This document shows, one piece after another, positions 1 through 64,000 of a stretch of 64,000 nt of DNA. The stretch is taken from the NCBI GenBank assembly GCA_965197905.1, contig CBDAOB010000003.1, positions 1,120,001 to 1,184,000 on the forward strand. The letters are read 5' to 3'. How positions within the stretch are numbered: the stretch's first letter is position 1; each line of letters begins with the position of its first letter. A program made the position numbers and the translations under genes. Under the pieces are notes generated by a model that was not told the DNA's origin, made no database searches, and worked only from the letters and a program-made list of their open reading frames with translations. The stretch is from Candidatus Latescibacterota bacterium. GTDB lineage: Bacteria > Latescibacterota > UBA2968 > UBA8231.

Positions 1-2
1 TC

Positions 3-704
3 GCCGGCCTGTTGCTGTTCTTCGTACTGATCGCCGGGCCGACGCGCTATCTACTCGATGCCCTGGTGCAGAACGTGGGGATCTACCTGAGGCACCTACC
101 GCGTCTGAGCTTCTGGACAGAAACGTACCGACAGACCGATTGGCAGCATGGGTGGACGATCTTCTACTGGGCCTGGTGGATCGCCTGGTCCCCTTTCGTC
201 GGCATTTTCGTGGCCCGCGTCTCCCGCGGGCGCACAGTGCGAGAGTTCGTCAGTGCCATCCTCATCGTACCGACACTGGCAACCTGCGTCTGGCTCACCG
301 TCTTCGGAAACTCGGCCCTCTACGTAGAGCTGTTCGGACCAGGAGGAATCGCCACAGCGGTAAAGGAGGACGTCGCAGTGGCCCTCTTCGTCCTTTTGGA
401 GCACTATCCGCTCTCCTCGATCACCTGCGGTCTGGCGGTGTGCATCGTCGTCACATTCTTCGTCACCTCGTCCGACTCAGCCTCGCTCGTAATCGACATA
501 ATCACCTCCGGTGGTCATCTGAATCCGCCGAAGATCCAGCGCGTGTTCTGGGCATCGATGGAAGGTGTTGTCGCCGCGGTGCTGCTGATGGGAGGTGGAC
601 TCCTGGCCCTCCAGACGGCTGTCGTCGCAACCGGTCTGCCGTTTGCCTTGGTACTTTTGTTGTTGAGCTTCAGCCTGATGCGTGGCTTCGAAGCGCGCGG
701 CTAG
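3..704 (+). CDS. BCCT-family (betaine/carnitine/choline) transporter, 5'-truncated by the window edge
   Basis: Signature WTIFYWAWWIAWSPFVGIFVARVSRGRTVREF, FFVTSSDS and multiple hydrophobic helices; the frame is open from position 3. Confidence 0.93.
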   Translation, partial: AGLLLFFVLIAGPTRYLLDALVQNVGIYLRHLPRLSFWTETYRQTDWQHGWTIFYWAWWIAWSPFVGIFVARVSRGRTVREFVSAILIVPTLATCVWLTVFGNSALYVELFGPGGIATAVKEDVAVALFVLLEHYPLSSITCGLAVCIVVTFFVTSSDSASLVIDIITSGGHLNPPKIQRVFWASMEGVVAAVLLMGGGLLALQTAVVATGLPFALVLLLLSFSLMRGFEARG

Positions 705-899
705 TCCGGCGGGCCGACGACCATTCACCGCAGTGTGCGATGGTTTGCCGGTTCTGCATGTGGACGAGGCCCCTATATCCCTGGAACAAGCAGCGCGGAG
801 GCGTACAAAGAGATGCGCTGGTTAGATCGACGCCGAGGCCTGTGGCGCGCGCCGCGCCCACAGATCGGGGATCCACCGGGGTTGGTTCAGAGGCGCGAA

Positions 900-1697
900 T
901 TACTCACTAACAGCAGCAGCTTCCCCCATTAGATAATCCCACGCCTCTTTCCGGATGCGGCCTTCCTTGTAGCGGTCGCTCTGTCCCACATCCACCGATC
1001 GTCCGAAGGTCAGGATGTTGTTCACGTCCTCGTTCTTGTCCCGAACGTTCCAGTCCAACGCCTGGTCCAGGCTGGCGGGATCGTGATTCCAGGTGGGTCC
1101 GGTGTTCGGCTGGGAGCGCCTAAACACGAACTTGATCATGTGGCGTTTGCGGTTCGACCTGTTGGCGGCGGTGCCGTGCCAGATGTCGTAGTGGGTAAAG
1201 GCGATGGTTCCGGCCTTGACCACCACGGGAATCTGGCCGCGAATATTCGTATAGCTGGCCATGCGGTCGGTGGGGGCATTGCGAAAATGCGTGCCGGGCA
1301 CGACCACCGTAGGTCCCATGTCCGTTGATACCGCAGTCGGGTAGTAGAGCCCCAAAAACTGCTCCATCAGCCTTTCCCGCGAGTTTGTCCCGTCCTGATG
1401 CCAGTGCATGTAGTCGGTGCCGGCCTGTTTGCAGTGCCAGTGCCGATGTCCCGAGACCTGGTAGCCAACCCCGGCCAAGCTGGTCATGATTCCGGTGACC
1501 TGGGGATGATCCAGAACCTGCCAGAGCTCCGGCACGGCCTCCGTTATGGCGTCACCCGGATTGCTCTCCAGCGCCTCCAGCTTGGCTTCGATGGTTTCGT
1601 TGAGACCCTCTGGCAGATCCAGCTGGGTCATGTGGTAGCCGTTGACCAGGAACTGTGCCATCTCCGCGTCACTGAGCAGGTAGTTGGTCTGAGTCAC
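900..1697 (-). CDS. Phytanoyl-CoA dioxygenase (PhyH)-like Fe(II)/2OG dioxygenase
   Basis: LSDAEMAQFLVNGY N-terminus, WHQD (HxD), GPTVVVPGTH, distal WHG and NRSNRKRHM motif. Confidence 0.85.
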   Translation of the reverse strand: MTQTNYLLSDAEMAQFLVNGYHMTQLDLPEGLNETIEAKLEALESNPGDAITEAVPELWQVLDHPQVTGIMTSLAGVGYQVSGHRHWHCKQAGTDYMHWHQDGTNSRERLMEQFLGLYYPTAVSTDMGPTVVVPGTHFRNAPTDRMASYTNIRGQIPVVVKAGTIAFTHYDIWHGTAANRSNRKRHMIKFVFRRSQPNTGPTWNHDPASLDQALDWNVRDKNEDVNNILTFGRSVDVGQSDRYKEGRIRKEAWDYLMGEAAAVSE

Positions 1698-1987
1698 GAT
1701 ACGATCTCCATTTTCTGCAGGATGAATTCGTAGCCGATTACGTCCAGGTCGTGGTCTTCGATGGGCGCCTGGAGGTGGGGAAACTGCACGATCTGCCAGC
1801 CGTCGACGACGGCGTCGTGGACCGTTTCGTAGGGCCAGTCAGGTTCGTCGGCTATTATCTCCGATTTGAATCCTTTGACCGGCTCTATCTGGTTCATCGC
1901 CACTACCTCCGCGAGAACGCTTGGCTTGGTCGCGTGCAGATAGAGCAGGCGCTGCCTGGGCTGTGGATTGGTCTGATGGGCTTCCAT
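1694..1987 (-). CDS. Small hypothetical protein (97 aa), translationally coupled to the PhyH gene
   Basis: ATG at 1987 preceded by AGAGGAA RBS; stop overlaps the downstream start by 4 nt; globular-looking sequence (PYETVHDAVVDGWQIVQFP...GYEFILQK). Confidence 0.7.
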   Translation of the reverse strand: MEAHQTNPQPRQRLLYLHATKPSVLAEVVAMNQIEPVKGFKSEIIADEPDWPYETVHDAVVDGWQIVQFPHLQAPIEDHDLDVIGYEFILQKMEIVS

Positions 1988-2278
1988 GGTTTCCTCTAGT
2001 AGTTGGTTGCTAAGAGAAGATAGCTTGTGGGGAATTCGTTTCGCAAGTAGCGGGCAGGGCCAGACGGTCTCGCTCATTCTCACCCGCCATCCTGGCGGGC
2101 TGCGAGGCACTGCTCCCTGCGCCGCTGTCCTGCGGCTTAGTGAGCAGTGAATCCGCTGGACCATCCGGCCCTGCCCGCTCAAATAGCCCGCGGGTTACCC
2201 GTACTTTATCTTAGATCCCCTCTGCAACCGCCAGTTTCGAAAGTCCGTTCGCGTAGATTATAGGAGCCCCAGCATCTT

Positions 2279-2926
2279 ATGGACCGAGTCCGAGAGCTGT
2301 TGCGCAGAGACACACCGGTGAAGTGGCTGTTCTACGGTGACAGTATAACCCACGGAACGAGCCACACCTTCGGCTGGCGCGACTACGTGGAGTTGTTTTC
2401 CGAACGGGTCCGCGGCGAGCTTGGCCGCAGCATGGACATCGTCATCAACTCCGCCATCAGCGGCCACACGACCAGGCAGCTGCTGGAGGGGTATTCGTGG
2501 CGGGTGGAGCAGTTCCGTCCGGACGTCGTTTTCCTGATGATAGGAATGAACGACTGCAAGGACGAGCTGGAGATGTCGATCGATGAGTTCCGCGGGAATT
2601 TGGTGCAGCTTTACGAGCAGAACGCAGGACTGGGAGCGCTGACGGTTTTCCAGACAACCTGTCCGATCATTCCCGGTCTTGCACCGGAGCGGGAGCCGAC
2701 CTTTCCGTCATTCATGCAGACCATACGCGATGTTGCCGCCGCCCAGGAAGCGCCGCTAGTGGACCACATCAACCATTGGAAGCAGCGGGAAGAAAGTCAC
2801 CAACTCTGCATGAGCAACGCCTTCCACCCGAATGAGTTCGGGCATCGTGCTTTCGCCCACCTCATCTTTCAAGAGCTCGAGATCTTCCATCCCGAAAGCC
2901 GCTGTTGCCGGCTTCTCGTACCCTGA
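2279..2926 (+). CDS. SGNH/GDSL hydrolase
   Basis: FYGDSIT block I, NSAISG block II, IGMND block III, C-terminal HPN. Confidence 0.9.
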   Translation: MDRVRELLRRDTPVKWLFYGDSITHGTSHTFGWRDYVELFSERVRGELGRSMDIVINSAISGHTTRQLLEGYSWRVEQFRPDVVFLMIGMNDCKDELEMSIDEFRGNLVQLYEQNAGLGALTVFQTTCPIIPGLAPEREPTFPSFMQTIRDVAAAQEAPLVDHINHWKQREESHQLCMSNAFHPNEFGHRAFAHLIFQELEIFHPESRCCRLLVP

Positions 2927-2935
2927 GATCTCGCC

Positions 2936-4069
2936 GTGGCTCTCCTGACCCTCCTGTTCCTGGCTACCTGTTTTCTGGCTTACTCCAACGGCGCCAACGA
3001 CAACTCGAAGGGGGTGGCGACCCTCTTCGGTAGCGGAACCACCAATTACAAGGTTGCGATCGGGTGGGCAACGGGATCCACCTTCCTGGGGTCGATCTGC
3101 TCGATCTTCCTGGCGGCCATCCTGGTGAGCAATTTTTCCGGCAAAGGGCTGGTGCCGGATGCGGTTGCTGCCATGCCGCAGTTTCTGCTAGCCGTCGCTG
3201 TCGGCGCCGGTGTCACCGTTCTGTTGGCAACACTTCTCGGTTTTCCTATCTCCACCACGCACAGCCTGGTGGGAGCTCTTACAGGGGCTGGTTTCGTCGC
3301 CGCGGGAACCGCGCTCAACATCGGACACCTTGGCAATCGATTCTTCTTGCCGCTTCTGCTGAGTCCCCTCATCGCGGCGTTGCTAGCAACGCTCGCCTAC
3401 ATGGCGCTACGGGCAGTGCGCATCTGGACTGGCGTTACTAAAGAATGGTGTGTATGCATCGGCGGCGTCGAACAACCGCTGTCCGTGGCCCAATCCGGTG
3501 AGTCGCTGGCCTACACCTCGGCGCCTCAGCTTGGGGCGAGCGTCGACAGCGTCGCCAACTGTGAGCAGCGTTACGCGGGGCGTATGTTTGGCATCAACTG
3601 TCAGGCCCTACTGGACGGTGCCCACTTCGCCAGCGCTGGCGTCGTGAGTTTCGCCCGCGGTTTGAACGATACGCCGAAGATGGTGGGACTGCTGATGGTT
3701 ATTGAAGCGTTGGATATCGAACTGGGCATGCTGGCGGTGGCACTGGGCATCGCAGCAGGGGGACTAATCAATGCAAGGAAGGTGGCTGAGACCATCAGCC
3801 ACCGGATCACCAAACTCAATCACGGGCAGGGATTTACCGCCAATCTGGTAACCGGATTGCTGGTTGTGGCCGCCAGCAGATTCGGGCTACCCGTCTCCAC
3901 TACGCACGTATCGGTCGGCTCGCTGTTCGGCATAGGCCTGGTCACTCGAAACGCGGATGGGCGAGTCGTCGTCGGGATTCTGCTGTCATGGCTCTTGACC
4001 TTGCCGGTGGCAGCAGTCCTGGGCAGCGCAGCCTACTGGATCGTATCTACCTACTGCATGGAACCCTGA
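2936..4069 (+). CDS. PiT-family inorganic anion (phosphate/sulfate) transporter
   Basis: Two PiT signatures GANDNSK and GLNDTPK, plus PISTTHS and PVSTTH. Confidence 0.92.
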   Translation: MALLTLLFLATCFLAYSNGANDNSKGVATLFGSGTTNYKVAIGWATGSTFLGSICSIFLAAILVSNFSGKGLVPDAVAAMPQFLLAVAVGAGVTVLLATLLGFPISTTHSLVGALTGAGFVAAGTALNIGHLGNRFFLPLLLSPLIAALLATLAYMALRAVRIWTGVTKEWCVCIGGVEQPLSVAQSGESLAYTSAPQLGASVDSVANCEQRYAGRMFGINCQALLDGAHFASAGVVSFARGLNDTPKMVGLLMVIEALDIELGMLAVALGIAAGGLINARKVAETISHRITKLNHGQGFTANLVTGLLVVAASRFGLPVSTTHVSVGSLFGIGLVTRNADGRVVVGILLSWLLTLPVAAVLGSAAYWIVSTYCMEP

Positions 4070-4085
4070 TCAGAGAGGAAACATC

Positions 4086-4391
4086 ATGATCAACGTATTA
4101 GCATCGATTCACCTCAAGCCGGGAAAGCTGTCCGAGTTTCTGCCCATCTGCAAGGCCAACATCCCCAACGTGCGTCAGGAGAAGGGGTGTATCGAGTATG
4201 CGGCGACGCTTGATGTGGACGCCGGATTGGACCCCCAGGTCCTGGACGAGAACATGGTGACGGTAATAGAAAAATGGGAAAGTCTAGAGGCTCTAAACGA
4301 CCACCTGGCCGCGCCCCACATGTTGAGCTACCGGGAGCAGGTCAAGGACCTGGTGGAGACGGTGACGCTCAAGGTCCTGGAAGAGGCGTGA
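4086..4391 (+). CDS. ABM-domain putative quinol monooxygenase
   Basis: 101 aa with EKGCIEY, IEKWESLEALNDHLAAPHM; RBS GAGAGGA. Confidence 0.85.
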   Translation: MINVLASIHLKPGKLSEFLPICKANIPNVRQEKGCIEYAATLDVDAGLDPQVLDENMVTVIEKWESLEALNDHLAAPHMLSYREQVKDLVETVTLKVLEEA

Positions 4392-4412
4392 TTATCTGCG
4401 AAGGATCTGATC

Positions 4413-5322
4413 ATGGATAAGGAACAACTGCGGGGGTACCTGGTCAGCGTACCCCTGCCGTGGGACGAGCATGGACAGCTCCTGGTCGACCCGTTCCGCG
4501 CCGCCACACGCAAGTTGCTCGAGGAGGGTGCGACGGTATCTACCTGTTCGGGACCAGCGGTGAGGGGTACGCCGTGTCGGACGACGAATTCAAGGTGATA
4601 TCGACCTCTTCGAGGTGGAGACCCAGGGATTCGACGGGTTCATCCAGGTCGGATGTTTCGGTATCAGCTCGGATCAGGTTAGGGTGCGCTGCGACATGGC
4701 GGCGGACCGGGGGATCACCGCGGTGCAGATTACCCTGCCGTTCTGGAAGGAGCTCAGCGATGGCGAGCTGATGCGCTATTTCGAGGATGTCTGCGGCAGC
4801 TTTCCGGAGCTGTCGTTTCTGCTCTACAACAACCCTCGCAACAAGAGGCGCCTGAACGGCCGTGAGCTGGCCCGCATCGCGTCGCAGGTTCCCAACCTCC
4901 ACGGTACCAAAACCGGCTCGGGATCGGAGATGGATTTCCATGAGCTTCTGACGGAGGCATCCACCTTGCGCCATTTCGTTACCGAGTCCGCCTTTCCATT
5001 TTGCCATCCGCTGGGCGCGGCCGGTCTCATCCCATCTTCGAATTACACCCGGCCCCGATTCAGTCGCAGCTACTACGAGGCCGTAACCGGTGGCGACGTG
5101 GCGCGCGCCCAGAAGCTTCACCGCAACATCATTCGTTTTTTCTACGAAACGGCGGTACCGCTGGTGAGAAAGGGTTATATCGACGGGGCCATCGACAAAG
5201 CCTACGCAAAGATAGGAGGAATGGACCTGCCCTTGTACATGAAATCACCCTACCTGGCGCTAACAGAGGAAGATTACCGCTGGCTCGAAGATCTGGTATC
5301 TGGTGAATTTCCCCAAGAGTGA
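4413..5322 (+). pseudogene. DHDPS/NAL-family aldolase split by two apparent -1 frameshifts (pseudogene or sequencing error)
   Basis: Three frames join into one protein: MDKEQLRGYLVSVPLPW...LEE / GCDGIYLFGTSGEGY...FKVI / IDLFEVE...LLYNNP...GTKTG; shifts at ~4527 (G run) and ~4600; adding 2 nt gives 304 codons, a typical DHDPS length. Confidence 0.8.
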
Positions 5323-5870
5323 ATCCGATGGAATGTGAATACAAATTTGATGCAGCCAACCGAGTCCTGACAGTCTCGGACAATTGGGACTATATAGCCG
5401 CGCACAACGAAGCTCCCGCTCTGACTCAGAATCGGGTCCTGGGTCTGGAGCTCAACACCCTGCTGTACGACGACAGCACGCGCGCGCTCTACGACGCCAT
5501 CTTCCGCAAGGTGCGCGCCGACCAGCGCGAGCTTGCCTTCGAATACCAGTGTGACACCCCTTCAGAGCGTCGTAGGTGGTTGATGCGCGTATCAGCCGAT
5601 TTGAGTGCGACGGTGTGTCTGTCAAATTCGCTGTTGCAGTCAACGCCGCGGACTCCTGTCGAACTGCTGCAGAGTCAAAGCTCTAAGACCGACGATTTTG
5701 TGATCATGTGCAGCTGGTGCATGCGCCTCAAGACGGGAATCGACGCCTGGCAGGAGATAGAGTCGGGGATCGAAGCGCTGGAATTGTTCAAGAGACCAGT
5801 GAATCCGCGGGTTAGCCACTCGATCTGCTCGGGCTGCATGAAGGAAGTGCTGAGCAAGCTCGGCGAGTGA
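5319..5870 (+). CDS. Hypothetical PAS-like protein with a C-terminal CxxC...HxxCxxC metal-binding motif
   Basis: N-terminal PAS-like pattern; C-terminal MCSWC...SHSICSGC. Confidence 0.6.
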   Translation: MNPMECEYKFDAANRVLTVSDNWDYIAAHNEAPALTQNRVLGLELNTLLYDDSTRALYDAIFRKVRADQRELAFEYQCDTPSERRRWLMRVSADLSATVCLSNSLLQSTPRTPVELLQSQSSKTDDFVIMCSWCMRLKTGIDAWQEIESGIEALELFKRPVNPRVSHSICSGCMKEVLSKLGE

Positions 5871-5991
5871 AGCGATCGGTGCGAGCTCAAACCGACAGCG
5901 CCGTCTGTTCCCATGTGCCGGCCTGGCGGCTGTTGACGAATCGGAGAATCGTGCGGATCCTTAAAGGTTTCCTGACGAAAGGAGCCCGCTC

Positions 5992-6969
5992 ATGAAAGCC
6001 CCCTGGGTAACCTACCGACCCGAACTCAAGGTTCTCGACTGTACGATACGCGACGGCGGTTTGATCAACGATCACCAGTTCGACAACGATCTGGTCAAAG
6101 CCACCTACGAAGCGTGCGTGGAAGCCGGCCTTGATTACATGGAGATCGGTTACCGCAACTCCAAACGTCTCTTCTCAACCAAGGATTACGGACCGTTCCG
6201 GCATTCCGACGAGGAGGAGATTCGCAAGATCACCGGCGATCACGATGCCGAGGCCACCGGCCTCAAGCTGGCTGTCATGGCGGACGCCGGAAAGAGTGAC
6301 TGGAGAACGGACATCCTGCCCTCCGATGAAAGTGTGGTAGACATGATTCGGGTGGCCTGCTATGTGGACCAGATTCCCGAAGCTGCCGAGATGATCAACG
6401 ACGCCCATGACAAGGGGTATGAGACCAGCTGCAACCTGATGGCGATCTCCACGGTGCAACAAGCGGAGATCGAACAGGCTCTTGAGATCATAGCCAAGAC
6501 CCCGGTGGACGTAGTCTGCGTCGTCGACAGCTTTGGAGCTCTCTACCGCGAACAGATCGATATCCTGGTCCGCAGCTACATGGCGGCGCTGGAGGGTACG
6601 AACAAACACGTGGGCATCCATACCCACAATAACCAGCAGCTCGCCTTCGCCAATACGATCGAAGCGATCATTCTCGGCGCCAACCGGATCGACGCCACCA
6701 TGGCCGGATTGGGCCGCGGCGCCGGCAACTGCCCTATGGAGCTGCTCATCGGTTTCCTGCGCAATCCGAAATTCAAGCGGCGGCCGATCTATCAGTTATT
6801 GCAGGACCACTTCGTCAAGTTGCGGCAGAAGCTTGAGTGGGGCGCCCTGATTCCGTACAACATCACTGGCCAGCACAACCAGCATCCGCGCGAGGCGATG
6901 GCCCTGCGCGCCAGCCCCGACAAAGACAATTACGTTGATTTCTACGACCAGGTTGTAGGAGACATGTAG
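5992..6969 (+). CDS. DRE-TIM (HMGL-like) aldolase, 4-hydroxy-2-oxovalerate aldolase-like
   Basis: LDCTIRDGG, VDSFG, HTHNN, GLGRGAGNCPME; RBS AAAGGAG. Confidence 0.88.
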   Translation: MKAPWVTYRPELKVLDCTIRDGGLINDHQFDNDLVKATYEACVEAGLDYMEIGYRNSKRLFSTKDYGPFRHSDEEEIRKITGDHDAEATGLKLAVMADAGKSDWRTDILPSDESVVDMIRVACYVDQIPEAAEMINDAHDKGYETSCNLMAISTVQQAEIEQALEIIAKTPVDVVCVVDSFGALYREQIDILVRSYMAALEGTNKHVGIHTHNNQQLAFANTIEAIILGANRIDATMAGLGRGAGNCPMELLIGFLRNPKFKRRPIYQLLQDHFVKLRQKLEWGALIPYNITGQHNQHPREAMALRASPDKDNYVDFYDQVVGDM

Positions 6970-7352
6970 TGAGGCTCAACCATGTCAGCCTGGTCTGTTC
7001 ATCCGAGGCGAACTGCGACCGGTTTTACGGCCAGCTGCTGCACCTGGAAAAGCTGGAGACCAAATCGATCACTGCCGAGCTGTCTGACGGAATCTTTCAG
7101 GTGAATTCCCCGTATGAAATGCTCAACTACGGAGACGACCGCCTCAAATTCGAGATTTTTCTGTCCGATCGCCGCGATTTCGTCGAGCAACAGATCGGCC
7201 ACGTCTGTATCGACGTGGATGATCTGGACCAGTTTCTAGCAGACTGCAACGCTCTGGAAGTAGAAGTGCGGAGGGTTCCCAAAGGAGATTCCCACGTTAC
7301 GTTTATAGCGGATTACGACGGCAATCTGTTCGAAATCAAACAGATTGCGTGA
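6969..7352 (+). CDS. VOC/glyoxalase family protein
   Basis: LNHVSL, GHVCIDVDDL, FIADYDGNLFEI. Confidence 0.85.
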   Translation: MRLNHVSLVCSSEANCDRFYGQLLHLEKLETKSITAELSDGIFQVNSPYEMLNYGDDRLKFEIFLSDRRDFVEQQIGHVCIDVDDLDQFLADCNALEVEVRRVPKGDSHVTFIADYDGNLFEIKQIA

Positions 7353-7376
7353 GCCGCAAAGCGAAAGGAGTTGATC

Positions 7377-8270
7377 ATGCCGGATGTCGACGGCGCCAGG
7401 GATACCAAAAACTACCATACCGACGTGCCGCAAAGCACCGAGGGATTCTATCTAAAAGGGTCCAACTCTTACGACTGGGGCATGAAGAACCGGCTGGCCC
7501 GCATTTTTAACGCGGAGTCGGGAAACACCGTCATGCTGGCGTTCGATCACGGTTATTTCCAAGGACCCACCACCGGATTGGAGCGCATCGACGTCAACAT
7601 AAATCCGCTGATTCCGTACGCCGACACGCTGATGCTGACCCGCGGCATTCTGCGCACCATGATCCCCCCTTCAGCCACCAAGGCACTGGTATTGCGGGCA
7701 TCAGGTGGACCGAGCATTCTCAAAGAGCTCTCCAATGAAGAGATTGCCATGGATATGGAAGATGCGGTACGTCTCAATGCCTGTGGGGTGGCGGTTCAAG
7801 TGTTTATCGGGGGCGAATTTGAAAAGCAGTCCATCATCAATATGACGAAGCTCGTGGACGCGGGAACCCGGTATGGCATTCCGACTCTGGCGGTTACCGC
7901 AGTCGGCAAGGACATGGTGCGGGATGCCAAGTACTTCCGGTTGGCGACCCGGATCTGTGCCGAGCTCGGAGCCCACTACGTGAAGACCTATTACGTCGAA
8001 GAAGATTTCGACACCGTGACCTCCTGCTGCCCCGTTCCCATCGTCATCGCCGGCGGCAAGAAACAGCCGGAGCTGGATGCCCTGAAGATGGCCCACAATG
8101 CCGTGCAGCAGGGCGCCAACGGCGTCGACATGGGTCGCAACATCTTTCAGTCGGAGAATCCGCAGGCGATGATTCAGGCGGTGCGACATGTGGTTCACGA
8201 TGGCGAGAAGCCGGAACGGGCGTTCGAATTGTTCAACTCCCTCAAGAACGGAAAACCGGTCGCCGTCTGA
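7377..8270 (+). CDS. lsrF: LsrF-like 3-hydroxy-5-phosphonooxypentane-2,4-dione thiolase (class I aldolase fold)
   Basis: [51 protein letters not shown]. Confidence 0.88.
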
Positions 8271-8398
8271 ACGCCCGCCCCACGGGTCCTCGCAGGTTCT
8301 TCGATCTACCGGCAATTCTCGATACCGGCTGGTGCCATCGTTCGCAGATGAGCAAGCCCATCCTCTTGCCTGAAAACGCCTTACCGAAGGAGGCGCCG

Positions 8399-8704
8399 AT
8401 GTGCCGCAACATCAAAACTCTGTTCAACTTCGATCCACCGGCCACGGACGAAGAGATCAATGCGGCCGCGCTACAGTTCGTGCGCAAGATATCCGGCTTT
8501 CGCGCGCCATCCCGAGTCAACGAAACGGCATTCAACGAAGCCGTGGAGCAGATATCCCTCACCGGGCGCCACGTGCTGCGCAGCCTGACTACCACCGCGC
8601 CTACCCGCGATCGCGAGGTAGAGGCGGCACGGGCACGCGAACGCAGCGCCCGTCGATTTGCTGGCAACGCCGATTCTTCTGGAAGCGTTGCAAAGTCGCT
8701 TTGA
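8399..8704 (+). CDS. DUF2277-family protein
   Basis: MCRNIKTLFNFDPPATDEEINAAALQFVRKISG; RBS AAGGAGG. Confidence 0.85.
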   Translation: MCRNIKTLFNFDPPATDEEINAAALQFVRKISGFRAPSRVNETAFNEAVEQISLTGRHVLRSLTTTAPTRDREVEAARARERSARRFAGNADSSGSVAKSL

Positions 8705-8801
8705 TGGGTCGGGGCAAAACACTATCATTGTGTCCAGATCAAAATGCTCGGCTTCGGGCAATGCCGGGAATGCACCCGGCCTTCCGATAGGAGGTTGAAG
8801 A

Positions 8802-9293
8802 GTGACACGACTGCGTTGTGGATTTCTAGCGTTGGCGACCATCGGTTCGACCCTTGTCGTTCAAGCCCCAGCGGTGGCGGGCGAAACCATCACGTTCCAC
8901 TCCAAACATATCAACGTGGCCAAGACCTTCGACACACAAGAACTGGAGGACGAGGACGGTCATATTATCGCCAAGTTCCACGCCCAGGGTGTGGGGGTGC
9001 GCATCGACGGTCCTGCCGAACCGCCGTACAAGATCGAGATTTGGGGAACGGGTGATTACAAGGGGGACGGTACGGGGAAGGACCAAGGTTACGGCAAGTT
9101 CATATTCTCGGATGGGTCGAGCTATTTTGAACGCTGGTCCGGAACGGTGGCTGATGGCAAAGCTACGGGTACCGCCGTCTACTACAACGGCACGGGACGG
9201 TTCGTGGGGCTCGAGGGGGGCAGTAAATACGAGTGCACTCTACTCGGCGATCGCTTCGCCTGCAATGTGGACGGTACCATCAAACTACCCTGA
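8802..9293 (+). CDS. Secreted hypothetical beta-rich protein
   Basis: Signal peptide ending AVA; Gly-rich beta strands with GTGRFVGLEG near the C-terminus; RBS GGAGG. Confidence 0.7.
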   Translation: MTRLRCGFLALATIGSTLVVQAPAVAGETITFHSKHINVAKTFDTQELEDEDGHIIAKFHAQGVGVRIDGPAEPPYKIEIWGTGDYKGDGTGKDQGYGKFIFSDGSSYFERWSGTVADGKATGTAVYYNGTGRFVGLEGGSKYECTLLGDRFACNVDGTIKLP

Positions 9294-9329
9294 CGTGCAA
9301 ATGGTGACGTTTCCTCCTGCGCGTCCCTA

Positions 9330-9959
9330 ATGAGTAACATCCTCAAGTTTCCCGGCAAGGCGCCGCGACTGGATCACAAACGGTCGACGCGCCGCCGCGT
9401 CGACCCTGACCAGCTGGATCTTTTCGCCAGCATCCCCGGTCGCATCGCGGATTTGCCACTGAATCCCTTCGACGAGGCTCTGCTCCAGGAAGAGCGGGGT
9501 GACTACGACCGAGCGCGGGACAAATACCGCGAGGCGATCGGTGCGGGCGAGTCTGTGCCGGACGCATTTTGCAATCTCGGTATCATTGAGTATCGCCAGG
9601 GCAACCGCAAAGCGGCGATCGAGGCTTTCGCGCATGCGTTGGCCCAGGCACCCCTTCACTTCAATGCCCACTACAACATGGGAAACATGTACCTCGATGC
9701 AGGAGAGCACGCATTGGCAAGGTTGCACTTTGAGTTGTGCGCCCAGTCAGAGCCGGAGTTCGCCAACGCGTATTACAACCTGGCGTTGGCATGTGCGATG
9801 TCTGGCGATTTTCAACCAGCTATCAACGCCTTGAAGGCGTATCAGACATTGGCCAACGCTGAGGAACGCACGCGCGCCGCGGATCTGCAGTCGTTGCTCG
9901 AACAGGGGCTCGAACAGCCCAGGAACAGGTCACCCACCAAACCCGGACGACGCGATTGA
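9330..9959 (+). CDS. Tetratricopeptide repeat protein
   Basis: Repeated AFCNLG / AHYNMG / AYYNLA TPR helices. Confidence 0.88.
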   Translation: MSNILKFPGKAPRLDHKRSTRRRVDPDQLDLFASIPGRIADLPLNPFDEALLQEERGDYDRARDKYREAIGAGESVPDAFCNLGIIEYRQGNRKAAIEAFAHALAQAPLHFNAHYNMGNMYLDAGEHALARLHFELCAQSEPEFANAYYNLALACAMSGDFQPAINALKAYQTLANAEERTRAADLQSLLEQGLEQPRNRSPTKPGRRD

Positions 9960-10398
9960 TCACTGGCGTCTGTCCCAAGGTCACCACCCCGATCACGAGA
10001 CGTCCCTACGGCCGAAACGGACGAGGAGCGATCATTCCTAACGTGAAGCGACCTAGTGATACCCCGTACTAGATCGCGGAGCTCGGGTTCGGAGAGGTAC
10101 GCGTAGCTTCCTGTTGCCGCAACCTAAATTATTGGAATCATTGAGTTAGCAAAGGTTGTTGCGGATTCTACGGAGACCCTCCCGGACACGATTTTAGAGG
10201 TTGATCGTTTTTCCAATATTTGCAACCCATGGACGACCGATTATAATTATATGTTTCCTGTTCTATTTGTTTCCTTTCGCCTGCCTATGCGGAGTCTCAC
10301 GGGGAAGGCGGGTCCATAAGGTCGAATCCCGGTTTGCCGACATACCAACTTGACACTGAAGGCCGCGCAGATGCCTTTGCGGAGCGGATACTGAAAAG

Positions 10399-11753
10399 AT
10401 GACCAAACTGAAGGTTGTCGTGCTGGAAGGGGAAGAAGAGCGCGGCAACACGATAAAGGAAATTCTGGAGGGAGCGGGTCAATTCGAGCCGCTCATTTCC
10501 AAATCTCCGCGGCCGTTGATGAACCTTCTCGACGGTACACGGTGAAGGTGGTCAGCACCAACACCACGGTCAGCACCAACGAGCAAGATGGTCTGAAGTT
10601 CATCAAAGCCCTCTATCTCAAATACCAGCGCTACAAACAACCGCTTCCTCCGATCATCGTCTGCAGCTCTGACCAGAGCGGCGATACCGTCAAGCTCTAT
10701 GCCTATCGCTTCGCCGATGCCTCACTCATTTCCTACGTCTACATCAAGGACGAGGAATTGCAGCAAGGGGGAAACCGGCTCCTCGATCTGATCACGAAGG
10801 CGCTCAAGAGCCGTGAAGAGCTGGAGACCGCCGAGCCCGAAGAAGACGTGGCGGAGGTAGTGAAGAAAAAGCTCAAGAGCTTGCTGCAAAAGACCATCAC
10901 CTTGCCTTCGCTACCTGACGTGGCGGTGCAGGTCCAGGATGCCTTGAAGGATCCCGAGGTCACGTTCAAGAAACTGGCCAATATCATAAACACCGACATG
11001 ACCATGGGGGCCAACGTCATCAAACTGGCTAACAGTCCCCAATTCGGAGTATCGGGACAGATTGCCACCATCGATGATGCCTGCAAGCAAGTGGGAATGA
11101 ACGCCATCGCCAACACGGTAATGGCAACCAAGGTATTCGACGCCATGGAAGCGCTCCCGTCGGATTTCGATCTGAAACGGTTGCGGCGGCACAGTTATGC
11201 GGTGGGGACGGTGGCGCGGCTCGTTTCCCGCCGTTGCCGGGTGTTGAAGAAATCTATCGAACGGATGCAATTCAGCGGAATCATGTTTGCCGCAGGTTTG
11301 CTGCACGATATCGGCAAGGTGTTGATGACGCAATTTTTCCCCGAAGAATGTATCACAATCCTCGAGGAGGCCGGGTCCAGCGACTCCACGGCCGTAGAGG
11401 CGGAGCTCAAGGTCCTGGGCGTGACACACGGCGACGCTGGACTTCACGCAGGAGTCGAGTGGAGGTTTCCCGTCCTTCTGGTGAACGTGATCGGTCGGCA
11501 CCACTGGCCGTTACCGACGATTCTGTCGCGCCTCAAAACCAAACAGGGCCGGCTGGCGCAGCGGGTAATTCGCATCGCCGACGCCGCCAGCTACGAGATG
11601 GGGTACGACATGCTGCGCTCCGACGGCAAACCACCGACCCTCGAGCCAGAGCTTTTCAACAAGACCGGTCTCGACATAGATGAATTCGCAAAGTGGACCA
11701 AAGAGATCAAAGACGATATTGCCTACACCATCGATGTGCTCGGTAAGACCTGA
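10399..11753 (+). CDS. HDOD-domain protein with a degenerate N-terminal receiver domain; apparent frameshift near 10537
   Basis: LPSLP, IKLANS, AGLLHDIGK, HH HDOD motifs. An upstream frame from ATG 10399 (MTKLKVVVLEGEEERGNTIKEILE) looks like the receiver beta1-alpha1 and stops at 10543, overlapping the main frame. Confidence 0.8.
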
Positions 11754-11808
11754 GAGGTCCCAAGGGCGAGGCGAATGAACAGTATCTCGACCACGCTTTT
11801 TGCTAGTC

Positions 11809-13038
11809 ATGTCCGCCGTTAAGGTCCTCGTCGTTGAGCGCAATGCCAAGATCGCCGGACTGCTAAGCGGACATCTGCGACAGACGGGGCACGACGCCGC
11901 CGATGTGCGCAACGGCGCCGAGGCAGCCATGGAACTGCGCGGCGGCAAGTTCGATGTGATACTCATGGACCATAGGGTGACCATGGGCGGTGTGAAGACC
12001 GCCCGCCTGCTGCGCCTGCACCCGAAACATGGCCATATCCCCGTAATACTCGCCCTGCCGCCCGATCAAGGAGAAGCCAGAGTCCTGGTCAAAGAAGCGC
12101 ACTCCATCGGACTCAAGAATTTCGTCATCAAACCGTTTCGCATGGACGCGCTGCAGAAGAAGCTGGCGCAGGTCGCTGACGACAAGGTAGTCGAGAAACC
12201 GACCGATTTCGAAATCCGGGAGGAAATTCGTTCGATCAGCAACCTTCCCACGATGCCGGCCGTGCGCGGCCGCCTGCTGGCGCTCCTGAGCAAATCCGAC
12301 AAGGAAGTTGACATTCGCAAGGTAGCGCACACCATTGAGCAAGACCCGGGACTGGCGACACAAGTAATGCGGGTCTGCAACTCGACCTACTTTGGCTTTC
12401 AGGGCAATCTGATGAGTCAGGCGGTGGCATTTCTAGGGGTGGAAGCGATTCGCAAGATCGTGCAGACCTCCATCATCTACGACTTCTTCGGCTCTAGCAA
12501 ATCCGACGACCGGGGTTTCAGCATGATGGATTTGTGGAAACATTCTCTGGCCACGGGCATGTCGATGGAGATAATCGGCAAAGCGGACAAGAAAAAGACA
12601 CACTTCATGCCCGGCGTGCTCCACGACATCGGAAAAGTGATCTTCAAGATTCGTTTTCCGGATCACTTCAACAAGGTGGTAGATCTCGTGGAAAAGGAAG
12701 GAAAATCGATGCTCGAGGCCGAAGAGGAGCTGCTCGGTATCTCCCACGCTGACTGCGGCGGGGAGGTGGCGTTACACTGGGACCTCCCGGGCGAGGTGCG
12801 AACCGCTATCGCGCAACATCACAAACCGGGAGAGGCGGATCAGCACCGCCGGTTGGCGGCCATGGTCCACATCGCCGACATCGCGGCGCGGAGAATGGAG
12901 ATCGGGTACGCCGGCGACGATCTCATCCCTCCCGTGGATCCCTATGCCCAGCGTATTCAAAAGAGTGTGGACGAGATTCTAACGCGCGCAGACGACTTCA
13001 AGGAACAGATCGACTCAATAATCGGGGATCTCGGGTAG
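11809..13038 (+). CDS. Response-regulator receiver + HDOD-domain protein
   Basis: KVLVVE...DVILMD...IKPF receiver; LPTMP, DPGLATQVMRVCNS, LHDIGK, HH, VHIAD. Confidence 0.9.
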   Translation: MSAVKVLVVERNAKIAGLLSGHLRQTGHDAADVRNGAEAAMELRGGKFDVILMDHRVTMGGVKTARLLRLHPKHGHIPVILALPPDQGEARVLVKEAHSIGLKNFVIKPFRMDALQKKLAQVADDKVVEKPTDFEIREEIRSISNLPTMPAVRGRLLALLSKSDKEVDIRKVAHTIEQDPGLATQVMRVCNSTYFGFQGNLMSQAVAFLGVEAIRKIVQTSIIYDFFGSSKSDDRGFSMMDLWKHSLATGMSMEIIGKADKKKTHFMPGVLHDIGKVIFKIRFPDHFNKVVDLVEKEGKSMLEAEEELLGISHADCGGEVALHWDLPGEVRTAIAQHHKPGEADQHRRLAAMVHIADIAARRMEIGYAGDDLIPPVDPYAQRIQKSVDEILTRADDFKEQIDSIIGDLG

Positions 13039-13045
13039 CGGTAGA

Positions 13046-13414
13046 TCAGGCAGGTTTGGCTAGGCTATTGACCAAACTCACGAGCTCGTCGATATCAAAC
13101 GGCTTCTGCAACACCGCCTGGGCGCCGAGGTCGGCCAGGGAGCTATTGGAAGCCTGGTTCAAGTTCGCCGACATGACGATGATGGGCGTGTTGATTCCCT
13201 GCGAACGCACCTCCTTGATCAGCTGCTCGCCGCGGGTCGGCATGACCAGATCGGTGAGAATGAGATCGACTTCCTCGAACTGGCATTCCGCGAGTGCCGG
13301 CGCGGCATCGATGTAACCCACCACCTCGAACCCCTCCTTCTCCAACATCCAGGTTACGGAGCGAAGGACAAATCCCTCGTCTTCGATGACGGCGATTTTA
13401 ATGGGAGCAGTCAT
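13046..13414 (-). CDS. Single-domain response regulator (CheY-like receiver)
   Basis: IAVIEDE, DLILTDLVMP, IIVMSA, KPF. Confidence 0.92.
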   Translation of the reverse strand: MTAPIKIAVIEDEGFVLRSVTWMLEKEGFEVVGYIDAAPALAECQFEEVDLILTDLVMPTRGEQLIKEVRSQGINTPIIVMSANLNQASNSSLADLGAQAVLQKPFDIDELVSLVNSLAKPA

Positions 13415-13422
13415 GGGAGGAC

Positions 13423-14691
13423 CTAGCCGGCGGCGTCGGCCATGGAATGGTCGTTGATGGGCTTATGCTGCTTCCCGTTGGACCTACCGTTCGTTTCCCG
13501 ACCATAATACGACTGGATTCTCGTGCCCAACTCATGGGCACCGAGCGGAGAACATTGTTCGACTGCAGAAAGAAGGACGCGCCTGTCATTCCTTGTGAGG
13601 AACCCGGGGACCCTAATTCTACCGGGCTCGGTCAGCTCTGGAGCCGTTGGTGCTATATAGTGATCTCCGCAGCCTCCTACTTGCTCAAGTTCCGTATTTG
13701 AAGACACAGTTTCTACGCCACCGGCTTCGCCTTGCTCAATCCTGTACTTCCATCTTGAGTAGACGGACCAAACCCGCGGTAACTCGCACGAATACATCGA
13801 TTCCCAAACAGCAGTAACAGGGCTTCCCAACAGTCCCTGATGAAGTAACGAAAGCTCTAGTTCGAGCCAACTCTTGGTCATAGGATCAACAAGCCTCTCA
13901 CGGAAGGTGCGAACCCAAAGTCTTAGATACTCAGAAAACCGAGTTCCGACATATGAGAGCATTGAGTTCCAGCACCCGTATCTAGGAGATTCTATCAAGC
14001 CCGAAACGAAGGCCGTTGAAGGGTGATTGGGTAGAAATTCCTCCGATAGAATGGCCAAAAAAAGCTTGCTATGAGCCAGTCCAACTAGCTCCTGGATCTG
14101 CTCTGGGCTAATGAGTACGTTGTCCCAAGCCGCACCGGATTGCAACGGCGTACCCACTTTAAGTCCGTCTACCACAGCTCCCGAAAAGTTCGTGTGTGAG
14201 AACCTAGCACTGTAGGCATCCACACCTGTCAGATTCGAATTCGAAAAGTCCGCTCGAAAGGACGTTGCTTTTCTCAAAATCGCTCCAGACAGATCGGCGC
14301 CCTTCAATGAGGTATCCACGAGTCTTGCGCGCGAAAGCAACGTGCCCTGCATATTCGAGCCATCGAATTTGCAACCACTCAGGTCAGCGCCCCGAAAGTC
14401 CCAACCAGACAGATCCTCATCAGAATAGTCGATCCCTCGGAGATCAGCATGCCTCGTATGGGTGCCAGGAAGTTTTAACTTGATTCTCCGTGGTTTCCTT
14501 TCAACAACGCGTCCATCCCGCGAGAGACCGTCAAGGGCATAACAGACGGTGCGTTTGGATTTCCCGGTGGCGGCTGCAATTTCTTCCAAAGTCAGGTGTA
14601 CTTCATCCACCGGATGAGCAACCTGCAATGCGCGACTAATGAGAAAATCAAAAACCAAATTCTTGGTCGAGCCTGTAACTGCAGGTCCCAT
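13423..14691 (-). CDS. N-terminal winged-HTH + pentapeptide-repeat protein with an unknown C-terminal domain
   Basis: LTLEEIAAATGKSKRTVCYALDGL HTH; roughly 20 A(D/N)LSG-type pentapeptides; C-terminal half homologous to 14827..16245. Confidence 0.75.
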   Translation of the reverse strand: MGPAVTGSTKNLVFDFLISRALQVAHPVDEVHLTLEEIAAATGKSKRTVCYALDGLSRDGRVVERKPRRIKLKLPGTHTRHADLRGIDYSDEDLSGWDFRGADLSGCKFDGSNMQGTLLSRARLVDTSLKGADLSGAILRKATSFRADFSNSNLTGVDAYSARFSHTNFSGAVVDGLKVGTPLQSGAAWDNVLISPEQIQELVGLAHSKLFLAILSEEFLPNHPSTAFVSGLIESPRYGCWNSMLSYVGTRFSEYLRLWVRTFRERLVDPMTKSWLELELSLLHQGLLGSPVTAVWESMYSCELPRVWSVYSRWKYRIEQGEAGGVETVSSNTELEQVGGCGDHYIAPTAPELTEPGRIRVPGFLTRNDRRVLLSAVEQCSPLGAHELGTRIQSYYGRETNGRSNGKQHKPINDHSMADAAG

Positions 14692-14826
14692 GAGCAGATC
14701 TCGGGGTAAGAGTTTTGCAACTTAGATTGCACCTATGTATAAGATCTATCTCCTGTGCAAAATTTGCAATGGGCAATGTATATGGGAGTGATGGGTGAGG
14801 CTCGTTAATTATTGTAAAATAACAGA

Positions 14827-16245
14827 TTAGGACTTTTCGAGGTCATCCAGAAGGTGGAGTTCTGTCGCTTTGGCAACCGCTTGGGTTCGCCTGTGAGTAC
14901 CTAGCTTTTGGAAGAGTCTATTTACATGGGATTTCACCGTGGCGACAGAGACGTATAGCTCTTCGCAAATCTGCTTATTCGAGTAACCCTCACTCACAAG
15001 CTTCAATACTGTTAGTTCCCGAGACGTCAACAACCCTTGCCTATCGCTGTTCTTATTCTCTGCGGCAGACATACGATCAGCTGTCAAAGGGCGCAGATAG
15101 TAATCAGCGTCGCTACCTAAGCGAGTAGATAGTTCCGGAAAAGTCAATGGCTCAGCGGCTTCAATGACTTTGCCAAGCATGGTTCTTTCTTTTGCGGAAA
15201 TTCTAGAAACGATTCCACCACTTCTCGGAATTTTGCGATCGCTGGTTCTCCAGATCTCATCTGAGCAGCCCCCCAATTTTTCGAGGATATTGGCGTTAAC
15301 TAGGTCCGCCAAGCCCCTCTGACAACCCCTCTGACTGTCTCGTTGCCGCCTAAAGAAAATCTGCCAAACTGGTGGGAGTTTTTGGCGTAACAACTCTTCG
15401 CTGAATTCCTCGACCGTCGACCCTACACAAAGAAGCGAAAGCGTAGCCAGTTCAATTTCGAATATGTCAGAGACCATCTTGTCGTGGTGGGATCTCATGA
15501 ACTTGAAGACAGGCTCTGCCATCTCGGTATATTCGAGCGCAATAGTTACCAATGAACTTCTCCAAGTACTCAACTTCCTTGCTTCAACCGACAACGCCAA
15601 AGGTTCCGAGTGTGGACTAGAAGGCGAGGGTTTCCGAAGCACGTCTGCCATCAGGTGACTATTGTACGCTATGCTGCACAATCCCTCGCACTGATCAGTG
15701 CTGATGGTTGATCCGTTCCAATCGGTTACCGTTTGCAGGGGGGTTCCAACTCTCATTCCAGCCATTTCTGCCCCGGAAAAATTCGCACCGGCAAAACAGC
15801 TACCAGCTGCACCCATGCCCGTCATGGAGGAGCCTCTAAAATCAGCGCGGAATGAAATCACGTTCCGAAAGTCCGTTTCTTCCAGGTCTGCACCTCGGAA
15901 GCTCGTTTCGAACAATCTAGTTCGCCGAAAATTCGCACCGCGCAGATCCGCCCCATTGAAGTTGGTTCCGGAAAGATCCGCGAAGCTCAAGTCTATTCCA
16001 CTTAGATCCTTCCCTGACAGGTCGATTCCTCGGAACTCGCTCGGCATGGTGACCCGCAATCCGTCGACAGACCAAGACACCAATCCCGCTTCGATTAGAG
16101 GATCGACGATGCTCGCACATGCCTCTGAAGATTTTTCCGCACCGACGATCTGCTCAACGGTGCAGATGGGTATTTTACCTGTCGGAGCACAGTTCCTTTG
16201 GAGCTCGGCGAAATGGTAGGCATGAGTAGGGCTGACAGGGGGCAT
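14827..16245 (-). CDS. Pentapeptide-repeat protein with a C-terminal LuxR-type HTH
   Basis: DLSGKDLSGIDLSFADLSGTNFNGADL repeats; C-terminal LTSRELTVLKLVSEGYSNKQICEELYVSVATVKSHVNRLFQKLG...RTQAV. Confidence 0.85.
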   Translation of the reverse strand: MPPVSPTHAYHFAELQRNCAPTGKIPICTVEQIVGAEKSSEACASIVDPLIEAGLVSWSVDGLRVTMPSEFRGIDLSGKDLSGIDLSFADLSGTNFNGADLRGANFRRTRLFETSFRGADLEETDFRNVISFRADFRGSSMTGMGAAGSCFAGANFSGAEMAGMRVGTPLQTVTDWNGSTISTDQCEGLCSIAYNSHLMADVLRKPSPSSPHSEPLALSVEARKLSTWRSSLVTIALEYTEMAEPVFKFMRSHHDKMVSDIFEIELATLSLLCVGSTVEEFSEELLRQKLPPVWQIFFRRQRDSQRGCQRGLADLVNANILEKLGGCSDEIWRTSDRKIPRSGGIVSRISAKERTMLGKVIEAAEPLTFPELSTRLGSDADYYLRPLTADRMSAAENKNSDRQGLLTSRELTVLKLVSEGYSNKQICEELYVSVATVKSHVNRLFQKLGTHRRTQAVAKATELHLLDDLEKS

Positions 16246-16590
16246 CGCTCACTTTTCCGTCAACGTCAAAGCAGGGGAGGCAGTCACAATATCAAAATTA
16301 CTCACGTGCATCAAGATGAATATTTTCGGATTGAGCTTGATCGAGTCGCCCAACGGTCGTAAGGCAAAATAAATCAAACCTTTAAGGTCGATCGATGAAG
16401 TCGTGCAACTAGAATTTCAGTTTGGCAGGTCGGGCGATTTGTCCTCCATGTAAACCGGATTCTTTGGCGGGATCTTAGAATCTTCTTACCGTACCCGATC
16501 AGGCGACACAGCGCCAAACTACAAGTCGCATCGAATACCACCAAGCTTGTGGTAGAAAAGGCAGAGTGAACTCCAGGAAGGACTAACCGA

Positions 16591-17757
16591 ATGCGTATCT
16601 ACAAAGTCGGCATTCTCGGCTGTCGAGCTCGAGGTTCCAGTGCCGCCCGTGCCTATCACGCTCATCCTCGCACCGAAGTGGTAGGCCTTTGTGACCTGGT
16701 GCCGGAGCTTCTTTCTACGCTCGGTGACGAGCTGGGGGTGAGCGCGCGGTTCTCGGACTACCACGAGATGATCCGCGCTACCGAGCCTGACATCGTCGCT
16801 ATTCCAACGGGAACGGAGTTTCACTACGAGCTCGCCATGGGGGTTCTGGAACATGGTGTGAACATCGACATCGAGAAGCCGATCTGCGTCAATCTCCAAC
16901 AGGCCGACGAAGTAGTCGCCAAAGCCCGCCAGAAGGGTGTTCGCATCGCGGTGCACCACCAACATCGCCTCAACGCCTGGATGCTGGCGGCACACCAGGC
17001 CTACCGCGAGGGCCGCACTGGCGATTTGCTCTACGTCTACACCCGCGACAAGGGGTATTACGGCGGGTTCGGCGTGATGAACGTTGCCACCCACAAGGTG
17101 AACAACATCCAGAAGTTCGCGGGTCCTTGTCGAGCGGTGAACGCATCGGCGACCACCGATGGGCGGCCGCTAACACCACAAGATGTGATCCAGTCGCCGT
17201 CAGGGATGGGTGTCATCGCCGGCGAATACATCAACGCTACCCTCGAATTCGACGACAACGTAACGGCCACTCTGTTGCAGCAGCGTTTGCCGGGAAAGAC
17301 GACTCTGGCGGCTTCGGTAATCGAGCTTTTCGGCACCGAGGGACGATTGTTGTGGCGTCAAAAGAATGCCTGGCATCTGCCGACGCCGCATCTGTTGCCC
17401 GACGGGGAACACGATTGCTGGGAACCTTTGGAGCCGATATTTCCGGAACACTACGACGAATCGTCACCGGCAAGCCAGGATGACTACTGGTTCGTGGAGG
17501 AGTACGTGCAGGCGCTGGACGAGGGTCGCGACCATGAGTGCGATGGGGCAGACGGGCTGAGGGTCATGGAGACCTTGATGGCGATCTTCGAGTCGGCGGC
17601 GTACGGCAGGCGCGTGGCCTTGCCGCAAAAGGAGCGCGAGCATCCGCTCTTGCGCTGGCGCCGGGAGCATGGTCTCGGCGAGCCGGATCCGGTGCCGCGG
17701 GAGTACGGCGCGTGGCTGGCGCAGGAAGACGCGCGACTCGGCCGCGACGCGTCCTAG
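16591..17757 (+). CDS. Gfo/Idh/MocA-family oxidoreductase
   Basis: KVGILGC Rossmann start, EKP motif, HHQHR. Confidence 0.9.
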   Translation: MRIYKVGILGCRARGSSAARAYHAHPRTEVVGLCDLVPELLSTLGDELGVSARFSDYHEMIRATEPDIVAIPTGTEFHYELAMGVLEHGVNIDIEKPICVNLQQADEVVAKARQKGVRIAVHHQHRLNAWMLAAHQAYREGRTGDLLYVYTRDKGYYGGFGVMNVATHKVNNIQKFAGPCRAVNASATTDGRPLTPQDVIQSPSGMGVIAGEYINATLEFDDNVTATLLQQRLPGKTTLAASVIELFGTEGRLLWRQKNAWHLPTPHLLPDGEHDCWEPLEPIFPEHYDESSPASQDDYWFVEEYVQALDEGRDHECDGADGLRVMETLMAIFESAAYGRRVALPQKEREHPLLRWRREHGLGEPDPVPREYGAWLAQEDARLGRDAS

Positions 17758-17812
17758 TTGTAGGTCTACGTGATTGATCAACCACGCGACAGAATCTGGA
17801 GAAACAGCGTCG

Positions 17813-18880
17813 ATGCCTGAAAACTCATTGGATTGGTACGATGTGACCGCCTGGGAGCTCGAAGGCAAGGGTTGGACGGACACCGACAGCCACTTCGCCA
17901 GATTGCCGGTTCGAGCCAAAGAAACGGTGCGGGACTGGATCTGGATGTTAGCTCATCACACGGCGGGGCTTATTGTCCGCTTCGAAAGCGACGCGCAGGA
18001 GATATGGGTGCGTTATACCCTGCTGCGAAAGCGATTCCCGCCGTCCAAGGCGCCCGAAACGCTGGCCAAACCGGGCATGCCGGCAACCGGAAAGAGTGGT
18101 CTGGATTTCTATGCGCAGGATGATAGCGGCCACTGGTGCTGGTTGGCGGTGGTCGAACCGACGGACCAGACCATGGAAGTGCGGGCGATCGGTGACCTGG
18201 ATCCCGGTCGGCGCGGCTACATGGTCTACCTACCGTTGCGCAATGGTGTCGAGTCACTCGAAATCGGATTCTCAGCCGGTGCCGCGGTGAACTCGATGGC
18301 GCCGCGGGCGGAGCAGCCGCTGGTCTTTTACGGCACTTCGATTACCCAGGGCACCGGGGCCTCCCGTCCGGGCATGGCGTATCCCGCTATCCTGGGGCGC
18401 CGCTTCGATCGCCCCGTCATCAACCTGGGTTTCTGCGGCACGGGACAGATGGATCTCGAAGTGGGGGCCTTGCTCTGGGAGCTGGATGCAGCGGTCTACA
18501 TCATCGACTGTCTGCCGAACATGACCGGCGACATGGTGGCGGAGCGGGCAGAGCCTTTGGTGCGCCAGTTGCGCCAGGCGCGACCGGAGGTCCCCATCGT
18601 GCTGGTCGAAGAGCGCCATTACGACAACGAGCGATTCGTCGCTGCCTATCGAGCCCGGCATACCGCCAACAACAACGCCCTGCGGTCGGCGTACGAGGGG
18701 TTGATCGAGGCAGGGGTGCAAGGGCTCTATTACGTAGAGGGCGACCACCTTTGGGGCGACGACGGGGAGGCCACCTCCTACGGCGGGCATCCGTCCGATT
18801 TGGGCATGATGCGCACCGCCGATGCGCTCGAGCCGGTGTTGCGCCCGCTGGTGAGTCGCGTGTTGAGCACATCAACCTGA
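17813..18880 (+). CDS. SGNH hydrolase with an N-terminal GxDLY-type domain
   Basis: SGLDFY, FYGTSITQG, INLGF, DCLPN, HPSDLG; RBS GGAG upstream of ATG 17813. Confidence 0.88.
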   Translation: MPENSLDWYDVTAWELEGKGWTDTDSHFARLPVRAKETVRDWIWMLAHHTAGLIVRFESDAQEIWVRYTLLRKRFPPSKAPETLAKPGMPATGKSGLDFYAQDDSGHWCWLAVVEPTDQTMEVRAIGDLDPGRRGYMVYLPLRNGVESLEIGFSAGAAVNSMAPRAEQPLVFYGTSITQGTGASRPGMAYPAILGRRFDRPVINLGFCGTGQMDLEVGALLWELDAAVYIIDCLPNMTGDMVAERAEPLVRQLRQARPEVPIVLVEERHYDNERFVAAYRARHTANNNALRSAYEGLIEAGVQGLYYVEGDHLWGDDGEATSYGGHPSDLGMMRTADALEPVLRPLVSRVLSTST

Positions 18881-18895
18881 CAAGGTGGAATTCCC

Positions 18896-20053
18896 ATGCA
18901 GGTGAACAACAAACCCTTCTTCCTGATTGGCGCCCGCCACATGCCCGACGGGGGGACGCCGGCATTGTTGGCGCAGGCAGGGTTCAACGCCTATCGCCAT
19001 TTGCCCTGGGGGACGGAGACCAGCGAACCGGAACCGCCGCCGGCGCGGGACGAGGGCATCCTCTATTGGTCCTACCTTTGGAATCGGACCGCTTTCGAGC
19101 TTTCGCCCCACTTCCAAACAGAGCTCACCGAGTATGTTCGACGGGTGAAGGCCGATCCGGCCCTGTTGTGTTATGAAAACCTGAACGAACCGATCATGCC
19201 CGGGCAGCAGAAGGCGACGCCCGAACAGCTGGGCGTCGGGGTGGACCTCTTGCGGCAGCTGGACCCCGATCACCCCATATGGCTGGCGCACAGCTGCCAC
19301 AACATGGTGGAGACTTTGGCCACCTACAATCGCTGCGCCGACATCCTGGGGGCCAATCCGTATCCGGTGGTGCCGACGGGCATGCGTCCGCACCACGTGG
19401 CAGCCCGTACCGATGGCCGCATGCTCGACTGTCCGGACCAGACACTCCACGGTGCCGGCAAGTACACCCGGAAGATGCTGCAGGTTGGGGGCGGGCGCCT
19501 ACCGGTCTGGATGTTCGTTCAGGGAATGGCGAACGAGCGCTGGTTCAATCCCACGGAGCTGCCGGAGCTGGCCGATCAATCCATCGACGAGTCCAAGATC
19601 CTTTATCCCACCTACGAGGAGCTGCGTTTCATGGTCTTCGACGAGATCATCTGTGGCGCTACCGGTCTGGCATTTTCCATGTACGGAACTCCGATCCGAA
19701 GCCAGATGTGGCGTGACATCGAACGCGTAGTCAGCGAGCTCAACGGCTTGCACGACGCCCTGGCGGCTCCGCGGGCGTCCGGAAACGTCGACCTGGCCTA
19801 CACCGACCTGGGGCACACCATATGGGACGGAGTGGGAACGATGGCGAGGCTCCTAGGCGATGATATCTATCTCTTCGCCGCCAACACCGCCTTCGATCCG
19901 GCGCGGGTTTCAATTGGAATCGAAGGGGTCGAAGCCACGGGGGCGGCCGTTGTCGAGGGAGAGGACCGAGAGCTGCCGGTGACCGGCGGCAGGATCGAGG
20001 ACGACTTCGAGCCGTACGGTGTCCACGTCTACCGGTTCAAGGGCGAGTGGTAA
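18896..20053 (+). CDS. Hypothetical glycoside-hydrolase-like (TIM barrel + beta-sandwich) protein
   Basis: NNKPFFLIG, AGFN, LNEP, DPDHP, ADILGANPYP, C-terminal DDFEPYGVHVY. Confidence 0.6.
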   Translation: MQVNNKPFFLIGARHMPDGGTPALLAQAGFNAYRHLPWGTETSEPEPPPARDEGILYWSYLWNRTAFELSPHFQTELTEYVRRVKADPALLCYENLNEPIMPGQQKATPEQLGVGVDLLRQLDPDHPIWLAHSCHNMVETLATYNRCADILGANPYPVVPTGMRPHHVAARTDGRMLDCPDQTLHGAGKYTRKMLQVGGGRLPVWMFVQGMANERWFNPTELPELADQSIDESKILYPTYEELRFMVFDEIICGATGLAFSMYGTPIRSQMWRDIERVVSELNGLHDALAAPRASGNVDLAYTDLGHTIWDGVGTMARLLGDDIYLFAANTAFDPARVSIGIEGVEATGAAVVEGEDRELPVTGGRIEDDFEPYGVHVYRFKGEW

Positions 20054-20191
20054 ACCCCGGGAAGGACCGGCACTTGCGGCACACGACCAGATATCCAGGA
20101 CGAAGACCATGCCGCCTGAATCACCACCTGAAACGGGTAAAGTAGCGTTTCCCGCGTCAATTCCACCCTCCGAGTTCCTTCCCATTCTTTC

Positions 20192-20249
20192 TTGACACAG
20201 TTTTCTCGTCCAGTTACCGTTCTATCTCGGTATAGTGCACATTTGAGCA
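20192..20249 (+). promoter_or_regulatory. Putative sigma70 promoter and imperfect palindrome (candidate LexA-type operator) upstream of imuB
   Basis: TTGACA(20192)-N17-TACCGT; TGCAC-ATTT-GAGCA at 20236-20249. Confidence 0.4.
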
Positions 20250-20262
20250 GTATATTTAAGAG

Positions 20263-21411
20263 ATGTCGACCTGGATTGTCTGTTTTCACATCCCGGATCT
20301 AGCAGTTCGGACATTGACCGAAAATCCCCAGGAAAAGGTGGTGGTCTCCTGGGCAGGTCAGGTCTGGTCCTGGAGCGAGACCGTGGAGAAAAGCCGGCTC
20401 CGCACCGGTGATTCCCTGCAGCGGGCTCGGGCACTCTGTCCCGACGCGCTGCTACTGGAACGGGATCTGCATCGCGAGGTCATGATGCGGGAGCGTCTGC
20501 TTAATCAACTCTACTCGGCCTCCCCCCGAGTGATGATGCTCCATGAGACCTCTCTCCACGGGGCATGGGGGTTGTTGCAGAATCCGCTGGGGGATCGGCT
20601 ACGGCACCTGACAACGGAATTGCGGGCAAAGGTAGGTGTCGCCCAGCATCGATCTTATGCCATGTTGGCCGCGGCCAAAGCGGCCTTCGGTGAGCTTGTA
20701 GTAATAAAGCCGGCCGACCTGATGCCGTTTTTGCGGGAAACCTCGGTAGCGGTGTTGATCCCCTTGGGATACCCCAAGGTGGTTGATGCTCTGTCGCTGT
20801 TCGGCCTGCGCTCCCTGCAGCAGGTGTATCAATTGACCCGACGCCATCTGGAAGCCCAGTTCGAAGAGCAGGGCAGGTCACTCTACGCCTTGCTACATCC
20901 CAACGATGAACCTCCCATCCCCGTGTACGAACCGGGTGTAATCCAGACCGGGTTCGAGTTAGACGCATCCATTCTCGAAACCCTGGATCTCGCTCCTCAG
21001 CTCACTTACCTGGTGGATCAAGCAATCGATCAATTAAAGGGCAAGTGTGCTCAGTATCTGGAGCTGCAGTTGCAGACGGAAAAGGGCAAGGTGGAAGCCT
21101 GCCGGCTGTTGAAAGAGCCCGTATCCGACCAACGCAGCCTCATCCATGCGGCTCGGTATCTGCTCTCCAATCTATTGCCAAAGGCAGGTGAGGTTTGCGG
21201 TCTGGGAGTTTCTCTTGGCGGCCTGGTCGACACCCCGTTCAGGCAGGAGTCTTTGTTCCCTCAGCGAAAACCGGTTCTGAGCGCTTTGAGAGCGGTAGAA
21301 CGGCGATTTCCCTCCAAGCTGCTGCGGGGTATCGTGGCGGATCCACAACCTATTTTCCACGAAGAGCAAACCAGATTCGAACCCATTTTCCCGGGGAAAC
21401 CAGCCACCTGA
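20263..21411 (+). CDS. imuB: ImuB-like inactive Y-family polymerase accessory protein
   Basis: GDSLQRARALCPDA, FGLRSLQQV helix-hairpin-helix, clamp motif QESLF; no Y-family catalytic acidic motif seen; upstream of dnaE2. Confidence 0.8.
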   Translation: MSTWIVCFHIPDLAVRTLTENPQEKVVVSWAGQVWSWSETVEKSRLRTGDSLQRARALCPDALLLERDLHREVMMRERLLNQLYSASPRVMMLHETSLHGAWGLLQNPLGDRLRHLTTELRAKVGVAQHRSYAMLAAAKAAFGELVVIKPADLMPFLRETSVAVLIPLGYPKVVDALSLFGLRSLQQVYQLTRRHLEAQFEEQGRSLYALLHPNDEPPIPVYEPGVIQTGFELDASILETLDLAPQLTYLVDQAIDQLKGKCAQYLELQLQTEKGKVEACRLLKEPVSDQRSLIHAARYLLSNLLPKAGEVCGLGVSLGGLVDTPFRQESLFPQRKPVLSALRAVERRFPSKLLRGIVADPQPIFHEEQTRFEPIFPGKPAT

Positions 21412-21653
21412 AGCTCTACGACGAACAGATAGAGGTTGTATCGGGCAGCGATTCAAAACCGATACGGCTGAGCTGGCGCAAACGATGGTATGAGGTAGCT
21501 GCCATCCAGGATGAGTGGAAGGTGCGCGGAAGGCATTGGTACCAAGAAGAGAGTCGTCGGTATTTCCAGATCCAAACCGCTGACAACCGGATCATGACTG
21601 TATGTCAAAAGGAAACGAAGGATGACTGGCTCCTGGTGAGAGTGGTCGATTGA
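21408..21653 (+). CDS. Small ImuB-C/DUF6504-like protein
   Basis: PIRLSWRKRWYEVAAIQDEWKVRGRHWYQEESRRYFQI...WLLVRVVD; probable CTG start overlapping the imuB stop (CTGA); its stop overlaps the dnaE2 TTG. Confidence 0.7.
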   Translation: MKLYDEQIEVVSGSDSKPIRLSWRKRWYEVAAIQDEWKVRGRHWYQEESRRYFQIQTADNRIMTVCQKETKDDWLLVRVVD

Positions 21654-24600
21654 ACTTCGCTCATCTGCACGTACGCTCCTGGTTCTCGTTTTTAGGTGGG
21701 GGATCGCCCCCTGAAAAACTGGTCCAGCGTGCTGCGCAACTTGGGTTTAAAGCCCTTGCTCTTACCGACCGGAACGGAGTCTACGGTGCGGTCCGGTTTC
21801 AACAGGCCTGCAGAGATGCCGGCGTTCACGGGGTCATCGGCGCCGAGGTTACGGTAGAGGACACGGCCCTGGTGCTTCTCTGCATGAGCCGGAAAGGGTA
21901 TGCCAACCTCAATCGCCTGCTGACCACCGCCCACCTGGCTGATAGGGACAGCCCTTCCGCAACCCTGGAGTCGGTGAAGAAGTACCATGAGGAGCTGTAC
22001 TGTCTTACCAATGGGAGGGATGGAAGACTGTGGGAGCTGGTCTCGCGGCGCAAAACACGGGAAGCAGATCTGTGGTTGCAGCAGTGGCACTCCATTTTTC
22101 GCGAGCGCCTGTACGTGGAGCTGTGTCACGGTCAGCACCAGGGAGACAGTTTCGTGGTGCAGCGAATCTATCGCCTGGCCAACCGACACGGCATTGCCAC
22201 TGTCGCTACCAACGACGTGCGTTTTTGCCGCCCGGACGATTACCGGGTCTACGATCTGTTCACCTGTATTCGGCACAACATCCGCATCTCCGATCCCCAT
22301 CCTGATCGACCCCACAATGCGGAACAGTATCTGAAAAGCGAGGCTGAGCTGCGCCGATGGATCCCTTTCCCCGAGGCGTTCGCCAGTGCCGCCGAGATTG
22401 CAGCCAACTGTAGCGTCGATCTCCTTCCGGAAGAGATCACCCCGCCCGCTGCCCATCTCCCAGATGGGATCAGTGGCAAAAAATATCTCACCTCCCTCTG
22501 CCGCGAGGCGCTTCCGGTAAAATACCTGGAGCGCAAAAATGAGGCGATCGCGCAACTGGAAAAAGAGCTGCAGGTCATCGCCGATCTCGACCTCCAAGAG
22601 TTTTTCCTGGTGGTACGCGAGGTGGTTGCGGAAGCAAGGCGCCGGGGAATTCGCTGCGCCGGCCGCGGTTCGGCGGCCAACAGCATCGTCGCCTATCTAT
22701 TGGATATCACCGCAGTGGATCCGATCGAACACAATCTCCTGTTCGAACGTTTCCTGCACGGCGGCCGCAAGGGTACCCCCGACATCGACATCGACTTCGA
22801 CTCCGATCGCCGTGACGAGGTGATCGAGTGGATGGAAGAGCGGTTCGGGCTGTCGCAAACCGCCATGACCGCAACCTTGGTGACTTACCGCGCCCGTTCC
22901 GCTTTGCGGGACGTGGCCAAAACCCTCGGCTGGCCTCTCGCGCTAATAAACGAGCTTACCAAGCTGGTACCGGGCTTTGGCATAGGAGTCATTCCCGAGT
23001 TTACCGAGCAGATCACCGCCCTTTTGGGGGAATCGCCCCTGGTTCATTACCTGCTGCATACAGTGCGACAGCTGGAAGGGTGCCCGCGTCATCTCGGGTT
23101 GCATTCGGGGGGGATGGTGCTCTCGAGAAAGTGTCTGACCTACTTCAGCCCAACCCAGGTGAGTGCCAACGGGGTGAAGGTGCTGCAGTTCGACAAGTAC
23201 GACATCGAAGCGCTGGGGCTGGTCAAACTCGATGTGCTCGGTCTGCGTATGCTGGCCACCCTCAGTGAGGCCGAAGAGCTGGTGCGGCGTCACGAAGATC
23301 CGCAATTCGACATCGATACGCTGCAGTTGGACGATCCACGGGTATACGAGCTTATGTGCTCAGGCCGCACCATCGGTCTGTTCCAGATCGAATCCCAGGG
23401 CCAGATGCACATGTTGGCGGTCAATCAACCCAGCTGTTTCGACGATGTGATCGTGGAGGTGGCGATCTTTCGTCCCGGTCCCCTGCAGTCGGGTATGGTC
23501 CATCCTTACATCCGGCGGCGCCAGGGGAAGGAGGAAGTGGTGTACGACCATCCCATCCTGGAGGAGATCCTCGAAGACACCTACGGCATCATCCTGTTCC
23601 AGGAGCAGGTGCTGGAGATAGCGCACCGCTTTGCCCACATGAGTCTCGAAGAGGCGGACGATTTCCGCGCTTTAATGTCCAAGTTCAGAGACCCGGGAGA
23701 GATGGAACGGATGCGGGGCAAATTCGTTGCGGGAGCTATGGGGCGAGGGGTACCCGAAGAGATTGCTCAAAAGGTGTTTGATCAGGTTTCCCACTTCGTC
23801 GGTTACGGATTTTGCCGTTCCCACGCGGCGGCCTTCGCGCGTACGGTGTATCACTCCGCCTATCTGAAACGATACAACCCGGCTTGTTACATGGCTGCCG
23901 TTATGGAGCATCGTCCCGGATTTTACGATCAGGGTACGCTGGAAGAGGAAGCGAAACGCTTCGGTGTCGACATTCTGCCGCCCGACATCAACTGCTCCCA
24001 AATCCGTTTTGATGTGGAGCCGGTAAAGAAGGGGGCTCTGGCGATTCGCAAACCTTTGACCTCCGTGCGCAACGTATCCGAAGAGGATGCAACGCGTATC
24101 GTCTGGGGTCGCCTGGCAGGAGCGTACAAAAGCGTCGAGGATCTGATCACCAGAGTTGCCCTCGATCGCGACGTGCTCGAACCTCTCGCCCTTGCCGGCG
24201 CTCTGGACAAGCTTGCCACTTCCAGCCGCGATGCTTTATGGCAGATTGGAGTACTGATGAATCGCATCGACTTGATCCGCGATCACGCTCCAGCCCACTC
24301 GCTGTTTACCTTGCCGGTGATCTCCTCGATTGATATTCCAACGCTCCCCGATCTGACTCAGGTCGAACGAATGACCTGGGATCACCACGCCCATGAAGCA
24401 AGCCGGGTACACCCCATGTCGTTGATTCGTCGTACCCTGAAGAGGCTTGGAGTGATGCCGGTCAGCGGCTGCTTCCGTATCGTTCCCTTAGAGCAAGAAG
24501 GCAAAGCAGCGGAGCCGATGGTGACCATCGCCGGCCGCGTCATCCTGCGCCAGCGTCCCGCCACCGCCAAGGGAGTTATGTTTATAACCCTTGAGGACGA

Positions 24601-24844
24601 AACCGGGTATATCCAGGGGGTGGCGTTTCAACAGATCCAAGAGCAGTTCGGTGAGGTGCTGAGACAACCGGAGCTGATCGTCAGAGGTCGTCTGCAAGCC
24701 AGCGGGGGATGGAGGGGGCTGGTCATGCAGGAAGCCTGGCCCATCGAAGGAATGTTTGGCGGTTATTCCGGTTTTGCCTCGCAGAGTGGGGGAAGAGACC
24801 AGGTGGATGAAGCTCCGATCTCGGCACAACGACAGATGCGGTAG
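21650..24844 (+). CDS. dnaE2: Error-prone DNA polymerase III alpha subunit (DnaE2/ImuC)
   Basis: PHP HLHVRSWFSF, GRGSAANS, PDIDIDFD, KLDVLGL, YGFCRSHAAAF, RQRPATAKG OB fold; 1064 aa. Confidence 0.95.
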   Translation: MNFAHLHVRSWFSFLGGGSPPEKLVQRAAQLGFKALALTDRNGVYGAVRFQQACRDAGVHGVIGAEVTVEDTALVLLCMSRKGYANLNRLLTTAHLADRDSPSATLESVKKYHEELYCLTNGRDGRLWELVSRRKTREADLWLQQWHSIFRERLYVELCHGQHQGDSFVVQRIYRLANRHGIATVATNDVRFCRPDDYRVYDLFTCIRHNIRISDPHPDRPHNAEQYLKSEAELRRWIPFPEAFASAAEIAANCSVDLLPEEITPPAAHLPDGISGKKYLTSLCREALPVKYLERKNEAIAQLEKELQVIADLDLQEFFLVVREVVAEARRRGIRCAGRGSAANSIVAYLLDITAVDPIEHNLLFERFLHGGRKGTPDIDIDFDSDRRDEVIEWMEERFGLSQTAMTATLVTYRARSALRDVAKTLGWPLALINELTKLVPGFGIGVIPEFTEQITALLGESPLVHYLLHTVRQLEGCPRHLGLHSGGMVLSRKCLTYFSPTQVSANGVKVLQFDKYDIEALGLVKLDVLGLRMLATLSEAEELVRRHEDPQFDIDTLQLDDPRVYELMCSGRTIGLFQIESQGQMHMLAVNQPSCFDDVIVEVAIFRPGPLQSGMVHPYIRRRQGKEEVVYDHPILEEILEDTYGIILFQEQVLEIAHRFAHMSLEEADDFRALMSKFRDPGEMERMRGKFVAGAMGRGVPEEIAQKVFDQVSHFVGYGFCRSHAAAFARTVYHSAYLKRYNPACYMAAVMEHRPGFYDQGTLEEEAKRFGVDILPPDINCSQIRFDVEPVKKGALAIRKPLTSVRNVSEEDATRIVWGRLAGAYKSVEDLITRVALDRDVLEPLALAGALDKLATSSRDALWQIGVLMNRIDLIRDHAPAHSLFTLPVISSIDIPTLPDLTQVERMTWDHHAHEASRVHPMSLIRRTLKRLGVMPVSGCFRIVPLEQEGKAAEPMVTIAGRVILRQRPATAKGVMFITLEDETGYIQGVAFQQIQEQFGEVLRQPELIVRGRLQASGGWRGLVMQEAWPIEGMFGGYSGFASQSGGRDQVDEAPISAQRQMR

Positions 24845-24876
24845 TGTGGGATCATGCGCCTGTCCGAGTGTGCTAC

Positions 24877-25542
24877 CTACCCGTGCCGCTCCTCTTTCCA
24901 AGGGTCCCCCCGCCGATGATATCCGCGCTGTTCCCAATAGCCCGGCTGGTCGACCGGGCTGAAGATCAGCTTGCGCAGAAACTTCGCCGACTTCCAGGCA
25001 TACAGCTTGGGAACGATGAGGCGCATGGGTCCGCCATGCTCGCGGGAAAGGGGTTCCCCAAAAAGCTCATCTGCAAGGATCACGTCCTCATCTAGGCAGT
25101 CCGCGAGTGGCAGATTGGTGGTGTAATAGTCCGCTCCTTCCGCAATTACGAATCGGGCGGTCGACTTGGGCCGAGCCATGGCGGCGAGATCGACGAACCT
25201 GACACCGTTCCACTTCACGTCGAATTTTGACCAGGTAGTAACGCAATGAAAATCGGAAACCTGCTCGCAGCGGGGTAGCTGACGGAACTGCTCCCAGTCC
25301 AACTCCAGCGTCTCTTCCACTTCCCCTTCAACCTTCAAACGCCACCGAGGTTCGTAGAATTTGGGCCGCACGCCCAGATCCAGGACCGGAAACCCGGTCG
25401 TCACGTGCTGACCGGGCGGCAGTCGTTCCACGTCCGGATCGGCCTGACGGGGAGCCTGCTTCTTGAACCGCTCCAGCAGTTTCCTCTTGGCCTCGATCAT
25501 TTTCTGGTTGTATTCCACGTTCCGAATTTTTCGATGATGCAA
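24877..25542 (-). CDS. Sulfite oxidase-like molybdopterin oxidoreductase (start uncertain)
   Basis: RLPPGQ, DFHCVTTWS, HGGPMRLIVPKLYAWKSAK, GYWEQRGYH. Confidence 0.88.
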   Translation of the reverse strand: MHHRKIRNVEYNQKMIEAKRKLLERFKKQAPRQADPDVERLPPGQHVTTGFPVLDLGVRPKFYEPRWRLKVEGEVEETLELDWEQFRQLPRCEQVSDFHCVTTWSKFDVKWNGVRFVDLAAMARPKSTARFVIAEGADYYTTNLPLADCLDEDVILADELFGEPLSREHGGPMRLIVPKLYAWKSAKFLRKLIFSPVDQPGYWEQRGYHRRGDPWKEERHG

Positions 25543-25576
25543 CAGAAAACCCCCGTCATCGCGGCGACGGGGGTTT
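25541..25576 (-). terminator. Rho-independent terminator
   Basis: Stem AAACCCCCGTC / GACGGGGGTTT with an 8-nt loop, followed on the minus strand by a U-rich tract; 25 nt after the stop of 25602..26384. Confidence 0.8.
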
Positions 25577-25601
25577 CAGTTTTGTCGTAAGCGCGTGTCT
25601 T

Positions 25602-26384
25602 TCAGGCGCGCCGAATTCGATCCAGGAGCCGTTCCAAGCGGTCGAACGCCACGCGCATCATCTCTTCGTCCCAGTCGCCGTCCACGTTGATGCTGACGAT
25701 TTTCTGCACCGCTTCCAAATACGCCTTCTGCGACTCCGTCAACACGCGAGCGAATGACGCGCGATCTTGCCCCCTGTCCGCGGAGCGATCGTTTCCTCCA
25801 GAGCGCTCGTTTCCTCCGGACCGCTCAGGTTGCGGCTGGCCCCGCCCCTCCCCGCGGCTCGGCTCCGAGCTTGCTCTCGCCGGTTCGGGCGGTGGCGAAT
25901 CGGCGGTTTCTGCATCGCCGCCCCCGTTCTGCGAGCCATAGTTGGACTCAGTGATCAAGTATTTGAAAAACATCTTCATCTTGTTGGCGGAATCTCGACC
26001 CACCCCAGTGCGTTCGGTGAAAAAGGAGACGATGTTGTTGTCGGAAACCTTGCCGTTTCCTTCGTTCCACTGTTCCAGCAATTCGGGATACAGATCCTGG
26101 AGAACCTCGATCAGCGCCTGTTTTCGCGACTCCTGATCCACCAGGCGCTGCAAAAGATCGGTGGGCTGCTGGTCGCGGTCGATCAGATTCATCGCTTCGA
26201 TGCCCCGTAAAAAACGGTGGATCATGGAGGGGGTGCGAATGATAGCCTGCATATAGTCGCGATCGATCTGCTCGGGAATATTGCGCTCCAGTCGCGACAG
26301 GAACTTGTCGAACTGGACCTTGGTCACGTAGGGATACCAGGTTCGGCTCGCTTTATCCTGGCCTTCGCCGCTGTCTTCAGTCAT
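25602..26384 (-). CDS. DUF5343-like hypothetical protein with a low-complexity linker
   Basis: YPYVT...FLSRL...PEQIDRDY...NLIDRDQQPT...LYPEL pattern; ERSGGN repeat linker. Confidence 0.6.
   Translation of the reverse strand: MTEDSGEGQDKASRTWYPYVTKVQFDKFLSRLERNIPEQIDRDYMQAIIRTPSMIHRFLRGIEAMNLIDRDQQPTDLLQRLVDQESRKQALIEVLQDLYPELLEQWNEGNGKVSDNNIVSFFTERTGVGRDSANKMKMFFKYLITESNYGSQNGGGDAETADSPPPEPARASSEPSRGEGRGQPQPERSGGNERSGGNDRSADRGQDRASFARVLTESQKAYLEAVQKIVSINVDGDWDEEMMRVAFDRLERLLDRIRRA
25783..25826. repeat. 18-bp tandem repeat (about 2.5 copies) encoding ERSGGN
   Basis: GAGCGATCGTTTCCTCCA / GAGCGCTCGTTTCCTCCG / GACCGCTC. Confidence 0.75.
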
Positions 26385-26455
26385 TTTCGTTTCTCCGCAT
26401 TTGTGCTCGACACGCCCTCCCTTGTCGCAGACGTTCTGCGCTCAATCTACCTTCG

Positions 26456-26809
26456 TTAGCCCGGGTGTCTCGCTGTTACAATCGTCTTGATGCCGCCGCG
26501 CACGTTGAATTCGCCGACGACAGTCATATTGTGCGGTGCGCAAGCGGCCACGAGATCGTCCAGGATCTTGTTGGTGACCGCTTCGTAGAATATCCCTTCC
26601 TGGCGGTACGACCAGAGATACAGCTTCAGTGATTTGAGCTCGATACAGCTGCGGTCAGGGATGTAACTGATGCGTATGATGCCGAAATCCGGCTGTCCGG
26701 TATTGGGGCAGACCGAAGTGAATTCCGGGCACTCTGCATCGATGGAATACTCCCGATTGGGATTGGGATTGGGGAAGGTCTCAAGGATACCGGCAGCGGC
26801 CGAACTCAT
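26456..26809 (-). CDS. queF: NADPH-dependent preQ0 reductase (type I)
   Basis: LETFPNP, PEFTSVCPNTGQPDFG, ELKSLKLYL, FNVRGGI. Confidence 0.95.
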   Translation of the reverse strand: MSSAAAGILETFPNPNPNREYSIDAECPEFTSVCPNTGQPDFGIIRISYIPDRSCIELKSLKLYLWSYRQEGIFYEAVTNKILDDLVAACAPHNMTVVGEFNVRGGIKTIVTARHPG

Positions 26810-26869
26810 GAATTTCTTGCCTCGATCCAAAGGTAGTCGTTTTGCGGCGGTCCACAAGCGGATCGCGAC

Positions 26870-27547
26870 TCACGCGTAGCGGATCGGGTCGGCTATTCCG
26901 GCCCGCTCGAAACCCGCACGGCGCAACCGACAGCTGTGGCAACGGCCACACGCCAGATCTTCTCTCTGGTAACACGACCAGGTGAGATGGAGTGGGGCTT
27001 CCAGCTCGACCCCCCGCCGGACGATCCCCTCTTTATCCAGGGCAAGCAGGGGTGTCATCACCTCAATTTTTGTTTGTGGCCTGGTACCGGTCTCAATGAG
27101 ATGGTTGAAGGACACGAAGAACTCCGGCCGGCAGTCGGGGTAGATGTTTTCGGCGGCGTGTGCACCTATGAAGATCTCGCGGCATTCGAGCGTTTCTGCC
27201 CAAGCTACCGCAATGCCCAGTAGGTTGGCGTTGCGAAACGGAACGTAGGTGTTGGGATTCTCTTCTGGTGCGGAACCTTGAGGGATTTCCATCGCGTGAT
27301 CAACGAGGCTAGAACCGCCGATCTGCCGCATGAACGAGACGTCGGTTGTAAGACGGTGCTGCACTTCGTAATGCTCCGCCAAATCGGAAAATGACTGCAG
27401 CTCCCGGCGCTCGGTGCGTTGGCCGTAATTCAGATGGAGGAAAGCCATCGTGTGGGAGCGGGCGGCGATGGCGGCGGCTACACAGCTGTCCAGGCCGCCG
27501 CTGATGAGAACGACCGCCGTTGGTGCCGATGAAGGATTGCCAATCAT
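26870..27547 (-). CDS. queC: 7-cyano-7-deazaguanine synthase
   Basis: SGGLDS, YGQR, TYVPFRN, YPDC, TWSCY...CGRCHSC. Confidence 0.95.
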   Translation of the reverse strand: MIGNPSSAPTAVVLISGGLDSCVAAAIAARSHTMAFLHLNYGQRTERRELQSFSDLAEHYEVQHRLTTDVSFMRQIGGSSLVDHAMEIPQGSAPEENPNTYVPFRNANLLGIAVAWAETLECREIFIGAHAAENIYPDCRPEFFVSFNHLIETGTRPQTKIEVMTPLLALDKEGIVRRGVELEAPLHLTWSCYQREDLACGRCHSCRLRRAGFERAGIADPIRYA

Positions 27548-27570
27548 GGTAATATCTGGGTGAGGCGGGG

Positions 27571-27659
27571 AGAATAAACGAGGGTCGAGTACGGGTCAAC
27601 ATCGGGACACCAGGCTCTCACTGCGATCGTATTGACTTTCGGTTGCCCGGCGGTAGATT
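27571..27659. promoter_or_regulatory. Divergent sigma70-like promoters for queC and ispH
   Basis: Minus strand TTGACC(27599)-N17-TATTCT; plus strand TTGACT(27632)-N16-TAGATT. Confidence 0.45.
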
Positions 27660-27695
27660 CTCAAGGGCTCACCAGTTATCCCGTCCTGGAGTTCG

Positions 27696-28970
27696 ATGGC
27701 ATTCTCCCAGTTCGATCGCGTTCCAAATCATTACGCCGGCACCATTATCCAACGGGTGAAGGAAATGCGCCTGGAACACGGCAAGCGATCTTTGCTCCCT
27801 ACTGTGCTCCGGGTCGGCGAGCTGGAATTCCTGATCCCCCGTTACTTCGGCTTTTGCTTCGGCGTCGAGCGCGCGATTCATATGGCGTTTGCTGCCCTCG
27901 ACAAGAACCCTGATCGCCACATCAACCTGGTCAGCCAGATCATCCACAATCCGGTGGTCAACAACGACCTCCAGGAACGTGGGATTCGTTTCGTTTACGA
28001 CGAGAATGGGAAACGCAACATTCCCGAGGGTGAGATCTCTGACGAAGACGTGGTGCTGATCCCGGCGTTCGGGACGACACTGGAAATCGAATCGTCTCTG
28101 CGGCAAAGCGGCATCGATACCTCGTCTAGGGAGTTTCGCGAGAATTACGACACCACCTGCCCGTTCGTTTCAAAGGTCTGGGACCGGGGCGAGGAGCTGG
28201 CTCTCGAGGGTTATACCATTATAATCCACGGCAAGTTCCGCCATGAAGAAACCCAGGCGACCCAGTCCCATACCAAGACCCACGGCCATACCCTGGTGGT
28301 CTTCAACGAGGCGGAAGCAGCTCAGGTCCATGATTTCATTGTTGGGAAGTTGAAGCTGGAGGATTTCCGTGAAACTTTCGACGGCAAGTCGTCCGCCGAT
28401 TTCGATCCCGAGCGGGATTTGGAGCGGGTCGCCGTGGTCAACCAGACTACCATGCTGGCAGAGGAGACCCGCGAGGTGGCGTCGATCGTTCGCGCCGCGA
28501 TGGTGGAAAAGTACGGTGATGAGAATCTGGAATATCACTTCGCCGACACCAACGACACCTTGTGTTACGCCACCAACCAGAATCAGAACGCCACCAAGAG
28601 CGTTCTAGATGCCGGCGCCGACGTAGCGGTCATCGTCGGCGGATACAACAGTTCGAATACTTCCCACCTGGTGGAAATCTGCTCACAGGTCATGCCCAGC
28701 TACCTTATCGCCAGCAGCGCCGAGCTGCTCTCCAACCGGCGCCTGCGCCATTTCGACATCGAAACGAAGGAAGTTGTCGAAACCGAGGGCTGGCTTCCCC
28801 AAGATCCCAGCACTCGCATCGTGGTCACCTCGGGGGCTTCCTGTCCCGACGTGCTGATGAACGAGGTGGTCGAAAAGATCGCCGGTTTCTACGGCTACGG
28901 CCGCGAAGCGATCGAGCAGGGTCTCAAGAATCTGAGCCTGCTGGATGTGGGCAATACGCAAACGGCATAA
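27696..28970 (+). CDS. ispH: 4-hydroxy-3-methylbut-2-enyl diphosphate reductase (long type)
   Basis: FGFCFGVERA, IIHNP, DTTCPFV, HEET, NQTT, DTLCYAT, GGYNSSNT, TSGAS. Confidence 0.95.
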   Translation: MAFSQFDRVPNHYAGTIIQRVKEMRLEHGKRSLLPTVLRVGELEFLIPRYFGFCFGVERAIHMAFAALDKNPDRHINLVSQIIHNPVVNNDLQERGIRFVYDENGKRNIPEGEISDEDVVLIPAFGTTLEIESSLRQSGIDTSSREFRENYDTTCPFVSKVWDRGEELALEGYTIIIHGKFRHEETQATQSHTKTHGHTLVVFNEAEAAQVHDFIVGKLKLEDFRETFDGKSSADFDPERDLERVAVVNQTTMLAEETREVASIVRAAMVEKYGDENLEYHFADTNDTLCYATNQNQNATKSVLDAGADVAVIVGGYNSSNTSHLVEICSQVMPSYLIASSAELLSNRRLRHFDIETKEVVETEGWLPQDPSTRIVVTSGASCPDVLMNEVVEKIAGFYGYGREAIEQGLKNLSLLDVGNTQTA

Positions 28971-29095
28971 CGCAGCCGGGCGCGCAGCGATTGATCTCCG
29001 CGCATCGATTCCCCATACCTTCGAACAGCCGTAAACAGTTTGCCCAGTTACCCTTAACGCGCCAGCTGGGGTGGCTTCGGGAGCATGCCACCACC

Positions 29096-29149
29096 TTGAC
29101 AGGCATGGGGAGGTATGGCTAATATGAAGGCGGCGTTCCCCCCCCCCCC
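29096..29149 (+). promoter_or_regulatory. Putative BMC-operon promoter followed by a C12 homopolymer
   Basis: TTGACA(29096)-N18-TAATAT(29120); C12 at 29138-29149, 18 nt before the first ATG. Confidence 0.55.
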
Positions 29150-29167
29150 AATCTCACTCTACGGAAC

Positions 29168-29470
29168 ATGCTTCTCGCACAGGTCAAAGGCCACGTTGTA
29201 TCCAGTGCCAAGATCGACAGTTTGACGGGAAAAAAGCTGTTGCTCGTAGAGATCGTTACCGTGCGCGACGAGGGTTTGGAGCGCACCGAGCGCCACATGG
29301 TTTGCGTCGATGCGGTGGGAGCTGGAGAACGGGAACTGGTGCTGGTCGTCATGGGAAGCTCAGCTCGCGTCGCCCCCCATCTCGGCGACGTACCCACGGA
29401 TGCGGTCATCGTCGGCATCATCGATTCGCTCCAGGCGTTCGGTCGCGACATGGAGTTGGCGGACGCATGA
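29168..29470 (+). CDS. BMC vertex protein (BMC-P, EutN/CcmL family)
   Basis: MLLAQVKGHVVSSAK...DAVGAGERELVLVVMGSSAR...DAVIVGIID. Confidence 0.95.
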   Translation: MLLAQVKGHVVSSAKIDSLTGKKLLLVEIVTVRDEGLERTERHMVCVDAVGAGERELVLVVMGSSARVAPHLGDVPTDAVIVGIIDSLQAFGRDMELADA

Positions 29471-29721
29471 AGCGGTGCCGCGTGATTGGCAACGTGGTTT
29501 CCAGTTCTAAACATCCGGCGCTGGCTGGCAAGAAGCTTTTGTTGGTCAGACATCACGAAGAGACCGGCGATCCTGACCCCGGGATTGGCCTCGCCGTGGA
29601 TGGTGCTGGTGCCGGGATCGGCGATGATGTGATCGTCAGCGAATCCGGCGAAGCGGGCCGCGCCGTTACGCGTATCGAATATCCTCCCCTGCGCAGTGTA
29701 ATCGTCGGCATTGTGGACTGA
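29467..29721 (+). CDS. BMC vertex protein (BMC-P, EutN/CcmL family)
   Basis: MKRCRVIGNVVSSSKHPALAGKKLL...AVDGAGAGIGD...SVIVGIVD; ATGA overlap. Confidence 0.93.
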   Translation: MKRCRVIGNVVSSSKHPALAGKKLLLVRHHEETGDPDPGIGLAVDGAGAGIGDDVIVSESGEAGRAVTRIEYPPLRSVIVGIVD

Positions 29722-29724
29722 TCA

Positions 29725-30009
29725 ATGAAGCTTAATAGGGTCATTGGCACGGTGGTCCTGTCACGGTGCATCGAGCCGTTCAAGGGCAGGACCCTACACG
29801 TGACGCAGGATCTGAACGAGAGGCTCGAGCTGGTGGGCGATGCGGATGTCAGCATGGCCTGGGAACCGGTTCGCGAAGGGGAACTGGCCATTGTCGAGAT
29901 CGCGCGGGAAAGCGCCAATGCGTTCGATCCCCCCGTGCCCACCGACTCCGTTATTCTCGGCAGGGTCGACCGGGTTCACATCGATGAGAGATATAGCGGA
30001 GGTAAGTAG
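29725..30009 (+). CDS. BMC vertex protein (BMC-P), divergent
   Basis: MKLNRVIGTVVLSR...PVPTDSVILGRVD. Confidence 0.85.
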   Translation: MKLNRVIGTVVLSRCIEPFKGRTLHVTQDLNERLELVGDADVSMAWEPVREGELAIVEIARESANAFDPPVPTDSVILGRVDRVHIDERYSGGK

Positions 30010-30567
30010 ATGGCAGACGCAATCGGAATGGTAGAAACGGTCGGGTTCGTTGGGGCGGTGGAAGCGGGTGACGCGATGAGCAAAGCGGCGCAAGTTACGT
30101 TGACCGGATGGGACAAGATTGGGGCGGGTCTGACGTCGGTGTTCTGCGAAGGTGACGTGGCGGCGGTCAAATCGGCGGTCGATGCGGGGGCGCAGGCGGC
30201 GGCAAAGGTGGGAACGGTGCACAGCGCTCACGTGATTCCGCGGCCGCACTCCGAGTTGGAGTCGGTCTTGCCTTCAGCGTCCAAGGGAAACGGGGTGGTG
30301 GTTCAGGCGCTGGGGCTGGTGGAGACGCGGGGCTCGACCGGCGTGATCGAGGCGGCGGACGCCATGAGCAAAGCGGCAGATGTAGAGGTGGTGAAGATCG
30401 CCGAGATTGGCGGCGGTTATATCACGGTGTTGGTGACCGGGGATGTGGGATCGGTAAAATCGGCGGTGAGTGCTGGATCGGAAGCAGCGGAACGTGTCGG
30501 CGAGCTGGTCTCTCAACACGTTATCCCGCGCCCGTCGGACGAGGTCGCCTCGTTGTATCTAAGTTGA
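30010..30567 (+). CDS. BMC shell protein with two canonical BMC domains (tandem, BMC-T-like)
   Basis: Two copies of A(I/L)G(M/L)VET.G...DAMSKAA...GDV.AVKSAV...HVIPRP. Confidence 0.95.
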   Translation: MADAIGMVETVGFVGAVEAGDAMSKAAQVTLTGWDKIGAGLTSVFCEGDVAAVKSAVDAGAQAAAKVGTVHSAHVIPRPHSELESVLPSASKGNGVVVQALGLVETRGSTGVIEAADAMSKAADVEVVKIAEIGGGYITVLVTGDVGSVKSAVSAGSEAAERVGELVSQHVIPRPSDEVASLYLS

Positions 30568-30581
30568 AAGGGAAGGATTAG

Positions 30582-30845
30582 ATGAAGGCACTAGGTATGG
30601 TGGAGACCAAGGGTCTTGCGTGTATGGTAGAGGCGCTGGATGCGATGTTGAAGACCGCTGATGTCAAATACGTAGCTCAAAAACGAGTAGGAGCGGGTCT
30701 TGTGATGGTGATGGTGGAAGGCGATGTGGCGGCGGTGAAGGCAGCCGTGGATGCGGGCGCGCAAGCGGCGCAGCGAATCGGCGAACTGCGTAGCGTGCAC
30801 GTCATTCCACGGCCGATCGAAGGACTCCGGGCGCAGCTGAATTGA
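30582..30845 (+). CDS. BMC-H hexameric shell protein (PduA/EutM-like)
   Basis: ALGMVETKG...DAMLKTA...[10 protein letters not shown]...HVIPRP. Confidence 0.96.
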
Positions 30846-30874
30846 TGTGCACGCCCTGCTGAGAGTGCACTAGC

Positions 30875-32302
30875 GTGACCCAGAAGGTGAACGAAGACCA
30901 GGTCAGGGAGATCGTCGCCGAGGTCGTCAGCCGGGTGCTTGCGGCGCACAGCACTGAACCTGACTCGGGGTTATCGTCCCAGGTGGGCGGCGTTTTCGGG
31001 GACGCGGATGCGGCAGTGGCTGCTGCCCGCCGGGCTCAGGGGCAGTTGCTGTCGATGACGCTGGTAGACCGGAAGCGGATCATCGAAGCCATTCGCGATA
31101 CTCTGCACTCAGAGGCGGAGAGTTTCGCTCGGCGCACCCTCGAAGAGACCGGCATGGGCCGGCTCGAGGACAAGATCCGCAAACACCATGTGGCCGCAGA
31201 TACGACGCCCGGGGTCGAAGACCTGCATGCTGTTTCGTGGACCGGGGATCACGGCCTCACGGTGGTGGAGATGGCGCCGTATGGCGTAATCGCGGCGATA
31301 ACGCCATCCACCCATCCGGTGCCCACCATGGCAAGCAATGCCATCGGCATTGTCGCGGCGGGCAACGCGGCGGTTTTCAATGCTCACCCTGCCGCCAAAA
31401 AGATCTCCGCTGCCGCAGTCCAACAGCTAAACACCGCCATCGTAGAAGCGGGCGGCCCTGCCAACCTGATTACCATCATCGAACATCCAACCGTCGAGAG
31501 TGCTACTGAACTGTTCAACCACGCCGGCGTCGACGTCATACTGGTAACCGGCGGTCCCGCCGTCGCTCGAGCGGCCATGAGCTGTCCCAAGAAGGCGATC
31601 GTAGCGGGGCCCGGCAACCCACCTGTTGTCGTCGACGAAACGGCAGACCTGGAACGGGCGGCCCGGGACATCGTCGACGGCGCATCCTTCGACAACAATC
31701 TGCTCTGCATCGGCGAGAAGCAGGTGTTCGTCGTGGATTCGGTGGCTGACAGCCTGAAATCGCTCATGGTGCGGTACAGCGCTTACGAGCTCAACCCGGA
31801 GCAGATCGAACAACTCGTGCGGGAGGCGTTCGTCAGCGAGGGGAGCGGCGAACCCCGCGTGAATCGCGAGCTGGTGGGGCGCGACGCCGCGGTGCTGGGT
31901 GCCCGCATCGGTTTGCAGCTGGAAGACTCGCTGCGACTATTGATCGGCGAAACCGATGCCGGCCACATCTTCGTGCGGGAAGAGCAGATGATGCCGTTCG
32001 TGCCGATCGTCCGGGTGCCCAACGTAGATCAGGGGATTCGCGCCGCGGTCGAATCGGAGCATGGCTACCGACACACGGCGGTCATTCACTCGCGCAACAT
32101 CGAGAACATGCACAACATGGCCCGCGCCGCGGATACGACGGTGTTCGTCAAGAACGGCCCTTCTTACGCGGGATTGGGCATCGGTGGCGAAGGGTTCGGC
32201 ACCTACTCCATCGCCGGTCCCACCGGAGAAGGGCTGACGTCGGCGAGCACCTTTACGCGCCAACGACGCTGCAGCCTCGTAGACTATTTCCGCATCACCT
32301 GA
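30875..32302 (+). CDS. CoA-acylating aldehyde dehydrogenase (EutE/PduP-like) with an N-terminal encapsulation peptide
   Basis: EETGMG, TPGVEDL, VTGG, AGPGNPP, SFDNNLLCIGEK, EQMMP, TGEG; N-terminal EDQVREIVAEVVSRVL helix. Confidence 0.95.
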   Translation: MTQKVNEDQVREIVAEVVSRVLAAHSTEPDSGLSSQVGGVFGDADAAVAAARRAQGQLLSMTLVDRKRIIEAIRDTLHSEAESFARRTLEETGMGRLEDKIRKHHVAADTTPGVEDLHAVSWTGDHGLTVVEMAPYGVIAAITPSTHPVPTMASNAIGIVAAGNAAVFNAHPAAKKISAAAVQQLNTAIVEAGGPANLITIIEHPTVESATELFNHAGVDVILVTGGPAVARAAMSCPKKAIVAGPGNPPVVVDETADLERAARDIVDGASFDNNLLCIGEKQVFVVDSVADSLKSLMVRYSAYELNPEQIEQLVREAFVSEGSGEPRVNRELVGRDAAVLGARIGLQLEDSLRLLIGETDAGHIFVREEQMMPFVPIVRVPNVDQGIRAAVESEHGYRHTAVIHSRNIENMHNMARAADTTVFVKNGPSYAGLGIGGEGFGTYSIAGPTGEGLTSASTFTRQRRCSLVDYFRIT

Positions 32303-32310
32303 ACGGTCCC

Positions 32311-33021
32311 ATGTCCCAATCGAACCGGCAACCGCTCTCCGTGGATCGCGGCACCATTGAAACCATGGTTCGCGAGATCCTGGGGCGCTACTCGCCCGCC
32401 GAGGGTATGGACAAATCTGTAGCCGCCAGGATTCCGCGCCTGGTGGCGAACATCTCGGCTCGCCATCTCCACCTGAACCGCCAAACACTCGAAACCCTGT
32501 TCGGCTCAGGTGCTGAGCTGACGGTGCAGAAAGAGCTATACCAGGAAGGTGCGTTCGCCGCGGAACAGATGGTCACCGTATTCGGACCGCGGCAGCAGAT
32601 GATCGCCAACGTTCGCGTTCTGGGTCCGCTGCGCGATTACAACCAGGTGGAGCTTTCCTTCAGTGATGCGCGTTTCCTGGGCATCGATGCACCCGTTCGC
32701 CTGAGTGGCGATCACACCGACACCCCCGGGTGTTACCTGGTAGGTCCCGCCGGCGGTCTCGAACTGAAAGCGGGAGTGATACGGGCGGCCAGGCACGTCC
32801 ACATGAGTTCCGACGAAGGCGATTTCTACGGGGTAAAGGCGGGCGACCTGATGCGGCTCGTGGTAGACAGCGAACAAGGGGGAACACTGAGCGGACTGAT
32901 CTGCCGGGTCAGTGACCGCGAGAAGCTCGAGGTGCATCTGGACACCGACGAAGGCAACGCCGTCGATCTGGCGCGGGCCCGCAAGGTTCACCTGGAGAAA
33001 GAAACCGCTGATTCCACATGA
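32311..33021 (+). CDS. pduL: PduL-type phosphotransacylase with an N-terminal encapsulation peptide
   Basis: SARHLHL, RVLGPLR, RLSGD, ARHVHM, HLDTDEGNA; N-terminal DRGTIETMVREIL. Confidence 0.95.
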   Translation: MSQSNRQPLSVDRGTIETMVREILGRYSPAEGMDKSVAARIPRLVANISARHLHLNRQTLETLFGSGAELTVQKELYQEGAFAAEQMVTVFGPRQQMIANVRVLGPLRDYNQVELSFSDARFLGIDAPVRLSGDHTDTPGCYLVGPAGGLELKAGVIRAARHVHMSSDEGDFYGVKAGDLMRLVVDSEQGGTLSGLICRVSDREKLEVHLDTDEGNAVDLARARKVHLEKETADST

Positions 33022-33500
33022 GCTCCGTACTCCACATACAGGAGATGGTTGTCACCGGGGACGATCTTGCCCGGGCGCACCAGGGCCAGGAAGTGCTGTG
33101 TGTCGTTGCCGCGGCGGTGCTTACGCCGACGGCCTGGGATTACATTCGCGACCAGCGTTTGCGGCTGACTCGAGGGGAAAGCGCGTCCGTGTCCGAGTCT
33201 GTGGCACCGTCGGCGTCGACCAACCTGGTCAACGAGGCGCAGATGGTGCCCCATGCGCAGTGCGACCAACCGGGAAGTTCCTGCGGATGCACAACCGAGG
33301 AGTTTGGCTCCGGTTTTGTTCAACCCGAAAGTTGTGGGGTGTGTGCCATACATCAGCTCAAGGTCGCCGGCCAGGCGAACCCCGGATGCGAGGGCTGTAA
33401 TCTGAACGGGCGCTGCGACGGCGAATCAGGGTCCGCCGCCGCGACGGAGTCACTCGTGGCACAGATCACCGAGCAGATTGTGGAGCAGCTACGCCGATGA
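33018..33500 (+). CDS. BMC-associated Cys-rich hypothetical protein with a C-terminal encapsulation-peptide-like helix
   Basis: VTGDDL...AVLTPTAWDYIR module; 8 Cys in a ~53-aa stretch; C-terminal ESLVAQITEQIVEQL; 4-nt overlaps at both ends. Confidence 0.75.
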   Translation: MSSVLHIQEMVVTGDDLARAHQGQEVLCVVAAAVLTPTAWDYIRDQRLRLTRGESASVSESVAPSASTNLVNEAQMVPHAQCDQPGSSCGCTTEEFGSGFVQPESCGVCAIHQLKVAGQANPGCEGCNLNGRCDGESGSAAATESLVAQITEQIVEQLRR

Positions 33501-34060
33501 GCGGCGCGCTAGGTATCATCGAGGCAGAGGGGGTCGCCGGCATCATCGCCGCCTCGGACGTTGTCGGCAAAACCGCCGACGTCGAGCTGCTTGGCTGGGA
33601 GTCGATCGGCGGAATCACCTCCATCTTTTTCCGCGGGACCGTCGCGGAGGTGGCCGCCTCACTTGAAAGCGGCCGCGAGGCCGCCGCGGCGCTCGCGGAC
33701 AAGGTTGTGGCGGCCCCGTTGTATCAGCCCGAAGCGGTCTGCAGCGATTTCATTGGGCATCCGATGCCGGACGAGATCGAGGTTCCGGATGGCGCACTGG
33801 GCTTGCTCGAGTCTCGCGGCTACGGTGCTCACGTGCTGGCTAACGACCGCATGGTGAAGGCGGCTCCGGTCCGGGTCTACAATCTTCTGGCAGTGCACGA
33901 TCGCGTCGTTTGCACCCTGATCAACGGCGAGGAGGGTGCGGTTCGAGAGGCGATTGCCAGCGGCCGCGAACTGTTCGCTCGCGACGTGCGCTTCCGCTGT
34001 TCCACCGTTATCTCGCGCCCGTTACCGCACGTGCTGCGGGCGTTCGCGCCGGGCTGTTAG
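33497..34060 (+). CDS. Divergent two-domain BMC shell protein
   Basis: ALGIIEAEG...DVVGKTA and ALGLLESRG...DRMVKAA...VISRP. Confidence 0.88.
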   Translation: MSGALGIIEAEGVAGIIAASDVVGKTADVELLGWESIGGITSIFFRGTVAEVAASLESGREAAAALADKVVAAPLYQPEAVCSDFIGHPMPDEIEVPDGALGLLESRGYGAHVLANDRMVKAAPVRVYNLLAVHDRVVCTLINGEEGAVREAIASGRELFARDVRFRCSTVISRPLPHVLRAFAPGC

Positions 34061-34235
34061 TGCCCTGTATCGATAATATGCCTGTATTAATTCGCCGACT
34101 CATCCCGACCTGCTTCGTTACGCTCACTCGGCGTATTTCACCAATACGCCTCGATCGCGCGCCTTGCAGGACGGGCGACTCGGCGCCTTCATTGCACAGG
34201 CCTACTTCCGATACAGGGCACTGAGGAGGCTGCAG

Positions 34236-35393
34236 GTGGCGCAACCAAGCGCATTCGGGGTGTTGGAGACCCGAGGAGTAACGGCTCAAGTGGCTGCGAC
34301 CGACGCCATGGTCAAAACTGCTGATGTTCGGGTGTGCGGACGCCAGGCGATCGGCTCGGGATGGGTAACGGTGGTAGTGGAGGGTGAGGTCGGGGCCGTG
34401 CAAGCCGCGGTGGCAAGCGGCGAGCGCGAAGCCGGCAAGTACGGCGAGCTGATCGGCGCGGACGTCCTGACCGCGCCGGACATGGCGGCCGCCGACATCA
34501 TGCCACATGCCAGTGGGCTGAGCCCTGCTACCCTCAAACCCCAGCAAGCTCTCGGCGTCCTCGAGACTCGGGGTTTTGCCCAGCTGGTCGTTGGGGGTGA
34601 CGCCGCGACCAAGGCGGCGGCGGTAAGTGTCTGCGGCTGGGCTTCTGCCGGCGGTGCACTGTGCCATCTGGTGGTTCAGGGCGAAGTGGCCAGCGTGTAC
34701 ACTGCCCTGCGCGAAGGTCGCATCGCAGCCGAGACCGCCGGCGAGGTGTATGCGGCCCTGGTTATTCCACAGCCAGCGGTGGACGTGGCCGGCGTGTTGC
34801 CCGTGCCCGCAGGCGCTCAGCCAGCAGAGGTCGGTGCCCTCGGAATACTGGAGACCACCGGATATACCGGTTCGGTGGCGGCTGCGGACGCGATGGCCAA
34901 AACGGCTGAGATCGGAGTGGCGCGTTTCAATATTGGAAGTGGTGGACGCACCGCTGTTATGACCACGGGAAAACTGGACGATGTCCAGGCCGGCATCGAG
35001 CCCGGTGTTGCCGCGGCCAAACTGGCTGGTGGATTCGAGAACGCCCGTGTCGTCACCCGGCCCGACCCGGATATCGTGGCCTGTTTCGCGCAGGCAACAA
35101 CCAGTGCCGCACCGAAGGGGCTGGCCCTCGGATTAATCGAAACCCGCAGCACCGTGGCTCTGGTGAAGGCGATGGACGAGATGCTCAAAGGGGCCGACGT
35201 GGAGTACGAAGGCCGGGTGAAGGTGGGGTTCTATCTCACCGCCGGTGCGATTCGCGGTGACGTGGGCGCCGTCAGAGTGGCATTGGATCTGGGTGCGAAA
35301 GAGGCTCGTCGCCATGGGGAACTGGTCGCAACGCACTTGATACCGCAACCCGACCGGGGTATGGAGCCACCGCTACCACATCGAGGAACGTAA
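34236..35393 (+). CDS. BMC shell protein with four tandem BMC domains
   Basis: Four A(F/L)G(V/I/L)(L/I)ET units, each with DxxxK (DAMVK, DAATK, DAMAK, DEMLK); GTG start at 34236 after GAGGAGG. Confidence 0.9.
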   Translation: MAQPSAFGVLETRGVTAQVAATDAMVKTADVRVCGRQAIGSGWVTVVVEGEVGAVQAAVASGEREAGKYGELIGADVLTAPDMAAADIMPHASGLSPATLKPQQALGVLETRGFAQLVVGGDAATKAAAVSVCGWASAGGALCHLVVQGEVASVYTALREGRIAAETAGEVYAALVIPQPAVDVAGVLPVPAGAQPAEVGALGILETTGYTGSVAAADAMAKTAEIGVARFNIGSGGRTAVMTTGKLDDVQAGIEPGVAAAKLAGGFENARVVTRPDPDIVACFAQATTSAAPKGLALGLIETRSTVALVKAMDEMLKGADVEYEGRVKVGFYLTAGAIRGDVGAVRVALDLGAKEARRHGELVATHLIPQPDRGMEPPLPHRGT

Positions 35394-35413
35394 TCACCAG
35401 GAAGAGAACAAAC

Positions 35414-36574
35414 ATGGTACGCATCGCAGCTAGAGTGATCACGGGTCCGATGCTGGAGGAACAGCTCGCTGGCTCCGGCTCTGTGCAGATCGACAGGGGA
35501 GCGGTACTGACGCCCTCGGCGTTGGACTACCTAAAGGCTCACGAGGTCTCGGTGGTGCGCGACGGAGATGTGCCGCCTGCTGCCGCGAAGGGGGAGAAGC
35601 AAAACAGCCCCGTCGCGGGAGCGAAGCGGTTTCAAGGAATTTTTGTGCCCAACGTCGTCATCTTCGACGCTGACGGAAACATCAACTTCGGCGAAATGGA
35701 GCGTTACATCGCCTGGTTGATCGACGCTGGCATTCACGGACTCTACCCCAACGGAAGCACCGGCGAATTCGTGCGGCTTTCCGCCGAGGAGCGGCGGGAG
35801 GTGGTGCGCATCATCGCAAATGTAAACCAGGGGCGAGTTCCGATTCTGGCCGGTGCCAGCGAAGCGAATGTGCGCGACGTGCTGGATACGGCGGAGTATT
35901 ACGCGCGTTTGGATGTGGATGCCATCTCCCTGGTGCCTCCGTACTACTACAAGATCTCCGAACGCAGCCTGTTCGAGTATTTCGCCGAGATCGCCCGCAA
36001 CTCGCCCCTCGATATCTTGCTCTACAACATTCCCCAGTTCACCCAGGAGCTCACCCTGGATATCATGGAGGAGCTGCTCCCGTTCGAGCGCATCTTCGGC
36101 ACCAAGGACTCGAGCCGAGACCTGCCACGGATCGTAAATACAATCCACCGGTTGCGCCCCCAGCGTCCCGACTACGTGGTGCTCAACGGCTGTGAGGAGA
36201 TCCTGCTGCCTGCTATCATCATGGGCGCAGACGGCGGCACCATCGCCACCGCTGGCATCATACCCGAGGTAATCGCCGAGTTGTACCGGTGCTCTCTCGA
36301 GGGAGAAATCGAGCGCGCCCGCATGCTGCAGTATCGCATCATCGACCTCATAAACCTGATGCTGTTGGGTGCCAGTTTCCCCCAGGGGTTCAAGACAGGT
36401 GTGGCGGTGCGCGGGTTTGACGTAGGTCCACCCCGCCAGGTCATGAGCACCCAGGAGCGCGAAGTCCTGTCGCAACTGGAGGCGCAGATTACCTGTCTGC
36501 TGGACGACATGGGATACGAGGTGGACGGAGCAAGCAGCTGCCCCGTGACCAATACACCCCCCATTGTCAACTAG
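35414..36574 (+). CDS. DHDPS/NAL-family aldolase/lyase with an N-terminal BMC-associated module; candidate BMC signature enzyme
   Basis: NGSTGE, PPYYY, LLYNIP, Schiff-base Lys in TKDSS; ~70-aa N-terminal extension (AVLTPSALDYLK). Confidence 0.88.
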   Translation: MVRIAARVITGPMLEEQLAGSGSVQIDRGAVLTPSALDYLKAHEVSVVRDGDVPPAAAKGEKQNSPVAGAKRFQGIFVPNVVIFDADGNINFGEMERYIAWLIDAGIHGLYPNGSTGEFVRLSAEERREVVRIIANVNQGRVPILAGASEANVRDVLDTAEYYARLDVDAISLVPPYYYKISERSLFEYFAEIARNSPLDILLYNIPQFTQELTLDIMEELLPFERIFGTKDSSRDLPRIVNTIHRLRPQRPDYVVLNGCEEILLPAIIMGADGGTIATAGIIPEVIAELYRCSLEGEIERARMLQYRIIDLINLMLLGASFPQGFKTGVAVRGFDVGPPRQVMSTQEREVLSQLEAQITCLLDDMGYEVDGASSCPVTNTPPIVN

Positions 36575-36580
36575 AGGACC

Positions 36581-37675
36581 GTGACGGGGCTCCGCAGCGG
36601 ACCGAAGGTCGCGGTCATTGGCGCCGGAGTCATCGGCCGTTTCATAGCCTACCAGCTTACCGCACGGGGAATCCCCGTCGACCTTCTCGACCCCGGTCCC
36701 GATCCCTCATCCACTACCGCCGCCTCTCTTGGGGTGTTGACCCACTTCAACGGGGGCGACGATCCATATTCGCTGCTCTACCGGGACAGCTACCACAGTT
36801 ATTGCGAGCTGGCGGTCCAACTGGAGCACCAGACGGGCATCGATATCGGCTGGCGCCCGCTGGGGGGAATCGATCTGATATTCGACGAGGACGATGAGGC
36901 CGCGGCTGCCGCAACAGTCGCGTTCAATCGCTCGCGACACTGCGTCGTCGAACAGCTGGACCGTGACCGCGTACACGAACTGGAACCGGCCATATCCGAG
37001 AAGGTCCAGGGAGGATTGTATTTCCCCGACGACCAGCGCGTCGACCCGGCGAAGCTGGCCGCCGCGCTTATCAAGGCCATCGAACAGCAGGGTGGGGTCG
37101 CCCACTTCGGGGTCCGGGTGCTCGGTTTCGGCGACGTGACACGGCAGGGAGTTTCCCTGCAGACGACTTCGAGCACATTCGAGGCTGATGTGGTAGTGCT
37201 GGCAGCAGGTTGCTGGACCGGCGAGCTCGGCCGCATGCTCGGCGCCCACATCCCCGTTCGACCGATCAGGGGGCAGCATTGCCGTTTTTCAGGGGCCGCC
37301 GTCGAGCACGTGGTGCGCTACGACGGTCGGCACCTCCTCGCCTCCGATGAGTTCACGGTCGTGGGGGCAACCGTGGAGGACGTCGGTTTCGACGTGGAGG
37401 TATCGGCGTTGGCGCGTCAGGAGCTGTCCACTTTCGTGGGGGCAACCGTCAAACCCCATATGAGTTTTCACCAGCAGCGCGCGGGGCTGCGGCCCAAACC
37501 CAAGGGGGGTCGTCCCCTGATCGGACCACTGGAGGAATACCCGCAGGTATTCGTCGCAACGGGTCACTATAAGAACGGAATTCAGCTGGGGCCGGGGACG
37601 GGGGAGGCGGTGGCACGATGGATCGTTGATGGGGACCCTGGCCGGCAGATGGGGCGGTTCAAGCCGGAAAGGTAG
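36581..37675 (+). CDS. FAD-dependent oxidoreductase, glycine oxidase/D-amino-acid oxidase family
   Basis: VIGAGVIG, LAAGCW, PIRGQ, GLRP, TGHYKNGI. Confidence 0.88.
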   Translation: MTGLRSGPKVAVIGAGVIGRFIAYQLTARGIPVDLLDPGPDPSSTTAASLGVLTHFNGGDDPYSLLYRDSYHSYCELAVQLEHQTGIDIGWRPLGGIDLIFDEDDEAAAAATVAFNRSRHCVVEQLDRDRVHELEPAISEKVQGGLYFPDDQRVDPAKLAAALIKAIEQQGGVAHFGVRVLGFGDVTRQGVSLQTTSSTFEADVVVLAAGCWTGELGRMLGAHIPVRPIRGQHCRFSGAAVEHVVRYDGRHLLASDEFTVVGATVEDVGFDVEVSALARQELSTFVGATVKPHMSFHQQRAGLRPKPKGGRPLIGPLEEYPQVFVATGHYKNGIQLGPGTGEAVARWIVDGDPGRQMGRFKPER

Positions 37676-37785
37676 CCAAACCGAATTCGACTTTGTATTA
37701 TTAAGCCGCAGATTGGATACCGACGGCACAGAATTCAAGGGGTTGAGCCATGCCCAGACACCGCCGCCATCGACAACGTCAGCCC

Positions 37786-37948
37786 ATGAAGATATACGTG
37801 ATCATTTTCATGGTGTGTGGCGGGACTGGCGCTTCTGATGCACCTCATATCCGACGTCTCTGACGATGTCAGTGAGTACGCCGACGAGCGGGTGAACGCC
37901 GCCATGCGCAAGGCGGTAGAATCGGAACTGAAGAAAGCGGTCAAGTAG
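37786..37948 (+). CDS. Possible small single-TM protein with an apparent frameshift
   Basis: MKIYVIIFMV then, in another frame, VAGLALLMHLISDVSDDVSEYADERVNAAMRKAVESELKKAVK; shift falls in a TG dinucleotide run near 37815. Confidence 0.35.
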
Positions 37949-37984
37949 CCGGACCAGCCCGGCACCAAGCTGCGTTGAATCCGA

Positions 37985-38287
37985 TCAGGCTTCCTTTCCG
38001 AGACGTTCCAGGTATTCTTCCCATTCCACTGGCAGCAGATAATCTTTCTGGCTGTTGCATTCCTTGCAGCATGTCACCACGTTAGACCGGGAGCTCTTGC
38101 CACCGCGCACCAGCGGCACCACGTGGTCCATGGTTAGCTCGGAAGGATGATAAGGGCGCTGGCAGTACTTGCACTGACCGCGGGCGAGTTGGTTTTTCCA
38201 CCATTGCGACCGGCGCAACTCTTTGGCCTTGTTTTTTTCCCGCTTCATCTCTTCCTCGGAAACGGGCGAGAAGAACTCTTCAGCCAT
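37985..38287 (-). CDS. Small stand-alone HNH endonuclease
   Basis: CKYC...TMDHVVPLVRGG...NVVTCCKECNSQK. Confidence 0.9.
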   Translation of the reverse strand: MAEEFFSPVSEEEMKREKNKAKELRRSQWWKNQLARGQCKYCQRPYHPSELTMDHVVPLVRGGKSSRSNVVTCCKECNSQKDYLLPVEWEEYLERLGKEA

Positions 38288-38329
38288 GGCTCAATGGTAG
38301 GAGATTAACTTGCAACCTGCAATTTTACC

Positions 38330-38965
38330 ATGACAGATTCCGTAATTCCGTTGTTCCCGCTCTCCATCGTCGTCTTCCCGGAGCAGGCGGTTCCGCTGCA
38401 CATTTTCGAGGAAGGGTATAAAGCGATGATAGCCGATTGCCGTGGTGCGGAGATCGGGGGCGAAACAAGCCCGTTTGGCATATCCCTTCAAGGTGAAGAG
38501 AGCGTGCATCAGGTCGGATGCTCGGTATTGCTTCACCAGGTTTTGCGCGAGTATGAGGACGGTCGGCTCGACATCATCTGCATGGGTTCCAGGCGTTACC
38601 GATGTCTCGAGGTCTTCGAGGACAAACCTTATTTCACGGCTGCCGTCGAATACTTCGAAGACGAACCGGAGGAACCGCAGCCTGAGCTCGCCGAAAATAC
38701 CCAGGCAATGTTCATGGAACTGCTAACTGCGCTGAAGGAGCACGGCGATAAGCCGACAGAGAAGGATATGCCGCCAGGTTCGTTTCAGCTGGCGATGCGG
38801 ATCGCGCTAACGCCCGCGCAGAAACAGGAACTGCTGGAGATCACCAGCGAAAGCCAGCGCCTGGAGGTTTTGACGGGTCACCTGGAGAATCTCATTCCCG
38901 CTGTACACGAACATCAGGAGAATCTGCGCAAGGTACGCGCCAACGGGCGACCTAAGAAAAGCTGA
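38330..38965 (+). CDS. LON peptidase substrate-binding (N-terminal) domain protein
   Basis: IPLFPL...VFP...LHIFE...DGRLDI...KQELLE. Confidence 0.9.
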   Translation: MTDSVIPLFPLSIVVFPEQAVPLHIFEEGYKAMIADCRGAEIGGETSPFGISLQGEESVHQVGCSVLLHQVLREYEDGRLDIICMGSRRYRCLEVFEDKPYFTAAVEYFEDEPEEPQPELAENTQAMFMELLTALKEHGDKPTEKDMPPGSFQLAMRIALTPAQKQELLEITSESQRLEVLTGHLENLIPAVHEHQENLRKVRANGRPKKS

Positions 38966-38992
38966 TCGAGCGTCGCTGTTCCGCCTGCGGAA

Positions 38993-39664
38993 CTACGCCT
39001 GCTCCACAAATATGTGGCGGGCGACCTCCAACCCCAGTGAGCAATCCCGACCCTCTCCGACCTTGAGCTGCAGCGGCCCCTTGAACGGCGCCTTGCTGCG
39101 GACCTCCACATCGGTTCCAAGTTGCAGTCCCATCTCCTCCATGTAGCGCAGCATCTCAGGATTGCGGTCGCTGACCTCGCGAATCACTGCCGCCGAACCG
39201 ACATCGAGATCGGACAAGGGACTGTAGGCGTTGGTCCTTACGTCTCCCTGCTTGCTGGGAATCGCCTCGCCATGCGCCCCCACTGTCGGAAATCCGAGAG
39301 CGGCGTCGATGCGGTCCTCGAACTCCTCGGAAATGGCGTGTTCCAGCCTGTCCGCCTCGGCATCTACCTCGTCCCAGCCGTAGCCCAGAGCCTGGGTCAG
39401 ATAGAGCTCTAACAAGCGGTGGTGGCGAATCGTTTCAAGTGCAACTTTGGCGCCGGAGCTGGTGAGCTCGACACCCTTGTACGGGGCATGTACCAGCAGT
39501 TTCATCTCCGCCAGCTTCTTGATCATGTTGGTGGCTGACGCCGGCGCCACGTCCATCTTTTCGGCAATCAACGACGTAGTTACCGGTCCGCCCTCGTGAC
39601 GCTGACCCAATTTGTAGATCGTGCGCAGGTAATGTTCCATGGACTGGCTGATCACTTCTTCCAT
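38993..39664 (-). CDS. DtxR/MntR-family metal-dependent regulator with a C-terminal FeoA/SH3 domain
   Basis: EHYLRTIY, RHHRLLELYL, EADRLEH, HGEAIP. Confidence 0.93.
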   Translation of the reverse strand: MEEVISQSMEHYLRTIYKLGQRHEGGPVTTSLIAEKMDVAPASATNMIKKLAEMKLLVHAPYKGVELTSSGAKVALETIRHHRLLELYLTQALGYGWDEVDAEADRLEHAISEEFEDRIDAALGFPTVGAHGEAIPSKQGDVRTNAYSPLSDLDVGSAAVIREVSDRNPEMLRYMEEMGLQLGTDVEVRSKAPFKGPLQLKVGEGRDCSLGLEVARHIFVEQA

Positions 39665-39668
39665 TGCG

Positions 39669-41096
39669 CTATCCCCATATCAACCGTGCTAGCTGTGCCA
39701 CGAAGAAACAGAGCACGAGGCCCATTGCGACCGGTAGCAGCGACGCGAATGTGGTCCATTTGGCGCTCTTGGTTTCCTTGTAAATCGTGTAGATCGTCGT
39801 CGAACAGGGATTGTGCACCAGGCTGAACAGCATAAGGTTGACCGCCGTCAGCAGCGTCCACCCCCCGGCGCGAAATATATCGGCGGTAGCTACTTCCGAA
39901 TCCAGTTCGAACATGACCCCGGCGCCATCCCCCAACCCCGCCAGGCGCGCGCTGAGAACCGTAAGCATGAGGATGGTGGGAATGATGATCTCGTTGGCTG
40001 GAATGGCGACGATGTAGGCGAGCAGGATGACGCCGTTCAACCCGATCAACAGGCCAAATCCATTGGTATTGTTGATGAAGTGTTCCGCCAGGCTGAGATC
40101 GCCCACGTGGATGTTGGAGAGCAACCAGATGACCGCTCCGGCCGGAATGGCGAATATTACAGCGCGCCACAGAACGATAAGGGTGCGGTCGATCACCGAG
40201 GTGTAGATCGTCTGCAATACTCTGGGTGGCCGGTACGGCGGTAGTTCGAGGCTGAAAGCAGAAGCCTCCCCCTTCAGAACGGAATGGGAAAGGCCCCAGG
40301 AAACCACCAGAGAAAGCACGATGCCCAATACCGCCACAAAAACAACCGCCGCCGCCGATACAAGCCCGGCCAGATGGGCGGGAGCCAGTGCCCCGATAAA
40401 AATAGTGGCTACAAGGATCTGGGTCGGCCAGCGACCGTTGCACAGGGCGAAATTGTTGGTGATGATGGCGATCAACCGCTCTCGCGGACTGTCGATGACC
40501 CGGGTCGATACTATGGCTGCGGCATTGCAGCCGAATCCCATAGTCATGGTCAACGCCTGTTTGCCGTGGGCCCCGGCTCGCTTGAACAGATTGTCCAGAT
40601 TGAAGGCGACCCGCGGCAAATAACCGAAATCCTCCAAAAGGGTGAACAGTGGGAAAAAGATCGCCATGGGTGGCAGCATGACCGCGATGACCCAGGCCAT
40701 GGCCAGGTAGATCCCGTCGATCAGCAGACCGTCCAGCCACCAGGGCAGGCTGATGGATTGCGCGCCGGCTTTCAGAAGCGGGTGAGTGGTGTCAATCAGC
40801 AATGTGGCCAGCATCCCCGACGGCACGTTGGCTCCCTCGATGGTTACCCAGAACACCACGGCGAGCATGAGCAGCATCAGCGGGAATCCGAGCCAGCTGC
40901 TGGTAACCAGGCGGTCGATGGTGCGATCCATGTCGAAGCGCGGGACCTCGTCCCCTCTGGTTACGGCGCGGTCGGCGATGTCGGCGGCATCGGCGTAGAT
41001 CGATTCCATCAGCGAATCGTGAAAGTTACGACCCGCTTCCCAACGCAGGGTGTTGGCGGCGGTGAGTAGCTGTTCCGATTGATCTCTGACGTTCAT
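39669..41096 (-). CDS. feoB: FeoB membrane domain (split FeoB)
   Basis: [39 protein letters not shown]. Confidence 0.9.
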
Positions 41097-41926
41097 CAGT
41101 GCGCCTCCGAGGCTGTGGCAAGTGTATTTTCCCGGTCCAGGCCGCCATCCTGATTCAGAGACCCCAGGTCGCCGGTGCGCACCGCCTCGACGATACGTCG
41201 GTCCCCTTCCAGAAGCCGTAGCGCCACCCAGCGGGCGTTGGGCAGATGGGGAAACGCCGTTTCTACCTGGTCCTCCAGGCGGTCGAGGGCGCTCTTGAGC
41301 GAGGCAGGTTCACTCTTTGTGCGGCGAGGTTTGCAGACGACGCGGCCGGCAGCAACGTCGCTTATCGTCTGCAGCAACGATGGAATCCCTTCCCCACTGC
41401 GGGCGGCGGTAGGCACCACGGGAACCCCCAGGTCTCGCGCCAGGCGCCGTTCGTCTACCGACACATTATGGCGTTTCGCCTCGTCAATGAGGTTGAGGCA
41501 AACCACGGCGCGATCGGTAATCTGCAGCACCTGCAGCACCAGGTTCAAATTGCGCTCCAAGCGGGTGGCATCGACCACGACAACAGTTACATCCGGTTGG
41601 CCGAAGAGAATGAAATCCCGCGCCACCTCCTCGTCGGTGCTGGTGGACAGCAGCGAATAGGTGCCCGGCAGATCCACGAGTTTGAACCGGGCGTCCTGAT
41701 ACGAGAACCCCCCCTCGGCCCGGACTACCGTCTTCCCCGGCCAGTTGCCGGTGTGCTGGCGCAACCCGGTGAGGCTGTTGAACACCGTGCTCTTGCCGGT
41801 GTTAGGATTACCCGCCAGCGCCACGACGTAATCCCAGTTCTTCATGTTGACCCCCAGCTTGATCAAGTTGCCGGCATTGTGGGCCGGGCAAGCTTCACAA
41901 GCGCTGGAAGAAACCTGGTTGCTCAT
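41096..41926 (-). CDS. feoB: FeoB GTPase domain (split FeoB)
   Basis: [34 protein letters not shown] overlap with the membrane-domain gene. Confidence 0.92.
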
Positions 41927-42954
41927 CTTGCGCTCTCCATGTTGAGGGCTATCTGCACGTGTTCGGCCTGCTCTTTGCGCAGGGCGATAGCAGCCCCGCG
42001 AATTCGATATGCCGTGGGATCCCCCGTTGGGCTCCTCATCTCCACCTCGATCACCGTTCCCGGAACGATGCCGAGATCCATAAGACGGCGGCGCTCCAGG
42101 CCGCGGCAGGCCGGCGAGATACGCACCACCTGACCCCGCTCCCTCACCCCGAGGCCGGCCAGGGTTTCGAAAGGCCCTTCCATCTCCTCTTCTTCCGGCA
42201 AGGCGGCGACGAAGATGTTGGCGGCGTCCACCGGGGTGAGCTGACGTTGTTGCCCGTCGGCGAGCAGCTCCACCGTTTCCGGGGTCACGCGGCCGATCTC
42301 CACCCGCATGCCCAAATGCAAGCCGGCTTCGACGATACGGCTGAATACGTCTCCGGGCTCGTCTTCGATGTGGACGATGGTGGCCACATGTCCCTCAGCA
42401 AGGGACGCGACCGGCTGTCCCCCCTTTGGCGCAATCTCTCCCGTCGCGGTGGGAATCGGATCGCCATGGGGATCGTAGACCGGGAATCCCATCAGCTCAT
42501 CCAGCTCGTCCGCCTCGGTGGCGGAGATGCTATGCTCGCGATCTTCGGCCTCCCGGTGCCACGAATCGGCGGTGTGGCCGGTCTCTTCCGCCAGATAGTG
42601 CTCCCAGAGCCGATGGACGCGAATGATGCGCAGGGCGCCGGCCTTGCCTTCGGATGTGAGACGGAGTTCACCGCTATCGGACTGCAGCAGTTTCAGGCTT
42701 TCCAGCCGCCCCAGAAGCTCGGCGGCTCGATTCTGGCCGATACCTAGAGCTCCGGACAGGCTTTCCACGGTGGCGGTGCGCTTGAGGTATTCGTATTTGA
42801 AAAAGTGTTTGAGAGCATCCTCGATCATCACCCGCTCACCCAACTGGTGGAGCTGTTGCCAGCGCCAAAACAGGCCCCGTGAAGGCCAAAATAGCAACGC
42901 GAGAACGCCGGCGATCAATCCGGCCACGATTAACGCCGTCTGAGGTTCCGTCAT
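41923..42954 (-). CDS. Membrane-anchored DtxR-family protein fused to two FeoA domains
   Basis: N-terminal TM helix; [37 protein letters not shown]3 domain; C-terminal Feo[12 protein letters not shown]...SPTGDP...IALR. Confidence 0.88.
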
Positions 42955-43037
42955 AACGCTTCCTTTGATAATCACAGATCGGCCCGGCTATGCCACTGTG
43001 GTCCTACCGGGCTCTATTATGCTCCGAAAAATTATTA

Positions 43038-43079
43038 TTTAGTCGTGCCTAAAGATAGCGTGATCAACTCATCTGTCAA
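43038..43079 (-). promoter_or_regulatory. Promoter of the feo operon with an overlapping DtxR-type palindrome
   Basis: Minus strand TTGACA(43079)-N16-TATCTT; palindrome TTTAG-N6-CTAAA at 43038-43053 overlapping the -10 element. Confidence 0.65.
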
Positions 43080-43119
43080 CGGCGAAAGCAGTTGATTCCC
43101 GCTGATCTTATCATATATT

Positions 43120-43143
43120 CAATTGAACAGTTCTTCAGATGTT
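43120..43143 (+). promoter_or_regulatory. SmtB/ZiaR-type ArsR operator
   Basis: CAATTGAACAGTTCTTCAGATGT, close to the cyanobacterial smt operator core TGAACAGTTATTCA, ~30 nt upstream of the ArsR gene. Confidence 0.75.
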
Positions 43144-43169
43144 TGATTTGCAGCGTACGGAGGAGATGA

Positions 43170-43538
43170 ATGACCGAGTTGGTGCGAGAGGAGGATCTCT
43201 GCGACGACCACCATATCGTCGATCGAGAGCGGGTTCTGCAGGTCGCGCGGGGGATGCCGGATAGCGGCAACCTGACAAGGCTGTCAGAGACTTTCAAGGT
43301 GCTCAGCCACCCCACCCGGCTGAAGATCATCCACGCCCTGTCCGAAGCTGAGTTCTGTGTCTGCGACCTGGCCGCTCTGCTGGGCAGCACCGAGTCTGCC
43401 GTAAGCCACCAGTTGCGCCTGCTGCGTGGGATGCGACTGGTGAAATACCGCCGCGACGGCAAACTCGCCTATTATTCTCTCGACGATCAGCACGTGCATC
43501 AACTGTTCGCCGCAGGCCTCGAACACATGGAAGAGTAA
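43170..43538 (+). CDS. ArsR/SmtB-family Zn/Cd-sensing repressor (ZiaR/CadC-like)
   Basis: FKVLSHPTRLKI, EFCVCDLA, SAVSHQLRLL, alpha5 site DQH...HMEE. Confidence 0.93.
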   Translation: MTELVREEDLCDDHHIVDRERVLQVARGMPDSGNLTRLSETFKVLSHPTRLKIIHALSEAEFCVCDLAALLGSTESAVSHQLRLLRGMRLVKYRRDGKLAYYSLDDQHVHQLFAAGLEHMEE

Positions 43539-43546
43539 GGTGTCGC

Positions 43547-45472
43547 ATGTCCGACGATTGTTGCCACGAAGAGAGCTGCTGCAACGAAGATAGCGGGGCG
43601 AAGAAGCGCACCCTGATCTCAGGGGTGTTGATCGTCGCTGCTCTTGCTTGGAAGCTGCTGTGGCCCGAAACCTATCACGGCACTCTATGGCAGGGGCACC
43701 TTGGGGTGTCCGATGGTTTGCTGGTAGCTGCTTCTTTCGTGGGCGGATACAATTTCTTCCCCTACGCCTTGCGCGCTGTGCGACGGTTTTCCCTGGATAT
43801 GGACTTCCTGATGACCGCCGCTATCCTCGGAGCCATCGCCATCGGCGAATACGCCGAGGCAGCGGCGATCGCCTTCCTCTTTTCCTGCGCCGAGCTCCTG
43901 GAGGCGTACGCCGTCGACCGGGCGCGGAACTCCTTGAACGAGCTGATGGAGCTGGCGCCGGAAACCGCCACGGTGCGCCGCGACGGACGCGAGATCACAC
44001 TGCCGGCGGCCGCGGTCGTTGTGGGAGACACGGTGTTGATTCGGCCCGGCGAACGTGTGGCCGTGGATGGCAAGGTCGCCGCCGGCGACTCGACCATCGA
44101 TCAGTCGACCATCACCGGAGAATCGATGCCGGCCACCAAAAAGGCGGGTGACGAGGTCTTTGCAGGTACCATGAACCACGAAGGGTACCTGGAAGTGGAA
44201 GCGAGCCACCTGGCTTCGCAGAGCATTCTCAGCCGCATCATCAAAATGGTAGAAGAGGCGGAGGAACGCCGCGCCCCCATCGAGCAGTTTGTTCGACGTT
44301 TTGCCCGTTTTTACACGCCGGCAGTGACTCTGCTGGCGCTGGCGGTGATGCTGGTGCCGCCCTTGCTCATGGATGCCTCCTTCAATGAATGGTTCGTTCG
44401 CGGGTTGACCTTGCTGGTAATTGCCTGTCCATGCGCCCTGGTCATCTCGACTCCGGTGGCGGTGGTGAGCGGTATAACCAGTGCCGCCCGCAACGGAGTC
44501 CTTATCAAAGGGGGCAATCACTTGGAGGCGTTGGGCAACGTGCGGGCCGTCGCTTTCGACAAAACCGGAACCCTGACGTTTGGCCGACCCGAAGTCACTG
44601 ACATCGTGCGTTTCAACGGTTATTCCGAGGACGAGATCCTGACCGTGGCCGCCGCCCTCGAGCAACGCTCCGGTCATCCGATCGCGGGCGCCATTCGACG
44701 CCGGGCGGAGGGCCTTGAGGTTCCCGAGGTAGAGCAGTTCGAATCATTGACCGGACAAGGAGTGCGAGCGCGGATCGGCGGAAAGGTGTACAAGGTGGGC
44801 AAACCTGGGCTGTTCGAGAACGGCGCCCAGCCGAACATCGGCGAGATCCAGAGCGCCGGCCAGACTGCCGTGCTGGTGGGAACAGAGTCGGAGCTGCTGG
44901 GTGCGGTCACCGTGGCCGACACGGTGCGGGACAATGCGGCAGCCGCCGTAGCAGCGCTACGCGAGCAAGGCATCGAGAAGGTGGTCATGCTGACCGGCGA
45001 CAGCGAAGAGACGGCGCGAACCATCGCTCGCCGGCTGGGCGTCGACGAGTGGCGGGCGGAGCTGTTACCCGAGGACAAAATGGCTGCCGTCGAAGAGCTC
45101 AAACAACAGTACGGTCAGATCGCGATGATCGGTGACGGGGTAAACGACGCGCCGGCCCTGGCGACGTCGACGGTCGGAATCGCCATGGGTGCCGCCGGCT
45201 CGGACACGGCGTTGGAAACGGCGGACGTGGCGCTCATGTCCGACGACCTCTCGAAGCTGCCCTACCTGTTCGAACTCTCCCGCGCCTCCCGCCGGGTAAT
45301 TCGGCAGAACGTATGGGCTTCCATCCTGCTGAAAATTGCGCTGGCGGCGGGGGTCTTCCCCGGACTGGTGACCCTGATCGTGGCAGTGCTGGTCGGGGAT
45401 ATGGGCACGTCGCTCGGCGTGACCGGCAACGCCCTGCGCCTGGCTCGCATCAAGCCGCGGGCCGGCGATTAG
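43547..45472 (+). CDS. cadA: P1B-2 type heavy-metal (Zn/Cd/Pb) translocating ATPase
   Basis: TGES, CPC, DKTGT, HP, GDGVNDAP, TM Lys (LLK) and Asp (GDMG); short CC/His N-terminus. Confidence 0.92.
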   Translation: MSDDCCHEESCCNEDSGAKKRTLISGVLIVAALAWKLLWPETYHGTLWQGHLGVSDGLLVAASFVGGYNFFPYALRAVRRFSLDMDFLMTAAILGAIAIGEYAEAAAIAFLFSCAELLEAYAVDRARNSLNELMELAPETATVRRDGREITLPAAAVVVGDTVLIRPGERVAVDGKVAAGDSTIDQSTITGESMPATKKAGDEVFAGTMNHEGYLEVEASHLASQSILSRIIKMVEEAEERRAPIEQFVRRFARFYTPAVTLLALAVMLVPPLLMDASFNEWFVRGLTLLVIACPCALVISTPVAVVSGITSAARNGVLIKGGNHLEALGNVRAVAFDKTGTLTFGRPEVTDIVRFNGYSEDEILTVAAALEQRSGHPIAGAIRRRAEGLEVPEVEQFESLTGQGVRARIGGKVYKVGKPGLFENGAQPNIGEIQSAGQTAVLVGTESELLGAVTVADTVRDNAAAAVAALREQGIEKVVMLTGDSEETARTIARRLGVDEWRAELLPEDKMAAVEELKQQYGQIAMIGDGVNDAPALATSTVGIAMGAAGSDTALETADVALMSDDLSKLPYLFELSRASRRVIRQNVWASILLKIALAAGVFPGLVTLIVAVLVGDMGTSLGVTGNALRLARIKPRAGD

Positions 45473-46317
45473 CCCTTGGCTCGCTCGCGGGATTTTTCCT
45501 GCAGCTGATAAAGCGAGCGCGCCTCTTCCCGGTAAAGCGGTACGGGGAATTGGGTCATGGTGAAACGCGCCATGCGCGGATGATTGCCGCGCACAAGCAC
45601 CGCGTTCTCTTCGATGATCGGCGTGACTCCGGTGAGCAGCGGCACGGCGTCGGCGGCCCGATAGCTGAGAATAAGGGTTCGCCGAGAACGGTTGGAGCGA
45701 TTGGTGACCGAGGCGTGCGGCGTCATCGCGTGCATGAAGATGGCGGTGCCAGCCGCCGCCGGCACCGAAACTGCTGCGGTATCATCGAGGTTGTCGACAA
45801 CACGACCTTGAAAATACCCGTCGGTGCTGTGTTCGAAGGTGCCCCCAAGGTGTTGCCCGGGTATCATCTGCAGGCAGCCGTTCTCCTCATCGGTGTCATC
45901 CAGGTAAAAAAGAACGGCCAATGAATCGCGGTTGGTGAGCGGGTAGTAGGTCAGGTCCTGGTGCCACTCCACCACTGATCCGATCTTCGCCGGCTTCATG
46001 TTGACCTTACTGTAATGAAAGATGATGTCGGGCCCCACCAACTGTTCGACGCAGTCGAGCACATGGTCCGCTCTCGCAAGGTTCTTGAAACTCTCGTAGT
46101 TCGTGCACGGCTCGTAGAGCCGGCGCACCTGAGTCCCCTCCGGAGGTTGATCCGGCTCCATTTCCATCAACGTTGAATCGTGGTTTGACAGAGTGTTTCC
46201 GCTACTGATCTCCTCGATCTCGGCAAGGTAGGCGGCCACCACGCCGGTATCGAGCAGGTTCGGATACACGGTGAAACCGTTCTCGCGGTATTCGTCGACC
46301 TGGATCTGTGTTAGCAT
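45469..46317 (-). CDS. PhyH-family Fe(II)/2OG dioxygenase
   Basis: YRENGF, WHQD, ENGCLQMIPG, PHAS, NRSNRSRR. Confidence 0.9.
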   Translation of the reverse strand: MLTQIQVDEYRENGFTVYPNLLDTGVVAAYLAEIEEISSGNTLSNHDSTLMEMEPDQPPEGTQVRRLYEPCTNYESFKNLARADHVLDCVEQLVGPDIIFHYSKVNMKPAKIGSVVEWHQDLTYYPLTNRDSLAVLFYLDDTDEENGCLQMIPGQHLGGTFEHSTDGYFQGRVVDNLDDTAAVSVPAAAGTAIFMHAMTPHASVTNRSNRSRRTLILSYRAADAVPLLTGVTPIIEENAVLVRGNHPRMARFTMTQFPVPLYREEARSLYQLQEKSRERAKG

Positions 46318-46415
46318 AACATCTGTTCCTGTGGAGGATTGTTGTTTGTAGAATAAAGGTTGAGGTGGTTAGATTCAATAGACATTATTGCTGCACTACC
46401 CCTCAGGATCACATC

Positions 46416-47195
46416 ATGGCGAACCTCCCGAAATTCATCGCGTGCGCAACGCTTGTCATGATTCTTTGGCCGGCGGAGTCTGAGGGCGACGTTGGCCTCA
46501 ACGTTTATACCGGGGGCGGCACGTTGCCCGTCACGACGGACGGGTTTGCCGATCTTCACGTCTCCGACTGGGAGAAATACGGGACCGGGGGTGCGGAAGG
46601 CCGCGTTTATCTGCCCTTTGGCGACGTGAACGTAGACGGCCAGCAACCCACCTTCTTTCTTGGAGTCGAAGGGACGGAAGTGCCGGCCCTGTTCGAGATT
46701 CAGATGACCTCGAAGGACGGTCTGGACTACGGGCAGCTCTTGTTGGGCTGGCGTTTCCATTTGAAGCAAGGCTCCAGTTATTCGTTCGACTTCATACCGA
46801 AGCTTGGAGCGGGCGTAGGCTTGGTTGAGTTCGGGAAAGTCGAGATTCTCGAAGGCAAGACCCCACCTGTGATCCTCGACAAGGGCACCGTCCACGTCGG
46901 CGACGAGATTCGCGCCGAGCTTTTCGGAGGTGTCTTGCAGGCCGTTGTCAGCGCCAATATTACGTTGGCCGGCGGGGTCAATATTCTGGCTCAGGGTGGG
47001 TGGAATCTGGCGTTTCTCCCCGATCTGGACCTTCGCACCGATCCGAAAGATTCCGAATTCGATGAGGTCAAGCTCAACGGCGACGACGAGGCGTTGGTCA
47101 AGCCCGAGATCGGCAGCACCGAACAAGCCGGCGTGGAACCCAAGGTCAAGTCGAACGGGTATGTCGCTATGCTGTCGGTGGGATACCGATTCTAA
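46416..47195 (+). CDS. Putative outer-membrane beta-barrel protein
   Basis: Signal peptide, amphipathic beta strands, C-terminal SVGYRF (terminal Phe). Confidence 0.65.
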   Translation: MANLPKFIACATLVMILWPAESEGDVGLNVYTGGGTLPVTTDGFADLHVSDWEKYGTGGAEGRVYLPFGDVNVDGQQPTFFLGVEGTEVPALFEIQMTSKDGLDYGQLLLGWRFHLKQGSSYSFDFIPKLGAGVGLVEFGKVEILEGKTPPVILDKGTVHVGDEIRAELFGGVLQAVVSANITLAGGVNILAQGGWNLAFLPDLDLRTDPKDSEFDEVKLNGDDEALVKPEIGSTEQAGVEPKVKSNGYVAMLSVGYRF

Positions 47196-48185
47196 GTGCC
47201 CCTCGCCCGCGGTGAAAGAGCGCCCGACTTCGTTCTGCCCATCCAGGATGGAGGCCCGACGCGATTCTACGGACATGCAGGCGGCCGGCCTACACTTCTC
47301 GTTTTCGCCGACGAAAGGCAACTCGACCACCTGATCCGGATCTACCCGGTTCAGTCGGATTTCGATCTGTTTGCGGTGGTTCGCAATCCGCCGGCGGTTT
47401 CGACCCCACCTTTCACTCTGTTCATCGATGACGACGGCTCGATTGCATCCGCCTTCAAGGTAGAAGACCAAGGCGTGGTGGCTTACGTGCTGGATCTCAA
47501 TCTGCGCGTGCTTTATACCTTCGAGCTGGACGACTCCTCAGATTCGATCCAGCTCACCCAGGCTGCGCTGGATGAGCACGCGACCTACCATAGAGCCCGG
47601 TCGATAACTCACGCTGCTCCTGTTCTCATGATCCCGAACGCGTTGGATGCCGAGATCTGCGAACATCTCATAGAGGTCTGGGAATGCGGGGAGACTGAGT
47701 TAACCGGTGTGGAACAATCCGCGGCGGGTCGGCGTGAGGAAAACGTTGCTGATGACCTGAAACGCCGGCGGGATCTCACCGTGAACGACGGGTCGCTGAT
47801 CAAGCTACTTAGTTCGAATGTCGGCCGACGGGTGATCCCGGAGCTGCGCAAAGCGTTCGCCTATCACGCAACCAGATTCGAGGGTTTCAAGATCGTCTGT
47901 TATGAGGCGGAGGTTGGGGGTTTCTTCCATGCCCACCGCGACAACCTGAGTCCGTCTACGGCACATCGCCGTTTCGCCATGAGCCTAAATTTGAACCAGG
48001 AATACGATGGTGGGCAGCTCCGCTTTCCCGAGTACGGTGAGGAACTATACAGACCCGATTCGGGGGCGGCGGTCCTCTTTTCATGTTCCCATCTACACGA
48101 GGTGCTGCCGGTTACGGCGGGTCAACGATTCGCGCTGCTGTCGTTTCTGTTTGGAGATGAGGTCGAGAGGGGAGAAAAGAATTGA
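47196..48185 (+). CDS. Redoxin-like + 2OG-Fe(II) oxygenase fusion
   Basis: GERAPDFVLP N-terminus; HRD, YDGGQLRF, HEVLPVTAGQRFAL. Confidence 0.85.
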   Translation: MPLARGERAPDFVLPIQDGGPTRFYGHAGGRPTLLVFADERQLDHLIRIYPVQSDFDLFAVVRNPPAVSTPPFTLFIDDDGSIASAFKVEDQGVVAYVLDLNLRVLYTFELDDSSDSIQLTQAALDEHATYHRARSITHAAPVLMIPNALDAEICEHLIEVWECGETELTGVEQSAAGRREENVADDLKRRRDLTVNDGSLIKLLSSNVGRRVIPELRKAFAYHATRFEGFKIVCYEAEVGGFFHAHRDNLSPSTAHRRFAMSLNLNQEYDGGQLRFPEYGEELYRPDSGAAVLFSCSHLHEVLPVTAGQRFALLSFLFGDEVERGEKN

Positions 48186-48207
48186 CAGAGGGTTCGAGGC
48201 ACTGGCA

Positions 48208-49413
48208 CTACCCCGCTCTGCGCTCACCACCGATCTTGCTCGCCTCGGGCAGCTGCCGCAAGCGGTACATCGACCATGCTCCAAACGCCGGCCCGATGGC
48301 TAGGACCGCAAACGCCCATTCCCAACCCAACCGCTCGACGCAGACCGGCAATAACCGGATGGACCCCATCGTCAAGAGGAATCCAATGCAGGTCTGCAGC
48401 GTCAGCGCGGTTCCCACGTAGGCTGGCTCCGACAGTTCGGTAATGCTGGCTGAAAACTGCGCCGAGTCGGCGACGATGACGAACCCCCACAGCAGACAAA
48501 GGGCAACGAGCGCCCAGGCAGGTCCGTTAAACAGCAATCCCACCACCAGACAGCAGCCGCCGCTGATCACCATGGAGACGATGGTGATCGTGGTCCGTCC
48601 GTACCGATCGGCCAGCAAACCCGCAATCACACATCCGATTCCACCAATGCCCACCACAGCAAAGGTGGCGATCGCCGAGGTCATGGCGGCATCCTTCATC
48701 TGCATCTGCTGAAAGCTGGCCAGGAAGAACAGGGATATCCAGGTCCAGACGGCGTAGAGCTCCCACTGGTGGCCAAGGTATCCGAAGTTCGCCAAACGCA
48801 CTCCCCGGTCGGCCCAGGCGCGGCCGATGTAGCGCCAGTCGAAACGGGCGCCGCCGGCCTGGTGTGGCCCGTCCTTCACAAACACGAGACAGATGAGGCC
48901 GGCGAGAAGCGACGATGCGGAAGCGATGAGCATCAGGCTGCGCCAATCGGGTCCGCCCAGCACCTTGAACAAGTGGGGTGAGGCGGAGCCCAGGGTCAGG
49001 GCGCCGACCAGCATACCGATCGCCATGCCTCGCCCTTCCTTGAACCAGCTGGCCATGATCTTCATGCCCGGGGGGTAGACGCCGGCGAGGCAAACGCCGG
49101 TCAGGAAACGGAGCACTAGCGCCGGGCTCAGCGCGTCGGCGAACAATCCAATGGCCCCGTTGAAGAGGGCACCAAGGAGTGCGCAGAGAGCAAACAGATA
49201 GCGGGCGTTGAAGATGTCGGGAAGATTGAAGAAAGCGCTGAAGAAGGTTCCGAACACAAAACCTATCTGCACCGACATGGTCAGCCAGGCCTGGTCGCCG
49301 TCGTCCAATGCCCATTCCGCCGCCAGCGAGGGTATTACCGCGGTGGCGGAGAACCACAGGGATAGACCCAGGAGCTCAGCAAGGGACAGCGAAAAGAGAA
49401 CTCGCCACTTCAT
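48208..49413 (-). CDS. MFS transporter
   Basis: About 12 hydrophobic helices; GLLADRYGR motif; YPPGMK; ADSAQFS. Confidence 0.92.
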   Translation of the reverse strand: MKWRVLFSLSLAELLGLSLWFSATAVIPSLAAEWALDDGDQAWLTMSVQIGFVFGTFFSAFFNLPDIFNARYLFALCALLGALFNGAIGLFADALSPALVLRFLTGVCLAGVYPPGMKIMASWFKEGRGMAIGMLVGALTLGSASPHLFKVLGGPDWRSLMLIASASSLLAGLICLVFVKDGPHQAGGARFDWRYIGRAWADRGVRLANFGYLGHQWELYAVWTWISLFFLASFQQMQMKDAAMTSAIATFAVVGIGGIGCVIAGLLADRYGRTTITIVSMVISGGCCLVVGLLFNGPAWALVALCLLWGFVIVADSAQFSASITELSEPAYVGTALTLQTCIGFLLTMGSIRLLPVCVERLGWEWAFAVLAIGPAFGAWSMYRLRQLPEASKIGGERRAG

Positions 49414-49777
49414 CGAAACATCGGCTCAACCGGTTTGTGCCGCAATATTAGGTGAAAACAGATACATATACCTAGGTTTGTATAAATATTGATCCCAAAT
49501 ACAGTTCAATATTTCTGGTTTTTTATTCTGAAATGTGGAGCCAAAAGGATTACATTCTGAGATTCTGTCAAGTGTCGAATCTACAATCTCTTATGACGAC
49601 TGAAGTTTTCTTTGATCACGTGACTCGCATCACACATTCTCCTCTCTTCACTAGTTATGATAGGCACGTCGACAGCGCCCTAGCCGAACCTCCAGTGGAT
49701 CGACAGCCCACATTATAGTTAAGCTGCGGCCAAATGGACCAGAAGATCCTGCACCGATTTATCTCCAACGGTATGGA

Positions 49778-52700
49778 ATGTCCGTAACTGGTAGCTCGAA
49801 GATTCGCAACGCCAGCTTGCCCGCCCGGGTTGCTGTCGGAGCCGTTTCTCTCGCGCTTCTGTTGTGTGCTGTCTCACCACTGTCAGCACAGACTTGCCAG
49901 GTGAAAAGCGTCCAGAAGATCGCCGACAACACCGGCGGTTTTGGCGTTACCCTCACGAACAGTGACAATTTCGGGGTCTCCGTTGTCGCCATCGGCGATC
50001 TGGATAACGACGGCGTCGAAGACCTTGCCGTGGGGGCGCACAACGACGACACCGGTGGCGCCGGTCGGGGCGCACTGTATGTGCTGTTGATGAACAGCAA
50101 CGGCACGGTAAAGAGCCACCAGAAGATCGCCGACAACACCGGCGGCTTCGGCGTCACTCTCACCAACAGCGATTTCTTCGGTGTCTCGGTAGCTGCATTG
50201 GGGGACCTGGACGACGATGGGGTGAAGGACCTGGCTGTGGGTGCGTTCTTCGATGACACCGGCGGCACCGGTCGTGGCGCCGTCTACGTACTGTTCATGA
50301 ACACAAACGGCACGGTAAAGAGCCACCAGAAGATCGCCGACAACACCGGGGGATTCGGCGTGACACTCACAGACAGCGACGCTTTCGGGGCAGCTGTTGT
50401 GGGTCTCGGGGATCTGGACAACGACGGGGTAGAAGATCTGGCCATAGGAGCAAAAAGTGACGACACCGGAGGCACTGATCGCGGCGCGGTCTACGTTCTG
50501 TTCATGAACACCAATGGCACGGTCAAGAGCTCGCAGAAGATTGCCGACAATACTGGTGGGTTCGGGGTAACCCTTGCAGACAGTGACTTCTTCGGCGGCA
50601 GGCTGGCCGCCCTGGGCGATTTCGATGGGGACGGGATCGAAGACCTGGCGTCGGGCGCACAGAACGACGATACAGGTGGCACCGACCGCGGTGCGTTCTA
50701 TGTGCTGCTGTTGAACAGCGACGGTACGGTGAAGAGCCACCAGAAGATTGCTGACAATACAGGAGGTTTCAACGTTACGCTCACCGACAGTGACGTCTTC
50801 GGAGGATCTTCGGTAACGAACCTGGGCGACCTTGATGGAGACGGAGTGGCGGATCTCGCCGCCGGGGCAATGCTCGACGACACCGGCGGTACCGACAGGG
50901 GCGCGCTGTATCTGCTGTTGATGAACAGCAACAGCACCGTCAAGAGCAACTTCAAGATCGCCGACAATACCGGGGGCTTTGACTTCGCTCTGACGAATAC
51001 GGCTCGTTTCGGAATCGCGGCGGTGGGCTTGGGGGATCTCGACGGTGACGGTGTCGGAGACCTGGCGATAGGAGCCGACAAGGACGATACCGGCGGCACC
51101 GATCGCGGTGCTCTATGGGTGGTGTTCCTGACCAAGGTACCCACCATCACTGCCATCAGTCCGAAGACAGGCAAGGTAGGTGATTCGGTAACCATCACCG
51201 GCACCGAGTTCGATGCCACCGCAGCGAACAACAAAGTGTTCTTCGGGGCGACGAAAGCGACGGTGACGGCGGCGTCGCTTTCGTCGCTGACCGTCACCGT
51301 GCCGACGGGTGCGACATTCGGCCCCTTGCAGGTGATCGTGCACAACCGCACCGCAGAGTCGGACGATTTCTTTCAACCCACCTTCTCCGGCGAGTTCCCT
51401 ACCATAGACGCTTCGACTCTGGCGGCCAAGGTAGACTTTGCCACCGGCACCGATCCGGTCAGCGTCCACCTGGCTGATTTCGATGGCGACGGCAAGGTAG
51501 ACATGGCGGTGTCCAACTCGACAACCAACAACGTTTCAGTCTTTGAGAACACCAGCTCCGGTTCCATTACCTTCGCCGCCAAGGCCGATTTTGCCGCGGG
51601 CACGAGTCCTTGGGGTATGGACGTAGGCGACCTGGATGGAGACGGGCTTCTGGATATGGCCGCGCCCAACAACACGACCAACAACGTCTCGGTCTTTCGC
51701 AACACCAGCTCCGGATCCATATCGTTCGCGGCGAAGGTGGATTTCGCGTCGGGCACGGTTCCCAACGACCTCGCCTTCGCCGACTTCGACGGCGACGGAA
51801 AACTGGACATGGTGACAGCGAACAACACCGCTACCACCGCCTCCGTTTTCCGAAATACAAGCACCTCGGGTAGCATCACCGCTGCCTCCTTCAGCGCCAA
51901 AGTCGATTTCACGACGGGAACGACGCCATCTGCGGTCGAAGTGGCAGACATAGACGGAGATGGGGAAACGGATTTCGTGGTCACCAACTTTGCCACCGAC
52001 AACGTCTCCGTGTTCCGAAACACCAGCACAGCTGGGACGATCGATGCCGCTTCATTCGCTGCCAAGGTGGATTTTGCTTCGGGCACAGGTCCACGCTTCT
52101 TGGCCTTGGGGGACGTGGATGGCAATGGCAAACCAGAGATGGTGGTCGCCAACGAAACCGCAAACACCATCTCGATCTTTCGCAATACTGCAGTTTCCGG
52201 CATGATCACCGGGGGATCGTTTGCCGCCAAAGTCGACTACACCGTTCAAACCGACCCTTACAACATAGCTTTCGGAGACCTCGATGGAGACAACAAGCCC
52301 GATATTGCCGTTTCTCATCGAACCACCGCAGCCTTCTCCCTCTTTCGCAACAAGAGCGTTTCAGGAACCATCGACGCCAATTCGCTCGACACCAGAGTGG
52401 ATTTTACCACGGCCAACGACTTGAGGGGTGTAGCGATCGGCGACCTCGACGGAGATCAAAAACCCGATGTGGTGGTGACCGATTTTACCGCGAACAACCT
52501 GTCGGTATTTCGCAATCTGACTCCAACGACGCTGGCGCCGACGATCACGTCCGTTTCGCCGCTGCTCGGAAAGATCGGTGATACGATAACGATCACCGGC
52601 ACGAACTTCGACGCTACGACAACCAACAACACCGTCTACATCGGCGGCATCAAGGCGACAGTGGTTACCGCTTCGGCCACGACGTTGACAGTTACGATGC

Positions 52701-55700
52701 CGGCGGGTGCGACGGTCGGGCCAGTGCGGGTCACGGTAAAAGAGCGGACAGCGGTATCCAATAAGATCCTGGGAGCCACTTATTCGGGGGCCGATCAGAC
52801 GATCACAGCCGGCGTTTTGGCAGAAGCCGTCGACTTCACAGCGGGCACAGGACCAACCGGTGCCATTGCAGCCGACATAGACGGCAATGGCGTGACCGAC
52901 ATCGTGCTCTCCAACTTTACCTCCAACACGCTATCCGTGCATCGGAACACCAGCACCGCCGGCGCCATCAATGCAGGTTCGTTCGCCGCCAAGGTGGACG
53001 TCAACACCGGAACCACTCCAAGATGGCTGACTGTTCACGACTTCGACGGTGACGGTCTGCTCGACCTGGCGACTGCGGCCGGCGGTACGGACAATCTTGA
53101 GGTCTACCGCAACACCAGTATGGTTGCCTCCGTATCGTTTGCCGGGGCCGTCACCTTCGCTACCAACAATGACCCGAACGTGGTGGCGGCGAGCGACATA
53201 GACGGGGATGGAAAGCTCGATATCGGGGTCACGACCTGGAACGGTGGTGCGGGGACGACTGTTTCGCTGTACCGCAACGAGAGCTCCAATGGAGTGATCA
53301 ACTTCGCGGCAAAGTCCGACGTCACTACGGGCACGGGCCCCGAGCGTGTCGCTTTCGGGGACGTGGACGGCGACGGCAAGCATGACATGGCGGTTGCTAA
53401 CAGCGCCGGCAACAACGTCTCCGTTTATCGGAACACCAGTACCGCGGGCACGATCGACGGATCCACCTTTGCCGCGGCGGTGAACTTCGCTGTTGGTACA
53501 ACGCCTCAAGATGTACGACTCGCCGATGTGGACGGTGGTGGGGCTCTGGATCTGCTCGTTACCAATACGGCGTCCAATTCGTTTTCGGTTCTGAGAAATA
53601 CCGCTATTTCAGGTGTCATCAATGCTTCCTCCTTCGCCGCAAAGCAGGATTTCACGACCGGTACACTTCCCAGAGCGCTCGCGATCGGTGACCTGTCGGG
53701 TAACGGCAGGCCGGATCTCGTCACGTCCAACGGCACAGCGAATACGACCTCGTTGTTTCGCAACAACGGCTCTTCAGGCTCCGTCTCGTTCGCCGCAAAG
53801 GTGGACCTCACGACGGGGACCGGTCCGTATGGAAACGTCATCGCCGATTTCGATGGCGACGGGCGACCAGAGCTGGCGCATACGAACTTCACCGACAACG
53901 ACGTTTCGGTATTGCACAATATCGCCGACCCGCCGAGGATTACGTCCGGCAGTCCACAGACCGGGAAGGTGGGTGACGCCGTCGCCATCAACGGCGAAAA
54001 TTTCGATCCGACCTTCGGCAACAACACCGTCTACTTCGGCCCGACGAAAGCGACCGTTACTGCCGGATCGGCCACTTCACTGACGACATCGGTTCCGACG
54101 GGTGCCACCTTCGGACCGATCAGTGTTACTGCCAAACAACGGACCGCCATATCGGACAAACCCTTTCTGCCCACCTTCGGCGGCGAGTTCCCGACGATTG
54201 ATGCATCCACCTTCGCGGCAAAGCAGGACTTCACGGCGGGGACAGGTCCGCAGTATGTCGCCACGGGTGACCTGGACGGCGATGGAAAGACCGACATGGT
54301 TGTTGGGAACTTCACCGCAGCAACGGTATCGGTGTTCCGAAATACCAGCACTAGCGGCACCATCGACGGCTCCTCGTTTGCCGCGAAGGTTGACCTGACG
54401 GCTGACACGCAAACTCGCGGCGTAGCAGTAGGTGATCTGGACGGCGACGGCAAGCTCGACATCGCCGTGACCAACTCGGGGGCCAATTCGGTATCGTTGT
54501 TCCACAACATGAGCTCTGTTGGTTCGATCTCATTTGCGGCGAAGGTGGACTTCACCACCGGCGCCGCACCGTTCGCTGTTGAAATCAATGATCTGGACGG
54601 CGACGGAAAACCGGACCTGGCAGTAGCCAACAAGACCGCGAACACGGTTTCCGTTTTTCGCAACTTAAGTGTAAGCGGTACCATCGATGCTTCGTCGTTC
54701 GCGGCCAAGGTAGATTACACGCCTGGAACGGATCTCCGGTTGTTAGCTCTGGGGGATTTGGATGGCGATGGTGCACCGGACATGGCTGTTGCCAATCGAA
54801 CGTCGAATAATCTGTCAGTGTTCCGGAACACAGCTACAGCCGGTACGATTGACGCTTCTTCATTTGCCGCAAAGGTCGACTTCACGACCGGTACGAATCC
54901 GAACGGAGTCGCGATAGGCGATCTTGACGGCAATGGACAGCCGGAGCTGGTCGTTTCGAACGAAGCGAACAATCTATCTGTTTTTCGCAATACGGCCGTG
55001 TCCGGTGTCATCAACGCTGGCTCGTTTGCCGCAAAGATTGATTATACCACCGCCGTAGGGCCGAGCGGTCTGGCCATGGGTGATATCGACGGTGACGGCA
55101 AGCTGGACATCGCAACCGCCATAGGTGGTGGGGCCGACGTTGTATCGGTTTTTCGAAATACCAGTGTGACGGGAACGATCGACGCGAATTCACTTGCGCC
55201 CAAAGTCGATTTTGCTACTACCTCCGACGTGATCGGTCTGGCGATCGCAGACCTCGATGGCGACGAAAAGCCCGAAATTGCTGTGGTAAACAATACCGGA
55301 GCTGCGGTGTCGGTTTTTCATAATATCACGCCCACCGTACCGGCGCCGACTATCACCTCCTTTACACCCACGTCTGCGAAACCAGGTGAGTTGGTCACGA
55401 TCACCGGCACCAACTTCGACACGACACCTGGGAACAACACGGTGTTCTTCGATCCAATCAAAGCGACGGTGACCTCGGCTTCAGCGACGTCACTCACGGT
55501 CACGGTGCCGGACGGCGCGGGTTACGGTCCCTTGACCGTGACCCGCAAAGAACGCACGGCGATATCGGACGATTATTTTCTGCCTACCTACGGTGGTGTA
55601 GCTCAGACGATCGCGGACGGCACCCTGGCAAGTCAGATTACCTTCGCGACCGGCGTGAATCCAAATGGGACTGGAACGGCCGATATCGATGGCGACGGGC

Positions 55701-58700
55701 TGCCGGAGCTCGTAACGGTGAACTTCGGCGGCAACAGTATTTCCGTTTTCCTCAATACGGGTACTGCCGGGGGGTTCAACGGCAGCTCTTTCGCCGCCAA
55801 GTCCGACTTCACCGTGGGTACGGGACCGGGTTACGCCGCCATAGGTGACATCGACGGAGACGGTCTCCCCGATGTGGCGACATCGAATCTGTCGGCAAGC
55901 ACCGCGTCGGTGCTGCGGAACATGAGCACAACGGGATCGCTCGCCTTCGACGCCAAGGTCGATTTCACGACTGGCACGTCACCTTCCGGCGTCGCCCTGG
56001 GTGATATAGACGGCGATGGCAAGCCGGACCTGGCCACACCGAACTTCGGCACCACAACAGTTTCTGTATTCCGGAATACGAGCAAGAGTGGCGCGATCGA
56101 CGCAACATCATTCTCGCCGAAGGTGGATTTCACTGTTCTCACGCAACCGCACAATGTGGCTTTCGGTGATATCGATCAGGACGGTAAGCTCGATATGGTG
56201 GTGGTCAACCGTGGCTCCAACATGATCTCGGCTTTCCGCAATACGGCGACGGCTGGCGAAATCACTGCTTCCTCCTTCGCAGCAAAGGTGGATGTCGCCA
56301 CTGGAGCAACGCCGTTCACCGTAACACTCTCGGACTTCGACGGTGACGGCCTACTGGATGCGGCCGTTCCCAACAACGGGGCCGGCAATTTCTCGACGCT
56401 GCGCAACACCAGTATGACCGGTTCGATCTCCTTCGCCGCCGCCGTCGACTTCACGGCAGGGACGGGACCATACGGATCGGCCGCTGGCGATATCGACGGC
56501 GATGGGCTTCCAGACGTGGCTATTCCAAACAACACTTCCAATACTACCTCGGTCTTCGAGAATACGAGTGTCTCTGGAACCATAAGTTTCGCAACCAAGG
56601 TCGACCTGACGACAGCCACCGGGCCACAAGGTGCTGCCATCGCCGATTTCGATGGCGACGATCGGCCCGATATTGCCATCTCCAGCTCGTCGAACAACCT
56701 GTCGATCTTTCACAACATCGCCGATCCGCCGACGATCAGCTCGTTTACGCCCACGTCAGGGCACGTCACTAAGTCGATAACCGTAACCGGCGCCAACTTC
56801 GACACTACGCCGGCAAACAACATCCTCTTCTTCGGCGCCACCAAGGCGAATATAACGGCAGCAACTGCCACTTCGTTGACCGCAGATGCGCCACTGGGTG
56901 CCACGTTCTCGCCGCTGCACCTGGAAGTCAACGGGCGCACGGCGTTTTCAGACAAGCCGTACCTGCCAACCTACGCGGGCACGGCCACCATCGACGCGTC
57001 CTCATTCGTGGCGAAGGTAGACTTCGCCACCGGAACCACACCACAACCGTTGGTCGTTGGAGACATGGACGGTGACGGCAAGCCAGATCTGGTGATCTCC
57101 AACGATCCCGACATCGTGTCGGTACTGCGCAATACGAGCTCCACCGGCTCGATCACCGCAGGCTCGTTCGCGGCAAAAGTCGATTTCGCCACCTCTTCCA
57201 CCCCCGTCGGCCTAGATCTGGGAGATCTGGACGGGGACGGAAAATTGGACGTGGCTATCGCCAACAATCTCTCCACCTCCGTATCTCTGTTCAGAAACCT
57301 GAGCAGCTCGGGCAGTATTTCCTTGGCCGCCAAGGTCGATCACACGACGGGTACTCAACCGACGGACGTGGCGATTGACGACCTGGACGGCGACGGCAAA
57401 GCCGACCTGGCGATTTCGAATCTGTCAACCAACAACGCATCGGTACTTCGCAACATCAGCGTCGAAGGTACCATCGACGCCAATTCCTTCGCGGCCAAAC
57501 AGGACTATGCTACGGCTACCAGTCCCCAGGCGATCGCGGTGGCAGACATCGACGGCGACGGAAAGCCGGATCTTCTGGTACCCGGATTCGGCACGAACCA
57601 GCTTTCGGTGCTGCGCAATACCTCAACTGCCGGCACGGTCGATGCGTCCTCGTTTGCCGCCAAGGTCGACTTTGCTACGGCCTCGATTCCAACCGACGTG
57701 ATCACAGCCGATATCGATGGTGACACGAAACCTGATGTGATCGTACCTAACTTCAGTTCCACCTCGGTGTCGGTTTTCCGGAACAAGAGCATTAGCGGCA
57801 CGATCGACGGCACATCGCTTGCCGCCAAGGTGGATTACACCCTAGGCGCGAGTCCGATAGCGGCGACTGCGGGAGATATGGACGGCGACGGTAAGATTGA
57901 CCTGGCGGTTGCCAGCCAGGGATCTGATTTCGTTTCGGTGCTGCGCAACCAAGCTGTGAGTGGGACTATCAACGCCGCGTCACTGGCGACCCGTGTCGAT
58001 TACACCACCGGCGATCAGCCCTCTGGAACGGCCATGGGAGATCTGGACGGGGATGGGAGATCCGACCTGGTAGTCACCAACAAAAACGACAATAATCTCT
58101 CGATCTTTCGCAATAAGTCCACGCTCAAAACCACAGGCTTGGCCGGCACCTCAACCATGGCTCCAGGCGCCGAGGTGCAGCTGTTCCGCATAGGACTGGC
58201 CAGCTACGGCACCTACACCCTCAACAGCATCGCATTGGCCTTGTCGGATTTGTCCACGGCGACGGGGATTACTTCGGGCGACCTGGATGTGCGACTCTAC
58301 AAGAGTACCGATGAAACCTTCGACAGTGGCGACACCCACATCGGCACCCAGACCACGATCAATTTCGGCGGTACTACAACGATAACGCCGACGGCGACGG
58401 AGACGCCGCTCAATCATTCCTTTTACATTGTCACCGCCCGCATCAGCACCACCCCGATCGATAAACACGCTTTCAAGCTCGGATTTACCCTCGACGGAGT
58501 AACCACTTCCGTCGGCTCCGAAGGTTTGGCGATCACGGCAAGTGATGCCAACAACGTGACCATCGACGTGGTGGCGACGAAATGGATATTTGTTTCTATC
58601 CCCACCGGAGGAACTCACCTTCAGGAACTGACGCCGCAACCGGGAATGGAAGCTCACGATGCTGCCGGCAACGTGGATCGGGATATCAACGGCACCGTAA

Positions 58701-61700
58701 CGCTGACACTGAATCCATCCGGATCGCTCTCTCGCACCGCATTCACAGCCACTGAAGGGGGTGCGCCCACCTGGTTCCTCACCATCTCTGGAGCGGGTAG
58801 CGGCCGCACTCTCACCGTCTCTGGACTGGGTCCCGCTGACGCGACGACGCCGGCCTTCGATATTGCCAAGGCCGACGCTACCGTAACCCTTAACAACCTG
58901 AACGCCGAATTCGATGGCAATGTAAAGGCGGGTGGTGCTACGACCGATCCTTCTGGTCTAGCCGTGGCCTTTAGCTACAACGTATTCGGCACGCCGTTAC
59001 CGGGTCCCCTTTCCGCGCCCGGCAGCTTCGGCGTTACGGCTACCGTGAGCGACCCGAACTACCAGGGCAGCGCGACCGGAACCATCACCATCACCGCGCC
59101 GGCGCCCCCGGCTGCGGCTCTGGACGTTTCGCCGACGTCGGGTAATCCGCCGCTGAGCGTGACCTTCACCGATCGCTCGACGGGTGACATCAGTTCCTGG
59201 TTTCTCGAACCGCAAGCAGATGGAGGAAGGGTCTTCGAGGATCTTTCCTCGCCGGTGACGGTGACCTATTCCACGCCCGGCACCCATACCATTTTTCTGA
59301 CCGTGAGCGGGGCGGGCGGTCGCTCACAGATCGAAACCACCATCTCGGTGAACAGTCCGCCAGCTGTGGGCACGATTGGTGCCGCGTCGACGAACGAGGA
59401 CGAAAAGCTGGTGCTGGATCTGAGCACTCTGGATCCCGCCACCGGCACGTGGAGTGTAAGTGGCACCGACGGGGCACTGATCGCTGCGGTCGCGGTGGAA
59501 ATGGATGCGATCACCTTCACGCCGGTGGCCAATACCAGTGGCAGCGATGTGGTGACGATCACCCGCACCAGCAGCAACGGCTTGAGCAGCTCCCAGGAGG
59601 TGACGTTGACCTGGACGGCGGTGGACGATCCGCCCGCTATCGTCGATCTGGCGGGCAGTTTCAGTGCCGCTGAAGAAGAGACGATTCACGTGGGCGGTTC
59701 GGGCAACGCCAGCGACATCGATTCGGACCCCGGTTCTTTCAGCTGGTCCGCATCAGGATTCGACGGTGGCCTGGTAGCCGTCGCCGCCGGCGGAGCTGGA
59801 GGAGTCGACTTCACTCCGGTGACCCACGCCCATGGCGAAACTGGGGCGACGATCACTCTAACCGATCCGGTATCGGGCGCAACGGCCTCGCAAGCGGTCA
59901 CCCTGACCTGGACTCCGGTCAACGATGTGCCCTCGGTGCCGGTGGCTGGTTTCCCGGCAAACGGGGTTACCGATGTGCCACTGGCGCCATTGATATCGTG
60001 GTCTGCCAGCGACGCCGACAACGACGACCTGGTCTACGATCTCGCGCTCGGGTTGGCCGGATCGGCGGCTACCGTTTCCAGCGGACAAACGGGTACGACG
60101 TTCAGCGCTTCGGGCCTGGCGCCCGGCGCTACCTACGAATGGAAGGTGGTTGCCCGCGATCCCGCTGGCGCGACCTCGGAAGCCAGTTTCACCTTCACCA
60201 CCGAAGCGGATCTTCGCGGCCCCGTGATCTCGGGGGTCGGAGTGGCGGCGACCGAAAGCTCGGCGACCTTCGGCTGGGATACCGACGAGCCGGCTACAAG
60301 CTTTGTAAGGTTGGTACCCGAGGAGGGCGCCGCGGCAAAAACCGTCGCGATGGCGCAACAGGTCGCAGTGCCGGTGGAGATCGCTTCCAACGAACTGGTC
60401 ACCCGCCATCAGCTCATCGCCTCCGACCTAGTGCCCGGCACCTCCTACAGCTACGAGCTCAGTTCCTCCGATGCCCGGGGGAACAGCTCCGAGCTATTTA
60501 CCGGACGCTTGCTCACCCTTGCCGCCCCGGACCGGGTCGCGCCCATGTTCCTGGTAGATCCCTACGTCGAGGGTGTAACGCAGCAAAGTGCGGTGGTCAG
60601 GTGGCAGACGGACGAGCAGGGAGACAGCCGCGTGAGCTATGCACTCGTGGCGGCCGCTAAGGCGACTGCTGCAAGCCAGGCTTCAGGTGGCGAGATCGTC
60701 CTGGACGAGCTGGTGGAAGAACACAGTGTGCGCCTCTCTGGTCTGGTGGCCGCTACGGAATACAGCTTTCAGGTCAGCTCGCGGGATGCTGCCGGCAACC
60801 TGTCGGATGGGCGGGGTGGCAGCTTCAGCACCGACGCGGCAGCCGATCTCACCGCACCCGAGTTTACCAGCGGGCCGGCGGCTTCCAGCGTGACCGATGT
60901 TTCGGCCGTCGTTGTATTGAGCGCCGACGAGCTGGTTACAGCCGAGATCCGCTTCGACACCGACGATAACCTCAACGACGGTCGTCTGGCTGCGGCCGGC
61001 CAGGCGCAGACCGAACACAGTATCGAGCTGACCGGCTTGGAGGCGGCAACGACCTACAGCTTCCAGGTCGCGATCCGTGACGAAGGCGGCAATGAACACC
61101 TTTCCGGGTTGCGCAGCTTCACCACGCTGCTCGCGCCCGACGCGGTGCCGCCGTTGTTCCTTGCCGGTCCCGCGGTCGAAGGGCTCACCGACCAGAGCGC
61201 GGTGCTGGTGCTGACCGCTAACGAACCGGTCCGAATGCAGGTTCTGTTTTCTTCCGACCCGAACCTCGACGGAGCGACGCTGAAGGCGAACAACGAGCTG
61301 CAGCTGACCCACACCGTTCAGCTTACCAACCTGGAGCCAGACACGGAATACTTCTTTGAGGTGGCGATTCGCGACGGCAGTGACAACGAAACCGAACCGG
61401 TACGGGGGAATTTTCTCACCGAGGATGAGGAGGACATCACCCCGCCGCAGATTGTCGAGCTTTTCGCCGAAGGGGTCGGATTTGAGCGCGCCACCGTGGT
61501 GTGGCGGACCACTGAGCTGACCACCGGATTTCTGGAGTTCAACCTCGCGGCTGCCGCCAAGATTGCCGCCGCCACCGAACGCGGCCGCATCCAGCTCACT
61601 GATCCGGCGCGGGAGCACCGGGTACAGCTCACCAACCTCAAGCCGGGCAGCGGCTACGGTCTCCACGTCGTCATGCAGGATGCCCAGGGCAACAGGGGTG

Positions 61701-64000
61701 AACGCACCGGGTTTATCAAGACTCTTATAGAGGAAGATCTGCTGCCGCCTCTGGTCGAGACCGGCCCCGCGGTGCAGGGCATCAGCACCTCCGGCGCTCA
61801 GGTGGAGGTCACCTACAACGAACCGGTCGAGTTGTCGCTGCGGTTCAGCACACAATCCGATCTCAGCGGGGCCTCGGTCATTTCGGTGGTCGAACGCAAA
61901 CGCCCCCACAGTGTCGAGCTCACCGGATTGGAGCCGGGTACGGTCTATTACGTGGGCCTTGAGGCGCGGGACCGGGCGGGCAACAGCGCCGATCACAGTG
62001 TCTCCTTCGAAACGGCAAACGAAGCGGATGTCACACCACCCAATTTTACCACCTTGCCGTTTGCAACGGACATCGGTTCCGCCAGTGCGCGGGTGCTCTG
62101 GTCCCTCGATGAACCTGCGGACGGCGAGCTCGTCTTCAGTACGGATTCAGGTGAGCAGACGGTTTTGCGGCAGTTGTTGCGACAGCAAGCGCACGCATTC
62201 GATCTAACCGATCTGCAGCCGGAAACCGACTACCTCTTTCAGGCGACCTCGGTGGACGGCAGTGGTAACAGCAGCTCGACCTCTTCCAACTTCCGCACCC
62301 TGGTGGAACAGGTCCACCCGGTCCAGATCACCGCCGGGCCGATGCTGGTGCGCGCGGACAACACCAGCGCCACCATCTTTGTTCGACTCGATCGCGCGGC
62401 AGAAGCTCAGATCCTCTACTGGCCGGCCGGGTCTCCCAATCTCAGCCGCACCGAGGATCGCGGCCTGAACACCGAGCACAGCGTCGTCCTCACGAACCTG
62501 GAGCCGGGGACAGGTTATCAGTACACCGTGACCGCCGGCGGCACCACCGAGGCGTCTGGAAGTTTCGATACCGAAGCCGAAGCCGACACCGATGCCCCCG
62601 AGTTTATTGGACCGCCGGTGGTGGCGGATCGTCAGCACGACCGTGCCCGCATCGAGTGGACAACGAACGAGGTGGCAGACAGCGAGGTCCACTTCAACCT
62701 TGCGGGCGGCGACACCCGGCAAGTGATCCTACCCGAGGATGCCCGCGATCATGGTGTCGTGCTAACGAACCTGGAACCCAACAGCAGTTATTCTTATCGC
62801 GCCTTCAGCACCGATCCCGCCGGCAACCGCGCTTCCGGGCCGCAATCATCCTTCGATACACCGGCGGGACCAGACCTGATGCCGCCGGCCATCACCGGTC
62901 ATCCCATCGTTCGCGGCCTCACCCACAACAGCGTTGTCCTGGCATTGTCTACCAACGAACCGACCACCGCGAGTGTGCGCTCCGCGGACCCTCGCCGATC
63001 TGCAACGCGGAACCACCTACAACGTCATCGTCACCAGCAACGACCTGGCAGGAAACCAGGTGAGCACCGATCCATCCGGAACCGAGCTTCACAGCCAGGA
63101 ACATCGTTTCAACACGCGTGGCAATGCCGACAACGAACCGCCGGTGTTCGCGGTAAATCCCACGGTGGACTGGACCAACGCCACTGCGGTAGTGGCATGG
63201 GGGACTAACGAACGGGCGAGCTCGCGAGTGGACTGGCGCGGTGGCGGAAAGTCGGGCTTCGTGGAGGACAACGCTCTGGTGCGCGAGCACAGCCGGACGG
63301 TCACCGGGCTGATACCTCGCACCGGTTATCGCTTCATGATCACGTCGGTGGATCGGGCGGGCAACGCATTGACCTGGGGCTCGGTCGACGGCCCGATGAA
63401 AGCGATCGAAGGAGCGGCCAAGATCTTGCAGCCGCCCGGGGGCGGCGGATTCTTCGTGACCGACAACGTCGCGGACACCCAGCTGCCGTTGATCACCCGC
63501 GGGCCCGAGGTGAGCGAGAAAACGGCGGAAACATTGACGATTTTCTGGGAAACGAACGAGCTGGCCGACAGCTTCGTACGATTTGGCACGACCTCCCAGC
63601 TCGACGAGGTGGTGGGCACCGCCCAGGACGTGCAGACGCACACGGTAACCCTGACCAATCTCGACGCGGGGGCTCAATACCATTATAAAGTCGAATCCAC
63701 CGATCCCTCCGGGAATGGAGCCACCGAAAGCATCGTCGCGGTCACCGCTACCGCCGCAGAGGTGGACCTGGTGCCGCCGCGTTTCATTACCGAACCGGAA
63801 GTGGAGGCGCGTACCGATCAGGAGATCGTCCTGGAGTGGCGCACCGACGAGGCCGGCGCCGCACGCATCGAATATGAGACCCCGGACGGTGAGCGCTTGA
63901 CTCGCAATGTGGAGAGCAGGCAAACCGCCCAACAGATCAGTCTGGTCAACCTCGAAGCCGATACCGAGTACGATCTTTCCATCTATGTCAGTGATGCCAG
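49778..64000 (+). CDS. Giant secreted/surface protein (>4,700 aa): FG-GAP propellers, IPT/TIG, MBG-like, PKD, cadherin-like and FN3 repeats; frameshift near 62985; runs off the window
   Basis: Signal peptide; 6 integrin-alpha-like repeats; 5 x (IPT + 7 DxDGDG repeats); at least 13 FN3-like repeats. The coding pattern continues without a stop in a second frame from 62988 to the window end. Confidence 0.9.
49900..51130 (+). repeat. Six ~210-bp coding repeats (FG-GAP/integrin-alpha blades)
   Basis: KIADNTGGF...GDLDxDGxxDLAxGA..DDTGG..RGA recurring every ~70 aa. Confidence 0.9.
51137..58115 (+). repeat. Five ~1.4-kb coding modules (IPT/TIG + 7 VCBS/FG-GAP repeats)
   Basis: Modules start near 51137, 52535, 53930, 55343 and 56725 (P(T/R)I(T/S)..(S/T)P...GxxFD). 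Confidence 0.85.

Follow-up and report, generated by a model that had tools for sequence, protein, structure and literature searches.

Bacterial microcompartments of the MUF2 type were catalogued in 2021 with their function unsolved and were placed among the types without an obvious signature enzyme (Sutter et al. 2021, PMC8217296). For MUF2, Supplementary Data 2 of that catalogue records a BMC-P triplet, double and quadruple shell fusions, a six-cysteine protein and a nearby class I aldolase of family pfam00701, which the MUF2 entries there do not propose as a cargo or signature enzyme. In the PVM type (Planctomycetes/Verrucomicrobia, fucose/rhamnose), a class II aldolase is the signature enzyme, and acetate kinase, lactate/malate dehydrogenase and a DeoR regulator are encoded in the locus, according to the locus description in PMC4207490. 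In SPU microcompartments, an aldolase that is not of class II (DeoC-type, pfam01791) feeds an acylating aldehyde dehydrogenase within a shell that has a BMC-P triplet. DeoC is a Schiff-base enzyme.

Gene content and type of the locus

We analysed a 64,000-nucleotide stretch (the window) of the genome of a Candidatus Latescibacterota bacterium (G000). The cluster at 29168-37675 comprises 12 open reading frames, all co-oriented on the plus strand, with intergenic spacings of -4 to 29 bp and a single exception, a 175-bp gap. The features are as follows.

29096..29125, +, sigma-70-like promoter just 5' of the first shell gene, 10/12 match, a consensus match only
29168..29470, +, BMC-P vertex protein 1, 100 aa (PF03319, E 7e-25)
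29467..29721, +, BMC-P vertex protein 2, 84 aa (PF03319, E 4e-21)
29725..30009, +, BMC-P vertex protein 3, divergent, third of the triplet, 94 aa (PF03319, E 3e-8)
30010..30567, +, tandem two-domain BMC shell protein, 185 aa (PF00936 x2)
30582..30845, +, BMC-H hexamer protein, 87 aa (PF00936 x1)
30875..32302, +, CoA-acylating aldehyde dehydrogenase (AldDH) of PduP/EutE type, 475 aa (PF00171; PRK15398, 645 versus a cut-off of 403)
32311..33021, +, PduL phosphotransacylase, 236 aa (PF06130; PRK15070, 219 versus a cut-off of 209)
33018..33500, +, uncharacterised Cys-rich protein of MUF2, 160 aa (no Pfam family)
33497..34060, +, divergent two-domain BMC shell protein, 187 aa (PF00936 x2)
34059..34222, no strand assigned, MITE-like repeat of about 165 bp with 27-nt inverted ends, not in the 95%-identical relative L001
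34236..35393, +, four-domain linear BMC-H fusion, 385 aa (PF00936 x4)
35414..36574, +, DHDPS/NAL-family class I aldolase, 386 aa (PF00701, 196 bits)
36581..37675, +, glycine-oxidase-like FAD oxidase, 364 aa (PF01266; ThiO model TIGR02352, 197 versus a cut-off of 251)

The initial annotation had listed three BMC-P proteins, shell fusions, AldDH, PduL, a DHDPS/NAL enzyme and an oxidase, and this gene content is genuine by Pfam and NCBIfam; the cluster is also, as stated there, without a dehydratase, lyase, glycyl-radical enzyme, class II aldolase, alcohol dehydrogenase, kinase or regulator. The four-domain shell gene is present as described, but its start is most likely the GTG at 34236, with a ribosome-binding site at 34223-34229, and not the TTG at 34164. 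Among the PF00936 genes of the cluster, one codes for a single domain and another for two EutM-like domains fused in tandem. The promoter match was the best of seven (shuffle mean 2.6). The MITE-like repeat does not belong to the microcompartment system.

The proposal that the cluster represents a new metabolosome type did not survive comparison with the catalogue. It matches the already defined MUF2 type feature by feature, including the pfam00701 aldolase, and a new type is thereby refuted; the cluster is almost certainly the main locus of a MUF2-type microcompartment. As in MUF2, AldDH and the phosphotransacylase (PTAC) lie in the main locus with a BMC-P triplet (three PF03319 genes); an N-terminal encapsulation peptide is found on AldDH and, in MUF2, on some PTACs; there are double and quadruple linear BMC-H fusions (PF00936 x2, x2 and x4 here); a six-Cys protein with a C-terminal peptide has an N-terminal domain in common with the nearby pfam00701 aldolase; a lone satellite BMC-H carries a C-terminal extension (G000:C4; L061:5708-6184, minus strand); and the host is of the same kind. 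The difference is that the pfam00596 aldolase of the type, which bears a C-terminal peptide and sits in a BMC-H satellite, is not in this genome. Genome-wide, G000 has three PF00596 genes, none tagged in this way or near a shell gene, and its best match to the tagged class II aldolase of relatives is 32%. The syntenic satellite site is intact, free of N and occupied by a K+-channel-like gene. Because the tagged enzyme is absent, we file the locus as a MUF2 variant rather than a plain member, and the class I aldolase is left as the only locus-linked candidate source of aldehyde.

With PVM the locus shares the BMC-P triplet, AldDH and PTAC; one PVM-locus protein bears the N-terminal domain of about 50 residues, and some PVM carriers encode an ortholog of the class I aldolase whose tail resembles an encapsulation peptide. 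By contrast, the class II aldolase, acetate kinase, lactate/malate dehydrogenase and DeoR regulator of PVM are all absent from this cluster. SPU differs in its aldolase family and its sugar-phosphate substrate, and the cluster contains no pfam01791 or pfam02502 gene.

The class I aldolase and its probable link to the shell

AldDH has Cys278 in the motif FDNNLLC, its closest solved structures are the aldehyde dehydrogenases 5JFL and 4C3S, and in one pairwise comparison it was 47% identical to the planctomycete AldDH in L144; PduL has two RHxH motifs. The encapsulation-peptide-like helices that the initial annotation had seen on both enzymes were confirmed by pattern matching, at residues 10-21 of AldDH and 16-27 of PduL, and an encapsulation-peptide HMM ranked AldDH first in the genome and missed PduL. 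The Cys-rich protein aligns as three parts: an N-terminal domain of about 50 residues in common with the aldolase, a Cys-rich middle and a C-terminal encapsulation-peptide-like helix.

The aldolase consists of this shared domain (about 35414-35569), a linker, a catalytic barrel and conserved C-terminal Cys361 and Cys376. Its Schiff-base motifs are intact, as had been noted: all 95 aligned homologs keep Tyr204 and Lys231 and also G114, G117 and E118 of the GSTGE motif, with S115 and T116 conserved in 94 of 95. It has the residue pattern of YagE, KDGA and FucH-type enzymes, namely a Schiff-base lysine, a catalytic tyrosine and a GxxGE carboxylate site. Among solved structures, the best match is E. 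coli YagE (E 2e-38), titled a probable 2-keto-3-deoxy-galactonate aldolase; the catalytic motifs align, but the match is distant and only slightly ahead of DapA entries. Plasmids yielded eight distant matches (27-34%), which were uninformative. In a tree, the aldolase and its planctomycete orthologs form one clade (support 100/100) apart from ten other family members. Counting against any fixed substrate, the aldolase scores below the cut-off of every NCBIfam model, and its characterised relatives are all distant.

Several lines of evidence suggest that the aldolase is associated with the shell, as the initial annotation had supposed. A C-terminal encapsulation-peptide-like helix was found in 115 of 120 planctomycete-type aldolases versus 0 of 120 of the Latescibacterota type, for a pattern that also occurs in 10% of control windows; the N-domain of about 50 residues shows the reverse distribution (119 of 120 Latescibacterota-type and 0 of 120 planctomycete-type aldolases). 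The aldolase of this locus has no canonical encapsulation peptide, its C terminus included, which counts against its being cargo. The exchange of peptide for N-domain suggests that shells may recruit enzymes by a second route. In G000, a profile of the N-domain matched the aldolase and the Cys-rich protein only (E<0.001); it also matched an RpiB-like protein encoded within a microcompartment locus of a planctomycete, and the domain is otherwise found mainly on proteins of microcompartment loci. A profile search of the PDB with the N-domain gave nothing significant, and its Atlas matches were all below 0.9; clusters with ethanolamine-utilisation or EutQ names are leads only. We considered the Cys-rich protein as an obligatory adaptor and rejected this: in four genomes (G026, G027, G030 and G092) the shared domain is found on the aldolase alone, and therefore the adaptor is not required.

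Gene linkage and co-occurrence gave similar indications. The four-domain shell gene lies immediately 5' of the aldolase in all 50 loci with upstream DNA, and the divergent two-domain shell protein (33497) travels with both. These two shell genes and the aldolase form a separate cassette in 14 loci, and in L051, L113, L115, L117, L119 and L122 the cassette is the aldolase and a two-domain shell gene. Such cassettes resemble the 'EUT module' satellites (Sutter et al. 2021), in which a signature enzyme comes with a shell protein of its own; in both, shell protein(s) and an enzyme form a mobile unit that extends a main organelle, but here the enzyme and the shell proteins (two-domain, four-domain and aldolase) are different ones. 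Of 104 Planctomycetota genomes with BMC-P, 19 carry an ortholog, and of 197 without BMC-P none does, counts in which kin are not independent; the aldolase is absent from five of five shell-less family members. Taken together, the aldolase probably associates with the shell or lumen.

Substrate, aldehyde source and competing readings

The initial annotation had suggested cleavage of a deoxy-sugar acid to lactaldehyde. This is plausible, but co-occurrence tests gave no support. L-Rhamnonate-dehydratase-like genes were found in 0 of 19 planctomycete carriers; the G000 copy scores 322 versus a cut-off of 393, and such genes are also present in non-carriers. An L-fuconate dehydratase motif was found in none of the G000 genes scanned (30 of 44 enolase-family genes), the co-occurrence of fucose isomerase did not support a fucose route, and 18 planctomycete loci held no informative neighbours of the aldolase. 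Two candidate pathway clues were discarded as they persist in shell-less relatives: a FAH-family gene, seen on the opposite strand in 20 loci, and a second DHDPS-like gene, which 32 loci have but which was not found in G000. FucH, an L-2-keto-3-deoxyfuconate (L-KDF) aldolase to which our enzyme is likened by description only, forms pyruvate and L-lactaldehyde through a lysine Schiff base, as set out in the account of that enzyme in PMC11199699. We regard a 2-keto-3-deoxy sugar acid as the substrate as a nearly even call, and it is doubtful that this is specifically an L-fuconate or L-rhamnonate derivative giving lactaldehyde. Neither YagE nor FucH is known as a microcompartment cargo.

The distribution of aldolases in the family bears on where the aldehyde comes from. 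Tagged class II and class I aldolases coexist in 53 of 76 genomes. Two sets of relatives count against our main reading: the class II enzyme occurs without the class I aldolase in G005, G011 and G032, and G001, G004 and G036 retain shell genes, but neither aldolase was found in them (AldDH was seen in two, G001 and G004). The class I aldolase is therefore dispensable. A class II aldolase-SDR fusion could be an alternative aldehyde supply. It occurs in 5 of 76 genomes, exactly the genera g1 and g3, which lack the tagged aldolase. One explanation, which we consider unlikely, is thus that the class I aldolase is optional and that the organelle mainly detoxifies or oxidises cytosolic aldehyde, most likely from this aldolase-short-chain dehydrogenase fusion (G000:C5:208875-210854) in place of the tagged enzyme. 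The five fusion genomes (G000, G001, G002, G004 and G036) fit this account, since the tagged aldolase is missing from all of them and the class I aldolase from three, which still keep shell genes; however, the match probably reflects a single event in two related genera and so amounts to one data point. Moreover, the fusion scores 411 versus a RhaD-SDR cut-off of 568, has no encapsulation-peptide match and could consume the aldehyde with its own dehydrogenase domain without a shell, and the peptide on planctomycete orthologs would be left unexplained. A lower probability still attaches to the aldolase being shell cargo that does not generate aldehyde, either condensing excess aldehyde with pyruvate or using its Schiff base to dehydrate or deaminate a side product. 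DHDPS/NAL members include condensing enzymes, dehydratases and deaminases, and aldol reactions are reversible. The coexistence with the tagged class II enzyme in most relatives and the lack of a co-occurring upstream dehydratase would suit such a role, as would matches to models of the dehydratase KdgD, but these are the lowest of the family matches (104 and 89 bits), its GCEE motif lines up with the GYDD of YagE, and a cassette with its own shell proteins is what substrate import would lead one to expect.

Here the oxidase lies 6 bp downstream of the aldolase, and it follows the aldolase at 37 of 52 loci. A role as thiamine ThiO does not account for it, because G000 has no true ThiG (only weak cross-matches) and the protein falls below the TIGR02352 cut-off. 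Both points would be compatible with a joint pathway inside the shell from a hydroxy-amino acid through a 4-hydroxy-2-oxo acid to pyruvate and aldehyde. We consider this very unlikely: the oxidase is kept in five of five shell-less family members, with the order IspH-FAH-oxidase in the three inspected, is absent from 15 of 52 aldolase loci, occurs in 0 of 56 genomes belonging to other families of the class and has no targeting extension. Its distribution thus speaks against the earlier view of the oxidase as part of the organelle; it is probably a resident neighbour rather than cargo. It is highly improbable that the locus is decaying in this genus with the aldolase as a leftover. The class II satellite and a fourth BMC-P have been lost, G001 has lost the aldolase and a repeat has been inserted inside the operon, but all 12 frames are intact with catalytic motifs and are 87-99% identical to L001, and the repeat sits between genes and leaves a ribosome-binding site in place. 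Lastly, there is a negligible chance that the aldolase is the housekeeping DapA, an identity that the initial annotation had named, together with a lack of shell association, as fatal to its proposal. Although some homologs carry the database name 4-hydroxy-tetrahydrodipicolinate synthase and DapA structures follow closely behind YagE, the aldolase scores 151 bits against the dapA model TIGR00674 (cut-off 206), a separate G000 gene at C5:2648428 scores 229, the clade is distinct and several genomes have lost the aldolase. It also has PQF where the separate DapA keeps the Arg of the YxxPxR motif, which we take to be a DapA feature.

A possible pathway and its meaning

On balance, we lean towards a MUF2-type locus in which the class I aldolase is shell cargo and likely cleaves a 2-keto-3-deoxy sugar acid. 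Of the original idea of a metabolosome centred on a DHDPS-family enzyme, the novelty of the type falls away; what stands is an aldolase that is not DapA and is likely shell-bound, in a genome that lacks the tagged class II enzyme throughout. Acting on a non-phosphorylated 2-keto-3-deoxy sugar acid, the shell-bound class I aldolase would release pyruvate and an aldehyde, and the enzyme probably does make the aldehyde by such a retro-aldol reaction. The predicted acylating dehydrogenase would convert the aldehyde to acyl-CoA and PduL would convert this to acyl-phosphate, which may be used by an acetate-kinase-like gene outside the cluster (C4:1957577 of this genome). The co-travelling two- and four-domain shell proteins may provide an entry pore or a docking site for the aldolase.

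We tentatively raise the broader possibility that organelles of the PVM and MUF2 types have a second signature enzyme in this DHDPS/NAL clade, one that has gone unrecognised. In Planctomycetota a classical peptide would target it, in Latescibacterota a different, folded module of about 50 residues, and in this genome it would be the sole signature enzyme. If true, the metabolosome here would be fed by a non-phosphorylated sugar acid and would come with a new shell-targeting domain usable for engineering. A natural genome with the shell, the core enzymes and the class I aldolase alone reduces the MUF2 question to a single assay. Should the aldolase prove to be cargo, the reach of microcompartments would extend to sugar-acid routes of the non-phosphorylative kind, and in some planctomycetes a cargo enzyme, its gene distant from those of the organelle, would have been missed.

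The gene cluster and its assignment to MUF2

The twelve genes listed in the initial annotation are present as described, co-oriented and tightly spaced. Their shell proteins are three BMC-P, a single BMC-H, two with two domains and one with four. They also encode an acylating aldehyde dehydrogenase (AldDH; PRK15398 score 645 against a cut-off of 403), PduL (219 against 209), a Cys-rich protein that matched no family, a DHDPS/NAL-family enzyme (PF00701, hereafter the class I aldolase; window 35414-36574) and a PF01266 oxidase. The four-domain shell gene most likely starts at 34236, and the gap 5' of it holds a repeat of which the window's genome (G000) carries eight further near-full-length copies at 87-94% identity, as well as weaker ones:

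window 34059-34222: MITE-like repeat, ~165 bp, 27-nt inverted ends; not in locus L001

Searching for aldolase-bearing loci recovered 57: 52 at 63-95% identity, in MAGs whose titles mostly name Ca. Latescibacterota, Handelsmanbacteria or Gemmatimonadota; a single planctomycete locus at 52%; and four distant ones.

The proposal that this cluster is a new metabolosome type was not borne out. The cluster matches MUF2, a type that Sutter et al. catalogued in their Supplementary Data 2; all MUF2 features that can be checked in G000 were found except the C-terminally tagged class II aldolase (pfam00596), with two giving no clear result. The G000 locus is thus a variant of MUF2 without one defining feature. 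In the mainly open-access literature searched, we found no account of MUF2 beyond the catalogue and its preprint, nor a paper naming a pfam00701 enzyme as microcompartment cargo; the main text of PMC4207490 and PMC4594438 does not mention this family.

G000 has three PF00596 genes, none of them tagged and none adjoining a shell gene. The tagged aldolase lies near BMC-H in eight relatives (G003, G005, G007, G008, G009, G010, G011 and G014), and in the six of these with full flanks its neighbourhood is conserved, with a TPR gene and/or ychF. The corresponding G000 site is continuous, contains no N and has a K+-channel-like gene in place of the tagged aldolase; G002, G004 and G036 have the same aldolase-free site. 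The ychF of the relatives was not found in G000 (G000:C5:1606286-1616834), with only weak matches elsewhere. An encapsulation-peptide HMM built from 60 pieces had only two matches in G000, the Cys-rich protein and AldDH; it is of limited sensitivity, having missed PduL.

The class I aldolase as candidate cargo

The class I aldolase is not the housekeeping DapA, scoring 151 against a cut-off of 206 bits, and a separate G000 gene scores 229. In a tree, 19 window-type and planctomycete-type sequences formed one clade with support of 100/100 and a long stem, which six G000 paralogues and four distant sequences did not join; the outgroup branches are long. All 95 homologs have the same catalytic Lys and Tyr. 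Two C-terminal cysteines, Cys361 and Cys376, are kept in 94/95 across both sub-clades and Cys260 in 83/95; these may form a disulfide or metal site.

Its sequence and gene context suggest that this enzyme is likely to be microcompartment cargo. The four-domain shell gene lies immediately 5' of it in all 50 loci with upstream DNA, and in 14 loci a cassette of two shell genes and the aldolase stands apart from the main locus. In planctomycete-type loci, a two-domain shell gene follows the aldolase in six and the aldolase is solitary in 18 others. All 19 of the 301 Planctomycetota genomes that carry it have three BMC-P, as do 104 of the 301 overall, kin among them not being independent.

The two types differ in their candidate targeting features. 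We applied an encapsulation-peptide pattern of our own, based on the consensus, to the last 30 residues. Among the 120 best-listed proteins of each type, it matched 115 planctomycete-type and no window-type ones (control windows, 245/2400). Conversely, an N-terminal domain of ~50 residues was found in 0/120 and 119/120, respectively, and no protein in these sets had both. Only two G000 proteins carry this domain, the Cys-rich one and the class I aldolase. Of 1136 matches to its profile, the best 150 comprised 9 aldolases, 25 Cys-rich proteins, 60 RpiB-like proteins and 56 unassigned. The domain is also seen in the following protein:

L144:5919-6530 (-): RpiB-like protein starting with the N-terminal domain, inside a planctomycete microcompartment locus

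Many of the RpiB-like proteins with this domain have an N-terminal encapsulation-peptide-like helix. The one in G016 is far from the shell genes of that genome (RpiB-like entries: L144, L186).

The oxidase and flanking genes

The oxidase follows the class I aldolase in 37 of the 52 loci. The idea that it belongs to the organelle was not supported, as it is kept in the BMC-free genomes G012, G015, G033, G034 and G035; in all three shell-less genomes inspected it formed a contiguous block with IspH and an FAH gene. G000 has no true ThiG. A further DHDPS-like gene (313 aa), divergent in sequence and scoring 40 bits with PF00701, comes after the oxidase at L046:12281-13219 and at 31 more loci of relatives. 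This gene also occurs in shell-less relatives and was not found in G000; it and the oxidase may form a separate catabolic pair.

Upstream (window 21650-24844 and 25602-27547) lie what we take to be a DnaE2-like polymerase ORF and queF/queC-like genes, together with an unannotated conserved protein of 260 aa. At window 38993-42975 are, presumably, a regulator of the MntR/DtxR kind and a FeoB-like gene that seems to be split into two ORFs; the genes of this stretch are conserved 3' of the locus in relatives.

A putative pathway and other possible aldehyde sources

In the scheme that we propose, a 2-keto-3-deoxy sugar acid would enter by way of the shell proteins that accompany the class I aldolase, which would cleave it to pyruvate and an aldehyde. 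AldDH would convert the aldehyde to acyl-CoA and PduL would convert this to acyl-phosphate, from which a kinase encoded elsewhere (G000 C4:1957577) could make ATP. The core steps would follow the established metabolosome scheme, and the aldol step is proposed from family chemistry. Among solved structures, YagE comes closest to the aldolase, barely ahead of DapA; L-KDF aldolase, as described in PMC11199699, yields lactaldehyde through a Schiff base. G000 has 44 MR/MLE enolase-family and 13 dapA-model matches, a large expansion of acid-sugar-type catabolic paralogues. The cluster has no alcohol dehydrogenase that would recycle NAD+ in this scheme. Lactaldehyde, initially suggested as an example of the aldehyde, gained no support from gene co-occurrence: L-rhamnonate-dehydratase-like genes were found in 0/19 planctomycete carriers and in 11 of the 35 genomes tested, without a link to the aldolase, and neither fucose isomerase nor a fuconate-dehydratase motif was found in G000.

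Across 76 family genomes, the class I enzyme was found in 59 and the class II enzyme in 63, a count that takes in copies of shell-less genomes whose match ends before the tail. By our own tally, 53 have both, 6 class I only, 10 class II only and 7 neither, some absences being draft gaps, as in G006, whose class I enzyme shows up as a fragment where a contig ends. Evidence against the scheme comes from G005, G011 and G032, which keep only the class II enzyme, and from three genomes with shell genes in which neither was found:

L079 (G004): MUF2-type shell locus
L086 (G001): MUF2-type shell locus
G036:C1:3350264-3355544: MUF2-type shell locus

An alternative aldehyde source could be a class II aldolase fused to an SDR:

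G000:C5:208875-210854 (L064:8876-10855): class II aldolase-SDR fusion, below the RhaD-SDR cut-off

This fusion occurs in 5 of the 76 genomes, exactly G000, G001, G002, G004 and G036, which make up genera g1 and g3, those without the tagged class II aldolase; however, this match probably reflects one event. With the class I aldolase as its likely cargo, the G000 variant gives a concrete, testable lead on an unsolved organelle.

Follow-up and report, generated by a model that had tools for sequence, protein, structure and literature searches.

How can a shell protein that carries four BMC domains in one chain be fitted into tiles of six domains? The question is raised by an operon of a Candidatus Latescibacterota bacterium (assembly GCA_965197905.1, contig CBDAOB010000003.1), located in the stretch of 64,000 nts analysed here and referred to as the window (Table 1). 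An earlier note, made from the sequence alone, had described one open frame with four different BMC domains (a1 to a4) next to a gene with two divergent ones (b1 and b2). It had offered two outcomes, either a fully asymmetric pseudohexamer of both proteins or a 12-domain unit made of three four-domain chains. Gene linkage, a natural paralogue control and one structural model now make the former quite probable, in which the two proteins would associate 1:1 as an asymmetric heterodimeric pseudohexamer.

Table 1. Features of the operon, in window coordinates.
Feature	Position	Strand	Remark
Three BMC-P (EutN/CcmL) vertex genes	29168..30009	+	PF03319 in all three
Ordinary two-domain BMC paralogue t1-t2	30010..30567	+	Edge Arg kept; unneeded beside the 4+2 pair in families f4 and f2
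BMC-H, likely main facet protein (putative role)	30582..30845	+	PF00936, one stretch
Acylating aldehyde dehydrogenase (AldDh), metabolosome type	30875..32302	+	NF011927, 645 bits (cut-off 403)
PduL-type phosphotransacylase (PTAC)	32311..33021	+	PF06130, E 3.7e-64
Cys-rich protein, shares the aldolase N-terminal domain	33018..33500	+	Without Pfam match; conserved Cys
Divergent two-domain BMC protein b1-b2, 187 aa, proposed partner	33497..34060	+	Pfam, 2 stretches; 84/168 phylum genomes
165-nt repeated element, terminal inverted repeats, MITE-like	34058..34222	.	Outside the conserved system
Four-domain BMC protein a1-a4, 385 aa	34236..35393	+	Pfam, 4 stretches; 83/168 phylum genomes
Domain a1	34248..34508	+	Pore loop (H/Q)xIGSGW; sheet face meets b2 in model
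Domain a2	34545..34802	+	Pore loop GGA
Domain a3	34833..35090	+	Pore loop SGGR, Arg238 invariant
Domain a4	35121..35381	+	Pore loop KVG(Y/F)(F/Y); helix face meets b1 in model
DHDPS/NAL-family class I aldolase-like enzyme, extra N-terminal domain	35414..36574	+	PF00701; candidate tile client
ThiO-like FAD oxidoreductase	36581..37675	+	Tightly linked in 57/76 loci; compartment membership uncertain

The four-domain gene

The frame of the four-domain protein begins with GTG, ends with TAA and is preceded by GAGGAGG (34223-34229). Its product is matched by PF00936 in four stretches (E 2.4e-69, 229.7 bits against a curated cut-off of 24.5), with domain limits at about residues 5-91, 104-189, 200-285 and 297-382, which bears out the earlier description of four BMC domains in a single frame. 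The pore loops quoted at that time (AIGSG, SAGGA, IGSGG and KVGFY) are all present, and each domain possesses the edge DxxxK motif (D23/K27, D122/K126, D218/K222 and D314/K318), the Lys of which is found in 100% of 70 orthologues.

Read support across the linkers, suggested earlier as a check, is provided by one contig from run X1, which spans 34141-35441 gap-free and differs at two positions by substitution; the four sequencing runs compared showed no indel over the frame. X1 may be the source sample, hence conservation is the stronger evidence. The earlier note had allowed that a stop or a frameshift might divide the frame, or that homologues might always be split; instead, four domains are kept in 119 of the 120 homologues listed (out of 215), at 45-97% identity, and 78 of the 83 phylum matches of the gene are near full length and without internal stop. 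A frameshift between domains 3 and 4, giving a 3+1 split, occurs at one of 76 loci (L097). The gene is thus confirmed as real and conserved. That the frame is an artefact of assembly or gene calling, or a fusion in decay, could be argued from the frameshifted locus, but the probability of this is negligible, as it is refuted by the conservation of an intact frame in 69 loci, 78 genomes and the 119 listed proteins, together with the gap-free spanning contig. A separate observation is that the sole exception among the 120 listed homologues is a protein of 269 aa with three domains.

Neither protein of the pair has the single domain of BMC-H, and of the two only the product of the upstream gene has exactly two non-permuted domains, as in BMC-Ts; the four-domain protein falls outside this class. 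Among the best 60 of 63 sequence matches in the PDB, no chain has more than two matched stretches.

The proposed two-domain partner and its linkage

The adjacent upstream gene, noted earlier for its two divergent domains, does encode two PF00936 stretches (100.4 bits, curated cut-off 24.5). Its product most likely corresponds to the 'Ts_hazel' class of Sutter 2021, a tie that comes from the adjacent locus tags CME28_01115 (Ts_hazel) and CME28_01110 (P0089), the latter encoding a protein 54% identical to the four-domain protein. The gap of 175 nts that separates the pair here is unusual for the family and consists mostly of a repeated insertion, of which the source genome contains 10 copies of at least 140 nts, this one counted. 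The contigs of two other runs skip the element, and other strains are without it.

The earlier note had proposed the co-occurrence of the two genes as a test, and they were indeed found together: among 168 genomes of the phylum, 83 have both, one has the two-domain gene only and 84 have neither. The lone mismatch (G006) is a two-domain gene that runs off the end of a contig of 2050 bases. The 76 loci were taken from the best 80 of 93 matches in GTDB genomes, mostly labelled Latescibacterota/Gemmatimonadota; six are cut by contig ends, L097 is frameshifted and 69 are complete. In all 69 complete loci the two-domain gene lies directly upstream of the four-domain gene, about -1 to 28 nts apart. 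The locus and genome sets share members, and the genomes are relatives within a single class, so that these counts represent the evidence of one lineage rather than 83 independent cases. Adjacent genes may also co-occur for reasons besides binding.

The ordinary two-domain paralogue provides a natural control. It was found in none of the 22 genomes that belong to family f4 and none of the 31 in family f2, and the pair is present in 16 and 2 of these, respectively (18 in total). That these genomes keep the pair although no ordinary paralogue was found in them favours a specific partner. Furthermore, within the DNA fetched, 13 loci contain the two genes and the aldolase-like gene as a trio with no other BMC gene, and in G040 the trio is on a contig separate from the core locus, which encodes PduL, BMC-H, three BMC-P, AldDh and a class II aldolase. 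A six-domain fusion was found neither in the 76 loci nor among the best 150 representatives, and a weak search for longer proteins containing the partner gave two matches, both four-domain. One candidate, P0158 (569 aa), was rejected since it consists of two domains plus a long tail.

A predicted closed ring

AlphaFold2 predicts the four-domain chain as one rigid body (pLDDT 94.8, pTM 0.92). The 1:1 complex model scored 0.87, against 0.00 for the best of three controls, which were unrelated proteins and not the BMC-T or BMC-H of the operon; the 0.87 mark is attained by 116 of 157 solved pairs and by 2 of 215 mismatched pairs, and because BMC pairs resemble many solved hexamers the complex may pass from likeness. 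Between runs of the complex model, contacts agree to at least 95%, and the pLDDT of the partner is at least 91. The modelled chains touch only at a1-b2 and a4-b1, through complementary faces: the sheet face of a1 is placed on the helix face of b2, and the helix face of a4 on the sheet face of b1. The best-defined contacts are those of the invariant Tyr109 of b2 with residues 37, 39, 43 and 45 of a1, among which Trp43 is invariant. Conservation is higher in the columns of the modelled interface than elsewhere (0.79 vs 0.68 and 0.77 vs 0.69). Inter-chain covariation, at a shallow effective depth of 22, placed no face-matched pair among the top 100, where 0.9 was expected.

As modelled, a1-a2 superposes on 6NER, a synthetic tandem fusion of BMC-H, with a Z of 27.1 and an rmsd of 1.7 Å over 178 residues, and the b1-b2 model does so with a TM of 0.84. 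With a1-a2 and b1-b2 in plane and five consecutive positions fixed, a3 takes the sixth, which would close the ring in the order a1-a2-a3-a4-b1-b2; the place of a3 is deduced rather than taken from coordinates. The a1-a2 model does not superpose on the natural trimers PduT or Haliangium BMC-T1 (rmsd 14-17 Å), and the partner, also as a model and not a structure, deviates from them by an rmsd of 15-16 Å (TM 0.40-0.45), suggesting that consecutive domains follow differently round the ring than in BMC-Ts chains. Strand and helix order is standard in all six domains, hence the circular permutation of BMC-Tdp and BMC-Tsp is absent, and the best structural matches of the models of the pair are non-permuted BMC-H. 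Domain spacing has medians of 98, 96, 97 and 96, and the three linkers of the four-domain chain are equally short; only medians were used, as the minima of 62 and 36 are probably motif mis-hits.

Six distinct domains

In a quick tree, each of the six domains forms its own group, with identities of 23-40% between positions and 59-70% within, b1 and b2 being the most divergent. As this tree does not settle the order of the groups, we make no claim that they arose from a duplicated BMC-T. The pore loops were compared in 70-73 orthologues and their conservation is mostly above 90%: G-S-G in a1, G-G-A in a2, S-G-G-R in a3 and K-V-G-Y-F/Y in a4, with a loop one residue short in b1 and H-N/D-R in b2. 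Since a4, b1 and b2 adjoin in the modelled ring, bulk and charge would gather on one side of the pore.

At the tile edge, Asp and Lys are conserved at 99-100% in all six domains (Lys at 100%). The edge Arg occurs at no more than about 10% in a2, a4, b1 and b2, compared with 98-100% in BMC-H and the ordinary tandem protein, and its loss would fit a minor tile among BMC-H neighbours. We take these edge columns to be the positions of the Asn-Arg-Lys triad, named in the title of 4P2S.

The linked aldolase and the metabolosome operon

The aldolase-like gene is the next one after the pair in 70 of the 74 loci where this is visible. Its closest PDB match is YagE (2V8Z, E 2e-38), and residues G114-S-T-G117, Y204 and K231 are invariant in 16 aligned sequences, in agreement with the marks of DHDPS/NAL class I aldolases, namely the GxxG motif, the catalytic Tyr and the Schiff-base Lys (PMC9795676). 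No NCBIfam model for the enzyme reaches its cut-off. The extra N-terminal domain is missing from the f13 and f14 families, whose homologues are more distant, and resembles the N-domain of the Cys-rich protein (E 1e-6). The latter is described for MUF2 in part of supplementary file 4 of PMC8217296. It ends in a helix that, judged by eye, is like an encapsulation peptide, and an atlas search with it returned only unnamed clusters below 0.9 and a weak EutQ lead. No Rfam match was found in 29000-38000.

Of the 84 genomes with the partner, eight gave no match for the aldolase-like gene, three of these being assembled in one or two contigs; in two of the eight, the single-contig genomes G004 and G020, the class II aldolase is also missing by the query used. 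A strict reading in which the tile serves the aldolase is weakened by these cases. The class II aldolase of pfam00596, which in MUF2 loci has a C-terminal peptide and lies beside a BMC-H, was found in 118 of 132 genomes of the class, and not in the source genome (91% complete) or in the single-contig genome G002. With no linked class II aldolase found in the source genome, the class I enzyme is left as the one visible source of aldehyde. Passages of PMC11199699 outline how keto-deoxy-fuconate is split into pyruvate and lactaldehyde when fucose is degraded by the non-phosphorylating pathway. A tentative guess is that the substrate could be a 2-keto-3-deoxy sugar acid, from which the linked aldolase would release pyruvate and lactaldehyde or a similar aldehyde. 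Genes resembling those of a rhamnose pathway also occur in related loci, with matches below their cut-offs.

Proposed assembly and alternatives

The observed genes, with their conservation, linkage and motifs, and the modelled folds and closed ring can be brought together as follows. The two adjacent genes would be translated together and their products would fold as complementary arcs, the four in-plane BMC domains making up two thirds of the ring and the other two the remaining third. Joined 1:1, the arcs would give one closed pseudohexamer with no internal symmetry, probably a minor component of an aldehyde-handling metabolosome with facets made mainly of BMC-H. Fusion would fix the order of six different domains, allowing each pore position to evolve independently. 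Small Gly/Ser loops in a1-a3 would thus be opposite the Lys/Tyr/Phe of a4, the short loop of b1 and the His/Asn-or-Asp/Arg of b2, so that the gate would lie off-centre, be partly cationic and suit an anionic substrate. We infer the stoichiometry in cells, the incorporation into the shell and the gate from these elements.

The four-domain arc might also be closed by two BMC-H monomers or by the ordinary paralogue, the divergent protein being a co-transcribed normal homotrimer. Both candidate closers are encoded in the same operon, the two-domain protein is classed as BMC-Ts in passages of Sutter 2021 (PMC8217296), and parts of another report (10.1101/2024.03.19.585794) state that BMC-H proteins cross-react between shells. 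This explanation is nevertheless improbable, as the paralogue was not found in the 18 genomes that keep the pair, the two-domain gene is never without the four-domain gene save at a contig end, and the trio is relocated together to a satellite site. In addition, b1 and b2 are the domains that diverged most, and their short loop and His/Arg lie opposite the aromatic loop of a4. The second outcome proposed earlier, three four-domain chains in a 12-domain double ring, or else a chain that bridges two tiles (2+2), has arithmetic on its side, 12 being divisible by both 4 and 6, and stacked trimers are known in BMC-Tdp, according to passages of PMC8217296. However, the a2-a3 spacing (median 96) does not exceed those within the ring, the single chain is predicted as one rigid body (pTM 0.92), its domains lack the circular permutation of BMC-Tdp, and in the model a face is left free on domains 1 and 4 alone. 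With no reason given for an obligate partner and linkers of equal shortness, the homotrimer finds no support here, and it is highly improbable along with the bridging form.

A further rival reading concerns function and would leave the 4+2 architecture as it is. The heterodimer could form and be mainly a docking or scaffold tile with a closed pore, anchoring the aldolase and the Cys-rich protein by their shared N-domain, or it could act outside the shell. The pore is crowded on one side by invariant residues that are bulky, the edge Arg is largely lost in four domains, and the aldolase travels with the pair, carrying a domain that the f13 and f14 homologues lack. The conservation of edge Asp and Lys in the six domains and the persistence of the pair without the aldolase argue against it and make it unlikely. 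The asymmetric 1:1 pseudohexamer, which is the first of the two outcomes in the earlier note, is supported by co-occurrence, adjacency, retention of the pair without the paralogue and the closed-ring model.

Implications

The familiar BMC domain placed in an assembly without symmetry is, in our best reading of the models, the new element. In symmetric tiles, any pore change recurs three or six times, whereas six pore positions and six edges would be free to differ in a 4+2 tile. Such a tile would be a natural test of substrate selection by asymmetric pores and a scaffold for shell engineering with one-site changes. The 4+2 reading would also account for a protein that was flagged as 'very unusual' in 2021 (Sutter) and then left aside, and would link a particular gate with one candidate enzyme of an uncharacterised metabolosome, itself widespread within a single class of uncultured bacteria. 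A more doubtful extension is that the trio could be a portable metabolosome plug-in, in which an asymmetric, substrate-specific gate docks its own aldolase by the shared N-domain and adds a non-phosphorylated sugar-acid route to a PVM-like compartment. If this were true, and with the three-domain proteins included, tiles would be made in several partitions of six (6x1, 3x2, 2x3 and 4+2) instead of the two known.

Comparison with known systems

The four-domain protein is already on record. In one clause on MUF2 loci, Sutter 2021 (PMC8217296, supplementary file 4) mentions 'very unusual quadruple linear fusions', and passages of the same source place the fusion in 'several organisms' of 13 MUF2 loci. 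The MUF2 passage handles the two proteins separately and, as far as it goes, contains no pairing, stoichiometry, model or function. The 4+2 architecture is not on record as far as the literature was searched: no paper describing a tile of the 4+2 or heterodimeric kind was found, and subscription reviews or bioRxiv supplements could hold one.

With MUF2, as described in that passage, the system shares AldDh and PTAC, both in the main locus, a BMC-P triplet, and a six-Cys protein whose N-domain recurs in the nearby pfam00701 aldolase. A tailed satellite BMC-H is also shared (158 aa with a C-terminal extension, at 9711-10184 of locus L021). Two MUF2 features fail in the source genome, which lacks the pfam00596 aldolase with a C-terminal peptide and in which a genome-wide tblastn gave one BMC-H (30582-30845); hence it represents a MUF2-derived variant and not a full member. 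Passages of PMC8217296 place the MUF2 AldDh closest to that of the PVM, a fucose/rhamnose metabolosome with a class II aldolase and a lactaldehyde route. The source genome differs from the PVM by its class I DHDPS-like enzyme, with no linked class II aldolase found, and the passages on the PVM describe no four-domain protein.

The BMC-Ts homotrimers (PduT 3PAC/3N79, Haliangium BMC-T1 5DIH, 3NWG and, by family, CcmO) have tandem non-permuted PF00936 domains, six per tile, as here. Unlike these, the pair would combine four domains in one chain with two kinds of chain and no three-fold axis. The CcmO model scored 214, below its cut-off of 270, and no CcmO chain was among the matches listed. The domain order of 6NER round the ring is the same as that modelled for a1-a2 and b1-b2; this construct is engineered, with two domains per chain (213 aa), unlike the natural four-domain chain, and is reportedly a homotrimer of identical domains.

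The catalogue of known tiles (BMC-H, Hp, Ts, Tsp and Tdp), as given in passages of PMC8217296, comprises only units of six-fold or three-fold symmetry, and parts of PMC4207490 and PMC8155464 likewise present only standard tile types. In beta-carboxysomes, the CcmK3/CcmK4 heterohexamers contain more than one gene product, one member being unable to assemble alone, as stated in passages of PMC13370225 and 10.1101/2024.03.19.585794. These are the nearest precedent of a mixed tile in the sources covered, with two single-domain kinds compared with the six kinds whose order is fixed by fusion here.

Variation at the paired genes

Between the partner gene (two BMC domains) and the four-domain BMC gene lies a 165-nt element with ten long copies in the genome of the window (G000), 75-100% alike. 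Contigs of two other sequencing runs carry no element at this site; the insertion is therefore, by this comparison of contigs, recent and strain-variable. In G001, whose assembly contamination is 7%, the partner gene occurs in two copies (on contigs C118 and C304), each followed by the four-domain gene or its start. The pair formed by the ordinary BMC-T and BMC-H genes is doubled inside three loci (L067, L069 and L083).

Fourteen apparently whole proteins with three BMC domains (283-330 aa) were observed among the best 150 representatives: P0127, P0129, P0134-P0139, P0142, P0148, P0168, P0170, P0172 and P0176. They are unlike the pair of two- and four-domain proteins, and may form 3+3 tiles.

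Features of the window and of related loci
Feature	Location	Remarks
165-nt element	window 34058-34222	terminal inverted repeats; TAG-like edges
4476-aa open frame	window 49778-63208	many repeated motifs
Cys-rich protein	window 33018-33500	shared N-terminal domain, 50 residues
Class I aldolase-like gene, N-terminal domain	window 35414-35590	shared domain, 50 residues
FAH-family gene	L078:5238-6059	example; 14/27 sampled loci
Rhamnose-mutarotase-like gene	L031:4997-5314
313-aa gene 3′ of the oxidoreductase	L036:14130-15068	example; 17/27 sampled loci

Enzymes and accessory genes

The peptide-bearing class II aldolase is present in 118 of the 132 class genomes and was not found in G000, G001, G002, G004 or G020. 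The class I aldolase-like enzyme was also not found in G004 and G020, and both retain the paired BMC genes. The best match of the FAH-family gene is 2,4-didehydro-3-deoxy-L-rhamnonate hydrolase, at 220 bits, which is below the cut-off of 500. The product of the 4476-aa open frame is apparently secreted or at the surface.

Relation to known locus types

The core locus of genome family f4 (L098, on contig C4 of G040) resembles PVM, the fucose/rhamnose metabolosome, and stands on a separate contig from the trio of paired BMC genes and class I aldolase-like gene. By eye, an acetate-kinase-like frame follows its class II aldolase.

The N-terminal domain common to the Cys-rich protein and the class I aldolase-like enzyme had no match in a Pfam search; a weak lead to EutQ was noted. 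Close aldolase homologues without this domain occur in G071-G076, from families without the paired BMC genes. In PMC8217296, the domain common to both proteins is on record for the MUF2 locus type.
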